Source: Candidatus Thermosaccharophagus tengchongensis (GTDB lineage: Bacteria > Armatimonadota > Fervidibacteria > Fervidibacterales > Thermosaccharophagaceae). Taken from it: 64,000 bases of DNA. This document shows, one piece after another, positions 1 through 64,000 of the stretch. The stretch is from NCBI GenBank assembly GCA_032161105.1, contig JAVHTD010000002.1. One strand, written 5' to 3'. A model generated the notes under the pieces. That model did no database searches. It worked only from the letters and a program-made list of their open reading frames with translations, and was not told where the DNA came from. Positions within the stretch are counted from its first letter, which is position 1. The number at the start of each line of letters is the position of its first letter. Position numbers and translations under genes: made by a program.

Positions 1-969
1 CGAACACCATTTATGCCTGCAGAGCCGGCTCAGACGCAACGCCTCATTTACGAGATCCTCACCGATGACCAGATACAGCGCTTTGAGAACGACCTTGAAC
101 TTGACTTCTCATATTCGCTTCAGAACATTGCCCGCTTCAGGGTGAATGTGTTCAAGGACAGGGGCAATGTTGCTGCCGCATTTCGCCTCATACCGAGGCG
201 CATACCATCAATTAGGGAGCTTGGTCTCCCAATAATACTTGAGGAGCTGATTTTGAAGCCGCGAGGGTTGATCCTTGTCACAGGTCCGACCGGTTCTGGA
301 AAATCAACGACGCTCGCTGCGATGATTGATCACTTGAACAATACCGATAGTAGGCATGTGATCACGATTGAGGACCCAATTGAGTATATGCACACGCACA
401 AGAAGTGCATCATCAATCAGCGCGAGATAGGACAAGATACCCTTTCCTTTGCGAAGGCTTTGAGGAGCGCGTTGAGAGAAGATCCGGATGTGATACTCGT
501 TGGCGAGATGAGAGACCTTGAAACAATCGCAACAGCTATAACCGCTGCAGAGACAGGTCACTTAGTGCTTGCAACATTGCACACAAACAATGCTGCAGAG
601 ACAATTGACCGAATCATTGATGTGTTCCCGGCTGAGCAACAGGCTCAAATTAGGGTTCAGCTCTCCAACAACCTTGTGGCGGTGCTCTCTCAGCAGCTCC
701 TTCCGAGGGCTTCAGGGAGAGGTAGGGTAGCCGCAATGGAGATAATGATTGCAACACCAGCCATACGAAACTTGATACGAGAGGGCAAAACACATCAGAT
801 TCCGTCAATCATCCAGACGAGCGGTGAGCACGGCATGCAAACAATGGATCAGGCACTGCGCGACCTTTACTTGCAAGGTATAATCACTTATGAAGACGCA
901 ATGGCAAGGGCGCAACGCCCAGAGGAGTTGAAGAAGATGCTCGCAGATGCAGGAGTTCAGGTGAGGTGA
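1..969 (+). CDS. pilT: Type IV pilus retraction ATPase PilT (N-terminus runs off the window edge)
   Basis: Walker A GPTGSGKST, TIEDPIE Asp box, LREDPDVILVGEMRD Walker B, TGHLV..TLH His box and the PilT signature AIRNLIRE. The frame is open to position 1. Confidence 0.93.
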   Translation, partial: RTPFMPAEPAQTQRLIYEILTDDQIQRFENDLELDFSYSLQNIARFRVNVFKDRGNVAAAFRLIPRRIPSIRELGLPIILEELILKPRGLILVTGPTGSGKSTTLAAMIDHLNNTDSRHVITIEDPIEYMHTHKKCIINQREIGQDTLSFAKALRSALREDPDVILVGEMRDLETIATAITAAETGHLVLATLHTNNAAETIDRIIDVFPAEQQAQIRVQLSNNLVAVLSQQLLPRASGRGRVAAMEIMIATPAIRNLIREGKTHQIPSIIQTSGEHGMQTMDQALRDLYLQGIITYEDAMARAQRPEELKKMLADAGVQVR

Positions 970-2240
970 TTAAAATGCCTGTGTTCAGTTATGTGGCTCG
1001 CAATGCTCAAGGTCAAGTCATACGGGGAAGTGAAGAAGCAGAGAATGCTGAAATACTTCGCAGGATGCTTAAGGAGCGCGGCTATTGGGTCACGCAGATA
1101 AAGCAGGAGAGAGAAGCAGCGGCAGCAGCACCTAAGAAGGCAGGGCCGAAGTTCGTGTTTGGCAGAGTTAAGTTGGCGCACCTTGCTATATTCTGCAGGC
1201 AGCTTGCCACCCTCATAAACGCAGGTGTATCACTTGTGCGGGCGCTCTCTGTCCTTGAGAAGCAGACGCCAAGCCCGCGCCTGGCACAGATAATTCGTGA
1301 GGTCGCTCAAAAGGTGCAAGAGGGTATGTCCTTCTCAAGGGCGCTGGCGGATTATCCCAAAATCTTCTCCAACCTGTTTGTTGGTCTTGTAAGAGCTGGC
1401 GAGGTTGGCGGTGTCCTCGATGAGACACTTGATAGGATGGCTACATTCTTGGAAAAGGACTTGGAGCTGCGCCGCAAGGTCAAGTCGGCAATGACATACC
1501 CAACCATCGTCACCATATTTGCGGTTGGCGTCGTCGTATTCTTGTGCACATTCGTTGTGCCGAAGTTCATGAAGTTGTTCGAAGAGCTTGAGCTCAAGCC
1601 CGAGGAATTCCCGATTGTCACTCGGATGTTGAAAGCTTTCAGTGATTTCTTGCTGACGAAGTGGTGGATGGTTCTAATAGGCGTTGTGCTGTTTGCCATA
1701 GCCTTCATCAACTACGTCCGCACTCGCACCGGTAAAAAGCAATATGACTGGCTCAAGTTGCATGTGCCTATACTTGGACCAATCAACCACATGGTTGCAT
1801 TGGCGCGCTTTGCAAGGACTTTTGGAACGCTCATAAACAGCGGTGTTCCGATACTTCAGGCTATGGATACATGTGCTGAGGCAATAGGCAATGACATTGT
1901 TGCCAAGGCGATAATGGACGCAAGGATGGCTGTGAGGGAAGGTTCACGCATTGCCGACCCGCTTGAGAATAGCAAGCTCTTTCCTCCAATGGTTGTTCAC
2001 ATGATCGCAGTTGGAGAGGAAACAGGTTCGCTTGATCAGATGCTCCAGAAGATAGCTGACTTCTATGAGAGCGAAGTTGATGCAAGGCTTGAGAGCTTAG
2101 CTGCAACGATTGAGCCAGTGCTCATAGTCATGCTGGGCGGAGTTGTGCTGTTCATCATCCTCTCCGTCTTCATGCCACTGATAACGATCATAAACAAGCT
2201 CTCCGGAGGCGGTGGAGAGGGGGAGGGTGGAAGCGAGTAA
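966..2240 (+). CDS. pilC: Type IV pilus/T2SS inner-membrane platform protein (PilC/GspF family)
   Basis: FCRQLATLINAGV, VRAGEVGGVL, KVKSAMTYP and MIAVGEETGSL repeats with TM helices; directly follows pilT. Confidence 0.92.
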   Translation: MIKMPVFSYVARNAQGQVIRGSEEAENAEILRRMLKERGYWVTQIKQEREAAAAAPKKAGPKFVFGRVKLAHLAIFCRQLATLINAGVSLVRALSVLEKQTPSPRLAQIIREVAQKVQEGMSFSRALADYPKIFSNLFVGLVRAGEVGGVLDETLDRMATFLEKDLELRRKVKSAMTYPTIVTIFAVGVVVFLCTFVVPKFMKLFEELELKPEEFPIVTRMLKAFSDFLLTKWWMVLIGVVLFAIAFINYVRTRTGKKQYDWLKLHVPILGPINHMVALARFARTFGTLINSGVPILQAMDTCAEAIGNDIVAKAIMDARMAVREGSRIADPLENSKLFPPMVVHMIAVGEETGSLDQMLQKIADFYESEVDARLESLAATIEPVLIVMLGGVVLFIILSVFMPLITIINKLSGGGGEGEGGSE

Positions 2241-2245
2241 TTGAA

Positions 2246-3313
2246 ATGCGACTTGTTGGGAAGCATGATGGTAAACTCTTCGGCAAGCCCCCCTTAGATA
2301 TTCGGTCTATAAGTGGTGTCCTGATTGTGCGATTGAGCTCCCTTGGGGATGTTCTTATGGCAACCCCGATAGCACAGGCGCTAAGGGAGGCTCTCCCGAA
2401 TGCTCAAATTGGATGGGTAGTTGAATCCACATGTGCGCCCCTCGTTGACGGCAACCCATATCTCAGCAGGGTGCACTCTTGGGATAAAAGTTTTCTCGGC
2501 TTCATCAAGCTGGTGCGTGAACTCAGGCGCGAACGATATGAGCTTGCAATTGATCCTCAAGGCTTGCTTAAGAGCGCAATAATATCGCTTCTATCTGGCG
2601 CGCGGTATCGTGTTGGGTTTGCAGATGGCAGAGAGGGTTCAACATTCGCCATGACTCACATGGTGGAAAAGAAGCCGTCACTACACCCGTGTGACATGTC
2701 ATTGCAGCTCCTCAGGGTGCTCGGGATTGACGCGAGTGTTGAGCGCCATAAAATGCTAATACCTATCACTGACGAGGAGAGAAGAAAGGTGAACGAGCTG
2801 TTGAATTCGCTTCGGCTTTCACCGAAGCACTTCGTTGTGTTTGCTCCAGCTACAAGGTGGGTTCACAAGCATTGGCTGAGCAACCGCTGGATTGAGTTAG
2901 CCGAGAGAATTTACAAGAGCTATGGGATGCCCAGTGTGCTCGTTGGCGGCAGCGGTGACTTGTCGTTGCTTAACGCCATTTCAAGCCGCAGCCGTTCACC
3001 AATGCATAACTTTGGCGGTTTGTTATCATTGCGTGAGTCGGCACATCTCATCGGGTTAGCTGGCGCGATGGTCGGAGTTGATTCATTCCCGGTGCACGTC
3101 GGTTATGCTATGGGGGTTCCAACGGTCATCCTCTACGGACCGACGAGCTCGCTGAAATGGCGCTCAGTAGCTGGAGTGCGAGTCATTGAGCATGAGTTGC
3201 CATGCCGACCTTGTCACAGGCGCCCGACATGTGGCGGAGATTGGACATGCATGAAAACAATAACCGCAAGTGAAGTTATGGATGCTCTCAGCGGTGTGCT
3301 TTGCTCACCATGA
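2246..3313 (+). CDS. Glycosyltransferase family 9 (LPS heptosyltransferase-like)
   Basis: LIVRLSSLGDV, DPQGLLKSA, GVDSFPVHV..AMGVPTVILYGPT and C-terminal C-x-PC..C..C motif. Confidence 0.88.
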   Translation: MRLVGKHDGKLFGKPPLDIRSISGVLIVRLSSLGDVLMATPIAQALREALPNAQIGWVVESTCAPLVDGNPYLSRVHSWDKSFLGFIKLVRELRRERYELAIDPQGLLKSAIISLLSGARYRVGFADGREGSTFAMTHMVEKKPSLHPCDMSLQLLRVLGIDASVERHKMLIPITDEERRKVNELLNSLRLSPKHFVVFAPATRWVHKHWLSNRWIELAERIYKSYGMPSVLVGGSGDLSLLNAISSRSRSPMHNFGGLLSLRESAHLIGLAGAMVGVDSFPVHVGYAMGVPTVILYGPTSSLKWRSVAGVRVIEHELPCRPCHRRPTCGGDWTCMKTITASEVMDALSGVLCSP

Positions 3314-3472
3314 TATTCCATTCATTGCGGGGCTTTTCGGCGGTGAGCTACTTGAGTCATCACTCCATGCGACAGCTGTTAGTTGTTAGCGAGTGCAAAG
3401 TTCATCCGGATTAAAGCGCCCATGTTCTCTGATGACCCATTTGCAATTCATTATGCTGAGGGCGATTTCGGG

Positions 3473-4015
3473 ATGGTGTCCACTATGAGCAGCACAAGCG
3501 AAGGCGAAGCCGGTGATAAAACAAAAGCGCATGCCGAAGGGGACATAGGTGATTCGGTCATCATAAGGCGCGTCAAGCCGGAGGAGCTGAATAAGCTTAT
3601 CAGCGTTTACCGCTCCGCATATGAGGGGCTTGAAGAGTATGCGTATACATCTACAGGCGAGATTCGCAGCTACATGCGCTGGCTTTATCGTGGCGACCCG
3701 AACGGCTTCTTCGTGGCTGAGCTGAATGGAGAGATCGTCGGGTTTGTGGCTGTGCATGCTGATTGGTGGGACAAGCGCATAGGTCGCACCGCCGAAATAC
3801 ATGAGGTGGTGGTGCACAAGCGTTATCAACGGATGGGCATCGGAAAGAAGCTGATGCAGCGCGCCATTGAATATGCTATTGAGAGGGGATGCAGCTGGAC
3901 AAGCCTGTGGGTTGGGTCTGGAAACACCATTGCGAGGGAATGGTATCTCAAGCTCGGATTTGAAGAGGTTAGCAATGGCTACTATTGGGTGCGCATGTTA
4001 AAGCGCCTCACATGA
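3473..4015 (+). CDS. GNAT family N-acetyltransferase
   Basis: Acetyl-CoA motif A VHKRYQRMGIGKKL and N..A..WYLKLGF; start uncertain (ORF open from 3383). Confidence 0.85.
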   Translation: MVSTMSSTSEGEAGDKTKAHAEGDIGDSVIIRRVKPEELNKLISVYRSAYEGLEEYAYTSTGEIRSYMRWLYRGDPNGFFVAELNGEIVGFVAVHADWWDKRIGRTAEIHEVVVHKRYQRMGIGKKLMQRAIEYAIERGCSWTSLWVGSGNTIAREWYLKLGFEEVSNGYYWVRMLKRLT

Positions 4016-4125
4016 GCGGGTTTGCACAGTTGGAGGGGGAATGGCGATAACCTTTACCTACCAACCTTGCCATTAAGGAGTTGCGACTAAAGACCGCGCG
4101 GAAGTTCGTAGGTGAGGCAGCTTGC

Positions 4126-6084
4126 CTATTCTTGCTTTCCCTCCGCCTTCCCTTCGCCCTGTTGCTCTAATCCTTTCTCCTTCAGCTCCTGCTCTTTAAC
4201 TTCAGCCTTTATTGGTTGCTTCTTGGCTGGCTCCTCTTTGACCTTTGGCTTTATCACCTCAGGTGGTTTTAGCCTGAGCCTGACGATGTCGTGTGGCTTG
4301 ATTTGCATTCCCTCCTCAAGCTCAACAATCACAGCCTTTGACATATCCTGCATGACTTCAATGACGCGTATCACTCCAACAGGCTCCTCAATGATGCGTT
4401 CACCGCGAGCTGTCTGAAAATGCACTCGCCTAATAACCGTGAACTCATCCCCGACTTTAATTCCGGCATCCTCACCGATATCAATGTAGGCGAACTTGTC
4501 CTCAACTGCCCCGACTTGCCCCTCCCTTGCTACAGGCAATGTAGGTTGAGCTGTGATGACAGCCGGAGTAATTCTTGGGAGAGCAGCCCATGTCATTTCG
4601 CCGCGCAGTGCCTTGACGAGCTGTGCGATGGCATCAGATGCGGCAGCGCGATATAGCGATATGTCAAGCACACCTCTTTCAATTTGCTCCGGTTGCACTT
4701 GCGGTGGCTCGCGTGACTCAATTGGCATTGATGTATGGATGGGTTGCTTGCTGATGCCCTTGCCTTCAAATCGGCTGCTCCATACCAGCCTTCCAGTCCG
4801 CCCATCAAATAAGCGTGCCTCAACGAATATGCTCACACGCTGTTGCCTCTCCGTCCTTATCTGCCAGATCCTTCTATCAGCCGCTGGGCTTGGACGGCTT
4901 GTCAAGCCTTGACTGATGATGGAGAAGGCGTCAACCCCAGCTATGTGCCCTGCAAGTATAGCATCGCATTTGTGCTTCTCGCAAAGCTGCTTTACAACCT
5001 CAGACGGTATGTTTCCGGAGCGGTAGGTATCCCAAGCAACAGCGTCCTCAAACATCTGTTGGTTAGCGACGAGCAGCTCCTCAACCAAGTTCGCGTTCTT
5101 TACAGCATCAACAACCTGCTCCCCGAACTGCATCACATATGGTCTAATTGCTGGCATCTCCGAGAATGGAAACACAAGCAGCCTTCTCACATGACTCAAG
5201 TCAAGGTGAAGTATTAAGCGCGGCTCACTCGGTATGTCCTCAATGCGCTCATATAAGGAGACAAGGTGATTCAAAAAGCGGATGTTCGGTGAGTAGAACA
5301 GGATGCGATAATAATTGCCACCTTTGCTGGCGCGCACGAGCACACTTTGGTTTTGGCGGAGCACATCAATCGGGTAGGGCAGCCTTTCCTTGATTGCTCT
5401 CGGTATGGGCTGCTCCCCTGTGAGGATGTAGACCTCCGTCTCTGTTGCGAGCAATCGCTCAACCTTGGGGAGCTTATCCAAAGTCACCCAGACGAAGTCG
5501 GCTCGCACCGTCTCACCGAATATGGCTATTGTCTCCTCACCGGCGTTTGTGACCACGACGAGCAGTGGCACTTGCCATATGCGTTGCATTTTCAGGTCGG
5601 TTATTTCACGCACCTCAAGTTCGCTCAATTTCTCAATGGCTTCGCAAGCCGAGTTGTGGCTCGGTGCTGAAATGAGCATGCGCACATAGGGCTTGCGCTC
5701 AATTAACTTCACATCACCGGCGAGAACAACATCCATGTCTCGAATCAGGCGAATGTCATACGGGAGAAGCTCGCGGTGCTCCATCGGAAATGGCTCTTTT
5801 GTCCAGTCAAGGATGAAGATGACATGCTTTTCAGCTTTCTCAATTTCAGCGGCACGCTTTGGCAGCTCAGAGAGGCTGATAAATGTGGTTTGAGTGCCCT
5901 CGGGCAGCTTAGTGCGGAATTCATTGTATAGCGTGATTGAGTTTGAAACGACAACGACCTCCCCCTTCAAGAACTCAACGGCTGGACGCTTCGTAAGGAA
6001 GGCACGGCGAAGTTGTGCTGTGCTCAGGTTGCTCAGAAGAAACAGGCATCCCAAGGTGACAACGAGCATCATTTGACGACCCAT
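4126..6084 (-). CDS. Secreted protein with CsgG/TolB-N-like middle domain and FlgT C-terminal-like beta domain
   Basis: N-terminal signal peptide; EARLFDGRTGRLVWS motif; C-terminal YIDIGEDAGIKVGDEFTV...VIRVIEV..DMSKAVI; Lys/Glu-rich tail; GGAGG SD before the ATG at 6084. Confidence 0.55.
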   Translation of the reverse strand: MGRQMMLVVTLGCLFLLSNLSTAQLRRAFLTKRPAVEFLKGEVVVVSNSITLYNEFRTKLPEGTQTTFISLSELPKRAAEIEKAEKHVIFILDWTKEPFPMEHRELLPYDIRLIRDMDVVLAGDVKLIERKPYVRMLISAPSHNSACEAIEKLSELEVREITDLKMQRIWQVPLLVVVTNAGEETIAIFGETVRADFVWVTLDKLPKVERLLATETEVYILTGEQPIPRAIKERLPYPIDVLRQNQSVLVRASKGGNYYRILFYSPNIRFLNHLVSLYERIEDIPSEPRLILHLDLSHVRRLLVFPFSEMPAIRPYVMQFGEQVVDAVKNANLVEELLVANQQMFEDAVAWDTYRSGNIPSEVVKQLCEKHKCDAILAGHIAGVDAFSIISQGLTSRPSPAADRRIWQIRTERQQRVSIFVEARLFDGRTGRLVWSSRFEGKGISKQPIHTSMPIESREPPQVQPEQIERGVLDISLYRAAASDAIAQLVKALRGEMTWAALPRITPAVITAQPTLPVAREGQVGAVEDKFAYIDIGEDAGIKVGDEFTVIRRVHFQTARGERIIEEPVGVIRVIEVMQDMSKAVIVELEEGMQIKPHDIVRLRLKPPEVIKPKVKEEPAKKQPIKAEVKEQELKEKGLEQQGEGKAEGKQE

Positions 6085-6141
6085 AAGTCCTCTCACCTCC
6101 GAGCCCAAAACCAACCACTCGGTCTTCCCAAAGCCAATAAC

Positions 6142-6170
6142 AACTTAGCGCCGTAGCCGCTATGTGTCAA
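6142..6170 (-). promoter_or_regulatory. Candidate sigma70 promoter for the 4126-6084 gene
   Basis: Minus strand TTGACA-17 nt-TAAGTT. Confidence 0.55.
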
Positions 6171-6257
6171 ATGGGGTTAGCATGGGTTACTGTGTCCATT
6201 GAGTGGTATTGCATCTGCATTGGGGTTGCCTTCTAAGTCAACGCGGATGGTGCAGAG

Positions 6258-8015
6258 GTGATCGGGGTGGGATGGATTAAGATGACGCACATTGCAGGAG
6301 CTCTCATGAGCCTATTCAGCGTTGCGCTTGTGTTTGTTCTGTTTTGGCACTTGCGCAGCGCGGTCAGGTTGCTCCCCGAAGAGGAGCAAAGCAAATTGCA
6401 GGCGGCAAGGGGAATGGTTAGGAGAATCAGTTTGGCATCGCTCTTGCTGAGCGCTTTGGCGATTGGCGTGATAAGCCTTTTGAGCGCTCTTCGAATGCCG
6501 CCATTCTCGCCGGGGCAGGCTCTCGCAGTATCGCTCCCATTGATGTGGGTCATGTTCGGAGTCCCCTTCGCATTGCTTGATGAAGTGATGGTGCTCAGCG
6601 CAGCCACGAGTGGCAGCGTGCTTAGCCTTACTCCGGCAAGTTGGCTTCTTTGCGTCTCCATCGCCGTTGTCCCGATGGCTCTATCAATACTGTCAGTGCA
6701 GTTGTTGATGTCTCAAAAGTTGGTCGGGCTGAGCGAGTCGCTCAGCGGTTGCGCATTTGCTGTTGCCAGCATGTCGCTCGCCTTCTTTGTGGCAGTGGCT
6801 GTTAGCTCAAGTTTGCGTCAAGGGGGCGAAAGCAGCTTTGAACCATTCTTTCGCTCCCCAATGCTCGTGCGAGCTATAGCATTAACTGCTGCGGGAACGC
6901 TTATGATGACGCTCGCCATTGCCATTCATCATCCCTCACCAAAAGGGGAAAGCATTTTCATCATTGCCTATCCGGTGGCGCTATCGGCAGCATTGCTCAT
7001 TGGATGGCACATAGCCAGCGGTGTGATTCTCATCGGTGGCGAGAGATTGATTAAATTCGGACACATTGTGCACCCTGTTATAGCCGGGCTTGTATTCGCT
7101 TTGATTGGGAGTGCATTCGCACACGCGAGCATCAAACCTTACTCCCATCTCTTCAGGCTCGGTGTGGTCGCATTCATTTTCGTTGCGGTGATGTATCAGT
7201 TGCTCATTCATCGGGGCACGATGGCTGAGCGTGATATCTCTGCAACACAGCAATTTGGGATAGCGGCGTCCCTGCTTGTTCTCGGAATGATAGCTGTAGC
7301 ATTTGCGGCTCATCGTGCGTATGGTGTTGGTGTTGCCGGTATTGGCTTTCTCCCAGCCGCACATTTCTTCGGCGTGCTCGCAAGCTGGCTCGTGCAGATG
7401 GATTCCGAGTTTCGTAAGGAGCAGTTTTGGCGCATGGCGCTCGTATCAAACTTACCCATCATAGTTTTGGCGATGCGCCTGATGTATGAAAGGCAGGTTC
7501 AAGCAGCCATCCTTCCATCGCATTCACCCATCGTGCTCGTGAGCGCTTGTGCAGGCGCCTTAACTTTCACTGCCCTCACCGGGTTGGTCACCAGCTCGTC
7601 AGGCAATGCCATTGCGAGTGCGCTCAACGGTTTTTGGGGGTTGTTTGCGAAGTCGCTGTTAGCCCTCGCTCGCATTGGTTTGATTGCGGTCGGCTTTGCT
7701 GTCCTGCTGCCCATGCTTTGGGGGGCGAGCGCATCATTCGGGTTCATCATCGGCGTTGCAATTTCAACCTTAATGCTATGCACCATGCCGGGTTTGAACT
7801 CGCCCTCGTTGGCTTGGCGGTTTGCCATCCTCTGGTATGTGGCATTGACGCTCATGCTGTGCATCGGCATCGTGCATACAACCCAGCTTTTGATCCCATT
7901 GTCGCTTCGCCCACGCCTGTTCAGGGTGTGGATGTTCATTGGCTTGCTCTTACTCACCGGTATTGCATGGGGATTGCTCGGTATTGCCCGAAGGCGCATT
8001 TGGCGATCCTCATAG
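6258..8015 (+). CDS. Polytopic membrane protein, possibly a degenerate membrane pyrophosphatase (HppA)-like fold without catalytic motifs
   Basis: About 15-16 hydrophobic segments; by-eye resemblance to HppA TM motifs (see findings). Confidence 0.5.
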   Translation: MIGVGWIKMTHIAGALMSLFSVALVFVLFWHLRSAVRLLPEEEQSKLQAARGMVRRISLASLLLSALAIGVISLLSALRMPPFSPGQALAVSLPLMWVMFGVPFALLDEVMVLSAATSGSVLSLTPASWLLCVSIAVVPMALSILSVQLLMSQKLVGLSESLSGCAFAVASMSLAFFVAVAVSSSLRQGGESSFEPFFRSPMLVRAIALTAAGTLMMTLAIAIHHPSPKGESIFIIAYPVALSAALLIGWHIASGVILIGGERLIKFGHIVHPVIAGLVFALIGSAFAHASIKPYSHLFRLGVVAFIFVAVMYQLLIHRGTMAERDISATQQFGIAASLLVLGMIAVAFAAHRAYGVGVAGIGFLPAAHFFGVLASWLVQMDSEFRKEQFWRMALVSNLPIIVLAMRLMYERQVQAAILPSHSPIVLVSACAGALTFTALTGLVTSSSGNAIASALNGFWGLFAKSLLALARIGLIAVGFAVLLPMLWGASASFGFIIGVAISTLMLCTMPGLNSPSLAWRFAILWYVALTLMLCIGIVHTTQLLIPLSLRPRLFRVWMFIGLLLLTGIAWGLLGIARRRIWRSS

Positions 8016-8017
8016 GG

Positions 8018-10153
8018 TCACCAGCGATGGCACATACTCCCTATGTGGATTTGCGTGCCAGTCGGCATGCTGAACCTCCTTATGAGGCAGCGATTTGAGC
8101 ACCCATTACATTCAAACGAATCAGCCACTGCATCCAGCGGTGGCAGTTCAAATCCCCTGAATGAGCTCTCCTGCGGGCGAAGGTTTGCTGCGAGCAGCGC
8201 TGCACCTATTGCGCCCATCACATTGAAATGCTCTGGCACATAAACTTCACAGTGCAACATTTCTTCAAGCGCATCCCTTATAGCGCCGTTGGCAGCCACA
8301 CCCCCGCAGAATACATACGGCGGCTGTATAGCTCTCCCCGAAACAACATTGCTGAAGTAGTTTCGGACGAGTGCAGTGCACAATCCTGCAACCAACTCCT
8401 CAATTGGCTGTCCGGCTTGTTGGCGCAACACTAAATCGCTCTCGGCAAATACGGTGCATCGTCCGCCTATCCTCGCTCGTCTCTTAGCCCTCCTTGCGAT
8501 CTCACCGAATGCCTCAATTGGTATTCCGAGGCGTGCGGCTTGGTGATCAAGGAATGCTCCGGTGCCGGCTGCACACACCGTGTTCATCGCAAATTCCGTT
8601 GGGACGCCGTCTTGAAGGAGTATCAGCTTTGCGTCTTGCCCGCCAATCTCAAACACAGTCCTTGCATCTGGCACCTCACGGCTAATAGATGCAGCATGCG
8701 CTGTAATCTCATTTCGTATGATGTCAGCTCCAACGAATGCCCCGATGAGCTCGCGCCCGCTGCCGGTGACACCGACGGAGATGACCCTTCCATTGCAATG
8801 TCTTCCAGCCTCTGCAAGCATTCGGCGCAGCGTCTCAACTGGGTTGCCGTATGTCCTCTCATACGACTTGTAAATCAGCTGCAAGTCGGAGGCATTAAGC
8901 AGGACGACCTTAGCCGTTATTGAGCCGACATCAATTCCTACGACCACACCATCCTCGTTTAAACTTGAAGCATTGTTTACGGCTTCCTTTGACGGCTTGG
9001 CTGCGATGCTGATGAGCACGGATGAACCTTTGCGCTTGTTGAAGAGGAGGGTATCTATGAACGCCTCAATCCTGACTTTGATGGCGTCGGGTTGCGTGTG
9101 CTCATCAAATGTGATGGCGCATATTGGCGGCAAGTTGTATTTGCCCCTGAAGAAGTTAAGCGCCCCAACTGCCGTTGTTTCTGGTGTGCATCCAAATGTG
9201 CTCAAGTGAATGATGCCATCAACGCCTTTGTTGCGGGCTTTCAGCGCCGCGCAAATTGTGATGATGTCCGAACCTGTGATGCGCTGTCCGAGCATGCGCA
9301 GCCCTTTGCGATAGTTTCCGTTTCCCCACAGGTCACTGAATGGGTTGATAAACGACCACCAGTCCATAACCCAAATGAGCTGCGCTTGCAATTGCGATGA
9401 GATGAAGCGCACAAGGTCAAATGCCGGGAAGCTGCCAAGCATAGTTGTATAGAAGTCACCGATGATCGCTACCCTTGCGCTTGGCTCACGATGGCGCAGC
9501 AGACTTTCCATGCGCCTAATAGCCCCGTGATATGCCTCATCGGAAGCCTTTCGTGATGTGGCTTTGAGCATCTCGCGGTATGCATCCGTTAGAATGGACA
9601 TCGCTGCCTCATACTCATCCACGGCATGCAGACGCTCTATCACGAATTCGTTTAAGTGGGCGTATAGTTTGACTTTCCTCAGACCGTCAAGTATTAGCCC
9701 GAGCATCTTTAGGTCACTGATGCTTGTGCATCCCGAGAACTTGCACAGTTGCTTGGCTTCTTTCAGCAGCGATAGGAATGCTGTGCGGAACATGACAGCC
9801 GGGTTGATGTTAACGATAACCCACTTGATCTCTCTACCGAAGTTGCTTTCAATCATCGGTTTTAAGAGCGCAGCGGTTGTATGCCCGAGCATGCAAGTTC
9901 CCGGTCCGCCGGGGACGATGAAAGTTTCGGCGCCCTCACTTGCCCCCGTTAGGATGTCCGCAAATATCAGGCGCAAGTCATAGCACCAATAGTCAGGTCC
10001 GCACCCTTTAGCCATGTCCACGGTCTGCCTGCTTGGCGGTCTCGGTGGAATGACATCCAACCCGATGCCGCTGGCGATGTGATGCCACAGCAGGCTATAT
10101 TCGCGCATGTATGTGATGAATGTTTTCGTCGTCTTCCTATTAGCGCTCGCCAT
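8018..10153 (-). CDS. Fused 2-hydroxyacyl-CoA dehydratase-like domains plus CoA-substrate-specific enzyme activase (BadF/BadG/BcrA/BcrD ATPase)
   Basis: C-terminal half has GIDVGSIT, VTGSGR, NEITAHA, EIGGQDAK, MNTVCAAGTGAFL, CTVFAESD, GGVAAN and a C..C.N.C tail. N-terminal half has the Cys motifs GPGTC and TFGCTPE. Confidence 0.82.
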   Translation of the reverse strand: MASANRKTTKTFITYMREYSLLWHHIASGIGLDVIPPRPPSRQTVDMAKGCGPDYWCYDLRLIFADILTGASEGAETFIVPGGPGTCMLGHTTAALLKPMIESNFGREIKWVIVNINPAVMFRTAFLSLLKEAKQLCKFSGCTSISDLKMLGLILDGLRKVKLYAHLNEFVIERLHAVDEYEAAMSILTDAYREMLKATSRKASDEAYHGAIRRMESLLRHREPSARVAIIGDFYTTMLGSFPAFDLVRFISSQLQAQLIWVMDWWSFINPFSDLWGNGNYRKGLRMLGQRITGSDIITICAALKARNKGVDGIIHLSTFGCTPETTAVGALNFFRGKYNLPPICAITFDEHTQPDAIKVRIEAFIDTLLFNKRKGSSVLISIAAKPSKEAVNNASSLNEDGVVVGIDVGSITAKVVLLNASDLQLIYKSYERTYGNPVETLRRMLAEAGRHCNGRVISVGVTGSGRELIGAFVGADIIRNEITAHAASISREVPDARTVFEIGGQDAKLILLQDGVPTEFAMNTVCAAGTGAFLDHQAARLGIPIEAFGEIARRAKRRARIGGRCTVFAESDLVLRQQAGQPIEELVAGLCTALVRNYFSNVVSGRAIQPPYVFCGGVAANGAIRDALEEMLHCEVYVPEHFNVMGAIGAALLAANLRPQESSFRGFELPPLDAVADSFECNGCSNRCLIRRFSMPTGTQIHIGSMCHRW

Positions 10154-10330
10154 GGCTAACCACCATTAAGCATTGTAAACAGCGCTTTTGAGCAATAGGC
10201 AAGCGGCGTTTGCGGCGCCGCGCATTGGTTAGCTATACTTTGGATTTGACATTGTGCTGCCGAGGATCAAAAGCATCAGAGCCCATGGGTGAAGGCATCA
10301 TGCTGAAAGCCCGTGCAGTTTGGGGGGTAA

Positions 10331-11242
10331 ATGATGGGTGAGGTAAGGGTTGGTATAGTGGATGTGGATACGACACATGCTGTTGAGTTTACGAAGCGCC
10401 TCAATCACATCGGCATAGGTGAAGATCAATGGGTTGAAGGTGCAAGGGTCGTTTGCTTCTGGGCTGGTCCTTCAGCGATACGCTCGGATGAGGAGGTGAA
10501 GGAATTAGCTCGTGTGCTGAGGGAGGAACTCGGCGTCAAGCAAGTTGAGAGCTTGAAAGAGATGATCGGCATGATTGATGCCGTAATGATTGAGTCGGTT
10601 GATGGAAGCGTTCACTATGAGCGTGCTCTCCCATTCATTGACGCTGGGATACCAACATTCATTGACAAGCCATTCACATGCTCGCTTGAGCAGGCGAGGA
10701 GGTTGGCGGAGATTGCCGAGAAGAAAGGCGTGCCATTGTTCACATCCTCATCATTGCGCTATTCCTTGGAGGTTCAGGAGTTGAAGGCTCGTGCCGATGA
10801 ATATGGCATGGTGCTCGGTGCTGATGCATATAGCCCTGCGCCATACCATGAGCGCAACCCGGGGTTGTTCCATTACGGCATTCACGCTGTTGAAACTTTG
10901 TATGCGCTGATGGGGAAAGGGTGCAAGCAAGTTTGGTGCATATGGCGTGATGATGCCGAAGTAGTTGTGGGCACATGGGCTGATGGGCGCATTGGAACCG
11001 TCAGAGGGACAAGGGTCGGCGTGCACGGGTATGGCTTCACAGCATTTTGTGAGCGTAAAATAATTGCCAGCAGCATTGATGCGAGGTTCATCTATCGTGA
11101 GCTGCTAAAGCGCGTCGTTGAGATGTTCCAGACTGGAAAGCCACCGCTTGACATGCAAGAGAGCGTGGAGATCGTCGCATTCATTGAGGCAGCTATGCGC
11201 TCAAGGCATTGTGGTGGTTCCCCTCAGGCAGTGGCGGTCTGA
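10331..11242 (+). CDS. Gfo/Idh/MocA family oxidoreductase
   Basis: Rossmann-like N-terminus, FIDKP, SSSLRY and YGIH motifs. Confidence 0.82.
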   Translation: MMGEVRVGIVDVDTTHAVEFTKRLNHIGIGEDQWVEGARVVCFWAGPSAIRSDEEVKELARVLREELGVKQVESLKEMIGMIDAVMIESVDGSVHYERALPFIDAGIPTFIDKPFTCSLEQARRLAEIAEKKGVPLFTSSSLRYSLEVQELKARADEYGMVLGADAYSPAPYHERNPGLFHYGIHAVETLYALMGKGCKQVWCIWRDDAEVVVGTWADGRIGTVRGTRVGVHGYGFTAFCERKIIASSIDARFIYRELLKRVVEMFQTGKPPLDMQESVEIVAFIEAAMRSRHCGGSPQAVAV

Positions 11243-11303
11243 GATGGACAGATAAATGTTGGACTTGCTCTCGGCTTAAAGTTCGCTTTAGGGGTGAAAG
11301 CGG

Positions 11304-12494
11304 ATGCGCATTGTCCTTTACACTGGGAAGGGCGGCGTGGGTAAGACGAGCATAAGTGCAGCAACAGGGATACTGTGCGCCGAGCTTGGTTACAAGACTT
11401 TGGTCATGAGCACAGATCCTGCGCACTCGCTCTCTGACTCGCTTTGCATGAAGCTTGGAAGCGAGCCAACAGAAATCTGTGATGGGCTTTTTGGGATGGA
11501 GATAGACCCGTTCGCTGAGATTGAGGAGAACTGGGCAGCTGCAAAGGATTACCTTACGATGCTATTTGCCTCGCAAGGGCTTGACGAAGTCGCAGCTGAA
11601 GAACTCGCAGTGCTTCCGGGAATGGATGAGTTGTTTAGCCTGCTCAAGGTCAAGCGATTTTACGAAAGCGGTGAGTTTGATGTGCTCGTCGTTGATTGCG
11701 CTCCAACTGGCGCAACGATACGATTGCTTAACTTCCCGGAAGTGCTGCAGTGGTATATGAAGCGCCTGTTCCCAGTGGAGAGGTATGTCGTTGGCACAAT
11801 TCGCAAGTTCAAGCGCGAGATATTTTCCGTTCCACTCCCGAGTGATGCCGTCTTTGATACGATACAGCGCATGTATGCGAATGTGGATGAGATGCGCGAC
11901 ATATTGCTTGACCCGCGGGTGACAACGATACGCCTCGTTCTCAATCCGGAGAAGATGGTCATACAGGAAACGAGGCGCGCTTACACGTATCTTAACCTCT
12001 TCGGCTTTCACACCGATGCCATTATCGCAAACAAGGTCTTCCCCGAGGAGATCACCGACCTATATTTCTCCGAGTGGAAGAAGGTGCAAAAGGCTTACTT
12101 GGAGGAGGTTGAGGCGTCGTTTCCGAACCTACCGATATTTAAGGTGAGGTTTTATCGGCACGAAGTCGTCGGTTTAGAGAGCCTCCGCAGAATGGCACAT
12201 GATACATTCGGCGACAGCGACCCAACCCAAATATTCGCTCAGGATGAACCAATGCAGATAATCAAGGAGGGCAGCAATTATACGCTTGTCCTGAAGCTGC
12301 CGTTCGTCTCTCATAGGGAAGTTGACCTCTATCAGAAGGGCGATGAGCTCATAGTCAGGATTGGGAACTTCAAGCGCAACATCATCTTGCCTATGGTGCT
12401 CGCTCGCCTTGAAGTGGTTAATGCCAAGTTCGTTGAAGACAAACTCCACATACGCTTTACTGACAAGCGAAGACCAAAATCACACCATCAGTAG
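11304..12494 (+). CDS. ArsA/GET3/TRC40 family ATPase with C-terminal HSP20-like domain
   Basis: GKGGVGKT, STDPAHSLSD, DCAPTG; single ATPase domain plus a beta-sandwich tail (LKLPFV...GDELIVRIGNFKRNIILP). Confidence 0.88.
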   Translation: MRIVLYTGKGGVGKTSISAATGILCAELGYKTLVMSTDPAHSLSDSLCMKLGSEPTEICDGLFGMEIDPFAEIEENWAAAKDYLTMLFASQGLDEVAAEELAVLPGMDELFSLLKVKRFYESGEFDVLVVDCAPTGATIRLLNFPEVLQWYMKRLFPVERYVVGTIRKFKREIFSVPLPSDAVFDTIQRMYANVDEMRDILLDPRVTTIRLVLNPEKMVIQETRRAYTYLNLFGFHTDAIIANKVFPEEITDLYFSEWKKVQKAYLEEVEASFPNLPIFKVRFYRHEVVGLESLRRMAHDTFGDSDPTQIFAQDEPMQIIKEGSNYTLVLKLPFVSHREVDLYQKGDELIVRIGNFKRNIILPMVLARLEVVNAKFVEDKLHIRFTDKRRPKSHHQ

Positions 12495-12622
12495 TGCGGC
12501 TTCGGCTGTGAATTCAATGCATCAATGCAAGTGGGTTTAGCTGCGAGCTTAGCACATGGGTGCGAATGGCTTCAGCCACAAGCTTAAGCGTTCCTGAGCG
12601 TTACTTACATCGTTTGAAAAAG

Positions 12623-13849
12623 TTAAGCGCCGAGCCCTGCCGCACCCCTTCTTATGCCCCTTTCACTTTCAATCTTTTGTTGGTAGCCGCTTTGTCTGTA
12701 TGCCATAAGCGGGTCAAGTGGGACCCCCATTTCCTCCCGCACAACCATAAGCAGCGGTGTCACATCGGTATTAAACGCATCCTGAAGGATTTGCTCAGCC
12801 ATGACAACATCGCATTTTTCCTGTGCGCTGTAAAGTTCGCCTCTCGGGATAAGCAACGCCTTCGCGTATGCGGTTTGGATGTTGATTATGGTCTGGATCA
12901 TCTCCTCTATCTTTGGCTTAATGTTTGCTGCCTGATCAACCATGAATGCCACCTTCAAGTTGAGCTCATCTTCAGCGGTGACTATCTCTTTGAGGATGAG
13001 GAACAACTCATACGGGTTGATGGAGCCTGTTGTCAGGTCATCATCCGCATACTTTCGGTTGTTGAAGTGAAAGCCGCCAAGCTTACCCTCGTCAATTAAG
13101 AAAGCGACGATGTGTTCAATGTTTGTGCCATGCGGGTGGTGACCCAAGTCAACGAGCACCTTTGCCCTCTCGCCGCACTTTTGCGCGAACACATAAGCCA
13201 TACCCCAATCGGCGATGTCGGTGTGGTAAAACGCTGGCTCAAAGAACTTGTATTCAATGAGCATCGTCATGTCCTGAGGCATTGCCTCATATACCTCCTG
13301 CAGGCATTCAATCATGCGGTGCTTGCGTCTCCGAAAGTCATCTTGCCCTGGGTGGTTAGTTCCGTCGGCAAACCAAAGGCTCAAGATGTTTGAGCCAACT
13401 TGCTTGGCTATCTCAATTGAATCAATGATGTGTCTCACGGCACGCTTTCTAACTTCTGCATCTGGGCTTGCTATGCTCCCATACTTGTAGCACTGGTCCT
13501 GAAACACATTTGGGTTCACCGAACCAATCCTTAAGCCGAGTTGCTCTGCGTATTCCTTTACGCCGTCCACTTTGCCATCCGGGAAGTCCCAGAGAACATG
13601 CACTGCCACCGATGGCGCTACACCGGTGAACTTGTTAACCTGCGCTGCATCCTCAAGCTTCTCATAGATGGTCACTGCTGCGCCGGGTTGATAAAATATG
13701 CCAAAGCGGGTTCCCGAATCTGCATATGCCCATGAGGGAGTTTCAATTTCAAGCGCCTTAAGCCTCGCCTTCACCGCCTCAATGTCAATTCCCTTCTCGG
13801 CAAGCGTGTCGGCAAGCATTTTGTATTCCTCCTTGTATCGCTTTCTCAT
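12623..13849 (-). CDS. rhaI: L-rhamnose isomerase (RhaI type)
   Basis: [62 protein letters not shown]. Confidence 0.88.
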
Positions 13850-14079
13850 GCTCTTCACCCCCGAGCTCTTCAATTGCATCAGCATTCATCTGAATACCCC
13901 TCACTTCGCGGGTATGCTTGTTTTTCGTGGTGAGTGCAATTCAAGGCGGGTTTAAACGGGTGATCCACGATGTGAGTTTCGCCTACAAACTCGCTTTGCG
14001 GCAATGCCGCTCTTTTTAGTGACTTCGGTCTGGTGTGACGAATTGCAAAAAGATGTTCACATAGCCCCTGCCATTCTGC

Positions 14080-14124
14080 TGGGGAGCCAGCATCCTTAGA
14101 TTCACTTGTGATGCTGGCTCCCCA
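14080..14124. terminator. 15-bp perfect inverted repeat downstream of the 14143-15135 gene (terminator or mRNA-stabilising hairpin)
   Basis: TGGGGAGCCAGCATC ... GATGCTGGCTCCCCA; no clear U-tract. Confidence 0.5.
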
Positions 14125-14142
14125 AAGGTGTTGGAGCAGTCT

Positions 14143-15135
14143 CTACCTTTCAAATGCGGCTTCAAACCTTATCTCCGATGGCTTGAACTGCAACTTGCGG
14201 ACAAACTCGCAGGCTTCCTTTGCGCCGTGTTCTCTATCCATGCCGCTGTCTTCCCACTCAACCGAAAGCGGGCCGTTATAGCCTATGTTGTTCAGAGCGC
14301 GAATTATCTCCTCAAAGTTTATCCCGCCCCTCCCCGGTGAGCGGAAGTCCCAACCTCTCCTCGGATCCCCAAACGGCAGGTGAGACGAGAGGATGCCGCT
14401 TCTCCCATCAAGCGTGGTGATGGCATCCTTCACATGCATGTGGAATATGCGATCGGGAAATTCGTAAATGAACTTGACTGGGTCAACGCCCTGCCAGTGT
14501 AGGTGGCTCGGATCAAAATTGAATCCGAACGCCGGATGGTAATCCACAGCCTCAAGGGCTTTCCTCGCCGTGTATAGGTCAAACGCGATTTCTGTCGGAT
14601 GAACTTCAAGAGCAAACTTCACACCACATGCCTCAAATTCATCCAGTATAGGCTTCCACACCTGCGCGAACTTCTTGAACCCATCCTCAATCATTTGCGG
14701 CGGCACTGGTGGGAACGGATAGACAAGATGCCATATTGGTGAACCAGTAAATCCGTTTACGACCTGCACGCCGAGGTTTTTTGCAGCCCTTGCTGTGAGC
14801 TTCATTTCCTCAATTGCTCTCTCGCGAACTCCATCCGGATTGCCATCTCCCCAAACATGCTCAGGGAGGATGGCTTTGTGCCGTTCATCAATTGGATCAA
14901 GCACAGCTTGTCCAGCAAGGTGATTGCTAATAGCCCACACATTGAGACCATATCTTGCAAGGAGCTGCTTTCGCTCCTCGCAATACTTTGGATCTTCAAC
15001 GGCTTTGCGCACATCAAAGTGGTCACCCCAACAGGCGAGTTCGAGCCCGTCATAACCCCACTCGCTCGCCTTTTGTGCGAGGGTCTCAAGAGGCATATCA
15101 GCCCACTGACCTGTGAACAATGTCACCGGACGCAT
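14143..15135 (-). CDS. Sugar phosphate isomerase/epimerase (xylose isomerase-like TIM barrel)
   Basis: [39 protein letters not shown] metal-binding motifs. Confidence 0.87.
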
Positions 15136-15374
15136 CCTTATCCACCTCCCAGTCCCCGTGGTGAGCGGATGTGGTTTACAGTCATGCAGTCAATAAATAT
15201 GATGCATTGTGGAGCAGGTTGTGTCAAACGCAGTCCTTTAGTGCATTGTTGCAGCGGATGCTCCAAACCGACGACCGAGCCTTAGTTGCTCTCGCTAAGT
15301 TAAAAAAACCAAGCGGTGCGAAGTGGTTGAATCAGATTTGTTGAGCATATGTTGGTTCATCAACGGTGCGTCCC

Positions 15375-15403
15375 TTTACAAGGGGATTTGATGACGCTAA
15401 AAT
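15375..15403 (+). promoter_or_regulatory. Sigma70-type promoter of the str/ribosomal protein operon
   Basis: TTTACA-17 nt-TAAAAT, about 325 nt upstream of rpsL. Confidence 0.65.
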
Positions 15404-15654
15404 AAAAGCATGACTATGGTGGTTGAGCGTTGGCGTTGTATTGCGCGTTGGTGCTATCTTGAACCACTGCAGGTTTCAATCATGAAAGTTCCAACCGCGC
15501 AGACAGTGCTCATAGGCAAAGAGTGGCGAAAGGCTTTTAGTGTGTTATCATGCTATGTCGTCAGAGGGCGTGGGAGGCAGCGAATGCAATGCATTCGCTG
15601 CAGGGCGCCTTAAGACGCCGAGATGGAATGTTAATGTGGGCTGCCTCTCTGCTG

Positions 15655-15686
15655 CCCCTCTGGCGTAGCCAGAGGGGTAATTTTTT
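15655..15686 (+). terminator. Intrinsic terminator-like hairpin in the rpsL leader (possible attenuator)
   Basis: CCCCTCTGGC-GTA-GCCAGAGGGG followed by TAATTTTTT. Confidence 0.65.
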
Positions 15687-15727
15687 GCGATGCAGAGTAT
15701 GCTTAAGCACGAGAGGGTGATTGAAGG

Positions 15728-16147
15728 ATGCCAACAATCAACCAGATAGTAAAGGGTGCCCGTAAGCCGAAGAAACATCGCACAAAGACACCGGCTCTAA
15801 AATACCGTTATAACGCTCTTAAGGGGAAGCTTATATACGACCCGCAAGGTGCGCCGATGTTGCGCGGTGTGTGCATATCGGTGCGAACCATGACGCCGAA
15901 GAAACCGAACTCGGCATTGCGCAAGATAGCAAAGGTTCGCTTAAGCAACAGGCGAGTCATCACTGCTTACATCCCGGGTGTCGGACACAATCTACAGGAG
16001 CACAGCGTTGTGCTTGTGAGGGGCGGACGAGTTAAGGACCTCCCAGGCATAAGATACAAAGTCGTTAGAGGCGCGCTTGACTGTGCCGGAGTTGAGGGGA
16101 GGAGGAAAGCCCGCTCGGTCTATGGTGCCAAGAGACCGAAATCTTAA
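15728..16147 (+). CDS. rpsL: 30S ribosomal protein S12
   Basis: [26 protein letters not shown]. Confidence 0.98.
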
Positions 16148-16183
16148 TTTGTGTTACGAATTGATGAAATGAGGTGAAATGGG

Positions 16184-16657
16184 ATGCCAAGGAGAGGACC
16201 AGTTCCGCCGAGGGAAATCCCGCCAGACCCGGTTTACGGAAGTGTGCTCATACACAAGCTCATTAACCAAATCATGCGGAAGGGCAAGAAGAGCATCGCA
16301 GAGAAAATCATGTATGGCTCGCTGTTGCTGATACATCAACGAACAAAGCGCAATCCGCTTGATGTGCTTGCTAACGCTATACGCAATGTCATGCCTGTGG
16401 TTGAAGTTCGTCCAAGGCGTGTTGGCGGTGCGACATATCAAGTGCCAATGGAAGTTCGCCCAACGAGGCGAGTCAGTTTGGCACTCCGTTGGCTTGTTCA
16501 GGCGGCGAGACAGCGCAAGGGCAGGACGATGGCTCACAGGCTTGCGGATGAAATCATTGATGCTTCTAACAATCAAGGGGGCGCAGTTAGGATAAAGGAG
16601 GAAGTGCACAGAATAGCGGAGGCAAACAGAGCATTTGCTCACTATCGTTGGTTCTAA
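16184..16657 (+). CDS. rpsG: 30S ribosomal protein S7
   Basis: [23 protein letters not shown]. Confidence 0.98.
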
Positions 16658-16670
16658 CGGTGTGATGCGT

Positions 16671-18842
16671 ATGGTAGAAGTTGATTTTGATGGCAAGTTG
16701 CCGCTTGAAATGACGAGAAATATAGGCATAGTTGCCCACATAGATGCGGGTAAGACGACCACGACCGAGAGGATACTGTTTTACACTGGTCGTGTGCACC
16801 GAATTGGGGAGGTTGACGAAGGGACTGCCACGATGGACTGGATGCAGCAGGAGAAGGAACGAGGAATCACAATAACTTCCGCAGCTACGACTTGTTATTG
16901 GAGGAGAAAAATTGGCGCCGACGAGAAAATCTACCGAATTAACATAATTGACACGCCGGGGCATGTTGACTTCACGGCGGAGGTTGAAAGGTCACTAAGA
17001 GTTCTTGATGGAGCGATTGTGATTTTATGTGGGGTTGGGGGTGTGCAACCGCAAACTGAGACAGTCTGGAGGCAGGCAAACAAGTATAATGTTCCGAGAA
17101 TCGCCTATATAAACAAACTTGACAGAAATGGTGCCGACTTTCACTCAGTTGTGCATCAAATGCGGGAGCGATTGAAATGCAAGGCGATCCTCATTCAAAT
17201 CCCGATTGGGCAAGGGGAGGACTTTGAGGGTGTCATTGATCTCATTGAATATCGGGCAATTTACTGGGATGACGAACTTGGGACAGTTATGCGTTATGAG
17301 CCTATACCCGACAGCATAGAGCCGATTGCCGAGATCTTCAGGAAAGCTTTGGTGGAATGGGTTGTGGAAACCGACGATAAATTGCTCGAAAAATACCTCG
17401 AGGAGGGGACTATTTCCTCGGAGGACTTGCGTGCAGCTATAAGAAAACAAACGCTGCGTGGCGAGATTGTTCCCGTCCTCTGCGGGGCAAGTTTGAAAAA
17501 CAGAGGTGTGCAGCCGCTGCTTGACGCCATTGTTGATTTTCTCCCATCACCGCTTGACATAGGTTTTGTTGAGGGTATGAATCCGGAAAATGGGGAGAAA
17601 GTGAGGAGAAAACTGGCAGAAGATGAACCTCTATGCGCCTTGGCTTTTAAGATCCAAACTGACCCGTATGTTGGTCGGCTAACTTACACAAGGATTTATA
17701 GCGGTGTTCTAAGAAAAGGTGACACAATTAGCAACTTTTCACGGGGATGCAGGGAGCGAGTTGCACGGATATTGCGCATGCATGCCAATTATAGGGAGGA
17801 AATTGAGGAGTGCAGGGCTGGCGATATCGTTGCCCTTGTTGGATTGCGAAATACATACACGGGAGATACGCTTGGGGCACCGGAATGCCCAATTTTGCTT
17901 GAGCGCATTGAGTTTCCAGAGCCAGTCATATTTAGGGCTGTTGAACCGAAAACGAAAGCCGAGGAAGAAAAACTTATGCAGGCACTCTTAAAATTGGTCA
18001 ATGAAGATCCGACATTGAGGCTGAGATTTGACAAAGAAACTGGTCAAACCATATTGGCTGGCATGGGAGAGCTACACCTTGAAATAGCTGAGGACAGGCT
18101 TCGCAGGGAATTTGGTGTCGTTGCTCGCTTTGGTCAACCGCAGGTTGCATATCAGGAAACCGTGTTGAATTCCGCTATTGGCGAGGGCAAGTATATTCGC
18201 CAGACTGGAGGGCGTGGGCAATATGGACATGCAATCTTGCATGTCCAGCCTTTGGAGAGGGGTAAAGGGTTAGAGTTTGAAGTTGACATTAAAGGCGGGA
18301 TAATACCGGAAGTTTTCATACCGGCGATTGAGGCTGGAGTGCGGGAGGCTGCTGATAGAGGGGTGCTTGCTGGATATCCAGTTGTGGATGTTAAGATTAC
18401 TTTAATTGGCGGTTCATATCACGAGGTTGATTCTTCGGAATATGCCTTTAAGCTTGCGGCAATGGAAGCCTTCAAAAATGCGTGTAAAAGGGCCACTTTA
18501 ACCCTTTTGGAACCCATCATGAAGCTTGAAATTGTGACGCCGAAGGAATATGTGGGAGAAGTTCTTGCAGACTTAAATGCGAGGAGGGCATCTATCAGAG
18601 GGATGAGGGAAGGCGCGGGGGAGATTATCATCGTTGATGCCGAAGTTCCATTAGCAGAGGTTTTTGGATATGCAACTCAATTGCGCTCGCTAACTCAAGG
18701 TAGGGCATCTTACACAATGGAGCCAGAGCGCTATGCACCGGTGCCTCCAGAGGTGGTTAAGCAAATTGTTCTAAAGCGCGGCTATAGCACATTTGACATT
18801 CTTCCTCATATTGAGGGAAAAACCATTGGCACGCGGGTTTAA
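16671..18842 (+). CDS. fusA: Elongation factor G (canonical)
   Basis: [34 protein letters not shown]; start approximate. Confidence 0.97.
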
Positions 18843-18859
18843 GGGGGTAAGCGTTTCAT

Positions 18860-19168
18860 ATGGCTGAGGAACGCATCCGAATTAAGTTGAAGGCATTTGA
18901 TCATAAGTTGGTGGATAAATCTGCACAGGATATTGCCAGAGTTGCCCGTGAAACTGGGGCTAAAGTGCGTGGTCCTATACCGCTCCCTACTGATAGAAAG
19001 GTTTGGTGTGTGATTAGGTCACCTTTCATTGACAAGGAATCAATGGAACATTTTGAAATGAGGATTCACAAGCGCTTGATTGACATCATTAACGCTACAG
19101 CCGAGACCATTGAGAGGTTGAGCAAACTTGATTTGCCAAGCGGAGTTGATATAGAAATCAAGCTGTAA
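18860..19168 (+). CDS. rpsJ: 30S ribosomal protein S10
   Basis: [23 protein letters not shown]. Confidence 0.98.
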
Positions 19169-19187
19169 ATTTTGGGGGTGTAAGGCG

Positions 19188-19811
19188 GTGATAAAGTCAA
19201 TAATCGGGAGAAAAGTTGGTATGACATCCATATTTACCGAAGATGGACAGCATATCCCGGTTACAGTTATTCAAGCCGGACCTTGTTATGTGGTTCAGCG
19301 AAAAGTTGTCCAAAAGGACGGGTATTCTGCGATTCAGCTCGGTTATTTGGCGATGCGCGAAAGAAAGGTGAATAAACCGTTACAAGGTCACTTCAAAAAA
19401 GCTGGATTGCCTCCAATGAAATTTTTGTGCGAGTTCCGTATACCAAATGAGGTAAATGTGGAAGTCGGGTCGGAAATAACGGTTAACTCGTTCAAGCCCG
19501 GCGATGTAGTGAAAGTTACGGGAACCTCAAAGGGTCGGGGATTTGCAGGTGTGATGAAGCGGTGGGGTATGAGTGGTCAAAGGGACTCACATGGTTCAAG
19601 GTATCATCGTCAACCAGCATCACTTGGACCGCAAGGTCCACAGCGAGTGTTCAAAGGGCATAAAATGCCGGGAAGATTTGGGGGAAAAACGGTGACTATC
19701 CGCGGGTTAACTGTTGTTGGTGTGGATCCTGAAAATCATCTTCTTCTCATAAAGGGTAGCGTTCCCGGATGGAAAGGGAGTTTGGTAAAAATTCAGGAAG
19801 ACAAGCCATAA
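19188..19811 (+). CDS. rplC: 50S ribosomal protein L3
   Basis: GRKVGMT, DGYSAIQL, SKGRGFAGVMKR. Confidence 0.97.
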   Translation: MIKSIIGRKVGMTSIFTEDGQHIPVTVIQAGPCYVVQRKVVQKDGYSAIQLGYLAMRERKVNKPLQGHFKKAGLPPMKFLCEFRIPNEVNVEVGSEITVNSFKPGDVVKVTGTSKGRGFAGVMKRWGMSGQRDSHGSRYHRQPASLGPQGPQRVFKGHKMPGRFGGKTVTIRGLTVVGVDPENHLLLIKGSVPGWKGSLVKIQEDKP

Positions 19812-19818
19812 AAGACAG

Positions 19819-20457
19819 GTGATTGGCATGGACATTCCGGTATACAATCTTGAAGGAGAGCAAGTTGGGATTTATACTATTCCTGACGAGCTGCTATCCG
19901 TCAAGATTAACAAATCTCTTGTGCACCAAGTTGTTATCTCATATCTTGCTAACATGAGGCAAGGGACACATTCAACAAAAACTCGCAAAGAAGTTAGAGG
20001 TGGGGGCAGAAAACCATGGCCGCAAAAGGGAACGGGTAGAGCAAGGCAAGGGTCTATAAGAGCCCCTCAATGGCGTGGTGGTGGCAAAGTGCATACTCCT
20101 AAGCCGCTTGATTGGGATGTAAAGATAAACAAAAACATGCGAAAGCAGGCAATAAAAATGGCGTGGATTGACAAAATAAGAAGTAACGATATAGTTTTGT
20201 TGAGCGAACTTGATTTTGAAAAGCCGAAAACAAAGCAGATGTATCGGTTGCTAAAGGCGCTTGGTTTGAGCGACAACAAAGTCCTACTTTTGATGAGGGA
20301 ATTTAACCAAAATGTTTTCCTATCGGCAAGAAACCTGCCCAATGTATTTATGCTTCCATATTATCAACCATCAGCATACGATTTGATAAATGCGCAGAAA
20401 ATTTTAACAACTTGCGATGTAATGGATAGGATAGTAAAGGAGAGGATTGCATCATGA
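19819..20457 (+). CDS. rplD: 50S ribosomal protein L4
   Basis: GGGRKPWPQKGTGRARQGS. Confidence 0.97.
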   Translation: MIGMDIPVYNLEGEQVGIYTIPDELLSVKINKSLVHQVVISYLANMRQGTHSTKTRKEVRGGGRKPWPQKGTGRARQGSIRAPQWRGGGKVHTPKPLDWDVKINKNMRKQAIKMAWIDKIRSNDIVLLSELDFEKPKTKQMYRLLKALGLSDNKVLLLMREFNQNVFLSARNLPNVFMLPYYQPSAYDLINAQKILTTCDVMDRIVKERIAS

Positions 20458-20756
20458 CAAGCATCCGGCGAGATCCATCAAATGTAGTGATACAGCCAAT
20501 ATTGACGGAAAAAAGTGCAAAGCTGGCAGCTGAGTTAAATCAGTATACATTTAAAGTGCGCTTAGATGCTACAAAGCCAGAAATTAGGCAAGCTATTGAA
20601 AAGTTATTTAATGTTGATGTTGAGTGGGTCAACACCATGATTGTAAAGGGGAAACCGCGCGGGATGAGATGGCTCAACCGAGGCAGAACATCAAGATGGA
20701 AGAAAGCGATCGTTAAGGTTAAAGAAGGGCAGAAAATAGGCATATTTGAGGTATGA
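20454..20756 (+). CDS. rplW: 50S ribosomal protein L23
   Basis: [27 protein letters not shown]. Confidence 0.96.
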
Positions 20757-20766
20757 GGTGAGGATC

Positions 20767-21630
20767 ATGCCGATAAGGCTGAAAAAACCGATCACGCCTG
20801 GACAAAGATTTATGACTGTTTCAACATTTGAAGAGATAACAAAGGATGAGCCAGAAAAATCATTGACTGAAATACTCAAGAAGCACAGTGGGCGAAATAA
20901 TCAGGGTAAAGTTACTGTCCGATTCAGAGGCGGTGGGAATAAGAGATTTTACCGCATAGTTGACTTTAAACGAGATAAGGACGGAATCCCGGCAAAAGTT
21001 ATAGCGATTGAGTATGACCCGAACAGATCGGCGAGGCTTGCATTGCTCAGATATGCTGATGGAGAAAAACGGTATATACTGTGGCCAGAAGGGGTGAAAG
21101 TGGGGGATATTTTAATGTCCGGGGAAGATGCGGAAATAAAGCCGGGGAATGCCCTACCGCTTGAGAAAATTCCGGATGGAACCTTTATTCACAACATAGA
21201 ACTTGAGCCGGGTAAAGGCGGACAGCTTGTCAGGGCTGCTGGAACCGCTGCTCAGCTTATGGCGAAGGAAGGGAAATATGCTCATATCAAACTGCCCTCT
21301 GGAGAAGTTCGGTTGATTAATGTGAAGTGCAAAGCAACAATAGGTAGAGTTGGCAATGTTGATCATGAATTGATAGTGATTGGAAAGGCTGGGCGGGCGA
21401 GACATATGGGATGGAGACCACATGTTCGAGGAAAAGCAATGAATGTTGATGATCATCCGCATGGAGGTGGCGAGGGAAAGGCACCAATAGGCATGGATGC
21501 ACCGAAATCGCCTTGGGGTTGGAAAACCCTTGGGGTCAAAACGAGAAAGGAGCGAAAACCGTCCAGTAAGTTCATAGTAAAGCGCAGAAGGGTTGGGTAT
21601 GGAGATAGAAGATTGAAAGAGCAAAGGTAA
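20767..21630 (+). CDS. rplB: 50S ribosomal protein L2
   Basis: [24 protein letters not shown]. Confidence 0.98.
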
Positions 21631-21647
21631 CTGCTGGGGGGATCATC

Positions 21648-21932
21648 ATGGGGCGTTCATTGAAAAAGGGTCCATATTGTGACCCTAAATTGCTCAAAAA
21701 AATAAGGGAAATGAACCAAACTGGCGAAAAGCGCGTCATAAAGACTTGGTCGCGGCGTTCCACGATCTTTCCCGAAATGGTTGGACACACGATTGCTGTT
21801 TATGATGGTAGGAGACACATTCCCGTATACATTACTGAAGCCATGGTTGGGCATAAACTTGGAGAATTTGCCCCAACAAGAGGGCATAGAAAGCATGGTG
21901 AGCCAACCGAACGCTCAACAGCGTTGAAATAG
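21648..21932 (+). CDS. rpsS: 30S ribosomal protein S19
   Basis: [28 protein letters not shown]. Confidence 0.98.
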
Positions 21933-21962
21933 CCCATAAGGTGTGGAAAGAGGGATTGAACT

Positions 21963-22304
21963 ATGGAAGTTAGAAGCGTTGGACGATATATAAGAGTTTC
22001 GCCAAGGAAAGCCAGAAGAGTAGCGTGCTTAGTCAAGGGAAAGCGGGTTGATGAGGCGTTAAACATTCTCTTAACAATTCCATCAAAGCCTGCAAGGTAT
22101 ATTCATAAGCTCCTCAAGTGTGCCGTAGGAAATGCTGAAAATGACTACGAACTGGATAGGGAAAGCCTGTATGTGAAGAATGTAATTGTTGACCAAGGTC
22201 CAATGCTGAAAAGGTGGATACCGAGGGCTCGCGGCAGGGCGGACATGATTCGCAAGCGCACAAGTCATATAACTGTCATAATTCAATCCATTGGTGAAGA
22301 TTAG
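21963..22304 (+). CDS. rplV: 50S ribosomal protein L22
   Basis: [21 protein letters not shown]. Confidence 0.97.
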
Positions 22305-22318
22305 CGGGGGGTAATGTG

Positions 22319-23062
22319 ATGGGGCAAAAAGTCAACCCAATAGGGCTAAGAATAGGCGTAAATAAGGAATGGCTAAGTAAGTGGTTTGCTGATAAACAAT
22401 ATCAAGAATATTTGCAAGAAGATTTAAAAATCCGAAATCACATTAAGAAAAAGTTAAAGGATGCTGGCATCCCAAGGATTGAAATTGAGCGAAAATCAAG
22501 GCTTGTCATCGTAACAATTTATGCTGCCCGACCGGGGATGGTTATTGGACATAGGGGGAGAGGAGTTGAGGAGTTGAAAAAAGAGCTTGAGGAGATGACG
22601 GGGCGTGAGATGCATATAACCGTCAAAGAGGTGGAGAACCCGGAGCTTGAAGCTCAACTTGTTGCGGAAAATATAGCTCAACAGATTGAGAGGCGCGTCT
22701 CGTGGCGTAGAGCAATGCGCCAGGCGATATTGAGGTCCATGAGCGCTGGTGCACAAGGCATAAAGGTGATTGTCAGTGGGAGACTTGGTGGAGCCGAACT
22801 TGCACGGGACGAAAGCTTGATGGATGGAAAAGTTCCGCTGCACACATTGAGAGCGGATATTGACTATGGCTTTAGTGAGGCGAAAACAAAATATGGCATG
22901 ATAGGGGTGCATGTGTGGATTTATCGCGGTGATATCATAGAAAAAGCTGAGGAACGCTTGGTGCTTGCGGCGAGGGCTGGGAAGCCAATAGCGCCCAGAC
23001 TCCTCGTCGCAGCCACTGAACTTGAGGAGGAGGCAGAAGATGTTACAGCCGAGGAGGCGTAA
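22319..23062 (+). CDS. rpsC: 30S ribosomal protein S3
   Basis: [30 protein letters not shown]; acidic C-terminal tail. Confidence 0.98.
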
Positions 23063-23462
23063 ATATCGCAAGGAACAACGCGGGGCATGTAGAGGGAAAG
23101 CCACAAGGACAAACACGATCGTAAATGGTGAATTTGCCATTCAAGCGCTCGAGCCGGGCTGGGTTACGGCTCGGCAGATAGAGGCTGCGAGGGTGGCAAT
23201 TGCTAACTATGTTCGCAGGGAGGCAAAAGTGTGGATTCGTATTTTCCCATATAAACCTGTGACAAAAAAGCCATTAGAAAGCCGAATGGGTGGCGGCAAG
23301 GGCGACCCGGAGGAGTATGTGGCTGTTGTTAAGCGCGGCACTGTGTTGTTTGAGATTGGGGGAATTAGTGCCGATGTAGCCGTGGAAGCTCTGAGGAGAG
23401 CCTCGCATAAGTTGCCGATAAAAACCCGTATTATTTCGAGAGAGGTGCTTCCGCATGCCTGA
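23040..23462 (+). CDS. rplP: 50S ribosomal protein L16
   Basis: MLQP, RQIEAAR, RMGGGKG, HKLPIK. Confidence 0.97.
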
Positions 23463-23676
23463 AGAGAAGCGCCGAGAACAGTTGCAGAATCTTAGACAGC
23501 TTTCCCTTAACGAGCTTTTGAAAGAGCTTGAGGAAACCAGAAAAGAGTTGTTTATGACAAGAGCTCAAGTTGCAACTTTCAGCCAAACTAATGTCGCTCG
23601 AATCAGAATGCTAAAGCGAAAGGTGGCACGCATTCTTACAATTTTGAGGGAAAGGGAATTGCTCGGAATTGAGTAG
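23455..23676 (+). CDS. rpmC: 50S ribosomal protein L29
   Basis: [23 protein letters not shown]; position after rplP. Confidence 0.92.
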
Positions 23677-23728
23677 GACTCCCCAAAAGTTAAGGATAAC
23701 TTATCCAAGTTGGGAGGAGGAGAAACTG

Positions 23729-24091
23729 ATGGAAATTGAGCGAGGAAAGAGGAAGAAGCGAATTGGTGTGGTTGTAAGCGATAAAATGGACAAAACGGTC
23801 GTTATAATGGTAGAAAGGCTCGTGAGGCATCCTTTGTATAAAAAAGTTTTGCGCAGGCGGAAAAAATATTATGCTCACGATGAAAACAATGAGTGCCGCA
23901 TCGGGGATGTCGTGGAAATTATGGAAACAAGACCTTTAAGCAAGCTGAAAAGGTGGCGTGTAGTTCGCATAATTGAGAGGGCAAAGGTGGCTGCACCGAT
24001 GCCTGCATATGAAGCTAAAGAGGTTGAGGAAGTGGCAGTAACACCACCGGAGCTTTTGGAAGAGCAAAAACTTGAAACTCAGGAGGGGTGA
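23729..24091 (+). CDS. rpsQ: 30S ribosomal protein S17 with acidic C-terminal extension
   Basis: [38 protein letters not shown] before the ATG at 23729. Confidence 0.96.
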
Positions 24092-24098
24092 GAGTTTT

Positions 24099-26183
24099 AT
24101 GGATCTGATAGAGCCTGAAGCGATTAGGAATGTGGCTTTAATTGGTCAAGGTGGGTCTGGAAAAACTTCTTTGGCGGATGCCATTTTATGGGTTACTAAC
24201 ATGGTTGACAGGCAGGGAAAAGTGGAGAGGGGGACGAGCGTTTTTGATTATGAAGAGGATGAAAAGCAAAGGCAGCACAGTATAAATCTCGCCATTGGAC
24301 ATTGCAATTGGCGTGGGCATTTGATTAACATAATTGACACTCCAGGTGGAATTGATTTTGTCGGAGATGCATATGCAGCCTTGCGCGCTGTAGATGGGGT
24401 AGTTCTCGTCTTGGATGCCGGAGAGGGGCTTGAATTTCAAGCGGAGAAATTGTGGGCGAAGGCGGGTGAATATGGACTTACAAGGTTAATCTTTATGACA
24501 AAGCTGGACAGCGATAAAGCCGATTTTGAGAATCTTTTGTCCCAAGCCGGCGAAAAGCTTGCAACCAAGATTGTCCCTCTAACTTTGCCGCTCGGTGAGC
24601 GATCCGAGCACAGGGGTGTTATTGATGTTATATCTCAAAAAGCGTTTACATTTACGGAGAGGGGCGAACCGTTAGAATGCGAAATTCCGGGAGATATGTC
24701 GGAAAAGCTGGCGAAGTATTGGGAGGAAGTTGTTGAAGTTGCTGCGGAAAGTAATGACGAGTTACTTGAGAAATATGTTGAAGGGCATGAATTGACGAAG
24801 GCGGAAATTATGCAAGGTTTCACAAGAGCTGTGATGTCTGGGGCAGCATCACCAGTTTTATGCGGCTCGGGTGCCAAATGCACTGGGATTCCGTTCCTTC
24901 TCGATTCCATCATCAACTTTATCCCTTCCCCTGTTCAGCGTCCATCAATTGAGGCTAAGACGCCCGGGGATGGGAAGGTGGTTAACATAATTCCCGACCC
25001 AAATAAGCCTCTTGCAGCTTTGGTTTTCAAAACGGTGACTGACCCTTATGTTGGGCGCATCAATTACTTTCGCGTATTTTCCGGGACAATATCGTCAGAT
25101 TCTGTCGTGTTTAATGCTAACGAAGGAAGGCGTGAGCGTGTGGGGCAACTCTTTGTTCCTCAGGGTAAAAGCATTGAGTCAATAGGGGTGGCTTGCACAG
25201 GGCAAATAGCAGCAGTTACTAAGTTGGAAGTTACACGAACAGGTCACACGCTTTGTGACGAATCTCATGCGGTGTTGCTACCACCGATAGAGTTCCCAAC
25301 TCCTGTAATGGAACTGGCAGTTCATCCCAAAACAAGGGGTGATGAAGACAAGCTCCTCAGCGGTTTGCAAAGGTTGCAAGAGGAAGACGGGGCATTTAAG
25401 TGGTTCAGGAATAACGAAACTGGCGAGACGATAATTGCCGGTTTGGGAGACTTACATCTTGAAGTTGCAGTTGAGCGCTTAAGGCGGAAGTTTGGCGCTA
25501 ATGTTGAGGTCGTTTTGCCAAAGATACCGTATAAAGAGACCATCCGGAAGAAGGGGAGAGGTGAAGGAAGATATATCCGTCAGACTGGTGGCAGAGGGCA
25601 ATACGGCGTAGTGTGGCTTGAGGTTGAGCCACTTGAGCGCGGAGAAGGGTTTGAGTTCGTTGATGCCATAGTTGGCGGTGTGATACCGAGTAAGTTCATC
25701 CCATCGGTTGAAAAGGGCGTCGTTGAGGCTATGCAGCATGGAGTTCTCGCCGGTTATCCAGTTGTGGATGTGAAAGTTACATTGTTTGATGGCAAGCATC
25801 ATGAAGTTGATTCGTCCGACATAGCTTTCAAAAATGCCGGAGCTATCGCATTTCGCAATGTGATATCACAATGTGATCCTTACCTGCTTGAACCAATCAT
25901 GGAAGTTGAGATAATAGTGCCAGAGGAGAATATGGGCGATATAATTGGAGATTTAAACGGGAAAAGGGGGAGAATACTTGGGATAGAATCCATAGACGGA
26001 ATGCAGAAAATACACGCTTTGGTTCCACTCGCCGAAATGCAGAGGTATGCAACCACTCTGAGATCGCTGACCAGAGGGCGCGGGCAATATTCAATGAAGT
26101 TCTCACACTATGAAGAAGTTCCTCCACACATTGCTGAGAGGATAATTGAAGAGGCGAGGAGAAAAGCAAGTGAGCAGAAGTAG
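24099..26183 (+). CDS. Second elongation factor G paralog (EF-G2/EF-G-like), divergent G domain
   Basis: Full five-domain EF-G ([30 protein letters not shown]), but the G motifs read [19 protein letters not shown] and TKLD. Confidence 0.93.
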
Positions 26184-26206
26184 CAAAAGTAAAGGGGTTG
26201 AGTGGT

Positions 26207-26575
26207 ATGATAATGCCGCAGACAAGGCTAAAAGTTGCCGATAACTCTGGAGCAAGAGAGATTATGTGCATTAGAGTTTTGAGGGGCAGAAGTGCAAGAT
26301 ACGGTAACATAGGTGATGTCATTGTTGCCTCAGTTAAAGATGCCGTCCCCGGTGCAGCGGTTTCTCAAGGGGATGTTGTGAAAGCCGTGATTGTGAGAAC
26401 CAAGTATGGAATTAGGCGCCCAGATGGCTCATACTTGCGATTTGACGAAAATGCAGCTGTTATAATAGACCACCAGAATAACCCGATTGGAACAAGGGTG
26501 TTTGGGCCTGTTGCAAGGGAGTTGAGGGATAAACAGTTTCTCAAAATAGTCTCGCTTGCGCCAGAAGTCGTATGA
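26207..26575 (+). CDS. rplN: 50S ribosomal protein L14
   Basis: [32 protein letters not shown]. Confidence 0.98.
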
Positions 26576-26585
26576 GGTGAGTGGA

Positions 26586-26918
26586 ATGCCAAGTATGGGG
26601 ATAAAAACCGGTGATACAGTAATTGTAATTTCAGGTGTTGACAAAGGCAAGAGAGGAAGAGTAATAAAGGCGATGCCAAGAGAGGGTAAAGTGGTTGTTG
26701 AGGGTGTCAATTTGAGGTGGAAACATCAGCGCTTTCAGAGGACAAGGACTTTGCAAGTTCAAAGTGGGAGAATACAGATCCCTATGCCAATACCGAGAAG
26801 CAAAGTCATGCTCGTCTGTCCGCATTGTGACCGTCCAACTCGCATCAGAAAAGTTTTCACTGCTGATGGGAGAAAGGTTAGGGCGTGCAAAAAATGCAGC
26901 GAATTGATTGATGAATGA
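26586..26918 (+). CDS. rplX: 50S ribosomal protein L24
   Basis: KTGDTVIVISGVDKGK KOW motif, VVVEGVN, CPHC...CKKC. Confidence 0.96.
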   Translation: MPSMGIKTGDTVIVISGVDKGKRGRVIKAMPREGKVVVEGVNLRWKHQRFQRTRTLQVQSGRIQIPMPIPRSKVMLVCPHCDRPTRIRKVFTADGRKVRACKKCSELIDE

Positions 26919-26932
26919 CAGGGTGAGCGGAG

Positions 26933-27496
26933 ATGGCGGAAGAGTATAAGCCAAGATTGAAGGAAAAATGGGAAAAAGAGGTTGTGCCCCTCTTGATGAA
27001 GCAATTTGGCTATAAAAATATCATGCAGGTTCCAAAGCCGATCAAGGTGACAATCAATGTTGGCGTTGGTGATGCTAAAGATGATGCAAAGTATTTGGAT
27101 TCCACGATGAAGGAATTGGCGATGATAACTGGGCAAAAGCCAGCATTAAGAAGGGCTAAACGGTCAATTGCCGGATTTAAGTTAAGAAAGGGTCAACCAG
27201 TCGGCTGTGTTGTGACACTGAGACGAGCCAGAATGTGGGAGTTCCTTGACAGACTAATCAATGCAGCTTTGCCAAGAATTCGGGATTTTAAGGGTTTGCC
27301 TCAGGATGCCTTTGATGGGCATGGCAACTATAACTTGGGAGTTGAAGAGCAATTGATTTTCCCCGAACTTAGTTATGACGATATTGCGAAAGTGAGAGGC
27401 ATGAATATCACTATAGTCACAAGCGCAAAGACAGATGAGGAAGCGTTAGCGCTATTGAAAGCCCTTGGTATGCCATTCCGAAATGGAGGAAGGTGA
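26933..27496 (+). CDS. rplE: 50S ribosomal protein L5
   Basis: [28 protein letters not shown]. Confidence 0.98.
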
Positions 27497-27500
27497 TAAG

Positions 27501-27686
27501 ATGCCCAGGAAAGCACTGATTGTCAAGGCGCAAAAAGAGCCAAAATTTAAGGTGAGAAAGGTCAACCGTTGCCAAAGATGTGGGCGTGCGAGGGCTTATT
27601 TTCGCAAGTTTGGGCTCTGTAGAATATGCCTTCGGCAGCTGGCAAGTCAAGGTTTGATACCGGGAGTTAAGAAGGCAAGTTGGTAG
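27501..27686 (+). CDS. rpsN: 30S ribosomal protein S14, Zn-binding type
   Basis: RCQRCGR...GLCRIC.R...PGVKKASW. Confidence 0.96.
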
Positions 27687-27712
27687 GAACGAAAGTGGGG
27701 TGAATCTATGAA

Positions 27713-28111
27713 ATGCCAGTTACTGATCCAATTGCTGACATGTTAATTCAAATTAAAAATGCAGCACAAGCAAAACTTAATAGGGTGCGGATACCTGCAT
27801 CAAATGTTAAACGAGAAATTGCCAGAGTTTTGAAGGAGAACGGATATATTTCGGATTACAAACTTGTCCGAGGCAGGAAACAGGGGATCTTGATCATATA
27901 CCTCCGTTACATTAACGGGAAAAAACCCGTTATAACTGGGGTTAAAAGGGTGAGCAAACCTGGCAGGCGAATTTATGTTAAGGCAAGCGAGATACCGAGG
28001 GTGCAGGATGGCTTTGGCATTGCTATACTTTCGACTTCACAGGGGATAATGTCTGACATTGAGGCGAGAAAGAAGAAAATTGGTGGGGAAGTTTTGGCGT
28101 ATGTATGGTGA
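27713..28111 (+). CDS. rpsH: 30S ribosomal protein S8
   Basis: TDPIADML, SKPGRRIY, STSQG, GGEVL. Confidence 0.98.
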   Translation: MPVTDPIADMLIQIKNAAQAKLNRVRIPASNVKREIARVLKENGYISDYKLVRGRKQGILIIYLRYINGKKPVITGVKRVSKPGRRIYVKASEIPRVQDGFGIAILSTSQGIMSDIEARKKKIGGEVLAYVW

Positions 28112-28126
28112 CCGGGAGGGGTAAAA

Positions 28127-28702
28127 ATGTCAAGAATTGGGAGAAAACCGATAATAATACCGGATGGGGTAAAAGTGCAGGTGAATGGAAGCACAGTAAT
28201 TGTTGAAGGTCCGAAGGGAAAGCTTGAGCAAAGTTTTCATCCAGACATGATAATTCGCAAGGATAATGGTCAAATAATTGTAGAGCGACCTTCTGACAAC
28301 CGTTTTCATAGATCGCTACACGGCTTGACAAGAACTTTGATAGCTAACATGGTTGAGGGGGTAACACAGGGTTTCCAAAAGGTGCTTGAGGTCAGAGGTA
28401 TGGGCTATAGGGCTGAATTAATTGGACCAAATAAATTGAGATTGCACCTCGGTTTTTCGCATCCCGTTCATTTTGAGGCTCCGGATGGAATAACTTTTGA
28501 AGTGGAATCCTTCACCCCAACACAACAAAATCAATACCTTGCAGCCAAAATAACTGTGAAAGGTATTGATAAACAGCTTGTAGGTGATGTTGCGGCAAGA
28601 ATAAGAATGCTGAGGAAGGTTGAGCCATATAAAGGTAAAGGTATAAGATATGCTGATGAATTTGTTCGCTTAAAGCCAGGTAAGCAGGTAAAAAGTAAGT
28701 AA
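28127..28702 (+). CDS. rplF: 50S ribosomal protein L6
   Basis: [22 protein letters not shown]. Confidence 0.98.
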
Positions 28703-28718
28703 TGAGGTGCTAAGAATT

Positions 28719-29090
28719 ATGGCAGTCAAGTATGAAACGAGAAGTGAACGGAGGAAAAGGAGGCATTGGCGTATACGAAAAAAGATTTTTGGGACACCTG
28801 AGAGACCAAGATTGGCGGTTTTTGGCAGCTTAAACCATATTTATGCTCAAGTGATCGACGATACAAAGGGGCACACCATTGTATCAGCATCAACCCTTGA
28901 CAAAGAAATATCAGGCAAGGTTAAACATACTGGGAATGTGGAAGCTGCAAAGCTTGTCGGACAGCTCATAGCAAAAAGAGCCCTTGAAAAGGGCATAAAG
29001 ACGGTTGTGTTTGATAGGGGAGGACATGCATATCACGGTCGCGTTAAAGCGCTTGCTGAGGCTGCAAGGGAAGCGGGATTGGAATTTTAG
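28719..29090 (+). CDS. rplR: 50S ribosomal protein L18
   Basis: [25 protein letters not shown]. Confidence 0.97.
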
Positions 29091-29107
29091 AAAGGGGAGG
29101 AAAAAAC

Positions 29108-29761
29108 ATGGATTTGCAAATGGAAGAAAGAGAGGTGCAATACGAGGAAAGGGTTGTTGAAATAAGGCGCGTTTCAAAAACTCACAAAGGTGGGAAAAGA
29201 CTCTCATTTCGGGCACTTGTAGTGGTCGGCGATGGGAAAGGCAGAGTTGGGGCGGCGATTGGAAAGGCATTAACAGTCCCTGAAGCAGTTCGAAAGGCTT
29301 ATGAAAAGGCATGCAAGGAGATGATAAGCATTCCATTAGTCGGAGATACAATTCCGCATGAAGTTATTGGTAAAGCTTGCACGACTAAGGTGCTTTTAAA
29401 ACCGGCAGGGGCTGGAACAGGAGTTATTGCAAGCAGTCCGGTGAGAGCAGTGATGGATGTCTTAGGAGTTAAAAATGTGCTGACAAAAACATTTGGCTCA
29501 AGAAATAAAGTGAATACTGTATGGGCTACTATTGAAGCATTGAAGCAGCTGCGCTCACCAACAGAAGTAGCGGAGGCACGCGGTGTTAGGTTACAGGATC
29601 TTCCAATTCCCGCAAAGATAAGGAGGAGGCTCATTGAGGATGAATTGGCAATGCGACAAGCCGCACGCGAAGTATTTGAAGCTTCGCTTGAAGAAAAGCC
29701 TGATAGGCTATCCGAAGGATCAGAAAGCAACAGCGAAGGCGCTTGGGTTGACAAGGATTAA
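29108..29761 (+). CDS. rpsE: 30S ribosomal protein S5 with long C-terminal extension overlapping rpmD
   Basis: [26 protein letters not shown]. Confidence 0.96.
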
Positions 29762-29861
29762 TCGCACGGTTATAAAGCCGAATAACCCCAGTGTTCGTGG
29801 TATGGTTAGAAAGATTCAACATTTGCTCGATGTTGAGGAGATTAATGTTGCACAGGAGTGA
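29640..29861 (+). CDS. rpmD: 50S ribosomal protein L30
   Basis: KSLIG.PKDQKAT.KALGL...[19 protein letters not shown] at 29621-29629. Confidence 0.9.
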
Positions 29862-29867
29862 TGTGGT

Positions 29868-30329
29868 GTGTTAAAGTTAAGTTCTCTTAAGCCAGCATTT
29901 GGCGCAAAGAAAAAACGAAAGCGAGTTGGCAGGGGAATAGCTGCAGGGCAGGGCAAAACTTGCGGTCGTGGGACAAAGGGACAGAAGGCGAGGGAAAATG
30001 TCCCACCATGGTTTGAGGGTGGTCAGACTCCGTTATACAAGCGTGTGCCAAAGTTGCGCGGTGAATCAAAGAAAGCTATGCCGAAGGAGCCGTTCCGAAA
30101 AAACTATGTTTTTGTCAATTTGAAGCAACTTGAGCGCTTTCCGCCAAACACTGAGGTAACGCCTCAGCTCCTGTTAAGTGAGGGTATAATTGACGAGATT
30201 GGCGATGGAGTGCGCATTCTTGGTGAAGGGGAGATAACTAAGCCATTAATAGTCAAAGCTCATCACTTCAGTGAATCTGCCAGGAGAAAAATAGAGATGG
30301 CTGGCGGGAAAGTTGAGGTGATTAAGTAG
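29868..30329 (+). CDS. rplO: 50S ribosomal protein L15
   Basis: [30 protein letters not shown]. Confidence 0.97.
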
Positions 30330-31669
30330 TGCGCCTGCTTGAAAATGTTAAATCGGCGTTAAAACTCCCAGATTTGCGCGCAAGAGTGTTATTTGTATTT
30401 GCAATGTTCGCCATCTACGCGTTTGGAGCACATGTGCCGGTTCCGGGTGTTGATACAAAGGCTTTAAATGAAGCTTTCGCCCAAGGATTTGGCGGTGGAT
30501 TGTTGAGATTGATTAACCTCTTTTCCGGGGGCGCTCTCAAAAGGTTTTCCATATTTGCGCTTGGCATAATGCCATATATAAATGCATCAATAATAATGCA
30601 GTTGCTCGCAGTTGCCATACCATCAATTGAGCAATGGCAAAAGGAAGGGGAATGGGGCAGAAGAAGAATAGCCAAGTTGACAAGGATACTTACGCTTGTT
30701 TCATCCGTTCTGCAGGCGTGGGGGTTCTTGTTCATTTTCCAGCAAACTGGGGCAATAAGGGATGTCCACTTGCTCAATTTAAACAACTGGCGCATTGTGC
30801 TAACCCTTGCGGCTGGGACAGCCGCATTAATGTGGATGGGTGAATTGATAACAGAGAAGGGTGTCGGAAATGGTGTCTCTTTGATAATATTTGCCGGAAT
30901 TATGATGCGACTGCCAACGGATGTCGCCCAAGTCTATGGATTGCTTGCATCTCGTTCTGTTGAGTGGATGAATGTGATCGTTTTATTCGGCTTTTTCCTG
31001 TTAACAGTGATGTTTATTGTCTTTGTGCAGCAGGGGGAGAGGCGCATCCCTGTGCAGTATACACGCAGAGTGATTGGGACAAGAATGATGGGCAGGACAA
31101 GCCATTTACCGCTGCGTGTGAATACAGCCGGAGTTATACCTATAATCTTCGCAATATCGGTGGCTATGTTTCCCGGCACTTTGACATCCATGATCCCGAT
31201 TTTTAAGCCTGGAACGGAGATAACATTGCCACTTTTGGGCAAAATTGATATGGGCTCAATTGGCGCTCGCATACGGGAAATTTTCTACCCGGGCAGCAGC
31301 AATATCGGTTTGTTTCTTTACTTCTTGCTCGTCATTGCCTTCACATATTTTTACACGGCTGTTGTCTTTAATCCGTCGGATTTAGCCGATAATCTGCGTA
31401 AATGGGGTGGTGTCATTCCGGGTGTCAGACCGGGTGCACCCACAGTGCATTATATTGACAGGGTGCTGTCAAGAATAACCTTTGGAGGGGCAATGTTCCT
31501 CGGCATAATTGCAATCCTTGAGTTTCTTGTCCCTCACTGGACAGGGTTGCCTTTGTATGACATTGCCGGTGGGACTTCCATTTTGATTGTGGTTGGGGTC
31601 GCTCTTGAGACAATGCTTCAGCTTGAAGCGCAATTGTTGTCTCGGCAGTATGAACGATTGATAAGGTGA
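30329..31669 (+). CDS. secY: Preprotein translocase subunit SecY
   Basis: SIFALGIMPYINASII, GVGNGVSL, AGVIPIIFA, IPGVRPG, GGTSILIVVGV. Confidence 0.98.
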   Translation: MRLLENVKSALKLPDLRARVLFVFAMFAIYAFGAHVPVPGVDTKALNEAFAQGFGGGLLRLINLFSGGALKRFSIFALGIMPYINASIIMQLLAVAIPSIEQWQKEGEWGRRRIAKLTRILTLVSSVLQAWGFLFIFQQTGAIRDVHLLNLNNWRIVLTLAAGTAALMWMGELITEKGVGNGVSLIIFAGIMMRLPTDVAQVYGLLASRSVEWMNVIVLFGFFLLTVMFIVFVQQGERRIPVQYTRRVIGTRMMGRTSHLPLRVNTAGVIPIIFAISVAMFPGTLTSMIPIFKPGTEITLPLLGKIDMGSIGARIREIFYPGSSNIGLFLYFLLVIAFTYFYTAVVFNPSDLADNLRKWGGVIPGVRPGAPTVHYIDRVLSRITFGGAMFLGIIAILEFLVPHWTGLPLYDIAGGTSILIVVGVALETMLQLEAQLLSRQYERLIR

Positions 31670-31676
31670 TTTTGCA

Positions 31677-32342
31677 GTGATTAATCTCATTTTTCTTGGA
31701 CCGCCGGGGTCGGGAAAAGGAACACAGGCATCTATTATCGCTCGCAAATATAATCTGCTCCATCTCGCTACCGGAGACATATTTCGTGACGAAATTCAAC
31801 GGGGAACCAAACTGGGCAGGGAAGTTGAGGGATACCTGAAAAGGGGGGAACTCGTTCCAGATCATCTGACTGTAGAGGCGCTCAAATCAAGGCTGGAAAT
31901 TGGGTTAAGTTCGGGAAAAGATGGGTTTGTTCTGGATGGCTTTCCCAGGACAGATAATCAGGCGAAAGAACTTGACAATTTGCTGAATCGAATGAATCTC
32001 ACATTAACAGCTGTTTTGTTAATTGATGTAGATGAAAGTGAAATTATTCAACGCCTATCCGGGAGAAGAATTTGCCAAAGTTGTGGCTCTGTCTACCACA
32101 TAATTCACAATCCGCCAAAGGTGGACGAAATATGCGATTTATGTGGCGAGAAGCTCGTTCAAAGGGAGGATGATAAACCCGAAATTATCAAAAGGAGACT
32201 GGAAGTTTACCATGAGCAAACGAAACCTGTTATGCTGTATTATGCGGGAAAAGGGCTTTTATATCGTGTAGATGGATCCGGCAGTGTTGAGGAAGTTGAG
32301 CAGAGGATTGAAGAGATTCTGGGTTCATTGAAGAGGGCTTAA
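31677..32342 (+). CDS. adk: Adenylate kinase (Zn-lid type)
   Basis: GPPGSGKGTQ, LDGFPR, lid CQSC...CDLC. Confidence 0.97.
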   Translation: MINLIFLGPPGSGKGTQASIIARKYNLLHLATGDIFRDEIQRGTKLGREVEGYLKRGELVPDHLTVEALKSRLEIGLSSGKDGFVLDGFPRTDNQAKELDNLLNRMNLTLTAVLLIDVDESEIIQRLSGRRICQSCGSVYHIIHNPPKVDEICDLCGEKLVQREDDKPEIIKRRLEVYHEQTKPVMLYYAGKGLLYRVDGSGSVEEVEQRIEEILGSLKRA

Positions 32343-32345
32343 AGA

Positions 32346-33155
32346 ATGCGGCGTATGCTTTGGAAAAAGGGCATAATTTTGAAAGGGGAAGAGGAAATCA
32401 AAAAAATGCGAATTGCTGGCATGATAGTTTACGGGGCATTGAGGGAGATGGCAATGGCTATCCAACCCGGAATAACTCCACTTTACTTGGACAAATTGGC
32501 GGAGAATTATATAAGGAGATGTGGCGCAATTCCTTCGTTTCTCGGTTATAAGGGGTATCCAGCGTCAACATGTATAGCAGTGAACGAGCAAGTTGTCCAC
32601 GCGATACCAAATGATAGACCGCTGAAAGAGGGTGATGTTGTGGGGTTGGATGTGGCTGCATGTTGGGATGGATATCACGCAGACGCAGCAATAACAGTCA
32701 CTGTTGGGAGGGTGAGCGAAATTCACAAAAATTTGGTAAAAACTGCGGCAAAAGCTCTATGGATTGGGATAAAGGAAGCTTCGCCTGGGAAACCACTCTC
32801 CCGCATCGGTGCTGCGATACAAAATTATGTTGAAACAAGGGGTTTTCATGTGGTTCGTGATTTGGTCGGGCATGGCATCGGAAAAAATTTGCATGAGAAG
32901 CCGGAAGTTCCGCACTACTTTACAAAAATGTTGGATGATATTACCCTTGTCCCCGGAATGACATTTTGTATAGAACCAATGGTAAATGTCGGGACATGTG
33001 AAGTGGCATATCTAAGCGATGGATGGACTGTAGTAACGGCTGATGGCAGCTATTCGGCTCATTTTGAGCATACAATTGCTATTACGAGAGAAGGAGTTGC
33101 AATATTGACGCTTGGTCCAAACGATGAAGATGATTTGTGGCGTGTTGAAGATTGA
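32346..33155 (+). CDS. map: Methionine aminopeptidase type I
   Basis: VVHAIP, DGYHAD, GHGIG..LHE, IEPM, SAHFEHT. Confidence 0.96.
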   Translation: MRRMLWKKGIILKGEEEIKKMRIAGMIVYGALREMAMAIQPGITPLYLDKLAENYIRRCGAIPSFLGYKGYPASTCIAVNEQVVHAIPNDRPLKEGDVVGLDVAACWDGYHADAAITVTVGRVSEIHKNLVKTAAKALWIGIKEASPGKPLSRIGAAIQNYVETRGFHVVRDLVGHGIGKNLHEKPEVPHYFTKMLDDITLVPGMTFCIEPMVNVGTCEVAYLSDGWTVVTADGSYSAHFEHTIAITREGVAILTLGPNDEDDLWRVED

Positions 33156-33167
33156 GGTGATATTACT

Positions 33168-33383
33168 ATGCCAAGAGAAAAGTTGGAAGTTGAGGGAGTT
33201 GTTAAAGAATGTCTGCCAAATGCGGTGTTTCGTGTAGAGATTGAGGGTGGACATGAAATTTTGGCGCACATTTCCGGGAAGATCAGGGTTCATTTCATTC
33301 GGATAGTTCCGGGGGACAGGGTGAAGGTAGAAATCTCGCCATATGACCCCAAAAGAGGCAGAATAATATACCGACTGAAGTGA
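33168..33383 (+). CDS. infA: Translation initiation factor IF-1
   Basis: LPNA.F.V, AHISGK, GDRVKVE.SPYD...GRI.YR. Confidence 0.97.
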
Positions 33384-33402
33384 GCGGTTTGAGGTGAGTT
33401 GT

Positions 33403-33519
33403 ATGAAAGTTAGACCATCAATAAAGCGGATATGCGACAAGTGCAAAATAGTTCGTAGGAAAGGGAAGTATTATGTAATTTGCGAAAATCCGAAGCATAA
33501 GCAAAGGCAGGGCAAGTAG
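33403..33519 (+). CDS. rpmJ: 50S ribosomal protein L36 (absent from the ORF track; read directly)
   Basis: [38 protein letters not shown], Zn-ribbon form; GAGGTG SD upstream. Confidence 0.96.
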
Positions 33520-33532
33520 GGGGTGATAGCAG

Positions 33533-33910
33533 ATGGCTCGTGTAGCTGGTGTTGAGATACCCGATAATAAGCGCGTGGAAATTGCGTTAACATACATATA
33601 CGGAATCGGGAGGTCAACAAGCCAAAAGATATTGACAGAAACCGGTATTTCATGGGATAAACGCGTCAAAGACCTCACAGACGAGGAACTCGCTCGAATA
33701 AGGGATTACATTGACCGAAACTTGATAGTTGAGGGAGATCTCAGAAGGAAGGTTGCAGAAGATATAAAACGGCTAATAGACATACGATGCTATCGTGGGT
33801 TAAGGCATCTTAGAGGTTTGCCCGTTAGGGGGCAAAGGACTCGCACAAATGCTCGCACTCGTAAAGGTCCGCGCAAGACAGTTGGTGCTAAGAAAGGCAG
33901 GAGGAAGTAA
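33533..33910 (+). CDS. rpsM: 30S ribosomal protein S13
   Basis: [33 protein letters not shown]. Confidence 0.98.
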
Positions 33911-33933
33911 CAAAATATCGGGAGGTATGCCAA

Positions 33934-34320
33934 ATGGCTCGTAAAGGTGGACGCTCAAGACCAAAGCGCAGAGGAGTTACCAATGCAATTGCGCATATCC
34001 AATCAACTTTCAATAACACGATTATCACGATAACTGATTTAGAGGGCAATACATTGTGTTGGGCAAGTAGTGGCACTGTCGGATTTAAGGGAACGAAGAA
34101 AGGGACACCATTTGCGGCCCAAATGGCTGCACAGGCTGCCGGCAGGCGAGCATTAGATATGGGGGTTAAAAACCTGCAAGTTTATGTGAAGGGTCCCGGT
34201 GCTGGGCGAGAGACGGCAGTTAGAGCCCTTGAATCTCTCGGTTTTAGGATTGAATTCGTCAAGGATATAACGCCGGTTCCTCACGATGGGTGTCGTCCTG
34301 CAGGGAGACGAAGGGTATAA
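33934..34320 (+). CDS. rpsK: 30S ribosomal protein S11
   Basis: STFNNTI, TPFAAQ, GPGAGRE, PH.GCRP. Confidence 0.98.
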
Positions 34321-34343
34321 TCCTCCGAATGTGGTGATGAGTA

Positions 34344-34985
34344 ATGGGCAGATACATTGGACCTGTATGTAGGCTTTGTCGCCGTGAGGGAATAAAACTG
34401 TTCTTGAAGGGGAACAAATGTTTGACGAAGTGCACCCTTGAAAAGCGCCCGTATCCCCCCGGAATTAACCCAGAATTGAGGAGGGTCAAAAAACCGACGG
34501 ATTACGGGCTTAGATTGAGAGAGAAGCAAAAGGCCAAGCGCATTTATGGAATGACAGAAGTCCAGTTTAAGCGGTTCTATGAAATGGCAGAGAAATTGGC
34601 AAAAAAGACGAGGGGGCTTGTAGGGGAGTGTTTGCTTCAATTCCTTGAAAGGCGTTTGGATAATGTCGTATATCGTCTGGGTTTTGCCCTTTCAAGAAGG
34701 CATGCGAGGCAGCTTGTAAGGCACAGACATGTCCTTGTCAATGATAAAGTTGTTGACATTCCCTCATACATCGTTGATGTCGGGGATGTCATAAAAATAA
34801 GGGATAAAAGCAGGGATATCCCGGAAATTCAGGAGGCAATAGAGATGACCGGCAGTTGGTCAATTCCGGCATGGCTGTCAAGAGATGTAAGCACCTATGA
34901 AGGGCGTGTTTTGGCGCTTCCGACGAGGGATCAAATAGATGTCCCAGTCAACGAGCAGCTTATTGTTGAGTTTTATTCCCGTTAG
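34344..34985 (+). CDS. rpsD: 30S ribosomal protein S4 (Zn-binding type)
   Basis: [34 protein letters not shown]. Confidence 0.98.
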
Positions 34986-35002
34986 TTTAAACCAATTGGT
35001 GC

Positions 35003-36004
35003 ATGAAGCAAGGAGGAGATGTTGCTGTGATAAGCCAACAAACTGAGAGAATGCCCAAAATACGGAAACTAACCGGGGACGAAAAATACGCCCGTTACGA
35101 GATAACACCGCTTGATCCTGGCATGGGCACGACAGTAGGCAGTGCGCTAAGGCGCGTGCTGCTGAATGAAATTCTTGGTGCCGCAGTCACCTTTATCAAA
35201 ATTGATGGAGTTTTGCACGAGTATACCACCATACCAGGCGTGAAGGAAGATGTGATTGAAATGATCCTCAATATCAAGGATTTAGCCATAAAAGTGACCG
35301 ATGCAGCTGATACTTCAAGACCACAAAAGGCTTCATTATCGGTTCGCGGGAGGGGCGAAGTGACGGGAGCCGATATTGAAATGCCCATAGGATATGAAGT
35401 TGTAAACCCAGAACTTCATATTGCTGAGTTAACGGATGAAAGAGCAAAATTATCAATTGAGCTGACAATTGAGGTTGGCAAGGGGTATGCACCTGCCGAT
35501 AGAGTTGACAGAAGTAAATTGGAAATTGGTCTCATCCCAATTGATGCCATATTTTCTCCAATAAAGAGGGTGAATTTTATAGTTGAGCCGACAAGGGTTG
35601 GGACTGTAAGTAACTATGAGCGTTTGATACTTGAAGTTTGGTCAAATGGAGCTGTTAATATTGATCAAGCAGTTGTTGAAGGAGCGTGTTTGTTAATTGA
35701 GCACTTTAGGCTATTCCTTGGGCTTGGGTTACCTCGCACATTTGTGCCGCTTCCAAGTATGGGTGAAAGTATAGGTGAGGTAACGCCAACCGAAGCATTG
35801 CTTGACCGTTCAATTGAAACAATTGGATTGGATAGGAAAGTTGTAAATATTCTTGTTAAAAATGGCATATATACGCTTAGAGATTTGGTGAATAAAACGG
35901 AGAGTGACCTCCTAAATATCCGAGGATTTGGAAGGCAAGCGTTAGTGGAGGTTATGAGGATTTTGGACGGGTTAAAGCTCAAGCTGAAAGAGGACAAAAA
36001 ATAA
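35003..36004 (+). CDS. rpoA: RNA polymerase alpha subunit
   Basis: GSALRRVLL, GVLHEY..IPGVKEDV, IDAIFSP; start uncertain. Confidence 0.96.
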   Translation: MKQGGDVAVISQQTERMPKIRKLTGDEKYARYEITPLDPGMGTTVGSALRRVLLNEILGAAVTFIKIDGVLHEYTTIPGVKEDVIEMILNIKDLAIKVTDAADTSRPQKASLSVRGRGEVTGADIEMPIGYEVVNPELHIAELTDERAKLSIELTIEVGKGYAPADRVDRSKLEIGLIPIDAIFSPIKRVNFIVEPTRVGTVSNYERLILEVWSNGAVNIDQAVVEGACLLIEHFRLFLGLGLPRTFVPLPSMGESIGEVTPTEALLDRSIETIGLDRKVVNILVKNGIYTLRDLVNKTESDLLNIRGFGRQALVEVMRILDGLKLKLKEDKK

Positions 36005-36024
36005 CGAAGGGATGGGGAAAGGTT

Positions 36025-36387
36025 ATGCGGCATCGCAAGGAGCACAAGGGCTTAGGACGCCCATCAGATCAACGAATGGCATTGTTAAAAAATCTCACTG
36101 CGTCGCTTTTCATACATGAACGCATAGAGACAACCCTGCAAAAAGCGAAAGAAGTCCGCCGAATAGCTGAGAAGCTGATCACGATTGCGAAAGAGGACAC
36201 AGTTCATTCACGCCGTCTTGTCCGCAGGATGATACCAAACCCACTGCAGCGAAAAGTCGTCAACAAGATATTCAGTGAAATTGCCCCAAGATATCGCGAC
36301 AGAAATGGGGGATATACGAGGATTATAAAGACCGGGATAAGAAGGGGCGACGGTTCCCAAATGGCAGTTATAATGCTCGTTGAATGA
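36025..36387 (+). CDS. rplQ: 50S ribosomal protein L17
   Basis: MRHR, IETT..KAKE, RNGGYTRI, RRGD. Confidence 0.98.
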   Translation: MRHRKEHKGLGRPSDQRMALLKNLTASLFIHERIETTLQKAKEVRRIAEKLITIAKEDTVHSRRLVRRMIPNPLQRKVVNKIFSEIAPRYRDRNGGYTRIIKTGIRRGDGSQMAVIMLVE

Positions 36388-37229
36388 CACAAAATTTTGG
36401 AAAACTGAGCCCAAAATTGGCACTCAAGATGGGGAGAGCCAAAAAGCAAGACCAAGAGAGGCATATTATGCTGGTAGTTGAATACGATGGGACGAATTTC
36501 AGCGGTTTTCAGAGACAACTCAACGCGCGCAGCGTCCAAGAGGTTTTGGAGAGGGCAATTGAAAATGTCGTGAAACATCCAATAAAACTTCAATTTGCTG
36601 GAAGAACTGATGCTGGAGTTCATGCGACATACCAGGTTGTGAAATTTGTCACAAATAGCAAGATGCCAATTAGCGCATTTATTCCGGCAATTAATGGCAA
36701 TTTGCCCGATGATGTTGTGGTCAAATCTGCCAAGGAAGTTGACCCAAATTTTCATCCGCGCTATAGCGCAAGAAGCAGGGTTTATCGTTATTTGATTGAT
36801 AATGGAAAATGCCCATTTGTTTTAACGAGAAGATATGCATGGCACATACCAAAGCGCCTGAATGTTGAGGCTATGCAAGAAGCGGCAAATTATCTAATCG
36901 GGATGCATGATTTTAAATCATTTCACGCCAGTGGCAGCGATCTTGGCAGCACAGTCAGAAGAATATACGGCATAAAATGCGCAAAGAAAGGCAGATTTAT
37001 CTCCATAACAATTGAAGCCAATGCTTTCCTTTACCATATGGCAAGAATAATTGTTGGGACACTTGTGGAGGTTGGACTTGGAAAAATAAAGCCAATAGAT
37101 GTCAAACACATACTTGAGGTGAGGGACAGAAAAGCAGCAGGTCCAACTGCTCCTGCAAAGGGGCTTTGCCTTACAAAAATCAAATACGATGGTCAAATTT
37201 CGGCAAACCGAAAGCAAGAGCAAAATTAG
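36384..37229 (+). CDS. truA: tRNA pseudouridine(38-40) synthase
   Basis: EYDGTNFSGFQ.Q, AGRTDAGVHA, FLYHM.R.IVG, TAPAKGL; real start may be downstream. Confidence 0.96.
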   Translation: MTQNFGKLSPKLALKMGRAKKQDQERHIMLVVEYDGTNFSGFQRQLNARSVQEVLERAIENVVKHPIKLQFAGRTDAGVHATYQVVKFVTNSKMPISAFIPAINGNLPDDVVVKSAKEVDPNFHPRYSARSRVYRYLIDNGKCPFVLTRRYAWHIPKRLNVEAMQEAANYLIGMHDFKSFHASGSDLGSTVRRIYGIKCAKKGRFISITIEANAFLYHMARIIVGTLVEVGLGKIKPIDVKHILEVRDRKAAGPTAPAKGLCLTKIKYDGQISANRKQEQN

Positions 37230-37297
37230 CCGTGAATTCAGAAAGCGGTGGCTATAACCGCAAATACAGCAGTTGTTATGCTAAAGGGGGTAAGGAC

Positions 37298-37783
37298 ATG
37301 AGAAATTGCACAACATATATCAAACCGGAGCAAGTTAAAAAGAATTGGTATATTGTTGACGCCGCTGGTGTGAGGCTTGGGAGACTCGCAAGTGCAGTGG
37401 CATACCTTTTGATTGGGAAGCACAAGCCACAATGGCAGCCAAATGTGGATGTGGGTGACCATGTCATCGTGATTAACGCGGAAAAGGTGGCTCTTACTGG
37501 GAAAAAGCTTGATCAAAAATTTCACTACCGCCATTCCGGCTATCCGGGTAATTTGCGGGCATACAGCTATAAGTGGATGCTTCAAAATCGCCCAGAACAG
37601 GTCATAATGCTCGCAGTTGAGCGGATGCTGCCAAAAAACAGGCTTGGCAGGAAAATGATCAAGAAATTGCGTGTTTATCGTGGTTCGGAGCATCCACATC
37701 AAGCGCAACAACCAATCCCAATTGATATTCGTAAGCTCGAAAAGACGATGCGAATTTCGGACGCAATAGGGGGCGATAGGTAA
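37298..37783 (+). CDS. rplM: 50S ribosomal protein L13
   Basis: [32 protein letters not shown]. Confidence 0.97.
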
Positions 37784-38373
37784 TGATGGGAGAAAACCAC
37801 GAAGAAGTCAAAAATTTGCCCGAAGAGGCATTGGGGGGAATCGCTTCAACTGATGAGGAACACAGCGTAGAGCTACAGCAAGCGGGACTCCCGAGTGAAG
37901 AGGACACAATGCCATCTGTGGAGAAACCGGAAGAGATTGCCCAAGAAATTGGCATTTCTTTGGAGGGAAGAGCGTCTACCTTAGCCCAGCGCTTCTATGC
38001 TACTGGGAGGCGGAAGGAAGCGATCGCAAGAGTGTGGCTAATACCGGGTGGTAAAGGCAACATTATAGTCAACGACACGCCGATTTCGGAATACCTTTGC
38101 AGGTATTCGCTTGTCCGCCATGCTATTGAGCCATTCATAGTCACGCAAACTTTTGGGCTATTTGATGTAAAAGCGACGGCAAAAGGTGGCGGTCTAACTG
38201 GGCAAGCTGGAGCGCTTCGCCACGGCATAGCCAGGGCGCTTGTGGCATACGATCCCTCTCTCCGTCCCATATTGCGGAAGGCTGGACTTTTGACCCGTGA
38301 CCCGAGGGTTAAAGAGCGGAAGAAATATGGGAGGAAGAGGGCAAGAAGGGGCTTCCAGTTCCGCAAGCGCTAA
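37783..38373 (+). CDS. rpsI: 30S ribosomal protein S9 with long acidic N-terminal extension
   Basis: [32 protein letters not shown]. Confidence 0.97.
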
Positions 38374-38452
38374 TTTTGCATGTGTTGTCACATTGAAGTT
38401 GCGGTAGAATCGTTATCCACCCCTGCAGGATGCTGTTGGCTATGCGAGTAAG

Positions 38453-39781
38453 GTGAAATTTGCAAGGGGTGGCATGGAGATGGCAAGTTTAGGTAAGAGC
38501 ATTGGCAGGTGGTTTTACAAAATTGAGCCGTCAATTTTTTTCGTTTTGATGGCATATTTGGCGGGTATTATTGGGGCGAATGGCGATGTAGTATACAAGC
38601 TGCATGCCGTTCAAAGGGGTGAAACGCTTAAGTCGGTCGCATCACGCTATGGAATTACAGTTGAACAACTTCGTCACGCCAATAGCAGCCTTAATTTTCC
38701 CGATAATGAGCCTTTACCTGAGGGAAAAATCCTCGTTGTGCCGCTGCAAAGCACCGGGGTAATTAAGGGCGATACGGAGGAAAGGAGTGCTATTTCGGAG
38801 CCTTCAGCTAAAACGAAGGCGAATGCTTTTTGGGTTTATGAAGCCAAAGATGGAGAGACATTGGAGTCAATCGCAAAAAACTTCAAAATTTCGGAGAAAA
38901 TTCTGCACGAGTCAAACAGGCACATCAAAATTGGTGAAACATTGCGAGCCGGTGTGACGGTGTTGATTCCGATTTTGATTGATTACCCTAATAATGACCA
39001 AAAAGTTCGGGAAAATTCAACCTCAGGACAAGAGCGCATCAGCAGAGCAAACAACAATCTTAATAATCTCAGTGCATCAAAGGTCAATAATGTTGACAGA
39101 GCTGTAAGTGTTAATTTTCCTCAATACAATCGCGAGTTTCCTCGGAATGAAGGCTTGCAGGCGCTTAATCAAAATTTTGCAGTCATTGGTATAGTCAAAG
39201 CTAAAAGCGCAATTTACTCACTTCCGGGGAAAAATTCGGCTCGCTATTACATATGCCAACCGGGCAAAAAACTCGTGATAGTTGGGAGAAAAAATGGGTG
39301 GCTTGGTGTGCTAATGGTCAATGGCGCAATAGGGTGGATACAAGAAAATTCGGTCACTTTAACCGATAAAACTTTGACGCTCCCAATGGCGAATATGGCG
39401 CACTTTGTTAGCTATAACTCGCTTAAATATTCCATCGTCAAAGAAGCAATGCGCTATTTGGGTGTGCCATACAGGTATGGTGGCAACTCAACGGATGGCA
39501 TTGACTGCTCGGCGTTCGTTCAAAGGGTGTATGCAGCATTTGGGATTAAGCTCCCAAGGACAGCGACTGAGCAATTGAAGTATGGGGTGGCGGTTGATTT
39601 AGGCCAAATTCAGCCCGGAGATAGGGTTTATTTTTCAAACGATGGTGTGAGGGCAAATCATTGCGGCATTTACATCGGCGACGGGAAGTTTATTCACGCC
39701 TCCGGAAGACATGGAAGGGTTACGATAAGTTCCCTTTACGAACCGCGGTATTTTAACACCCTTTTCCGCGTGCTCAGGTAG
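38453..39781 (+). CDS. LysM (x2)-SH3-NlpC/P60 peptidoglycan endopeptidase
   Basis: HAVQRGETL..VA.RYG LysM; YLGVPYRYGG..GIDCSAFV, LPRTA, HCGIYIG..FIHAS catalytic motifs. Confidence 0.92.
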   Translation: MKFARGGMEMASLGKSIGRWFYKIEPSIFFVLMAYLAGIIGANGDVVYKLHAVQRGETLKSVASRYGITVEQLRHANSSLNFPDNEPLPEGKILVVPLQSTGVIKGDTEERSAISEPSAKTKANAFWVYEAKDGETLESIAKNFKISEKILHESNRHIKIGETLRAGVTVLIPILIDYPNNDQKVRENSTSGQERISRANNNLNNLSASKVNNVDRAVSVNFPQYNREFPRNEGLQALNQNFAVIGIVKAKSAIYSLPGKNSARYYICQPGKKLVIVGRKNGWLGVLMVNGAIGWIQENSVTLTDKTLTLPMANMAHFVSYNSLKYSIVKEAMRYLGVPYRYGGNSTDGIDCSAFVQRVYAAFGIKLPRTATEQLKYGVAVDLGQIQPGDRVYFSNDGVRANHCGIYIGDGKFIHASGRHGRVTISSLYEPRYFNTLFRVLR

Positions 39782-39910
39782 GGGCATAGCCAACCCTGAT
39801 GGGAGTTACGCAATTAAGCTCAAAACCGGCTGCCAAGTTGCCCATAATTGCGCGACCTCGGTTCCTGAGCTTGATAAAGCTTCTTCATTTTACACATGGG
39901 AGGGAAAAGG

Positions 39911-40960
39911 ATGCCGATCAAAGTTGGCATAGTGGGCGCCACTGGATACACTGGCGGCGAGTTGGTGCGCTTCCTTTTGCATCATCCTGAAGTTGAAATT
40001 GTCCACTTGATGAGGCTGACTTCTGAGGAGGAATTGCCCCTTGAGCAAGTTCATCCACATTTGCGCCAATTATCCGGGCTAAAATGCGTTCCAATGGACG
40101 AGGCAAAACTGGCAAGTGATGTTCAGGTTGTTTTCCTCGCAGTCCCACATGGGGTTGCCATGACCATAGCCCCGAAATTGCTTGATATGGGCTTGCGTGT
40201 GATTGACTTGAGCGCCGATTTCAGGTTAAAAGACGCCAGCGCATTTGAGTTATGGTATCGTGTGGGGCATAAAGCGCCGCATTTGCTTCAAGAAGCAGTT
40301 TATGGCTTGCCTGAGATTTATCGTGACCAGATACGCAACGCACGACTGGTTGCCAATCCGGGGTGCTACCCAATTTCAGCCATACTTGCCCTCATGCCGC
40401 TGTTCAAATTCGGCATGGCGAATTCAAATCACATCGTGATTGACAGCAAATCTGGCGTATCTGGCGCTGGCAGGTCAAAGACGACAATTGACTACCATTA
40501 CCCAGAGGTGTTTGGTGACTTCAAACCATATGGAATTGCCACACATAGGCACACACCTGAGATTGAACAGGAACTTTCCTTTATCGCCCAAAGGAACATA
40601 AGTGTCACCTTTACACCGCATCTTTTACCAGTCAGCCGTGGCATATTGACTACGGCATATGTGCTGCTTAATGAGGGCGTAACTATCTCGCAGTTGCGTG
40701 AGGCTTATATTCTGGCGTATGAAGATGAGCCATTTGTGCGCTTGCTGCCGGAAGGCGTCGCACCGAGGCTTAAGGGTGTTATTGGTTCAAACTTTTGCGA
40801 TGTGAACATATTCCTTGACGAACGCTCAATGTGTGCCATTGCCATTTCGGCTATTGACAATCTGGCAAAGGGTGCTGCAAGCAATGCCATACAAAACATG
40901 AACCTGATGTTTGGGCTTGATGAGCGATGTGGGTTAATGCTCCCTGCACTGTCACCCTGA
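39911..40960 (+). CDS. argC: N-acetyl-gamma-glutamyl-phosphate reductase
   Basis: GATGYTG, DLSADFR, NPGCY, SGVSGAG, HRHTPEI, DNL.KGAA. Confidence 0.96.
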   Translation: MPIKVGIVGATGYTGGELVRFLLHHPEVEIVHLMRLTSEEELPLEQVHPHLRQLSGLKCVPMDEAKLASDVQVVFLAVPHGVAMTIAPKLLDMGLRVIDLSADFRLKDASAFELWYRVGHKAPHLLQEAVYGLPEIYRDQIRNARLVANPGCYPISAILALMPLFKFGMANSNHIVIDSKSGVSGAGRSKTTIDYHYPEVFGDFKPYGIATHRHTPEIEQELSFIAQRNISVTFTPHLLPVSRGILTTAYVLLNEGVTISQLREAYILAYEDEPFVRLLPEGVAPRLKGVIGSNFCDVNIFLDERSMCAIAISAIDNLAKGAASNAIQNMNLMFGLDERCGLMLPALSP

Positions 40961-41093
40961 AGTGAGCGGAGATGGGAAAGATTTGCCCGAAAATGCGTGA
41001 GTTGTCATCTGCACCCATGGTCATACTTCGGTTCACCTTCGTGAGTGAATGCAATGTGAAAGCCAAACATTGTTGATGAGGAGGCGATGGGTT

Positions 41094-42323
41094 GTGGGTG
41101 ATGGGATAACTTTTTTGAGCGATGGCTCCGTGACTACGCCAATTGGATTTGTCGCAGCTGGAGTTCACTGTGGCATCAAGAAGGACGGAAAGAAGGACTT
41201 GGCTTTGATTTATAGCGAGCATCCATGCATTGCCGCCGGGACATTCACAACCAATAAGATGAAGGCGGCGCCAGTTATCGTTACTCAGGAAAATTTGCGC
41301 CCAGCGCGTGCAACTATAAAAGCCATAGTGGCATGCAGCGGCATTGCAAACAGTTGCACGGGTAAAGCCGGCATACTGGATGCGAGACAAATGTGCGACT
41401 TAGTTGCCAAGGCTCTTCAGATACTCCCAGAGCAAGTTGTGGTAGCATCCACTGGCAAGATTGGGTTGCGTCTTCCAATGGATCGTGTTGCAAAGGGCAT
41501 AGAGGAAGCCGCAAGGAAGCTTTCGCATGATGGCGGCATTGATGCGGCTCATGGAATTATGACAACCGACACTGTCCCAAAGTATGGTGCTGTCAAGTTC
41601 AAAATCAACCAAACTGAAGTTCACATTGGCGGCATAGCGAAAGGCGCTGGCATGATTGCACCAAAGATGGCGACCATGCTTTGCTTCGTGACAACCGATG
41701 CCAATATAACCAAGAATTGCCTGAAGAAGGCACTATCAAAGGCTGTTGAGTTGACTTTCAACTCAATCACAGTTGACGGTGACACGAGCACGAACGATAT
41801 GGTAATTGCACTGGCAAACGGTGCTGCAGGCAATGGGCGAATAAACAGCGTCTCAAGCGACGCATACCACATCTTTGAGGAGGCGCTCATTGTGCTTCTC
41901 AGGCACCTTGCTCATGCCATTGTCCGTGATGGTGAGGGCTCGACGAAGTTTGTTGAGATAAAAGTGGAAGGCGCCGTAACGGAGCAGGAGGCAAAGGCTG
42001 TCGGGTTCGCCGTTGCAAATTCAAATCTTGTAAAGTGCGCGCTGTTTGGTGGTGACCCCAATGTTGGAAGAATTGCAGCTGCCGTCGGGAGGGCGCCGGC
42101 GAGGATAAATCCGGAAAAGCTGTGCGTGTGGATTAATGACACATGTGTGATGCGTGATGGAACGGTGATTGAGTTTGATAGGGACAGCCTCCGCACAAGC
42201 CTTTCAAAAGGCTCGGATGTGTTCATACGAATAGAATTGGGTATAGGCAATGCGAGTTGGACCTTATGGACATGTGACTTGACCTACGAGTATGTTCGGA
42301 TCAATGCTGAATACGAAGTGTGA
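41094..42323 (+). CDS. argJ: Ornithine acetyltransferase / N-acetylglutamate synthase
   Basis: IMTTDT, KGAGMIAPKMATML autocleavage site, DGDTSTND, DGEG, CDLTYEYV.IN. Confidence 0.96.
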   Translation: MGDGITFLSDGSVTTPIGFVAAGVHCGIKKDGKKDLALIYSEHPCIAAGTFTTNKMKAAPVIVTQENLRPARATIKAIVACSGIANSCTGKAGILDARQMCDLVAKALQILPEQVVVASTGKIGLRLPMDRVAKGIEEAARKLSHDGGIDAAHGIMTTDTVPKYGAVKFKINQTEVHIGGIAKGAGMIAPKMATMLCFVTTDANITKNCLKKALSKAVELTFNSITVDGDTSTNDMVIALANGAAGNGRINSVSSDAYHIFEEALIVLLRHLAHAIVRDGEGSTKFVEIKVEGAVTEQEAKAVGFAVANSNLVKCALFGGDPNVGRIAAAVGRAPARINPEKLCVWINDTCVMRDGTVIEFDRDSLRTSLSKGSDVFIRIELGIGNASWTLWTCDLTYEYVRINAEYEV

Positions 42324-42472
42324 ACGCTCAATCACACACCGATGCCATTGGCAACTTGAGTTAGTTCATGAAGGCACAAAGGTTAGTCACATCGTAGCTT
42401 CTTCCAATATTAGCCCTTATGCCCTCAATGGCGCATCAAAAGGGTCATCGTTTCTTTAACTCACCTGTTGGC

Positions 42473-43213
42473 TCATCTCAACCCGTTGCCATCCCAGCCA
42501 GAGCCAGTTCGCCACTTGCCATTCACCCAGTTGTCTATAACCGCTTCTGCTGAATACCATTTCACATGCCCATCTAAGAAGAGCACATTTGAACCACCCA
42601 TATGGCGAGCATTTTCAGGCTTCTGCCTATCAGGGTTGCACTTAGCAGCGCAAGTATTCGCATAAGCGACACGCCATGGGCTATTTAGCAGACCAGAGCA
42701 GTCAGCAAATATTGGTGTAACTGAATGTTGGGTCCATACAACCAATCGCTCCTGGTCGCTGGTGCCATTTATGATGCTCTCCATATACCCATATGACATC
42801 ACGAAATCGCTTGGAAGCACACCAGCGTTTATCAAATCATTCACTCCATGGTGCGGTATACTCCCATTTGCACACCCGAATGGAGCTGCACTTGGACAAG
42901 CCCATATCTGCCAGCTCTTGATGTATGGGAAGAGTGACACCTGCGGTTGAATGTTTGTTTTCGGATCCTTTCGCCAACACCATGTATTAGCTCTTGGCAA
43001 CCTTTCATCGTAGTCCTGAGCATACTGCAGCACTGCTAAGCCTATTTGCTTCAAGTTGCTTTGGCATACTGCAGTCCTCGCCTTCTCCCTTGCCCTCGCA
43101 AACACTGGAAACAGAATCGCTGCCAAGATGGCGATTATCGCTATCACCACCAGCAGCTCTATCAGCGTGAAGCCTCTCCAACTCAACTTAAGCATTCTAC
43201 CTGCTCGCTTCAT
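42473..43213 (-). CDS. DUF1559 family prepilin-type N-terminal cleavage/methylation protein with H-X9-DG motif
   Basis: [34 protein letters not shown]...C.SNLKQ; C-terminal [16 protein letters not shown]. Confidence 0.92.
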
Positions 43214-43427
43214 TTCACATCCCTCCCTTGAGTTTATTTTGAGCACGCCACATTCAAAGCCTCACAACGCCATCATAACCATCATGTGGCAGCTTAAAGC
43301 TGCCACTAATGCGAACTCTAACTGCATCACCCTCCTTTGGTATGGGATTGACTTCACTCCCACAACCCGGCTTTAGCACAGCACAATTTGTTTGTAAAGC
43401 CTCACATCGCAATCTCGTCAAATGCCT

Positions 43428-43778
43428 GTTCGTAGTAAGCCACGAAGCGTTAGCGAAGTGGCGTTCGTATGACATTATTGACGGCACTTCACTTTGTTCC
43501 GTGCCTCACTACGAACCTTCGCCACAAAGTGAAAGCGGAGTGGCGTTCATATGACATCGTTCGTAGTAAGCCACGAAGCGATAGCGGAGTGGCGTTCATA
43601 TGGCATCATTGACGGCACTCCACTTCGTTTCGTGCCTTACTACGAACCTTCGCCACGAAGCGAAAGCGGAGTGGCGTTCATATGACATCGTTCGTAGTAA
43701 GCCACGGAGCGATAGCGAAGTGGCGTTCATATAACATCGTTGACGGCACTTCACTTCGTTTCGTGCCTCACTACGAAC
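43428..43778. repeat. Tandem array (131-bp period, about 2.7 units) of palindromic REPIN-like elements
   Basis: Units start at 43428, 43559 and 43690. Each has an 89-bp element bounded by the inverted ends GTTCGTAGTAAG ... CT(C/T)ACTACGAAC, with internal GCCAC/GTGGC and GGCAC/GTGCC stems. Confidence 0.88.
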
Positions 43779-43803
43779 CTTTGGACTCATTATCCGTTTG
43801 CAT

Positions 43804-43860
43804 GGGCGGACGATAGTCCGCCCGAAATCGTTCCTTCGGGCGGCTTGCAGCCGCCACTAC
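43804..43860. repeat. Second REP-like doublet (GTAG family)
   Basis: Hairpin GGGCGGAC-GATA-GTCCGCCC plus an inverted partner reading GTAGTGGCGGCTGCAAGCCGCCC on the minus strand. Confidence 0.6.
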
Positions 43861-44106
43861 TAAACACGGACACTGGTGAGCTTGAGTTGACTGGGATTAG
43901 CGTTTCAGTTCCAACGCCCGTGTGCGTAAGATTTGCAAAGCCGTTGGAGGAATGAGCACGCATAAGCCGTAGCAGCGTGAGTGAGGATAGCACCATGGAA
44001 CAGCTGCAATCTGCATCCCGTCATAATTATGAGTCCGAAATGCAACGGGCATCAGCAACGCGATGGTCTATCGGGTGCGCATAACGAATGAGTGAGGTGA
44101 ATCACG

Positions 44107-47100
44107 ATGGCGCACAAGTTTGCCTTAAGGCGTGCGTTAGCAGTTGGTTCATCACTTGGTGTGGTATTTGCGGCGCTCCTCATTTACATGCTGGCTCGCA
44201 GCGCAACCTCTGGGACATTGCAGCAAAGTGAGTATTTGCCCTCGCCACTTGAAACCCATCTTATCGGACAGCGTGAGTGGCTTGCTGGCTCAACAGCATC
44301 ATTGCGCATCATCGTCCGAAACCATGAGAAGGACGAACCAATCGCTAACGCGCAGGTTAAAGCCTCACTCAAACACGAGGGTGGACAAACGATACAGCTC
44401 TTCACGGAGCGCACAAATAGGCATGGGACGGTTGAGAGGGCATTCGCAGTGCCATCATGGGCAGTCGGCAGGAATGAACTTGAAGTCAATGTGAAGACAC
44501 CAATAGGGGAAGACAAAATCGTTGAAGCGGTCACTGTGCGTGATGAGGTGCGAATCCTGTTAACCACCGACAAGCCGCTGTATCAGCCGTCGCAAATCAT
44601 ACACATGCGTGCGCTGTGCCTGAATGCAGCGACTTTGAAGCCGGCATCCAACATGCAAATCTCGTTTGAGGTTGAGGACCCGAAGGGCAACAAAGTCTTC
44701 AGGAAGCGCGAGAGGACATCGCAATTTGGCATTGCCAGCGCAGACTTCCAACTCGCTGACGAAATCAACCTCGGAAACTATACCGTTAGAGCAGTTGCGC
44801 AAACCGCCGATGACAAAGGCGAGCTAAGGAAGGTTGGCGAAGCAACGCAGACCGTCAAAGTTGACCGATATGTTTTGCCCAAGTTCAAGGTTGAGCTTGA
44901 GACATCAAAGCGCTTCTACCTTCCGGGTGAGGAAGTTAGCGGGACGGTTAAGGCGAACTACTTCTTTGGCAAGCCGGTCTCCGACGGCGAGGTCATCATC
45001 AAGCTTTCAACATTTGATGTCGGTTGGAATCAGATTGCCGAGCTTCGTGGGCACACCGATGGCGATGGAGTTTATAGGTTCAGCTATCGCTTGCCCGTGC
45101 ACTTTGTCGGGCTGCCGCTTGAGCAGGGTAAAGCGCTGCTCAGAATTGATGTGCGGGTTACGGACAGGGCTGAGCATGAGGAGCAAATAACCGAAACGCT
45201 GCCTATAGCGAAAGAGGCAATAAGCATCGTCGTGATACCCGATAGCCAAGCATTTGCAAAGGGCATCCCCAACACGCTTTTCATGGTCACGACATATCCC
45301 GATGGGACGCCGGCTAAGGCGAGCATAAAAGCAGTTGGGGATGGAATCAACTGGCAAGGTGAGACGGATGAAGCCGGCATTGCTGAGCTGCAATTTGTGC
45401 CAGCCAAAGAGCCCATCAGCATTACCGTTGAAGCAATTGATAGGCAGGGCAACAGGGGCAAATTGGTGAGGACGATTGAGAGCCAAGTCAGCGATGAAGC
45501 CATTTTGCTCCGCACAAGTAAGGCAGTGGCGAAAGTCGGCGATGCAATACAGCTGACGGTTCTTTCGCCGAGGCGTGGTGGCACTGTCTACATTGATGCA
45601 ATCAGGGGAAGGCAAACTGTGCTCACCAAGGCGCTTGAGATGAACGGCACGAAGGGCGTCATGCAGCTGGCACTCACCGAGCAGATGATGGGCACATTGA
45701 CGCTTCACGCATACCGAATAACGAGGACGGGTCAAATTGTCCGTGATACAAAGGTCGTCTATGTCAATCCGGCTGAGGACCTGCGCGTATCCATCAAGCC
45801 GGACAGGGATGTGTATCTTCCGGGCAAGGAGGCGCGAATTGACTTTTCCGTTTCTGACACCTCAGGGAGACCATTGCTTGCAGCGCTCGGAATAACCGCA
45901 GTTGATGAGTCAGTCTATGCCCTTCAGGAAATGCAGCCGGGGCTTGAGAAGGTTTACTTCACGCTTGAGCGGGAGCTGCTTAAGCCGAGGTATGAAATTC
46001 ACGGCTTTGAACCGATAGTGATACTTCGTGAGCCAACAAGACCGATCCCGCTTGAGCGCAAGCAGCCGGCTGAGATTGATGAGAGGAAGCAAAGAGCTGC
46101 GAGGGTGCTGTTTGCTGCGGCAATGCCGGACTTGCACACAATGCATGTGAACACATGGCAGGTGAGGGCACAACAGCTCCGTGAGAAGTGGATTGAGCAT
46201 GCCGAGAAGGCTTACACGCGAGTGATGAATGCCCTTGAGCAATATCGCCGGCGCTATGGTGATTACCCGGAGCCAAAGGAAGTTATAGACGCCCTCATCC
46301 GTGAGAGGCTGCTCAGCCGCCAAGATGTGCTTGATCCTTTGGGGAGGGAGTATCGCGTTGAGCTTTTGAGGGGTCGCTTCCTTTCGCTCATCGGGGCAGG
46401 ACCGGACGGTGAGTTCGGGACAAGTGATGATGTGAGAATGCCACAGGAGCTTCGGTTGAAATTTCGGCGTGATGTAATTGCTTTGGAGGGAGGACCGATT
46501 CAAGCGCTTGCGGTTCCCCCGGGAGTTCCGGGAGTTAGAGGAGTTGTAGCCGAAGCCGAAAAAGCCGCAGCATTTGGCGCAGCCGGCGCTGGCGCGCCTG
46601 AGGCGCAGCAAATTCGCATAAGGCAGTTCTTCCCGGAGACGCTTTTGTTCATCCCGCAACTGATCACCGACGAGCGCGGCAGGGCATCGCTCAACCTGAC
46701 GATGGCTGACTCAATCACAACATGGCGGTTGACTGCGATGGCATCCTCTCTCAATGGCTTGCTCGGGAGCGCTGTAGCATCGTTGCGAGTCTTTCAGGAC
46801 TTCTTCGTTGACATTGACCTTCCGGTCAGCTTGACACAGGGGGACGAGGTCTCAATACCAGTTGCGATTTACAACTACTTGCCGGCTGCTCAAACTGTGC
46901 GCCTGCAACTTCAACCCGAAGATTGGTTTGAGCCGCTGAGCAGCATTGAGCAAACTGTGAGGATGAACGCCGGCGAAGTTGGCGTGGTTAGATTCCCGAT
47001 ACGGGTTAAGGCGCTCGGGACGCACAGCATGACAGTGGTCGCTCGTGGCGAGAAGATGAGCGACGCAATAAAGCGCCAAGTGATGGTTGTCCCAAACGGC

Positions 47101-48732
47101 AAGGAAGTCTGGCAGTCAATTAGCGACACGCTCAAAGGCAGCACAAGGAAGGTCGTGAAGATACCGCCGCAGGCGATTGATGACGCCTCAACGATACTTG
47201 TGCGCGTTTACGGTGGCGGGTTCAGCCAAGTCGTTGATGGCTTGGATAAACTGCTCCGCATGCCGTTCGGATGCTTTGAGCAAACCTCTTCCGTCACATA
47301 TCCGAATGTGCTCGTCCTTGATTACATGAAGCGCACAAGGCAAATCAACCCAGAGATACAGATGAAGGCTGAGCAGTATATCAACTTGGGCTATCAGCGC
47401 CTGCTCACATTTGAGGTCAAGGGTGGCGGCTTCTCATGGTTTGGCAATCCGCCGGCACATGAGGTGCTAACCGCATACGGGCTAATGGAGTTCAATGACA
47501 TGAGCAAGGTCTTTGAGATTGACGGGCGTGTGATAGAAAGAACTGCCAAGTGGCTCATCTCAAGGCAGCGTCAAGATGGCTCTTGGGAACCACCGAAGGA
47601 AGGGATTCGTGAGGGCGTCATAAACCGGCAGACGGATGTGATGCGAACGACGGCATACATTGCTTGGGCACTCACAGAGGCGTTGGCGAGCGTCTCTGAT
47701 GCGGAAGTGAAGCGCTCAATCGGAAGGGCGATTGATTACATGATGGGACAGCGGGTTGAAGGCGTTGAAGATGCCTATGCGCTCGCTGTGATTGCGAATG
47801 CGTTTGTCGGTTGGGATAGGGACAACCCTGTTACGGGACGATTGATTGAGAGGCTCGCCAACATGGCTATCGTTGATGGTGATTCAGCCTATTGGCGCAC
47901 GAGTGCGCCCACATTCACACACAGCAAAGGGATGACGGCTGACCTTGAGGCGACGGCGCTTGCCGCATATGCATTGTTGAGGGCTCGCTCGCATCCGGAT
48001 CTTGTGAGCAAGGCTTTGACATACCTCGTCAGGAACAAGGACGCTTTCGGCACTTGGCACAACACACAGGCAACCGTTTGGGCGCTTAAGGCGTTGCTGC
48101 TTGCGACTGAGGGCGCAACGAGCGAGATTGATGCTCAAATCACCATACGATGCAACGGGATGGAAGCAGCGAAGCTGCGTATCACGCCAGAAGATAGCGA
48201 TATCGTTCGCCAGGTTGACTTGAAGAAGTTCGTAAGGGAGGGCGATAATGAAATCGCTATTGACTGGCAGGGCAAAGGGAGCGCAATCTATCAAATCGCA
48301 TCACGGTTCTACTTGCCTTGGGATCTGATTCGGGGCGAGGAGAAGGAGCCGCTTGATGTAAGCGTTGATTACGACAGGCGTGAGCTGTCAGTCAACGACA
48401 TCGTCAAATGCACGGTGAGGGTGAAGAACAACCAACCGATGACGGCGAAGATGGTCATCGTTGATGTTGGCATACCGCCCGGCTTCCAAGTCATCTCCGA
48501 GGACTTGGCAAAGCTCGTGGAACAGAAGGTCATACAAAAGTTCAACCTGACTGGGAGGCAGGTTATCGTCTACCTTGAGGAGGTGCGCTCGCAAAGCACC
48601 GTGATAATTTCGTATCGCCTGAGGGCGACTTGCCCGATCAGGGCGAGCTCTGGCGCTGCTGCTGCCTACGAATACTATGCACCTGAGGAGACACGCGTTG
48701 AGGCAAAGCCAGTGAGGTTGGTTGTGAAGTGA
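44107..48732 (+). CDS. Alpha-2-macroglobulin / thioester-containing protein with inserted GspG-like domain
   Basis: TDKPLYQP (MG2), YVLPKFKV, AVDESV, RQFFPET, DSITTW, FFVDIDLPVSLT.GD, thioester PFGCFEQ, TQATVWAL, MVIVDVGIPPGF receptor-binding domain. Confidence 0.93.
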   Translation: MAHKFALRRALAVGSSLGVVFAALLIYMLARSATSGTLQQSEYLPSPLETHLIGQREWLAGSTASLRIIVRNHEKDEPIANAQVKASLKHEGGQTIQLFTERTNRHGTVERAFAVPSWAVGRNELEVNVKTPIGEDKIVEAVTVRDEVRILLTTDKPLYQPSQIIHMRALCLNAATLKPASNMQISFEVEDPKGNKVFRKRERTSQFGIASADFQLADEINLGNYTVRAVAQTADDKGELRKVGEATQTVKVDRYVLPKFKVELETSKRFYLPGEEVSGTVKANYFFGKPVSDGEVIIKLSTFDVGWNQIAELRGHTDGDGVYRFSYRLPVHFVGLPLEQGKALLRIDVRVTDRAEHEEQITETLPIAKEAISIVVIPDSQAFAKGIPNTLFMVTTYPDGTPAKASIKAVGDGINWQGETDEAGIAELQFVPAKEPISITVEAIDRQGNRGKLVRTIESQVSDEAILLRTSKAVAKVGDAIQLTVLSPRRGGTVYIDAIRGRQTVLTKALEMNGTKGVMQLALTEQMMGTLTLHAYRITRTGQIVRDTKVVYVNPAEDLRVSIKPDRDVYLPGKEARIDFSVSDTSGRPLLAALGITAVDESVYALQEMQPGLEKVYFTLERELLKPRYEIHGFEPIVILREPTRPIPLERKQPAEIDERKQRAARVLFAAAMPDLHTMHVNTWQVRAQQLREKWIEHAEKAYTRVMNALEQYRRRYGDYPEPKEVIDALIRERLLSRQDVLDPLGREYRVELLRGRFLSLIGAGPDGEFGTSDDVRMPQELRLKFRRDVIALEGGPIQALAVPPGVPGVRGVVAEAEKAAAFGAAGAGAPEAQQIRIRQFFPETLLFIPQLITDERGRASLNLTMADSITTWRLTAMASSLNGLLGSAVASLRVFQDFFVDIDLPVSLTQGDEVSIPVAIYNYLPAAQTVRLQLQPEDWFEPLSSIEQTVRMNAGEVGVVRFPIRVKALGTHSMTVVARGEKMSDAIKRQVMVVPNGKEVWQSISDTLKGSTRKVVKIPPQAIDDASTILVRVYGGGFSQVVDGLDKLLRMPFGCFEQTSSVTYPNVLVLDYMKRTRQINPEIQMKAEQYINLGYQRLLTFEVKGGGFSWFGNPPAHEVLTAYGLMEFNDMSKVFEIDGRVIERTAKWLISRQRQDGSWEPPKEGIREGVINRQTDVMRTTAYIAWALTEALASVSDAEVKRSIGRAIDYMMGQRVEGVEDAYALAVIANAFVGWDRDNPVTGRLIERLANMAIVDGDSAYWRTSAPTFTHSKGMTADLEATALAAYALLRARSHPDLVSKALTYLVRNKDAFGTWHNTQATVWALKALLLATEGATSEIDAQITIRCNGMEAAKLRITPEDSDIVRQVDLKKFVREGDNEIAIDWQGKGSAIYQIASRFYLPWDLIRGEEKEPLDVSVDYDRRELSVNDIVKCTVRVKNNQPMTAKMVIVDVGIPPGFQVISEDLAKLVEQKVIQKFNLTGRQVIVYLEEVRSQSTVIISYRLRATCPIRASSGAAAAYEYYAPEETRVEAKPVRLVVK

Positions 48733-48736
48733 TGCT

Positions 48737-49552
48737 TTAAAGCTCCACATCCCTCGGTGCGAGTGAGAGAACGCCCCTTAGGATGCCTATGAGCGTCGTG
48801 TTCGGTGGCAGGGCCACCTCCAAACTGATATATTGCGGCTTTGATAGCTTTGAGAGCTCCGCAAAGAATTGGTGCCAGTTGATGCAGCCCCTCCCCGGGG
48901 GCAAATGCAGATCTTCAAAACCATCGTTATCGTTCCAATGAATGATGATCAAATGCGGTGCGAGGGTGTGCAGCGATTGTATCAATCCCTCAGCGCTTAT
49001 GTTCGCATGACCGGTATCAAGGCACACCTTTAATCGCTCGCTCGACACGCTCGCAACCAGCTCAATTAGCTCTGAGGAGCTGTCACCGATGGCAATCGGA
49101 GTGAGGTTTTCAACGGCGATGATGACATTGTATTTTTCCGCCCACTCAATGAGCCTTGCGAGGCTATCAATTGATGCCCTCAGGGCTTCCTCACGCATAC
49201 CAGCATCGTGCAATCTTCCCCCGGGGTGCACAACAACGACGCTCGCACCGATGGCTCTCGCCACTTCAATTGCGCGCCTGTGTGCAGTGATGGCTCGTTG
49301 CCTGTGCGAATGGTCTAAGCTGCTCAAATCGTATTGTCCGCCGTATGGCGCATGCAATGCACAAGCTTGAACGCCATTCTTATGCAACGCAGCGCTGAGA
49401 GCACTCACTTCAGCTTCGTCAAAGAAGTTGAAGTGGTGCTCGCCATCAGCCCAAACTTCAATTGAGCTTGCTCCTTCCTTCGCGAGCTTGTGAATGTAGC
49501 GTGACAGGCGCACGCCATGAAACATTGATGAACAAACTATCAAGCGCATCAT
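48737..49552 (-). CDS. Sugar phosphate isomerase/epimerase (TIM barrel)
   Basis: LHAPY, VVVHPG, AVEN, CLDTGHA, H.NDNDG..DLHLPPG.G.INW. Confidence 0.85.
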   Translation of the reverse strand: MMRLIVCSSMFHGVRLSRYIHKLAKEGASSIEVWADGEHHFNFFDEAEVSALSAALHKNGVQACALHAPYGGQYDLSSLDHSHRQRAITAHRRAIEVARAIGASVVVVHPGGRLHDAGMREEALRASIDSLARLIEWAEKYNVIIAVENLTPIAIGDSSSELIELVASVSSERLKVCLDTGHANISAEGLIQSLHTLAPHLIIIHWNDNDGFEDLHLPPGRGCINWHQFFAELSKLSKPQYISLEVALPPNTTLIGILRGVLSLAPRDVEL

Positions 49553-49804
49553 CGCTCCCTTCTCGGCTTTCCCATTTGCACCCGTGAGGGCATCACCGTT
49601 CCATTATGCCAAAGTTGGGGACAACGATGAATCTGAAGCGAATGTCAACTCCGACCTATTCACCGTAAGCATCGCAAACTGTGCCGCCTTGCAGGACCGA
49701 AGGGCATTTCTCACTCAACCTTTTCCCTTCCATTCCCCATTGGTGCCACGCTGCACACTATTATGCGGGGTCAATACAATAAGTGCAAAGTGGGGTGTGC
49801 GCAG

Positions 49805-50824
49805 TTGAGTGCGTTAAACGGCTTATGCAAAATTGATCTAAGCGCCAGAGTTGGGCGATTGACATTGCGGACGCCAATCATACTGGCATCAGGTTGTTGT
49901 GGCTACGGCTTTGAACTTTTGAGGGTGAACGACTTCCCGTGGGAGGATGTCGGTGCGCTTGTGCTAAAGAGCGTAACCGTGAAGCCGAGGTCTGGAAAGC
50001 CGCCACCAAGGGTTGCCGAGGTCACCGCCGGAATGTTAAACGCCATCGGCGTGCAAAATGAGGGCATAGATGCGTTTATGGAAAAGGTTGTCCCGAAGCT
50101 GAGCGAACTGCCATGCACGGTCATCGCGAGCATCATAGGTGAGACGAAGGAAGAGTATGGGGTGCTCGCTGAAGCCATGAGCAAGTGCAATAGCATAGCA
50201 GCCATTGAGGTCAACATATCCTCACCGAACATAGAGCGTGGCGGAATTGAGTTTGGGGTTGACCCGGATGCAGCTGGTGAAATCACGAGGCTCGTCAAGG
50301 GGCTATCTGATAAAGATGTGTGGGTGAAGCTCTCACCGAATGCCCATGACATTGCACTCATTGCGCAGAGGTGCGCCGAAGCCGGGGCTGATGTCCTCGT
50401 GCTCACAAACACAGTTCCCGCAATGGGTCTTGATATGCGCTCCTTCCCTCCAAAGCCGTTGCTTGGGGCGGTTGTTGGTGGTTTATCAGGTCCGGCTATA
50501 AAGCCGATAGTCGTCCGCAAGGTGTATGAGGCGGTGAGGCAGCTGCGCAAAATGGCGGTGAGCACTCAAGTTGTAGCATCTGGCGGTGTTTGGAGGGGGC
50601 ATGACATCATTGAATATCTCTCAGTTGGAGCGGTTGCTGTGCAGGTTGGGACGCTGCTTTTGCACGATGTGCATGCGCCAAGGAGACTGCGCATTGAGCT
50701 TGAGCAATATGCGCAATGGGTGTATGGACTCACGGGCGATGAGAAGTGGCTGCGCATATCAAGTTATATCGGGTGTGCATTGCAAGCGTGTGAATCATGG
50801 GGGGGTGTGAATGATGAGGGTTAG
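49805..50824 (+). CDS. pyrD: Dihydroorotate dehydrogenase, class 1-like catalytic subunit
   Basis: ILASGC, MLNAIGVQNEG, EVNISSPN, VKLSPN, NT, GGLSGPAIKP, SGGV, VQVGT; start uncertain. Confidence 0.88.
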   Translation: MSALNGLCKIDLSARVGRLTLRTPIILASGCCGYGFELLRVNDFPWEDVGALVLKSVTVKPRSGKPPPRVAEVTAGMLNAIGVQNEGIDAFMEKVVPKLSELPCTVIASIIGETKEEYGVLAEAMSKCNSIAAIEVNISSPNIERGGIEFGVDPDAAGEITRLVKGLSDKDVWVKLSPNAHDIALIAQRCAEAGADVLVLTNTVPAMGLDMRSFPPKPLLGAVVGGLSGPAIKPIVVRKVYEAVRQLRKMAVSTQVVASGGVWRGHDIIEYLSVGAVAVQVGTLLLHDVHAPRRLRIELEQYAQWVYGLTGDEKWLRISSYIGCALQACESWGGVNDEG

Positions 50825-51524
50825 TTGCCCTCACAGGTGGGATGTGACGCCTGAGGAGGCTATTGAGATACAGCGCCAATTAGCCCCGCAGGTCATTGAT
50901 GAAGATGTTGTGCCCGACCTGTTGTCATCGGCACGCTATGTTGCAGGCGTTGATGTCCATCAGGCTGCGGATGGGAAGATGAGAGCTGTCGTATGCGTGC
51001 TCACCTTCCCATCGCTCACGGTTGAGGAATATGCCGACGCCGAGGTTGAAGTCTCGTTTCCATACATTCCGGGATTGCTCGCCTTCCGTGAGGGTCCGGC
51101 AGTGCTTAAGGCGTTTGAGAAGCTCAATGTGACTCCCGACTTCATACTTTGGGATGCACAGGGGAGGGCTCACCAGAGGCGTCTTGGACTTGCCTCGCAG
51201 ATGGGCTTAATCCTTGACATACCATCGGTGGGGTGCGCAAAGAGCATCCTGTATGGCGAATGGACTGAGCCGAGGGATGAGGTCGGCGCTTGGACTCCAA
51301 TCATTGACCCGAAAGATGGCGATATCATCGGCGCAACGGTGCGCACAAAGAGGGGCGTTCAACCGGTGTTCGTCTCAATTGGGCACAAGGTCAGCTTGGA
51401 GACAGCCATTGAGCTCGTGCTCAGATGCTGCGCGGGATATCGCATACCAGAGCCACTGCGCTGCGCGCATAAGCGTGCGAAGGAACAACCAAAGGAGCAA
51501 AGCGAACAGCTCAGCTTGTTCTAA
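50811..51524 (+). CDS. nfi: Endonuclease V
   Basis: GVD, PYIPGLLAFRE, D.QG.AH.RR.GLAS, GCAKS, VSIGH, RIPEP. Confidence 0.94.
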   Translation: MMRVSCPHRWDVTPEEAIEIQRQLAPQVIDEDVVPDLLSSARYVAGVDVHQAADGKMRAVVCVLTFPSLTVEEYADAEVEVSFPYIPGLLAFREGPAVLKAFEKLNVTPDFILWDAQGRAHQRRLGLASQMGLILDIPSVGCAKSILYGEWTEPRDEVGAWTPIIDPKDGDIIGATVRTKRGVQPVFVSIGHKVSLETAIELVLRCCAGYRIPEPLRCAHKRAKEQPKEQSEQLSLF

Positions 51525-51589
51525 TGGCATTGCTCGCCCTTTAACATCGGCATGGTGGAGGTGCTATCCCACTGGGCAGGCTCACAGCT

Positions 51590-53266
51590 GTGCTCCTTAT
51601 GCTCGTGTCCCTGTTTGGGTTGTGCATCAGGTTGGCTATAGCGTGGCAGCCATATGACTGGCTCATACGCACTGGCTCATTCGGCGATGATGCATGCTAC
51701 TATGCGGCGATAGCGCATAACATAGCAAAGGGCAACGGAGCCACAACTGATGGAATACATACGACCAACGGATTTCAGCCGCTGTGGGCATTCATGCTCG
51801 TCCCAATCTACGCCTTGGGAGCTTCAAAGGAGAGCGCCATCAACATCGCAATGACAATCCTCGCCACCTTCAGCGCCTTAACTGGATTGGTGCTGTTCCT
51901 TTTGGCAAAGCGGCTGTGGGATGAGCGTGTTGCGCTGTGGGTCTCCTTCTTCTGGATGACATCGCCGACCGTCTTGAGGCAGTCACTCAATGGCATGGAA
52001 ACTGGTCTTTATGTCTTCATGCTTTCCCTCGCATCGCTGCTCATCATCTGGCATAGTTCTCGTGCGAGACAGACGGCATTTGAAATTGTCGCCATCGGAC
52101 TTGTGCTCGGTTTGGTTGTCTTGAGCAGGGTTGATGGGATGCCATTTGCGCTTGCTGCCGTGCTCTCATGCGCAATCAATCCGGCGACATGTGGGTATGC
52201 CGGCGGCAATGTTTCAACTGCACAACCGTTCAAATGCGCTCATCCCTCTTTCATTGATTCACCGCTTATTAGGCTCTCGGTCATCCTGTTTGTGTTCTTG
52301 GTGACGCTTTCACCGTGGCTCATTTATAGCCTTGTCACCACCGGAAAGCTCATCCCCGAGAGTGGCAGTGCTGTGCGTTACCTATCGCTCGCATACATTG
52401 GTGCTATTGATGAGGGCGTTACATGGCGTGTGCTGCGCCATTCATTAGCCCAGACTGCTTCAACGCTGCTGAGAGCGCAGCAGTGGAGCTTTATCAAGTC
52501 CCGCATCGCCTGCATCGTTGGTGAGCAAATGATGGCAATTCTGACCATCACCCTGCTGTCATTGGCACTGCCAACCCTGTTTTGGCTTGTGCGCGTCGGC
52601 TGCTTTCGGGTGGCTGTATGCAAGTTGCGGGTAATGCTCAAGTTGTGGTTTTGGATTGTCCACGCAATTGCGCTCTTGCTCGCATACTCGCTATATCAGT
52701 TTGGCTGGTGGTTTTTCCCGCGCTACTTCTTCGCCGTCGTTCCCCTCGGCATTATTGCCGGTTCACTGCTTGTTGAAGCGCTTCGCTTGAGCTTGGAAGG
52801 GCTTTCCCGCAATAGCCGATTGAAACCCCTTCCAAAGCTTTTTGTGGTAGCCGTTGTGCTCATGCAGCTTGCCCAACTCAGCATCGGCTGGCATTACATG
52901 CAAGCACGCATGTTCGGAGCATTTGAAGAGTATTTGAATGTGGCGATGTGGCTCAGGGGACACATCCCGCAGGACGCTCGCATAGGCATGTTTCAATCCG
53001 GGACAGCAAGCTACCTATCTGAGCGCACAGTTATTAACCTTGACGGTGTAGTCAACGGAGAAGCCTTGAAGGCAATGCTCAATGGACAGATGCTGAATTA
53101 TGTTGCGTCACAGGGCATATCATATATTGCAGATTGGGACGAGTTGATCCAGCTGTTGCTTGTCGGGCGCTCGCCGAGGGAGGAGCTCTCAAAATGGAAG
53201 CTCATTCGGCTTCGGAAGGGAGAGATGTCCGTTTACAAACTTGTGAGGAGCGTAGACAGCAAGTGA
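51590..53266 (+). CDS. Polytopic GT-C (ArnT/PMT-like) glycosyltransferase
   Basis: DDA.YY..IA.NI..G.G, GFQPLW, NGMET, SRVD, NLDGVVN; many TM helices. Confidence 0.75.
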   Translation: MLLMLVSLFGLCIRLAIAWQPYDWLIRTGSFGDDACYYAAIAHNIAKGNGATTDGIHTTNGFQPLWAFMLVPIYALGASKESAINIAMTILATFSALTGLVLFLLAKRLWDERVALWVSFFWMTSPTVLRQSLNGMETGLYVFMLSLASLLIIWHSSRARQTAFEIVAIGLVLGLVVLSRVDGMPFALAAVLSCAINPATCGYAGGNVSTAQPFKCAHPSFIDSPLIRLSVILFVFLVTLSPWLIYSLVTTGKLIPESGSAVRYLSLAYIGAIDEGVTWRVLRHSLAQTASTLLRAQQWSFIKSRIACIVGEQMMAILTITLLSLALPTLFWLVRVGCFRVAVCKLRVMLKLWFWIVHAIALLLAYSLYQFGWWFFPRYFFAVVPLGIIAGSLLVEALRLSLEGLSRNSRLKPLPKLFVVAVVLMQLAQLSIGWHYMQARMFGAFEEYLNVAMWLRGHIPQDARIGMFQSGTASYLSERTVINLDGVVNGEALKAMLNGQMLNYVASQGISYIADWDELIQLLLVGRSPREELSKWKLIRLRKGEMSVYKLVRSVDSK

Positions 53267-54099
53267 GGAGGGCATCATGCCCTTGGTGCGATTACGCCGA
53301 TTGGTCTCCATTGATCATTGATGATGGCATCCCAGTAGCCAAATGCAGGTGCTGCGGTGTAGCCTTCGCGGTCGTCGTCCCAACAATTCAATACCTGCGT
53401 GAGTATTACACGGAGCAGTTTTCAGATGAGCGCTACTGGGAGAGGGAACTTTCCTCGGCTCGCCCGTGGCTGCACAGGCGCTTGCTCGCGAGGATAATGC
53501 GATATAAGCCGAGCGGAACGCTGCTTGATGTCGGCTGCTCATTTGGCTTCTTCATCAACATGGCAAGGCAATTCGGATACAGCGTCATCGGTGTTGAGAT
53601 AAGCGAGCCGGCGGCAAACTACGCACGCAACAAACTCGGGTTGAATGTCCTCTCAGGAACGCTTGAAGACGCATGCCTTGAAGATGAGAGCGTTGATGTT
53701 GTCACTTTGGTTGATGTGCTTGAGCACATCCCTGAGCCGATGGCGACACTGCGCGAGATAAGGCGATTGCTGCGCAGCGGTGGCTTGCTTGTCGTCCGTG
53801 TTCCGAACTTCAAGTTCCATTGGCTCAAAACACTCCTTCTGAGGGCGCTCAAGAGGCGCAACTTCATCGGGCTTGACTCGCGCAACCATATTAATCACTT
53901 CACCGTTGATGCTTTGACAAAGGGCTTGCACCGGCTTGGCTTTGAAGTGATTGATGTGTTCCCCGGCGCACCGAACATCTACCGAAAGTGGCTATTTGAT
54001 GCCGTGCGAGTGGCTTATTGGGCGATGGCGGTTGCTTTAAAAGTGGCGCTTGGAATTCAGGTCGGGAACAGCATTGAGGTCTTCGCAATGAAGCGTTAA
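53263..54099 (+). CDS. Class I SAM-dependent methyltransferase
   Basis: N-terminal CPWC..C..C, LLDVGCSFG, GVE, VLEH.P.P, PN; GTG start overlaps the upstream stop. Confidence 0.87.
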   Translation: MRRASCPWCDYADWSPLIIDDGIPVAKCRCCGVAFAVVVPTIQYLREYYTEQFSDERYWERELSSARPWLHRRLLARIMRYKPSGTLLDVGCSFGFFINMARQFGYSVIGVEISEPAANYARNKLGLNVLSGTLEDACLEDESVDVVTLVDVLEHIPEPMATLREIRRLLRSGGLLVVRVPNFKFHWLKTLLLRALKRRNFIGLDSRNHINHFTVDALTKGLHRLGFEVIDVFPGAPNIYRKWLFDAVRVAYWAMAVALKVALGIQVGNSIEVFAMKR

Positions 54100-54101
54100 A
54101 G

Positions 54102-55538
54102 ATGCAGATGGCGTCGGTGGTGATGATGGTGCAATCTCAAAGAGGCTCAAAGCGGATATGGCGCTGGCATCGCATCTTGCCATACATGCTGCTTGTGCAG
54201 GATGCGCTCCTCACCCTCGGTGGGTTTGTGATTGCCTATCAGTTGCGTTTCTTCGGCATAGTAGCCAAGTGGTTCCCACCGCATCAAGGCATACCACCGA
54301 TGAGCATTCACACCGGCTTTATAACGCTTCATGTGCTCGCGTGGTTAAGTTGCCTGCACTTCGTGGGGCTATACAGGCGATACCGTGAGAGGTATGCGGT
54401 GGATGAGTTTTATAGCGTCCTGATAGCCGGCTTCATTGCGAGCATAATCGTTGGAACGCTCGCAATGCTGTTGCGCTATCAATGGTTATCTCGCATTGTC
54501 TTCGTGATGGCTGAAGTTCTGACAGCCATAATGGTCAGCGTTGGGAGGATGATTTTCAGGGCGCTTGAGCGGGCTCTTTGTCACCTTGGTGTTTGGATTG
54601 TGAATGTCGCCGTAGTTGGAACCGGCGCTGAGCGTTTCGCCGGGCAACTCGCAGCATGCTACGGGTGCAATGTGATTGGCGTTGTGGAAACCGATGAGCC
54701 AACACACTGTCGTGCTGGCGAGCTGTGGCGGAAACTTGAGGATAAGCTATCGGGGATGAGCGAACTTGATGAAGTCATCGTTACCGAGAGTTCCCTCCCA
54801 GACGATGTGCTAATGCAGTTGCTTGATTGGGCTGAGGGACGCCGGATAAATGTGCGCCTGATGCTCAGCTTGATTGATGTCATCAAGCGCAGGGGGCAGT
54901 TTGAAGAGATTGCCGGAATGCCCTCCGTGACAGTCAGGAGGCTTCCTTTGCACACTTGGGGCGCATTCGTCAAGCGTCTAATGGACATCATATTGTCATT
55001 GCTACTGCTCATCATCTTCGCCATCCCGATGATAGTCATAGCGGTGTTGATAAAGCTCACTTCTCCCGGGTCTGTGCTTTACCGTCAAGAGAGGGTTGGA
55101 CATGACGGGAAGGTGTTTGTGATGCTCAAGTTCAGAACGATGTATGAGGGTGCCGAGGATGAGACTGGACCGGTTTGGGCTAAGCCGAATGACCCACGCT
55201 GCACGCCAGTTGGGAGGGTGCTCAGGAGATTGAGCTTGGATGAATTGCCGCAGCTGTTCAATGTCCTCAAGGGCGAAATGTCGCTTGTCGGACCGAGACC
55301 GGAGCGCCCATACTTCGTTGAGAAGTTTGCCCAACACATCCCACGATACATGGAGCGCCATAGGGTCAAAGCTGGCATAACCGGTTGGGCGCAGGTCAAT
55401 GGGCTTCGAGGCGACTGCCCAATTGAGGAGCGCACAAAGTATGACCTATACTATGTTGAGAACTGGTCGCTTTTGCTTGACCTCAAGATCCTCGTCAAGA
55501 CCGCATTTGAGGTGCTCTTCCACAAGGGGGCATATTGA
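54102..55538 (+). CDS. Undecaprenyl-phosphate sugar phosphotransferase (WcaJ/WbaP family)
   Basis: KRLMDI, KFRTM, SLDELPQLFNVLKGEMSLVGPRPE, GITGWAQVNG, DLYY.ENWS. Confidence 0.94.
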   Translation: MQMASVVMMVQSQRGSKRIWRWHRILPYMLLVQDALLTLGGFVIAYQLRFFGIVAKWFPPHQGIPPMSIHTGFITLHVLAWLSCLHFVGLYRRYRERYAVDEFYSVLIAGFIASIIVGTLAMLLRYQWLSRIVFVMAEVLTAIMVSVGRMIFRALERALCHLGVWIVNVAVVGTGAERFAGQLAACYGCNVIGVVETDEPTHCRAGELWRKLEDKLSGMSELDEVIVTESSLPDDVLMQLLDWAEGRRINVRLMLSLIDVIKRRGQFEEIAGMPSVTVRRLPLHTWGAFVKRLMDIILSLLLLIIFAIPMIVIAVLIKLTSPGSVLYRQERVGHDGKVFVMLKFRTMYEGAEDETGPVWAKPNDPRCTPVGRVLRRLSLDELPQLFNVLKGEMSLVGPRPERPYFVEKFAQHIPRYMERHRVKAGITGWAQVNGLRGDCPIEERTKYDLYYVENWSLLLDLKILVKTAFEVLFHKGAY

Positions 55539-55569
55539 GCCATCAGTGGTGAGAGTGTGAGGCTGCAGC

Positions 55570-56739
55570 ATGAGGAAAGATCCGCTGCTTCGTTCGGCAG
55601 ATAGGCACATAGGCATCATAGCCCTTCACTTGCTTGCGTTGGTAAAATGGGCGCAGCCAAGGCTGCACGGTGAGTCAAACAAAACGCTGCTCATAAAGTT
55701 TGCTGGCATGGGTGACATCATCTTGCTCAAGCCAGTGATTGATTCCATCAGGCAGCGCAGCTGCGCTTCTCTCCACTTTTTGACATCGCCGAACATGCGC
55801 GAGGTCGTTGAATACCTTGAGCTGGCGGGAGATGGTGCAATTCACGATGTTGATTTTGGCAGGTGCGTTTCTCGTCCCGGTGAATTGCTCGCTTTGATTA
55901 TGGGGCTGCGCCGTGAGCGCTTTCGTGCCGTGATTGATTTTGAACAATGGATGCGCATAAGCGCCATTGTATCATTCCTCTCTGGGGCTGAGTTGCGTTA
56001 TGGATTCTCAACTCCCATGCAATACCGCCACGCGCTGTATACGCATTTCGTTGCCTACAGCTTTGACCAGCATACACTCACATCCTTTGCCCGCCTTGCC
56101 TCGGTGTTTCTCGGAAGCGACATCGTGAGTGAGGTGCACTCAGGTTTCGTCGGATGCATATCACCGCAGGCAAACGAGATTGAAAGGGTTCACCGTCTCC
56201 TCATGCTGGCTGGATGGCGCGGCAAAGCTCAACCTGTGGCAATCATACATCCGGGATGCGGGTTTGGCGGTGAGCCGAGGATGTGGTTGATTGAGGGTTA
56301 TGCTGAGGTGATACGCAGGCTGAGCAGGCACGGCTTTTTCATCGCCCTGACCGGTGGCAAAGATGATGTAGCTTTCAGTGAGCGCCTTATGCAATTGGTC
56401 GGGTGCTACGGAGCATTGAATCTTGCCGGAAAAACAACCTTTGCTGAGTTGGCAGCGCTCGTCAGCATGGCTAAATTTGTGGTGTGCCCAAATACTGGCA
56501 TAATGCATCTTGCCTGTGCGATTGGGACGCCAACGGTGGCATTGCATGGCCCTACAAACCCGGTTCAGTGGCGTCCATTGGGTGACATGCACAAGGTTGT
56601 TCAAGCAAAGTTGCATTGTGTTCCGTGTTTGCGATTGGGGCATGATTACAAGTGTAGCGATTATCGGTGTATGCGCACGATAACGGTTGAGATGGTCTGG
56701 AGCGCAATAGAGGAGTTGCTCAACGGAGTGGGTGCTTGA
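55570..56739 (+). CDS. Glycosyltransferase family 9
   Basis: GMGDII, IHPG, NLAGKT, NTGIMHLA.A.GTPTVALHGPT, C.PC. Confidence 0.88.
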   Translation: MRKDPLLRSADRHIGIIALHLLALVKWAQPRLHGESNKTLLIKFAGMGDIILLKPVIDSIRQRSCASLHFLTSPNMREVVEYLELAGDGAIHDVDFGRCVSRPGELLALIMGLRRERFRAVIDFEQWMRISAIVSFLSGAELRYGFSTPMQYRHALYTHFVAYSFDQHTLTSFARLASVFLGSDIVSEVHSGFVGCISPQANEIERVHRLLMLAGWRGKAQPVAIIHPGCGFGGEPRMWLIEGYAEVIRRLSRHGFFIALTGGKDDVAFSERLMQLVGCYGALNLAGKTTFAELAALVSMAKFVVCPNTGIMHLACAIGTPTVALHGPTNPVQWRPLGDMHKVVQAKLHCVPCLRLGHDYKCSDYRCMRTITVEMVWSAIEELLNGVGA

Positions 56740-56817
56740 GCGGCAATTCGTATCCCGAAGTTGCATGCGTGGCATGAACGATGTGGTGAGCAACGACTGC
56801 GTGCGGAGGTGGTGGCT

Positions 56818-57654
56818 ATGCATATCGGCTTTTACACTGCTCCATTTCGTGAAGAGCCGTTTGAGAGGGTGGTTGAATTTGCGAAGCGAGCCGGCTTTCA
56901 GGCTCTTGAAGTTGTTTGTGGCGTCGGCTCAGGGCACATTGATGCCCAGCAGGTTATCCGCACCGGTGGTGGCAAGGTGAGGCAGTTGATTGAATCGTCT
57001 GGACTCCAGATATCGGCGCTTGCAATGTATGGTAACACGCTTAACCCCAACCCGGATGAAAGGAGGCGTTTCTTGCTTGCCCTCCACAAGGCGATAGATG
57101 CGGCGGCAATCTTGGGTGTTGAAGTTGTGTGCACCCTCGCTGGGATGCCAATGCCTAACAAGACCAAGATGCAAACGATTGAGGAGGACGCTCCAAAGGC
57201 GTTTAAAAGGCTGTGCGAGCACGCCGCTGAGAAGGGCATCAAGATAGCGCTTGAGAATTGGTATGCGACCAACCTGCAATCGCTCAGGCACTGGGACCGA
57301 TTCTTTGAGGTGGTCAACTATGACAACATCGGGTTGAACTTTGACCCATCGCACCTCGTCTGGCAGGACATTGACTACATGTATGCCGTTGAAAGGTTCT
57401 CCAATCGCATATTCCATGTGCACGCAAAGGATACGGCAATACTTTGGCACAGGAGAAGATACATCGGCAACCAAGAGCATGGTTGGTGGCGATATGTCAT
57501 CCCCGGCTTCGGTGTAATTGATTGGGGGCAACTGATCGGGTTGCTCAGGAGCAACGGTTACAACGGCGTGTTGAGCATTGAGCACGAGGATGCGGCTCTG
57601 CCGAGGGAGGAGGGATTGATTAAAGGGCTGGCATACTTGCGCCAGTTCGTTTGA
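56818..57654 (+). CDS. Sugar phosphate isomerase/epimerase (TIM barrel)
   Basis: [33 protein letters not shown]. Confidence 0.87.
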   Translation: MHIGFYTAPFREEPFERVVEFAKRAGFQALEVVCGVGSGHIDAQQVIRTGGGKVRQLIESSGLQISALAMYGNTLNPNPDERRRFLLALHKAIDAAAILGVEVVCTLAGMPMPNKTKMQTIEEDAPKAFKRLCEHAAEKGIKIALENWYATNLQSLRHWDRFFEVVNYDNIGLNFDPSHLVWQDIDYMYAVERFSNRIFHVHAKDTAILWHRRRYIGNQEHGWWRYVIPGFGVIDWGQLIGLLRSNGYNGVLSIEHEDAALPREEGLIKGLAYLRQFV

Positions 57655-57725
57655 GCTGCTGGAGCGCCATCGGTAATGCCCCCCATGAAATGACGATGGA
57701 TTGACGGGGAACGGTGAAGCTAACC

Positions 57726-59996
57726 TCAACCCGACATGAGTGCCATGACGATGCGCTCCGGTGTCATAGGCAATGTCGTTATTCGCTTCCCGATGGCATC
57801 GGTGACTGCATTGGCGATTGCTGCGAGCGTCGGAACGATTGATGGCTCCCCAACGCCCTTTGCGCCATAAGGTCCATCCGGGTTCGGCACTTCAACTATG
57901 ACCGGCTCTATCTCCGTTGCATCGGAGCATGTCGGGAGAAGGTAATCGGCAAGCGTAGTGTTAGCCACTTTCCCATCGTCGGTATACCTGTAGCCCTCCA
58001 TTGTTGCCCAACCTATGCCTTGCATTACTGCGCCGTGTATTTGTCCCTCAATCGCGAGCGGATTAAGCGCCCTACCCACATCCTGAGCAGCTATGTAGCG
58101 CAATACCCTAACCTTGCCCGTCTCCAAGTCAACAGCCACCTCAGCAAGCGCAACGGTATATGCCGGACGAGTTGGCATCCAAGCAATGCTATGCGAGCCA
58201 TGCAAAGGTCCATATTCGGCGATGCATGCTCTGCCAAGCTCCGTATAGCTCACCCTTTGGCTCGGGGCACCTTTGATGTGGATGCACTCCTCACCGAGCT
58301 CAAGTTCTTTTACATCAACCCCGAGTATCTTTGCGGCTGTTTGGAACATGCGCTCACGCAGCTGCACAACAGCATTAAAGACTGCCATGCCGCTCGTATA
58401 AGCCACCCTGCTGCCGCCAGTTTGATGGTGCCAAGGGACTGAATCTGTATCTCCGACTACCACCGTCACTTTTTCAATTGGCACTCTCAACTCTTCGGAG
58501 ACGATTTGAGCAAATAGTGTGTTTGTGCCGGTGACATCGCATGAGCCGGTGATGACTTGGAATGTGCCATCCTCGTTCAGCATAACGGTTGCGCTTGAAT
58601 ATCCCGAATAGTTTGTCCACTCACCGCACGCTAATCCCCTCCCAACTTTCCAGTTACCTACTCCGAGCATCTTCAAAGCCCCTTGCGTTGGTGCGCTCCC
58701 ATTGAGGTGACTTGTTGGCGATGTCGTGCGCATGGACGCTGTTGAGCGTGCCTGCGTCTTAGCGGCATGCTCCCTCAATGCTTGCAGTGTCTCCTTGAAC
58801 CCGATCTTGGGCAGCGGCACTCCGTCAATTGATGTGTCGCCCTCCTCAACGGCATTTCTCATGCGCAGTTCCCAAGGGTCAATTCCAATCTCTCTGGCGA
58901 GCATGTCCATGAGTGATTCCCTGACGAACGCCATTTGCGGTGCATCCGGCGCCCTATATGCCCCCGGCGCGGGCTTGTTCGTATAAACGCCATATGAGCG
59001 AATCCTATAACTCTTCAAGCGATATAGCCCGCGCAAGCGCACCGATGCGCCAATGTAACCGCTCACTCCGCCATCCCAAAATACTTCGGCATCAAGTGCC
59101 ATGAGTGTCCCATCACTCTTTGCACCGAGGCGCGCACGCGCATAGCATGCTGGCGCTGGATGCGAGTCAAGCAGGACCTCGGTTCTATCGTCAATGACTT
59201 GAACTGGGAGGCCGGTCTTTAAGGCGAGGAGCACGGCAACCGGCTCGGTATAAACCTGTGTGTTCCTTCCGCCGAAGCCGCCACCGATGAAAGTCGGTAT
59301 GACTTTGATGCAGTGCAGCGGCAACCCGAGCATCCTCGCGGTCAGTGAACGCACTTGGAAGTGACCCTGCGTGCTCGTCCATACCTCAACTTTTCCGCCG
59401 CCAACTGGGCGCGCAATGCATGCATGAGGCTCAAGATAGCTCTGATGCACCGATGGGACATAGAATTCGCCCCCCACAATTACATCGGAGGAGCGCATCA
59501 TCTCGTCAACATCACCGCTGACAAACTCACGGTATCGCGAGATGTTCCTGAGCGGTCTGCCGCTGGCGTCTCGGACATCTTCAAACTTACCGCCGATGAA
59601 TGCGCATGGCGCATCCGGCTTTATGGCTTCGCGCACATCGGTGACAGCTGGGAGCGGTTCATACTCAACTCTGATTGCCTTAATCGCCTCAAGCGCAGTT
59701 TGAGCATCGTCCGCAGCTACAGCCGCTATCTTCTGACCGTGGAAGCGCACATAATCTTTGGCGAACAGCCCACCGTTTGGTGCATCGTCAGCTGTGACAA
59801 TTGCCCTCACTCCCTTTATCTGCATAGCCTCAGTTATGTCTAAGCGAACTATGCGTGCATGCGCGCAATCGCTCCGCAGAATCTTACCATGTAGCATTCC
59901 CGGGAACTGAACATCGGCACCATATCTCGCCCTGCCAGTCACCATCGCCGGTGCATCAATGCGAGTTGCACGCTCACCTATTCCACTTATCCCCAT
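57726..59996 (-). CDS. Xanthine dehydrogenase family molybdopterin-binding subunit
   Basis: AHARI, YLEPH, GGGFGG, GAYRA, NP..IEGQIHG, GAKGVGEP. Confidence 0.9.
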   Translation of the reverse strand: MGISGIGERATRIDAPAMVTGRARYGADVQFPGMLHGKILRSDCAHARIVRLDITEAMQIKGVRAIVTADDAPNGGLFAKDYVRFHGQKIAAVAADDAQTALEAIKAIRVEYEPLPAVTDVREAIKPDAPCAFIGGKFEDVRDASGRPLRNISRYREFVSGDVDEMMRSSDVIVGGEFYVPSVHQSYLEPHACIARPVGGGKVEVWTSTQGHFQVRSLTARMLGLPLHCIKVIPTFIGGGFGGRNTQVYTEPVAVLLALKTGLPVQVIDDRTEVLLDSHPAPACYARARLGAKSDGTLMALDAEVFWDGGVSGYIGASVRLRGLYRLKSYRIRSYGVYTNKPAPGAYRAPDAPQMAFVRESLMDMLAREIGIDPWELRMRNAVEEGDTSIDGVPLPKIGFKETLQALREHAAKTQARSTASMRTTSPTSHLNGSAPTQGALKMLGVGNWKVGRGLACGEWTNYSGYSSATVMLNEDGTFQVITGSCDVTGTNTLFAQIVSEELRVPIEKVTVVVGDTDSVPWHHQTGGSRVAYTSGMAVFNAVVQLRERMFQTAAKILGVDVKELELGEECIHIKGAPSQRVSYTELGRACIAEYGPLHGSHSIAWMPTRPAYTVALAEVAVDLETGKVRVLRYIAAQDVGRALNPLAIEGQIHGAVMQGIGWATMEGYRYTDDGKVANTTLADYLLPTCSDATEIEPVIVEVPNPDGPYGAKGVGEPSIVPTLAAIANAVTDAIGKRITTLPMTPERIVMALMSG

Positions 59997-60106
59997 GAGC
60001 GCTTCACCTCGGCGTCCGCAGCTCAATCAAAGCATGAGACGACGAAGTAGCAACGGCATGACAGAATGATAGCGAGGGTGAGGCGACTTGGGCAAATACG
60101 GCGCAG

Positions 60107-61357
60107 GTGGTGATGTCAATGGCGCTCCACGAGCGCGACAGGACCATATTGAGGGATCTCGCAAAGAGGCTCGCTGAAATAGCTTCCCACCCATCTCAAT
60201 CGGAGAAGAGGGAGCTATGGCGCCGCTTAAACAGGCTTGAGCCAGTCCGCCCAATGGTGCTCCTTTGGAATGAGACATGGCATGAGAATAAGGATGAGAT
60301 TGAACTCCAGTGCGAGGATGAATTTGCTCGGCAGCAGGAGTGGCAGTTGCGCACGCGGCTTTACCACTTTGAGCACATGCCAGATGATCATGTCTACGAG
60401 GCGAAGGTTTATTGCCCGATAGCCATTAGGGTCAGTGATTACGGAATAGCTGCGGATGTGGAGAGACCGCAACATGAGTTCGGTGCTGCACGCTTTAAGC
60501 CGGTCATAAGCGAGAACGATGACCCAAGCATGATAAAGATGCCGGAGGTGACCATTGACTGGGAAGCGACCGAGAGGACATATGAGCAATTGTGCGAGAT
60601 ATACGATGGGATACTCTCGGTGGAAAAGCGCGGTGTCATTGGGCACTGGTTCGCAATCATTGACCAGTTTGTCCAGTGGCGCGGCATTGAGAACACATTC
60701 GTTGACATGATTGAGCGCCCCGAATGGCTTCACAGTTGGTTTCAAAGGATGACTGATTGGCATCTTTCGCTCCTCGAGCAGTATGAGAGGCTTGGATTGC
60801 TCTCACTCAACAACGGCGCCAATTATGTCGGACCGGGTGGACTTGGATTTACGGATGAGCTACCGCAGCCGGATTTTGATGGCATTAATGTGCGCGCAAA
60901 GGATCAATGGGGACACGCCACCACGCAGATATTCGTTGATGTCTCACCGGCAATGCACGAAGAGTTTGCCCTACGCTATGAGCGTCAATTCCTGTCGCGG
61001 TTCGGACTGGCAAGCTATGGATGTTGTGAGCCACTTCACCACAAGCTTGATGTAATAAAGAGAGCCATACCAAACTTGAGGCGGGTGAGCGTAAGCCCTT
61101 GGGCTGATGTCGGTAAGGCTGCAGAGGGCTTGGGTGACAAATACATCATGTCGCTCAAACCCAACCCGAGCATATTCAGCATTGAGCATTGGGACATTTC
61201 GCTTGCCGAAAGAAAGTTGCGTGAAGCCCTTGAGAGGGCAAGAGGCTGTGTGGTTGAAGTAATCATGAAGGATTTGCACACATGCCGAAGGCAACCGCAG
61301 AGGATGTGGGAGTGGGTTAGGATGGCTATGAGGGTGGTTGAGGAATTTGCGAGATGA
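60107..61357 (+). CDS. URO-D / MtaA-CmuA-like TIM-barrel protein of unknown function
   Basis: WRG.E..F.DM...PE, VSPAMHEEF, YGCCEPL, SVSPW, KPNP. Confidence 0.65.
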   Translation: MVMSMALHERDRTILRDLAKRLAEIASHPSQSEKRELWRRLNRLEPVRPMVLLWNETWHENKDEIELQCEDEFARQQEWQLRTRLYHFEHMPDDHVYEAKVYCPIAIRVSDYGIAADVERPQHEFGAARFKPVISENDDPSMIKMPEVTIDWEATERTYEQLCEIYDGILSVEKRGVIGHWFAIIDQFVQWRGIENTFVDMIERPEWLHSWFQRMTDWHLSLLEQYERLGLLSLNNGANYVGPGGLGFTDELPQPDFDGINVRAKDQWGHATTQIFVDVSPAMHEEFALRYERQFLSRFGLASYGCCEPLHHKLDVIKRAIPNLRRVSVSPWADVGKAAEGLGDKYIMSLKPNPSIFSIEHWDISLAERKLREALERARGCVVEVIMKDLHTCRRQPQRMWEWVRMAMRVVEEFAR

Positions 61358-61378
61358 ATGCAGTGGCAATGGTGCAGC

Positions 61379-63097
61379 TTAACGGCTGCTCAGGTATTCC
61401 TCAAGCCCGTTAAAGATGGCAAGCGCTATCTTCTCGCGAAATTGTTCGCTCATGAGCAGAGCTCCATCGGTGGGATGATTGAGGTAGCACGCTTCAACGA
61501 GGACGGAGGGGACATTTGTGTTGCGCAGCACATAAAAACGCCTTTCCCTAATTCCGTTGTCGGGCAGACCGAGTGCTGCTATTAGGTTCCTGTGAATCGC
61601 CTCAGCAAGCGGTTTACTCTGCGGCGTGAAGTAGTATGTCTCGGTCCCAGACTTAGCCCCGGGAGTTGGAAATGAGTTGAGATGAATGCTGACGAAGGCA
61701 GCGGGGTTTAACTTGTTGGCGATGTATACCCTATCCTCAAGCGAGACATAGTAATCGCCATAGCGTGTCATCGTAACGGTTGCGCCGGAGTTCGTCAGCA
61801 TGCGGTGCAATCTCAATGCTATGTCAAGCGTGAGTTCCTTCTCAACAAGCCTTCTTTGAAACATACCAGCGGGGCTAATTGCGCCCGGGTCTTGTCCACC
61901 ATGTCCGGGATCAACGACGATGCTTGTGCCGGCTAATGGGCTTGTGCCGAGCTCCACTGTCAGCCCATCGCCAGTTTGCCTTTCCATCACCCTATAGCGA
62001 ACTGGCTTGAAAAGCTCAAAGACGACTCTCGCCACAGTCTCGCCATCAATCTCCGGGGTGCCAACTCTCACCTCCTTGATCATCTCATTCTTTGGCACTT
62101 CTTGAGCACCCAATGGCAATGCCAGCTCTGCCCCACGAAAGTCAACAACGATCCTGTATGGGTTGCTGAGTGTGAATGTGCGATACCTTAGCGCGCCCTC
62201 AGTTGATATCACTCCCCTGACGACGCCATCGGCTGATTCAACTTTAACTGAGTTGATCTTCGCCCTCCCCTCGGCAACCCTTTTCACTTTCGCATCGCGA
62301 ACGACGAGCGCCACTTTCCGTGTCATCCCGCGCTCGTCTTTTGTGGTGGTGTCCTGAAATTCAAGTTTCACATCGGTATCAAGCACGACCCTTGCAATCG
62401 GCGGTGTGAGCGAATATTGCCCCACACGAACACGCTCAATTGAACCCTTTCTCCCAACGACCTCACCTTGCATCTGTGGCGTAATAGCGCAGTGGGTTGC
62501 ATCAACATAAATCCTCTCGGGCGCGCTCAGGCGGTTGATGCTATAGGTTATTGGCGCACTGAACGATATCTCAACTTGCCAACCATCCCCAAGCGGCTTG
62601 ACTTCCACTGGCAGAAGCTTCGCACACACATACACAGTTTTGGTTGCGTCATCATGCTTGAAAGACAAGTTGAGGAGTTCGCAGAGCGCCTTCAGCGGGA
62701 TGAACAGGTTGCCATCAATAACAGTTGGTGCTATTGCGAGCGCCCTCTTCTCGCCGTTAACCAACGCACATTGAGCGTTGGCATACATTTCCACTCGCTT
62801 ACCGTCGCGCCATTTCATTACGACTTTCTCCCGCTCCACAAGCTCAACCTCATCTGACAACCACTTAAGCCAATCCCCAACCGATACAAGCGCCTCATCA
62901 CCAGACCATGTGCATGTAAGTTGACCGGCGTCATTCCCGAGGACGAAAATATGCATGCTTTCGGTGCTACCTGAAGGAAGCGCGCCGGCGAAAGCCGTTA
63001 AGAGGGCGCAAATGAGGAGCAGCGGCATCCGGTGATGCTCTTGGTGGGAGGCGTTAGATGGATTGCAGCGGTGCTCCAATAGTGCCCCTCCTCCCAA
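61379..63097 (-). CDS. N-acetylmuramoyl-L-alanine amidase (Amidase_3) with N-terminal stalk and two AMIN domains
   Basis: VDPGHGG.DPGA, EK..TL, FVSIHLN, SVLVE; AMIN motifs LS.P.RI.VD; start uncertain. Confidence 0.92.
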   Translation of the reverse strand: MGGGALLEHRCNPSNASHQEHHRMPLLLICALLTAFAGALPSGSTESMHIFVLGNDAGQLTCTWSGDEALVSVGDWLKWLSDEVELVEREKVVMKWRDGKRVEMYANAQCALVNGEKRALAIAPTVIDGNLFIPLKALCELLNLSFKHDDATKTVYVCAKLLPVEVKPLGDGWQVEISFSAPITYSINRLSAPERIYVDATHCAITPQMQGEVVGRKGSIERVRVGQYSLTPPIARVVLDTDVKLEFQDTTTKDERGMTRKVALVVRDAKVKRVAEGRAKINSVKVESADGVVRGVISTEGALRYRTFTLSNPYRIVVDFRGAELALPLGAQEVPKNEMIKEVRVGTPEIDGETVARVVFELFKPVRYRVMERQTGDGLTVELGTSPLAGTSIVVDPGHGGQDPGAISPAGMFQRRLVEKELTLDIALRLHRMLTNSGATVTMTRYGDYYVSLEDRVYIANKLNPAAFVSIHLNSFPTPGAKSGTETYYFTPQSKPLAEAIHRNLIAALGLPDNGIRERRFYVLRNTNVPSVLVEACYLNHPTDGALLMSEQFREKIALAIFNGLEEYLSSR

Positions 63098-63184
63098 CCC
63101 AGTGATGCATTATGGCTTTAACTGTGCTGCATTTGCCCGCTTGAGTTTGAGGATGTATCGGCGCGATGGATAGGGAAAGCAAAT

Positions 63185-63537
63185 TGGTGGAGGCGGCGGG
63201 AATCGAACCCGCGTCCGCTGAGCCCTCAGCGCTGGCATCTACAAGCTTAGCTCGCCTTTTGTTTCTCCTCGCTCAGTCTCCGGCGAGCGGGATACTGAGC
63301 GAGACAGCTCACATCAAACTTAGTGGCGGCTATGTGAGCGCTCACCGCCACGCAGCCGGCTTATCTGACGCCTTGTCCAGCACCGCCGGCGAGTGCCAGC
63401 AAGGCGTGCCGCCTTCAATTAGGCAGCCAGAGCAACAGGCTCGGCATTTATCTTTCTTGCGCGTTTTTTACGGGACTCGCGCCCACCCGGCTTGCCGCCA
63501 GCACCTTGACACTCAGCGTCGAGCCCATTTCGCCCCC
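63185..63537 (-). ncRNA. ssrA: tmRNA (transfer-messenger RNA)
   Basis: 5' GGGGGCG pairs with 3' CGCCTCC-ACCA (G3:U Ala identity); T-arm GCGGGTTCGATTCCCGC; tag frame ATAAAT|GCC GAG CCT GTT GCT CTG GCT GCC TAA = AEPVALAA* at 63445-63419. Confidence 0.96.
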
Positions 63538-63586
63538 GCTATAAGGCAATTAAAAGCGCCCAACAGCTTTCACATTGCCATCTCTT

Positions 63587-63614
63587 ATTCTACCGCATTA
63601 GCTCGGCTTGTAAA
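63587..63614 (-). promoter_or_regulatory. Candidate sigma70 promoter for ssrA
   Basis: Minus strand TTTACA-16 nt-TAGAAT about 50 nt upstream of the tmRNA 5' end. Confidence 0.55.
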
Positions 63615-63643
63615 CTTTAAGGCTGACGGATTCACGCCGGAAG

Positions 63644-64000
63644 CTAAAGTTTGATTGGCTTGCCCAACTTGGCTGACTTGTGTGCCGCCTCAATGACGCG
63701 CACGACCTCCCTTGTCTCTTCTGGCTTGACGATCAGCTCGCCGCCGCGAAGCAACACATCCGAAATGTTGCGATAATAGTCAACCCAATCGCCACGCACG
63801 CTCTCAATTTGCATTTCAACCGGCATGCCGTCCACAACAGTTGAGACCTTAGCCCTCTCATTCGGGTCAAACGACTCTTTCACGAGAGTGCCCTTTGTCC
63901 CGAGGACACGCCAACGCGCCCTTTGGATGCGCGAAAGGTTTGAAAGCTCAATGTTGAACAGGACGCCGTTGTCAAACCGAAGCCATACTTGAGAGTGAGT
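63644..64000 (-). CDS. C-terminal part of a Gfo/Idh/MocA oxidoreductase (truncated by the window edge)
   Basis: Open frame to the window end: RFDNG...RWRVLGTKGTLVK..FDPNE...GDW..YY...VIEAAHKSA. Confidence 0.7.
   Translation of the reverse strand, partial: THSQVWLRFDNGVLFNIELSNLSRIQRARWRVLGTKGTLVKESFDPNERAKVSTVVDGMPVEMQIESVRGDWVDYYRNISDVLLRGGELIVKPEETREVVRVIEAAHKSAKLGKPIKL

Follow-up and report, generated by a model that had tools for sequence, protein, structure and literature searches.

What is a second elongation factor G (EF-G) doing inside a ribosomal protein operon, between rpsQ and rplN, when a canonical fusA lies in the same cluster and the newcomer lacks the catalytic His of switch II? 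The question is raised by a gene in the 64,000-nt window of contig JAVHTD010000002.1, that is, the whole stretch of DNA that was analyzed, to whose positions all coordinates below refer.

The paralog and its locus

The features on which our analyses rest are the following.

24099..26183, plus strand: EFG II-type EF-G paralog, 694 aa, stop-free translation, five domains, switch II DTPGG
24348..24350, plus strand: GGA codon of Gly84, at the place of the catalytic switch-II His
24081..24088, plus strand: Shine-Dalgarno-like AGGAGGGG, within the end of rpsQ, 10 nt upstream of the paralog ATG
23729..24091, plus strand: rpsQ (S17, 120 aa, with a C-terminal extension; NF004123, 126 bits), TGA at 24089-24091
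26207..26575, plus strand: rplN (L14; TIGR01067, 180.6 bits), ATG at 26207
16635..18842, plus strand: canonical fusA (EFG I) of the str operon, after rpsL-rpsG (TIGR00484, 1002 bits, residues 21-715)
18860..19168, plus strand: rpsJ (S10), 17 nt past fusA

The first-pass annotation had described a complete second EF-G, with a Shine-Dalgarno sequence of its own, placed tightly between rpsQ and rplN in an operon without tuf, and each of these points was borne out. Seven nucleotides separate the rpsQ stop codon from the paralog ATG (24099), 23 nt separate its TAG stop codon (26181-26183) from the ATG of rplN, and the Shine-Dalgarno-like sequence listed above precedes its start. The cluster has the order rpsL, rpsG, fusA, rpsJ ... 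rplP, rpmC, rpsQ, paralog, rplN, rplX, rplE, rpsN(Z), rpsH ... rplO, secY, adk, map, infA, and is otherwise an ordinary str-S10-spc arrangement. No tuf lies between fusA (end 18842) and rpsJ (start 18860); the sole tuf of the genome is on another contig (L032 1265-2703), where it follows a tRNA-Asn and has a radical-SAM gene and a hydrolase gene as its neighbors. Among other Armatimonadota, tuf follows fusA in three genomes that have no paralog embedded in the spc cluster (G024, G039 and G031; loci L117, L137 and L126, respectively), and it does not follow fusA in G040, which has the S17/L14 arrangement.

All five EF-G domains were identified in the paralog by Pfam (GTP_EFTU, EF-G_D2, EFG_III, EFG_IV and EFG_C), its sequence matched solved EF-G structures at E = 1e-197, and its AlphaFold2 model (pLDDT 91.8) has a TM of 0.95 to the ribosome-bound EF-G 7n2v. 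The whole genome has exactly two EF-G genes, the paralog and fusA, whose products are 41% identical over 688 columns. The paralog passes the cut-offs of two NCBIfam models for elongation factor G (TIGR00484, 727.8 bits with a cut-off of 659.4; NF009381, 893.9 bits with a cut-off of 583), and automatic annotation would name it simply elongation factor G. It scores under the curated cut-offs of the model for elongation factor G-like protein EF-G2 (NF009377, 662.6 bits; cut-off 890) and of EFG2_Bacteroid (NF058620, 550.1 bits; cut-off 1000). A tetracycline ribosomal protection protein was ruled out as its identity (NF012153, 287.2 bits; cut-off 775).

A scan with Rfam of positions 15000-36000 at gathering thresholds produced no match, and in positions 15000-34900 terminator- and promoter-like sites were no more frequent than in shuffled sequences, none of them flanking or isolating the paralog. 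The G+C content of the ribosomal protein cluster (16000-40000) is 0.42-0.48, compared to 0.50-0.56 in its flanks, with a strongly positive GC skew; that of the paralog, 0.47, is in line with the cluster. Other details of the locus concern its neighbors. Only residues 8-79 of S17 match the 72-position bacterial model, and a Glu/Pro/Ala-rich C-terminal tail of ~40 aa precedes the start of the paralog. Compared to TIGR00484 (match 21-715 of 735), the fusA open reading frame has ~20 surplus residues at either end, and its beginning overlaps the end of rpsG, the real start probably lying somewhat downstream. S14 (27465-27686) is of the short zinc-type form (type Z).

Assignment to the EFG II subfamily

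The EFG II subfamily is known, and was defined by Margus, Remm and Tenson in 2011 (PMC3150367, accessible text) by a Gly that starts G1, a conserved Leu after the P-loop and a G2 in which RGITI is lost and Ser replaces Thr, with DxPG, NKxD and SAx conserved. The initial Gly of G1, the Leu after GKTS and, in G2 (RQHSI), the Ser that replaces the Mg-binding Thr were all found in the paralog; of the conserved motifs, DTPG is present, G4 reads TKLD and G5 reads GSGA. A further mark of the subfamily is a gene that lies away from the str operon while the genome also encodes an EFG I, and here the paralog lies outside that operon and fusA follows rpsL-rpsG. A family phylogeny, which the first-pass annotation had proposed, gave a concordant result. 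In a tree of 86 EF-G rows (LG+G4), in which the EFG II references of the 2011 paper were represented by named second EF-Gs from Bacillota and other phyla, the 14 His-bearing copies of the str operon were separated from all 72 His-less copies, the paralog included, with an SH-aLRT of 100. Trees restricted to the G domain or to domains IV-V reproduced this split, with support of 100 and 97, respectively. As the domain IV loop motifs look EFG I-like, a chimera with domains IV-V copied from fusA was considered, and was rejected because both partial trees give the same split and the one for domains IV-V puts the paralog on the EFG II side. Judged by these sequence comparisons, the paralog is a member of the known EFG II subfamily, for which loss of the switch-II His is the norm.

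Comparison of the two EF-Gs of the window shows how far their G domains differ, the paralog and fusA reading GQGGSGKTS and AHIDAGKTT in G1, RQHSI and RGITI in G2, DTPGG and DTPGH in G3, and TKLD and NKLD in G4. The domain IV loops, including the IRQTGG of loop 1 and HEVDSS, are retained in the paralog. These motifs, and the Gly codon at 24348-24350, read as they had been given in the first-pass annotation. Its statement that every G motif is deviant stands as far as the deviations are concerned, but not as a peculiarity of this gene, since loss of the His, like most of the other deviations, is the EFG II norm. A search of a 5.8-billion-protein collection found the residue after DxPG never to be His among the 119 closest homologs listed (49-90% identity); it was Gly in four proteins, all of the paralog's own family, Leu in Fervidibacter, and Tyr, Phe, Ala or Asp in other phyla. 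By genome, Gly occupies the place of the switch-II His in 4/4 of the own family, and Leu does so at 18/18 loci of the sister family. The P-loop His is kept in 58 of the 61 other EFG II rows of our motif table and is lost in the paralog's own order, with Gln in the paralog itself. From these alignments, the features that are specific to the lineage are only the Gly at the place of the His, the P-loop Gln and the Thr of G4. In some Fervidibacter paralogs (L006 and L012), G4 is NKVE or NKIE rather than NKxD, the guanine-specifying Asp having become Glu.

Placement across the Armatimonadota

To place the gene in context, its position was compared both beyond and within the phylum. In Bacteroides thetaiotaomicron, carbon starvation induces the EF-G2, whose gene lies apart from those of ribosomal proteins. 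The first-pass annotation had held such a location to be the usual one for EF-G2-type genes, and this was upheld by a public scan, limited to the best 80 of at least 600 matches, in which none of the 45 His-less copies of other phyla lay near any of 11 probed ribosomal protein genes, the probe covering up to 6 kb per side and some contigs being short. Among the same best 80, all 29 DTPGH copies followed rpsL-rpsG. Within the Armatimonadota, 41 genomes were surveyed, with the following outcome.

Own family (4 genomes): S17-paralog-L14 in 4/4
Sister family (20 genomes): loci obtained from 18, with S17 upstream in 18/18 and L14 downstream in 17/18 (one contig ends); the fragmentary G015 and G022 were left out
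Other families (17 genomes): S17-paralog-L14 in four (G025, G035, G037, G040)
Other families, continued: L5-paralog-S14 in eight (G027, G028, G029, G030, G032, G033, G036, G038)
Other families, continued: paralog elsewhere in three (G024, G026, G039) and absent in two (G031, G034)
Armatimonadota loci of the public scan (L070, L107): paralog elsewhere, counted in the 39 given below

Hence 34 of the 39 EFG II genes of the Armatimonadota sample lie within the S10-spc cluster, in either the S17/L14 or the L5/S14 slot. The first-pass annotation had left room for the placement being both widespread and described; the former holds in the Armatimonadota, yet no description was found in the literature searched. 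Being widespread in the phylum at two alternative slots, the placement is an inherited trait of a large clade. The spacing is also similar throughout the genus, with gaps of 5-7 nt upstream and 13-23 nt downstream of the paralog in 4/4 genomes.

The deep nodes of the paralog gene tree lack resolution. With 34 rows, constraining the S17/L14 copies to be monophyletic cost 0.48 log-likelihood units (AU p = 0.50), forcing both slots together gave an AU p of 0.11, and forcing all Armatimonadota copies together gave an AU p of 0.055. These values are compatible with one ancient insertion and a later shift of slot. Two genomes have longer intervals between the paralog and rplN: a 663-nt internally repeated sequence in G008, of the Fervidibacter family (L016 3550-4212), with identical peptide-like words turning up in several frames, and a gap of 319 nt in the second (L017).

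Selection within the genus

Rates of substitution were calculated for six genome pairs within the genus, using the same pairs for the paralog and for fusA.

dN/dS, whole gene: paralog 0.036-0.063, fusA 0.029-0.049
dN, domains II-V: paralog 0.014-0.094, fusA 0.021-0.164
dN, G domain: paralog 0.040-0.245, fusA 0.027-0.125

The paralog is under strong purifying selection within the genus, and its dN/dS of 0.04-0.06 rules out a decaying duplicate. The constraint is distributed differently in the two genes, as domains II-V are slower in the paralog than in fusA in 6/6 pairs and the G domain is faster in 6/6, by a factor of 1.5 to 3. Even so, the dN/dS of about 0.05-0.11 for the G domain of the paralog denotes purifying selection there as well.

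Expression in Fervidibacter sacchari

Four hot-spring metatranscriptome runs searched for positions 15400-30400 gave 10 reads, all from one run and none on the paralog, which are too few to test expression. Published data for Fervidibacter sacchari are more informative. The accessible part of the supplement of that study (PMC11535203, file 3) contains two proteins named elongation factor G, WP_259101055.1, which by accession order lies between S7 and S10, and WP_259101076.1, which is called fusA2 in Supplementary Data 7. Based on accession order and on there being only two EF-G genes in each of the 18 sister-family genomes with loci, we infer that fusA2 is the ortholog of the S17/L14 paralog. 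The member lists of ten Fervidibacter clusters do not contain WP_259101076.1, so that its link to the S17/L14 gene stays putative, and the putative ortholog is only ~57% identical to the paralog and has Leu rather than Gly.

In those data, mRNA levels of fusA2 and fusA are similar (baseMean 4023 and 4413, respectively) and, over eight substrates, fusA2 mRNA values correlate with those of fusA (r = 0.98) and rplN (r = 0.92) (PMC11535203). The label-free log2 protein averages are 24.0 for EF-Tu, 21.55 for fusA2, 19.71 for S10, 19.22 for EF-G, 18.98 for L14 and 18.69 for S7, and the fusA2 protein is 2.8-8.9 times as abundant as EF-G, label-free intensities being a rough measure of copy number (PMC11535203). 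Its level is flat over five substrates (adjusted p 0.92), and it stands at about row 31-33 of the proteome sheet, which is in descending order in the six rows checked (PMC11535203). The G-10 metaproteome of 254 proteins in the same source includes fusA2, and the canonical EF-G accession is absent from it. The main text of the paper nowhere contains "elongation factor" or "fusA" (PMC11535203). Of the co-expression with ribosomal proteins suggested in the first-pass annotation, expression at the level of ribosomal proteins is therefore what these published values support, and they do so indirectly, through the relative.

Function of the paralog

On balance, we think it probable that the paralog is a GTP-binding, hydrolysis-poor EF-G that docks on the ribosome in the manner of EF-G and is constitutively at work alongside fusA. 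We favor this reading because its catalytic site is more stripped than that of any studied EFG II protein, because the ribosome-facing domains are its most constrained part, and because the putative F. sacchari ortholog is more abundant, and steadier in level, than a stress brake should be. If the paralog is transcribed within the S10-spc ribosomal protein cluster, as its position suggests, its synthesis would be constitutive and would roughly keep pace with that of ribosomes. Its G domain is predicted still to bind GTP-Mg, the P-loop GKT, switch-I Ser, DxPG and xKxD being retained. The residues that appear to be lost are ones used by canonical EF-G in ribosome-stimulated hydrolysis, with the switch-II His replaced by Gly and the P-loop His and Asp by Gln and Gly, respectively, so GTP hydrolysis should be slow or absent. 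Since domains II-V depart little from the canonical form and evolve slowly, and since the tip loops of domain IV are intact, docking at the A site like that of EF-G would be expected. The docked paralog may then promote or stabilize translocation by its binding energy, with canonical fusA presumably alongside and available where fast GTP turnover is needed.

Such a mechanism has experimental parallels. Single-molecule work, in the accessible text of PMC12775393, indicates that it is the binding of EF-G and not hydrolysis that drives unwinding and mRNA movement. Hydrolysis is required for release of EF-G, and H92A EF-G supports multi-turnover translocation with release taking tens of seconds; the same text cites a Bacteroides EF-G paralog as translocating without GTP hydrolysis (PMC12775393). 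Against the favored reading, the purifying selection on the G domain would equally fit a working enzyme, and the report that EF-G-2 of Thermus, an EFG II protein, is a GTPase means that a His-less factor is not by that token GTPase-less. A more far-reaching version, which we regard as possible but doubtful, is that in the Fervidibacteria and their kin a His-less EFG II is the principal translocase, acting without or nearly without hydrolysis at 65-85 C, and that fusA serves mainly hydrolysis-dependent steps such as RRF-dependent recycling. The paralog would then be made with the ribosomal proteins and in several-fold excess over EF-G, and the division of labor would be reversed relative to every studied bacterium.

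The stress or hibernation role raised in the first-pass annotation is a poor fit with the constitutive high abundance in F. sacchari. A related explanation is that the paralog, like the EF-G2 of Mycobacterium smegmatis, is a ribosome-parking or translation-slowing factor, which binds non-rotated post-translocation ribosomes without hydrolysis and damps or protects translation. The best solved match of its G domain is indeed that protein (9k0z), which has been described as lacking ribosome-dependent GTPase activity and trapping post-translocated ribosomes under stress (preprint 10.64898/2026.05.25.727771, accessible text). We nevertheless judge this explanation rather unlikely, as the putative F. 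sacchari ortholog is constitutive and exceeds EF-G 2.8-8.9 times during growth, a dose at which a brake would be costly, and as the paralog has canonical domain IV loops (HEVDSS) and domains II-V under tighter constraint than those of fusA.

It is unlikely, to a further degree, that the paralog is a fully active GTPase with another catalytic arrangement and serves as a second ordinary translocase. The precedent is Thermus EF-G-2, whose intrinsic GTPase activity is reported to be higher, and poly(Phe) synthesis slightly lower, than that of EF-G (PMC3150367), and retention of the P-loop Lys and Thr, switch-I Ser, DxPG and xKxD, together with a G domain dN/dS of about 0.1, would agree with it. 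However, Gly84 has no side chain to position a water molecule, the P-loop His kept in nearly all other EFG II rows (58/61) is lost in the own order, NKxE replaces NKxD in some copies of the sister family, and the G domain outpaces that of fusA in evolution by a factor of 1.5 to 3. In addition, of the three EFG II proteins that have been studied, two, the EF-G2s of M. smegmatis and Bacteroides, are described as lacking ribosome-dependent GTPase activity, the latter in the title of its paper (Han et al. 2023).

Least probable of all is a role outside elongation, in the recycling, assembly or quality control of ribosomes, with the factor being synthesized along with every batch of ribosomal proteins: although embedding in the ribosomal protein cluster at two alternative slots across the phylum is in its favor and specialized recycling paralogs are known in spirochaetes and mitochondria (EF-G2; cited in PMC12172202), those paralogs fall in other subfamilies, spdEFG and mitochondrial (PMC3150367), the M. 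smegmatis EF-G2 has no recycling activity and splitting in Escherichia coli requires GTP hydrolysis (both according to the accessible text of preprint 10.64898/2026.05.25.727771), and an abundance above that of EF-G better suits a task performed once per codon than once per ribosome.

Significance

The EFG II-type paralogs are widespread, and only three have been studied, with conflicting outcomes: an active GTPase, a stress brake and a starvation translocase. Our results reveal that such a paralog has become fixed in a whole phylum-level lineage, within the most highly conserved bacterial operon, that in one order the catalytic site has been stripped further, to Leu or Gly, and that in the only cultured member the putative ortholog exceeds EF-G in abundance during ordinary growth. 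Three findings are undescribed in the literature that we found: that the paralog is embedded in the S10-spc cluster across the phylum, in one of two slots, that Gly or Leu can take the place of the His, and that the putative ortholog dominates over EF-G in a cultured relative. If the paralog translocates without hydrolysis, it would represent natural, routine GTP-sparing elongation in a hyperthermophile, and would bear directly on the long debate over the purpose of GTP hydrolysis by EF-G. As F. sacchari is cultivable, the question is testable.

Comparison with known systems

The closest known system is the EFG II subfamily itself, whose members are likewise second EF-Gs beside a str-operon EFG I, with domain IV conserved and domains I-III diverged (PMC3150367). 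The paralog differs from EFG II in having Gly after DxPG, where EFG II has Tyr or Phe, in the Gln at the 'h' position of its P-loop and the TKLD of its G4, and in an EFG I-like IRQTGG in loop 1 of domain IV, compared to KKQ[TS]GG. It also sits in the S10-spc cluster, whereas the accessible text of that paper gives a genome context for EFG I only, in the str operon (PMC3150367).

Among individual proteins, the EF-G2 of M. smegmatis (PDB 9K0Z/9K10) is the top solved match to the G domain of the paralog, at 109 bits. Its motifs are GPSGGGKT, QQRSV, DTPGY and TKLD, and it shares with the paralog TKLD, a His-less switch II and the Ser of G2. At full length, the paralog is closer to Thermus EF-G (661 bits) than to 9k0z (499 bits). 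The two also differ in setting, as the paralog sits in a ribosomal protein cluster and its putative F. sacchari ortholog is constitutive and abundant, whereas the mycobacterial protein is reported to be stress-specific and non-essential for growth (10.64898/2026.05.25.727771). The EF-G2 of Bacteroides thetaiotaomicron (PDB 7UVP/8DMF), said to be a GTPase-free translocase in the title of its paper (Han et al. 2023) and cited as such (PMC12775393), resembles the paralog in fold (TM 0.84) but is only 33% identical to it, and the Bacteroides model NF058620 scores the paralog at 550 bits against its cut-off of 1000. Lastly, EF-G-2 of Thermus thermophilus (PDB 1WDT/2DY1) is an EFG II protein of solved structure that matches the paralog at full length with 510 bits and in fold with a TM of 0.80, and it differs in being reported as an active GTPase (PMC3150367).

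Follow-up and report, generated by a model that had tools for sequence, protein, structure and literature searches.

A pseudopilin-type head domain upstream of the putative bait region in a bacterial alpha-2-macroglobulin-family protein

A thioester macroglobulin gene and its domain layout

The window, a 64,000-nucleotide stretch of contig JAVHTD010000002.1 from Candidatus Thermosaccharophagus tengchongensis (assembly GCA_032161105.1), contains an open reading frame with a stop-free translation of 1541 amino acids (Table 1), and the genes around it are argC, argJ, a DUF1559 gene and a sugar-phosphate isomerase-type gene. Pfam models above their cut-offs on the whole protein were MG2, MG3, A2M_BRD (residues 468-606) and A2M (845-935), followed in the C-terminal part by TED_complement (1034-1330, 1.2e-50) and A2M_recep (1446-1530). 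Searching the PDB with phmmer gave human A2M as the best match (1.2e-71) along with CD109, A2ML1, TEP1 and C3/C4/C5, and a Foldseek search with a model of residues 41-1030 (990 aa) returned CD109, C3, A2ML1 and A2M at E-values of 1e-44 to 1e-34. Between them, Pfam, phmmer and Foldseek recover the MG array, CUB, TED and receptor-binding-type C-terminal domain that mark the superfamily. Rfam gave no match at E <= 0.1 within positions 42300-49800, and a promoter and terminator scan produced signal no higher than the shuffle expectation.

Residues 11-29 are the sole segment of the protein that exceeds the hydropathy threshold, and Sec-type N-termini are found in its relatives as well. All 20 relatives carry the GCFEQ motif in the TED, and it is invariant across a 26-sequence alignment, so that a thioester bond is predicted. 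The MG2-MG3 linker that lines the channel is conserved as Y255-V256-L257, with Y255, L257, P258 and F260 invariant in the same 26 sequences. In the central part of the chain the order is MG6a, LNK, pre-helix, GspG-type head, disordered bait, alpha'NT plug and MG6b. Conservation is 0.83 at residues 601-620 versus 0.28 in the variable linker at 641-660, and LNK residues 608-653 have a pLDDT below 50 in context; because model confidence is low between MG6a and the module, the head module could swing freely. Beyond this linker, the pre-helix is helical in both models, its pLDDT increasing from ~48-50 alone to 55-78 in context, and across the 26 sequences A665 is invariant and Q662, L668 and A670 are conserved in at least 90%.

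Table 1 Features of the macroglobulin gene, with positions in the window and residues of the translation
Feature	Residues	Position	Strand	Basis
Exported thioester alpha-2-macroglobulin-family protein	1541 aa	44107..48732	+	ORF, Pfam, PDB relatives
N-terminal hydrophobic segment; signal peptide or signal anchor; no Cys, hence no lipobox	11-29	44137..44193	+	Hydropathy
MG6a end and LNK region; includes strongly conserved AVDESVYALQEMQPG...	598-653	45898..46065	+	Conservation, pLDDT
Conserved pre-helix, QRAARVLFAAA; outside the pilin fold	654-672	46066..46122	+	26-sequence conservation, models
GspG-type head: long alpha1C-like helix, alpha-beta loop, three strands	683-778	46153..46440	+	Pfam, profile, fold
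Pfam T2SSG match inside the head	693-774	46183..46428	+	Pfam
Putative calcium-site loop, A764-GPD767-G-E769-FG-T772-S-D774-D775	764-775	46396..46431	+	Ligand spacing, conservation
Putative bait, disordered, hypervariable, G/A/P-rich	781-833	46447..46605	+	Conservation, length, pLDDT
alpha'NT-type plug, ...IRIRQFFPET	834-845	46606..46641	+	Alignment to human A2M, conservation
Thioester motif G-C-F-E-Q, in TED	1055-1059	47269..47283	+	Sequence, conservation

The insert has the fold of a major pseudopilin head

A first-pass annotation of this DNA had proposed a pseudopilin (GspG)-like insert in the macroglobulin, and profile and fold comparisons bear this out. On the whole protein the Pfam T2SSG family (PF08334) scored 17.3 bits (E 0.005, profile positions 8-100 of 108), which falls under its curated cut-off of 21 bits; isolated pieces exceeded that cut-off, with 22.7 bits (E 1.1e-4) for a 195-aa piece and 23.7 bits (E 5.1e-5) for an 82-aa piece, and the match in this protein scored 22.1 bits in the genome scan. 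PDB sequences were also searched with a profile built from nine sequences over residues 655-790; GspG/PulG chains headed the list (29jd 1.6e-6, 1t92 2.8e-4, 3g20 4.5e-4, 5wda 6.2e-4, 2kep 4.1e-3), with two unrelated chains, 8fje (1.2e-3) and 3mko (0.01), interspersed. The strings quoted by the first-pass annotation are all present in the translation: AVDESV at 598-603, the run of pilin-type motifs within 707-776 and RQFFPET at 839-845. The interval 46170-46620, given there for the insert, corresponds to residues ~689-838.

An AlphaFold2 model of residues 655-790 reached a pLDDT of 77 and a pTM of 0.67, and the head retains a pLDDT of 74-87 in context. In a Foldseek comparison of this domain model with the PDB no match reached E <= 0.001, though the ten best rows were all major pseudopilins (E 0.012-0.14, probability 0.72-1.0, TM 0.38-0.65). 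VIA-align against 48,161 chains placed EpsG (4lw9_A) at the top with Z 9.4, rmsd 3.0 and 100 aligned residues, followed by PulG (5wda) at Z 7.6 and then by type IV pilins at Z 5-6. The identification of the fold, in which an alpha1C helix lies against an antiparallel sheet, relies on the Foldseek ranking, VIA-align and the sequence profiles, and residues 683-778 are a homologue of the head of the major pseudopilin GspG. A chance motif match was considered as the source of the likeness and was rejected on the agreement of profile, fold and 26-sequence conservation.

The loop that precedes the last strand of the head is a putative calcium site. In PulG/OutG the calcium ligands lie at 114, D117, 119, S/T122, D124 and D125 (PMC13081927), and D767, T772, D774 and D775 align with D117, S/T122, D124 and D125. 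All four side-chain ligands are thus retained at the PulG/OutG spacing, which predicts a complete calcium site. The 26 sequences show no substitution at G765, D767, D774 or D775, and at least 90% of them conserve T772. Elsewhere in the head, conserved positions are limited to the DP.G turn (D743) and the core residues A709, L730 and L736, and no additional conserved surface motif was found on the head in this alignment. The head is an internal domain preceded by a polar helix (NTWQVRAQQLREKWIEHAEK), and by sequence and hydropathy the domain has neither a class III signal nor a hydrophobic alpha1N helix, which pilins require in order to insert into the membrane and assemble.

Bait, plug and the slot in MG6

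Alignment places the insert between MG6a/LNK and alpha'NT/MG6b, in the position of the bait-region domain in A2M and of C3a in C3. Query residue 833 aligns with human A2M residue 726, residue 836 with residue 89 of the C3 alpha-chain and residue 837 with residue 14 of the C3b alpha' chain; these last two offsets agree with the earlier proposal that the insert sits where complement carries C3a. Directly after the head follows the Gly/Ala/Pro-rich, bait-like stretch that had also been proposed: residues 779-835 are 47% G+A+P, the region varies in length from 56 to 166 aa among 20 relatives, its conservation (0.23-0.31) is the lowest in the protein apart from the N-terminus, and its pLDDT of 25-33 in context predicts disorder. 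The plug aligns with the human A2M segment ETVRKYFPET, R839 matching R732 and F842 matching F735, and R839, F842, P843 and T845 are invariant in the 26 sequences. The protein is therefore predicted to have the superfamily arrangement of a bait in MG6 followed by an alpha'NT plug, with a putative sensitivity of the bait to proteases.

In the account of Harwood et al. (PMC9352918), mutation of plug or MG2-MG3 channel residues, to which the invariant plug and linker positions of the present protein correspond, collapses human A2M, and the plug-in-channel logic of the trigger is described as common to the superfamily. Given the conservation of GCFEQ, of the plug residues and of the MG2-MG3 linker, the trap machinery appears to be intact and protease trapping is predicted.

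Distribution and origin of the architecture

A strong TED_complement gene (E <= 1e-36) was found in 63 of the 201 genomes sampled from the phylum, and 62 of these 63 carry a head-bearing long frame, indicating that the head is integral to this A2M subfamily. Only two strong-TED genes are without the head, and in both the corresponding place just ahead of the bait is taken by four to six hydrophobic, membrane-type segments. The constant feature of the slot is therefore a bulky, unthreadable element. When the membrane-segment slot of one of these (L034) was searched for relatives, the query alone was returned. By their source names, carriers of the architecture include Armatimonadota, Pyrinomonadaceae, Terriglobales and Candidatus Limnocylindrales, which spreads the head over at least three phyla, and some members of the family have an anti-sigma-type N-terminus.

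The first-pass annotation had seen in this locus a candidate for an undescribed system. No description of a macroglobulin-pseudopilin pairing was found in the openly accessible literature that was covered, and as far as that literature goes the architecture is apparently undescribed. The head-in-A2M architecture is, however, a common one among uncultured bacteria, and PF08334 already stands next to A2M domains in public precomputed Pfam annotations.

The head bears a faint likeness to the GspG of its own genome (BLASTP E 0.02). In a quick tree of 87 columns, which is unrooted and draws its GspG sequences from one phylum only (10 of the 21 fetched GspG loci were included), the 84 A2M heads and the 10 free GspG heads form separate groups with an SH-aLRT support of 98. 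Recent capture of the resident GspG was rejected on this split and the BLASTP result, and the sequences point to a head that is old rather than copied from the resident T2SS.

Genomic neighbourhood and a possible link to pili

It had been suggested that the insert docks on, or acts as a decoy for, pilus or T2SS machinery, a reading in which the head would bind parts of a pseudopilus or type IV pilus and either locate the trap at the machine or mimic a pilin. Homology to GspG is the natural argument for this, and the genome does encode a T2SS-type GspE-F-G operon with GspG, which sits on another contig. The divergent prepilin-like neighbour (N_methyl and DUF1559, positions 42473-43246, minus strand) is where the first-pass annotation had placed it. 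Its association with the macroglobulin does not recur: among 20 related loci, one has an adjacent prepilin gene (L014, N_methyl), one adjoins T2SSE/T2SSF genes (L026) and 18 have unrelated neighbours. Counting the window, a type IV filament gene lies next door in 3 of 21 loci; in a locus of the same genus (L028) two other genes separate the macroglobulin gene from the nearest prepilin gene. With 35 DUF1559 matches in the genome, a DUF1559 neighbour by chance is not rare. The pilT- and pilC-like genes to which attention had also been drawn are indeed in the window (positions 13-2240) and lie ~42 kb away from the gene. The neighbourhood comparison found no conserved partner gene among the 20 related loci.

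Other results also argue against docking. Both the hydrophobic alpha1N and the class III signal are missing, conservation in the head is confined to fold and calcium residues, and in 12 of 66 genomes (two of the 12 being single-contig assemblies) a head-bearing A2M occurs without a canonical T2SSG gene at E <= 1e-10. We regard binding to pilus components as very unlikely, and the docking or decoy proposal was not upheld. The head probably serves the trap itself and not pili.

Proposed role of the head in the trap

The reading that we favour, to which we assign a probability of roughly 0.55, is that the protein is a monomer-type thioester protease trap whose bait-region domain has been rebuilt round a captured pseudopilin head, with the head acting as a stopper in cis. 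As its homology to A2M, A2ML1 and C3 implies, the trap would fire when a foreign protease cleaves the bait; the alpha'NT plug would then leave the MG2/MG3/LNK channel, the protein would collapse and the exposed thioester would capture the protease. The head, directly N-terminal of the bait, would act as a folded, calcium-stabilised stopper and scaffold: too bulky to pass through the channel, it would anchor the upstream end of the bait and present the bait to proteases, so that productive cuts would be confined to the stretch between head and plug. It would be analogous in this to the folded ANA domain in the same slot of C3, and neither a pilus subunit nor a pilus-docking device. A folded domain upstream is not required for the basic mechanism, since human A2M is functional with an all-Gly/Ser bait and its trigger propagates C-terminally, as reported by Harwood et al. 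(PMC9352918).

The predicted calcium site offers another role, in which the head would fold only with calcium and low envelope calcium would unfold it, leaving it sensitive to proteases and the bait lengthened or exposed; sensitivity of the trap would then track calcium or envelope stress. This is compatible with a stopper role, and the four side-chain ligands conserved at the PulG/OutG spacing agree with it, as does PulG, which without calcium is described as disordered and degraded in vivo (PMC13081927). The same source describes OutG as stable without calcium, so that the site is no predictor of lability, and human A2M with a bait that is lengthened and left unbroken does not collapse, according to PMC9352918. 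A calcium-dependent trigger, or exposure of the insert by bait cleavage, both raised in the first-pass annotation, is possible, and we consider the full calcium-gated reading unlikely.

We also weighed a simpler view, that the head is neutral, sturdy filler that lengthens the bait-region domain with no specific contact and no role in the native state. Human A2M, in the same report (PMC9352918), accepts a bait of any sequence, and both the low-confidence linkers flanking the head and its lack of a conserved surface motif would suit mere filler. Against this stand the retention of the head in all but one genome of the subtype and across phyla, the invariant calcium site, and the conserved pre-helix with its higher confidence in context; in addition, the two exceptions show replacement by membrane segments, not plain loss, which argues that a bulky element is needed. 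Filler alone is an unlikely account.

The two poorly conserved, low-confidence linkers at 641-660 and 781-833 and the slot shared with C3a would also fit release of a fragment, in which cuts in both linkers would free a 13-15 kDa pilin-like fragment that acts as a signal in the manner of C3a, and the anti-sigma-type N-terminus of some family members could be read in the same sense. There is neither a receptor candidate nor a conserved neighbour, no processing motif is evident, and conservation of the pre-helix suggests a module tethered to the body. We therefore hold release of a signal to be highly improbable.

A broader proposal treats the bait slot as a socket for modules, filled usually by a calcium-dependent pilin head as an ANA-like stopper that arms the plug-in-channel trigger and rarely by a membrane-spanning bundle. 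In some members an anti-sigma zinc-finger N-terminus is present in addition, and the family would then include protease sensors that signal 'foreign protease present' across the membrane, with the head taking part in the signalling, either itself or by being released or unfolded. This is speculative and, as a whole, quite unlikely to hold.

With the head as a cis-acting stopper, the protein bears on a question about the A2M-family trigger, in which a cut in the bait frees the plug from the channel and the contribution of the region upstream of the cut is still argued. A small, independently folding and predicted calcium-dependent domain is placed here exactly upstream of the bait and kept in nearly every member of a widespread bacterial lineage. 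Whether the armed state is stabilised by a stopper ahead of the bait could thus be addressed in a tractable bacterial protein, and the same question applies to the role of ANA in C3 before activation. The architecture is also a case in which a pseudopilin head has been turned into a soluble module that belongs to no filament, and it explains stray T2SSG matches inside large proteins annotated as 'MG2 domain-containing'.

Comparison with known systems

The protein resembles human A2M and the monomer-type A2M-family inhibitors of metazoans in the order MG1-MG7, CUB, TED and RBD. With A2ML1 (7q1y), CD109 (8s3o), TEP1 (2pn5) and A2M (7von/6tav) it shares the thioester Cys-x-Glu-Gln, a bait within MG6, the conserved alpha'NT plug and the MG2-MG3 linker, and these give its best PDB sequence matches (1.2e-71 to 6.6e-48). 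It differs from metazoan A2M in its bacterial host, in an N-terminus that is a signal or anchor segment, and in a bait-region domain of ~230 aa with a folded pseudopilin head and a predicted calcium site. A 2026 review gives bait-region domains of ~66-126 residues and describes those of bacteria as smaller than those of eukaryotes (PMC12939704).

Among bacterial proteins, ECAM/YfhM and MagD/YfaS are likewise envelope-located members of the A2M family. ECAM/YfhM-type proteins have a lipoprotein signal and a pbpC partner gene, and MagD/YfaS has a mag-type partner. Unlike ECAM/YfhM, the present protein has no Cys in its N-terminal 40 residues and hence no lipobox, and neither a pbpC- or mag-type partner nor a transglycosylase/transpeptidase gene was found among the scanned neighbours. 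For bMG5 and bMG10 the Pfam scores are below the cut-offs. Fifty PDB sequences were matched at E <= 1e-10, and neither ECAM nor Salmonella A2M is one of them; in the structure search with the N-terminal model, ECAM (5a42) ranks 47th.

The likeness to GspG/PulG/EpsG/OutG (PF08334; 4lw9, 3gn9, 3g20, 1t92, 5wda) lies in the fold of the head, in the spacing of the calcium ligands and in the motifs AL..Y..G.YP, DP(W/L)G and GPDG..T.DD, which are held in common with major pseudopilins. Unlike pseudopilins, the head lies within a 1541-aa protein and has no prepilin signal, N-methylation motif or hydrophobic alpha1N; it is encoded outside a T2SS operon and stands apart from the free GspG heads of the phylum in the quick tree.

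As in C3/C4/C5, the slot ahead of the activating cleavage site and alpha'NT is filled by a folded domain of ~80-95 aa. ANA is a disulfide-rich (Cys-rich) helical bundle; the insert, by contrast, is without Cys over residues 655-790 and has a pilin alpha/beta fold, and the ANATO family did not appear in the Pfam results for the whole protein or its isolated pieces. Because no furin-type break is evident upstream of the head, the head would remain on the N-terminal fragment after bait cleavage. The resemblance between the head and ANA is one of analogy and not of homology.

A pseudopilin head inside a thioester A2M

The coordinates of the A2M-family gene, its domains and other features are collected in the table. 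The sole hydrophobic segment of the protein lies at residues 11-29, and because no cysteine is found near it, the protein is predicted to be exported or signal-anchored and not a lipoprotein.

Features of the window and of head-less relatives
Feature	Position	Strand	Remark
A2M-family gene	window 44107-48732	+	single open frame, 1541 codons
MG2, MG3	window protein		Pfam matches
A2M_BRD	residues 468-606		Pfam match
A2M domain	residues 845-935		Pfam match
TED_complement	residues 1034-1330		Pfam, E 1.2e-50
Thioester motif GCFEQ	residues 1055-1059		sequence
A2M_recep	residues 1446-1530		Pfam match
alpha'NT plug IRIRQFFPET	directly after residues 781-833		
DUF1559/N_methyl prepilin-type gene	window 42473-43246	-	divergent from A2M gene, 860-bp gap
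EF-G-type gene	window 16635-18842	+	
Second EF-G-type gene	window 24072-26183	+	inside ribosomal-protein cluster, downstream of S3 gene
Head-less thioester A2M gene	L033:1880-6820	-	same phylum
Head-less thioester A2M gene	L034:2160-7082	+	same phylum

About 240 residues separate the A2M_BRD and A2M matches, and the first-pass annotation had placed in this slot a domain resembling the GspG pseudopilin head with its calcium-binding loop. T2SSG (PF08334) matched residues 693-774 at 17.3 bits in the whole-protein Pfam scan, under the cut-off, and pieces scanned alone reached 22.7 and 23.7 bits, over the 21-bit cut-off. When the window protein and eight relatives were combined into a profile covering residues 655-790, its best matches among PDB sequences were GspG/PulG chains (E from 1.6e-6 up to 4e-3); two chains unrelated to these (1e-3, 1e-2) were interspersed. 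The model of the domain (pLDDT 77) contains three helices, one of 37 residues and two short, together with three strands. Foldseek against the PDB gave no match at E <= 0.001, and its top 10 rows were all major pseudopilins. In a Foldseek-independent structure search the best match was EpsG (Z 9.4, rmsd 3.0 over 100 residues), followed by PulG (Z 7.6) and then by type IV pilins. D767, T772, D774 and D775 are spaced as are the calcium ligands of OutG/PulG, which the available part of a 2026 preprint (PMC13081927) gives as D117, S/T122 and D125 (perhaps D124) with carbonyls 114 and 119. The three aspartates are invariant and T772 is at least 90% conserved among 26 full-length relatives, in keeping with the proposed loop, and on spacing and conservation the calcium site is putative. 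The agreement of the Pfam, PDB-profile, fold-search and calcium-ligand results indicates that the inserted domain is a true homologue of the GspG head, not a motif coincidence.

Occurrence of the head and its relation to pili

Among 1.84 billion representatives, the head profile matched 3041 proteins at E <= 1e-3, of which 316 reached E <= 1e-10. Of 28 proteins, mostly long ones, chosen from the best 150, 25 were A2M-family members with either one head (~1500-1700 aa) or three heads plus CarboxypepD_reg (~1900-2100 aa). By source names, the single-head form occurs in Armatimonadota and the triple-head form (338 clusters) in Pyrinomonadaceae, Terriglobales and Candidatus Limnocylindrales. Of the remaining three among the 28, one pairs Kelch repeats with heads (P0110, 1977 aa, four T2SSG heads, 138.9 bits), one is a T2SSG protein of 632 aa, and one has SdrD repeats and is probably matched through a calcium-motif artefact. 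P0110 shows that the soluble head is used outside A2Ms too.

Among 201 sampled genomes of the phylum, the head profile matched in 73 at E <= 1e-5, and in 66, about a third of the sample, the matching frame was 800 aa or longer; 23 rows in frames of at most 241 aa were excluded as free pseudopilins or fragments. The A2M plus T2SSG architecture is recurrent. Strong TED_complement (E <= 1e-36) was present in 63 genomes, 62 of which have the head, and no head was detected in the second, weaker-matching A2M class of these 201 genomes. One head-bearing frame (L035:440-6418, +), longer than 1993 aa and open at the contig end, is extended at its N-terminus by ~1100 residues that hold a bMG3-like match and a further match to MG2.

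The first-pass annotation had also suggested that the head docks on, or acts as a decoy for, pilus or T2SS machinery, pointing to the DUF1559 neighbour and to pilT-pilC. Both are present in the window, but the pilT/pilC-like genes lie 42 kb from the A2M gene. The neighbour is not a conserved partner in related loci, and DUF1559 matches number 35, this one included, in the genome of 2.74 Mb; in another genome of the genus, the A2M and the closest prepilin gene have two other genes between them. Across 20 related loci, a prepilin gene was adjacent in one (L014) and T2SSE/T2SSF in one (L026); in the remaining 18 the neighbours were unrelated and, except where synteny held within a family, differed from locus to locus. 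The window's genome has exactly one head-bearing gene and, at the edge of a contig, part of a second A2M. Its single canonical GspG hardly resembles the head (E 0.02), and the GspE-F-G-K operon lies on a different contig. A canonical T2SSG gene (E <= 1e-10) was matched in 119 of the 201 genomes and in 54 of the 66 head-bearing ones; the other 12 gave no match, among them two one-contig assemblies, one of three contigs and one of eight, although absence from a draft genome is not proof. These counts speak against docking or decoy, and we consider pilus docking improbable. In three genomes of one family of the phylum (G051:C3, G089:C7, G173:C88), an A2M-like gene of the second class (weak TED) shares its contig with a canonical GspG ~10 kb away.

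A quick tree was made of 94 heads over 87 columns. One branch (SH-aLRT 98) separates all 84 A2M heads from the 10 free GspG heads, recovered by pattern from 21 loci; this fits, but does not prove, a single old capture.

Putative bait, plug and the proposed role of the head

Outside the N-terminus, no part of the protein is less conserved than residues 781-833 (majority fraction 0.23-0.31 versus a typical 0.5-0.8). This region contains much G, A and P, and often M as well, is 56-166 residues long in 20 relatives, and has pLDDT 25-33 in the AlphaFold2 model made for residues 41-1030 from an alignment of 19 sequences (pLDDT 78, pTM 0.65). It looks like a bait, as had been proposed. The 166-aa bait of L025:7482-12479 (-) holds two dockerin-like D-x-D-G-D...L repeats. 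In the plug, R839 and F842 align to R732 and F735 of human A2M, and Y255-V256-L257 aligns to F224-V225-L226 of its MG2-MG3 linker; mutating those residues pushes human A2M to the collapsed form, according to the available passages of PMC9352918. Because these plug and channel residues align and are invariant in 26 family sequences, the superfamily's trigger machinery is present.

Beyond the observed anatomy, conservation pattern and distribution of the head-bearing A2M, homology suggests that bait cleavage would free the plug, the channel would then collapse and the thioester would capture the protease. We propose, with a probability of roughly 0.55, that the head acts in cis as a stopper and scaffold, because it is nearly universal in its A2M subtype, its conservation is limited to fold-determining residues, neither a partner gene nor a T2SS is needed, and the conserved pre-helix is modelled with higher confidence in context (pLDDT 55-78) than alone (48-50). 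Counting against this, human A2M functions with a featureless bait and its trigger propagates C-terminally, as the passages available of PMC9352918 describe. Two close relatives of the stopper reading, one gated by calcium and one in which the head is a passive spacer, are each rather unlikely; release of the head as a signal fragment is very unlikely.

The stopper and scaffold reading also draws on cases where another bulky, non-threadable element fills the slot. Strong TED_complement without a head was seen in only one genome (G056) and in a second gene of G094, both full-length A2Ms. In these two genes (loci L033 and L034) the slot is about as long as in head-bearing A2Ms, and no head was detected there even with every HMMER filter disabled. 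The conserved pre-helix is followed instead by four to six hydrophobic, membrane-helix-like stretches, which directly precede the G/A/P/M-rich bait. The last of them in L034 ends with a motif similar to the DUF1559 prepilin helix; a word-based search with the L034 slot matched only the query itself. The L034 N-terminus matches anti-sigma zf-HC2 (22.7 bits), and an N-terminal H-x3-C-x2-C signature occurs in 4 of 197 long family proteins examined (P0014, with zf-HC2 at 45.8 bits, P0070, P0150, P0166). Such anti-sigma-type zinc fingers hint that some of these traps may be coupled to sigma-factor signalling.

Comparison with known systems

We found no literature joining A2M with pseudopilins, in line with the earlier label of undescribed, and PF08334 is already in the precomputed annotation of many triple-head clusters. 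What is brought out here is that the head is tied almost one-to-one to the A2M subtype and does not depend on GspG, that the residues of plug and channel are conserved, and that membrane-segment variants and anti-sigma fusions exist. An A2M evolution review (PMC12939704, 2026) gives, in the passages available, a BRD of 66-126 residues, smaller in bacteria than in eukaryotes, and does not mention pilins there.

By sequence, the nearest PDB structures are metazoan, namely human A2M (1.2e-71), CD109, A2ML1 and TEP1, then C3/C4/C5, with no bacterial A2M among the 50 matching at E <= 1e-10. Foldseek with the residues 41-1030 model matched these same structures at E 1e-44 to 1e-34 and placed E. coli ECAM at rank 47. 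HMMER alignments restart at query 833-837, corresponding to human A2M 726, C3 alpha-chain residue 89 and C3b alpha' chain residue 14. These offsets agree with the anaphylatoxin slot assigned by the first-pass annotation and, as judged by alignment, the head and the stretch that follows it sit where human A2M has its bait region and where complement C3 has C3a and the start of alpha'NT.
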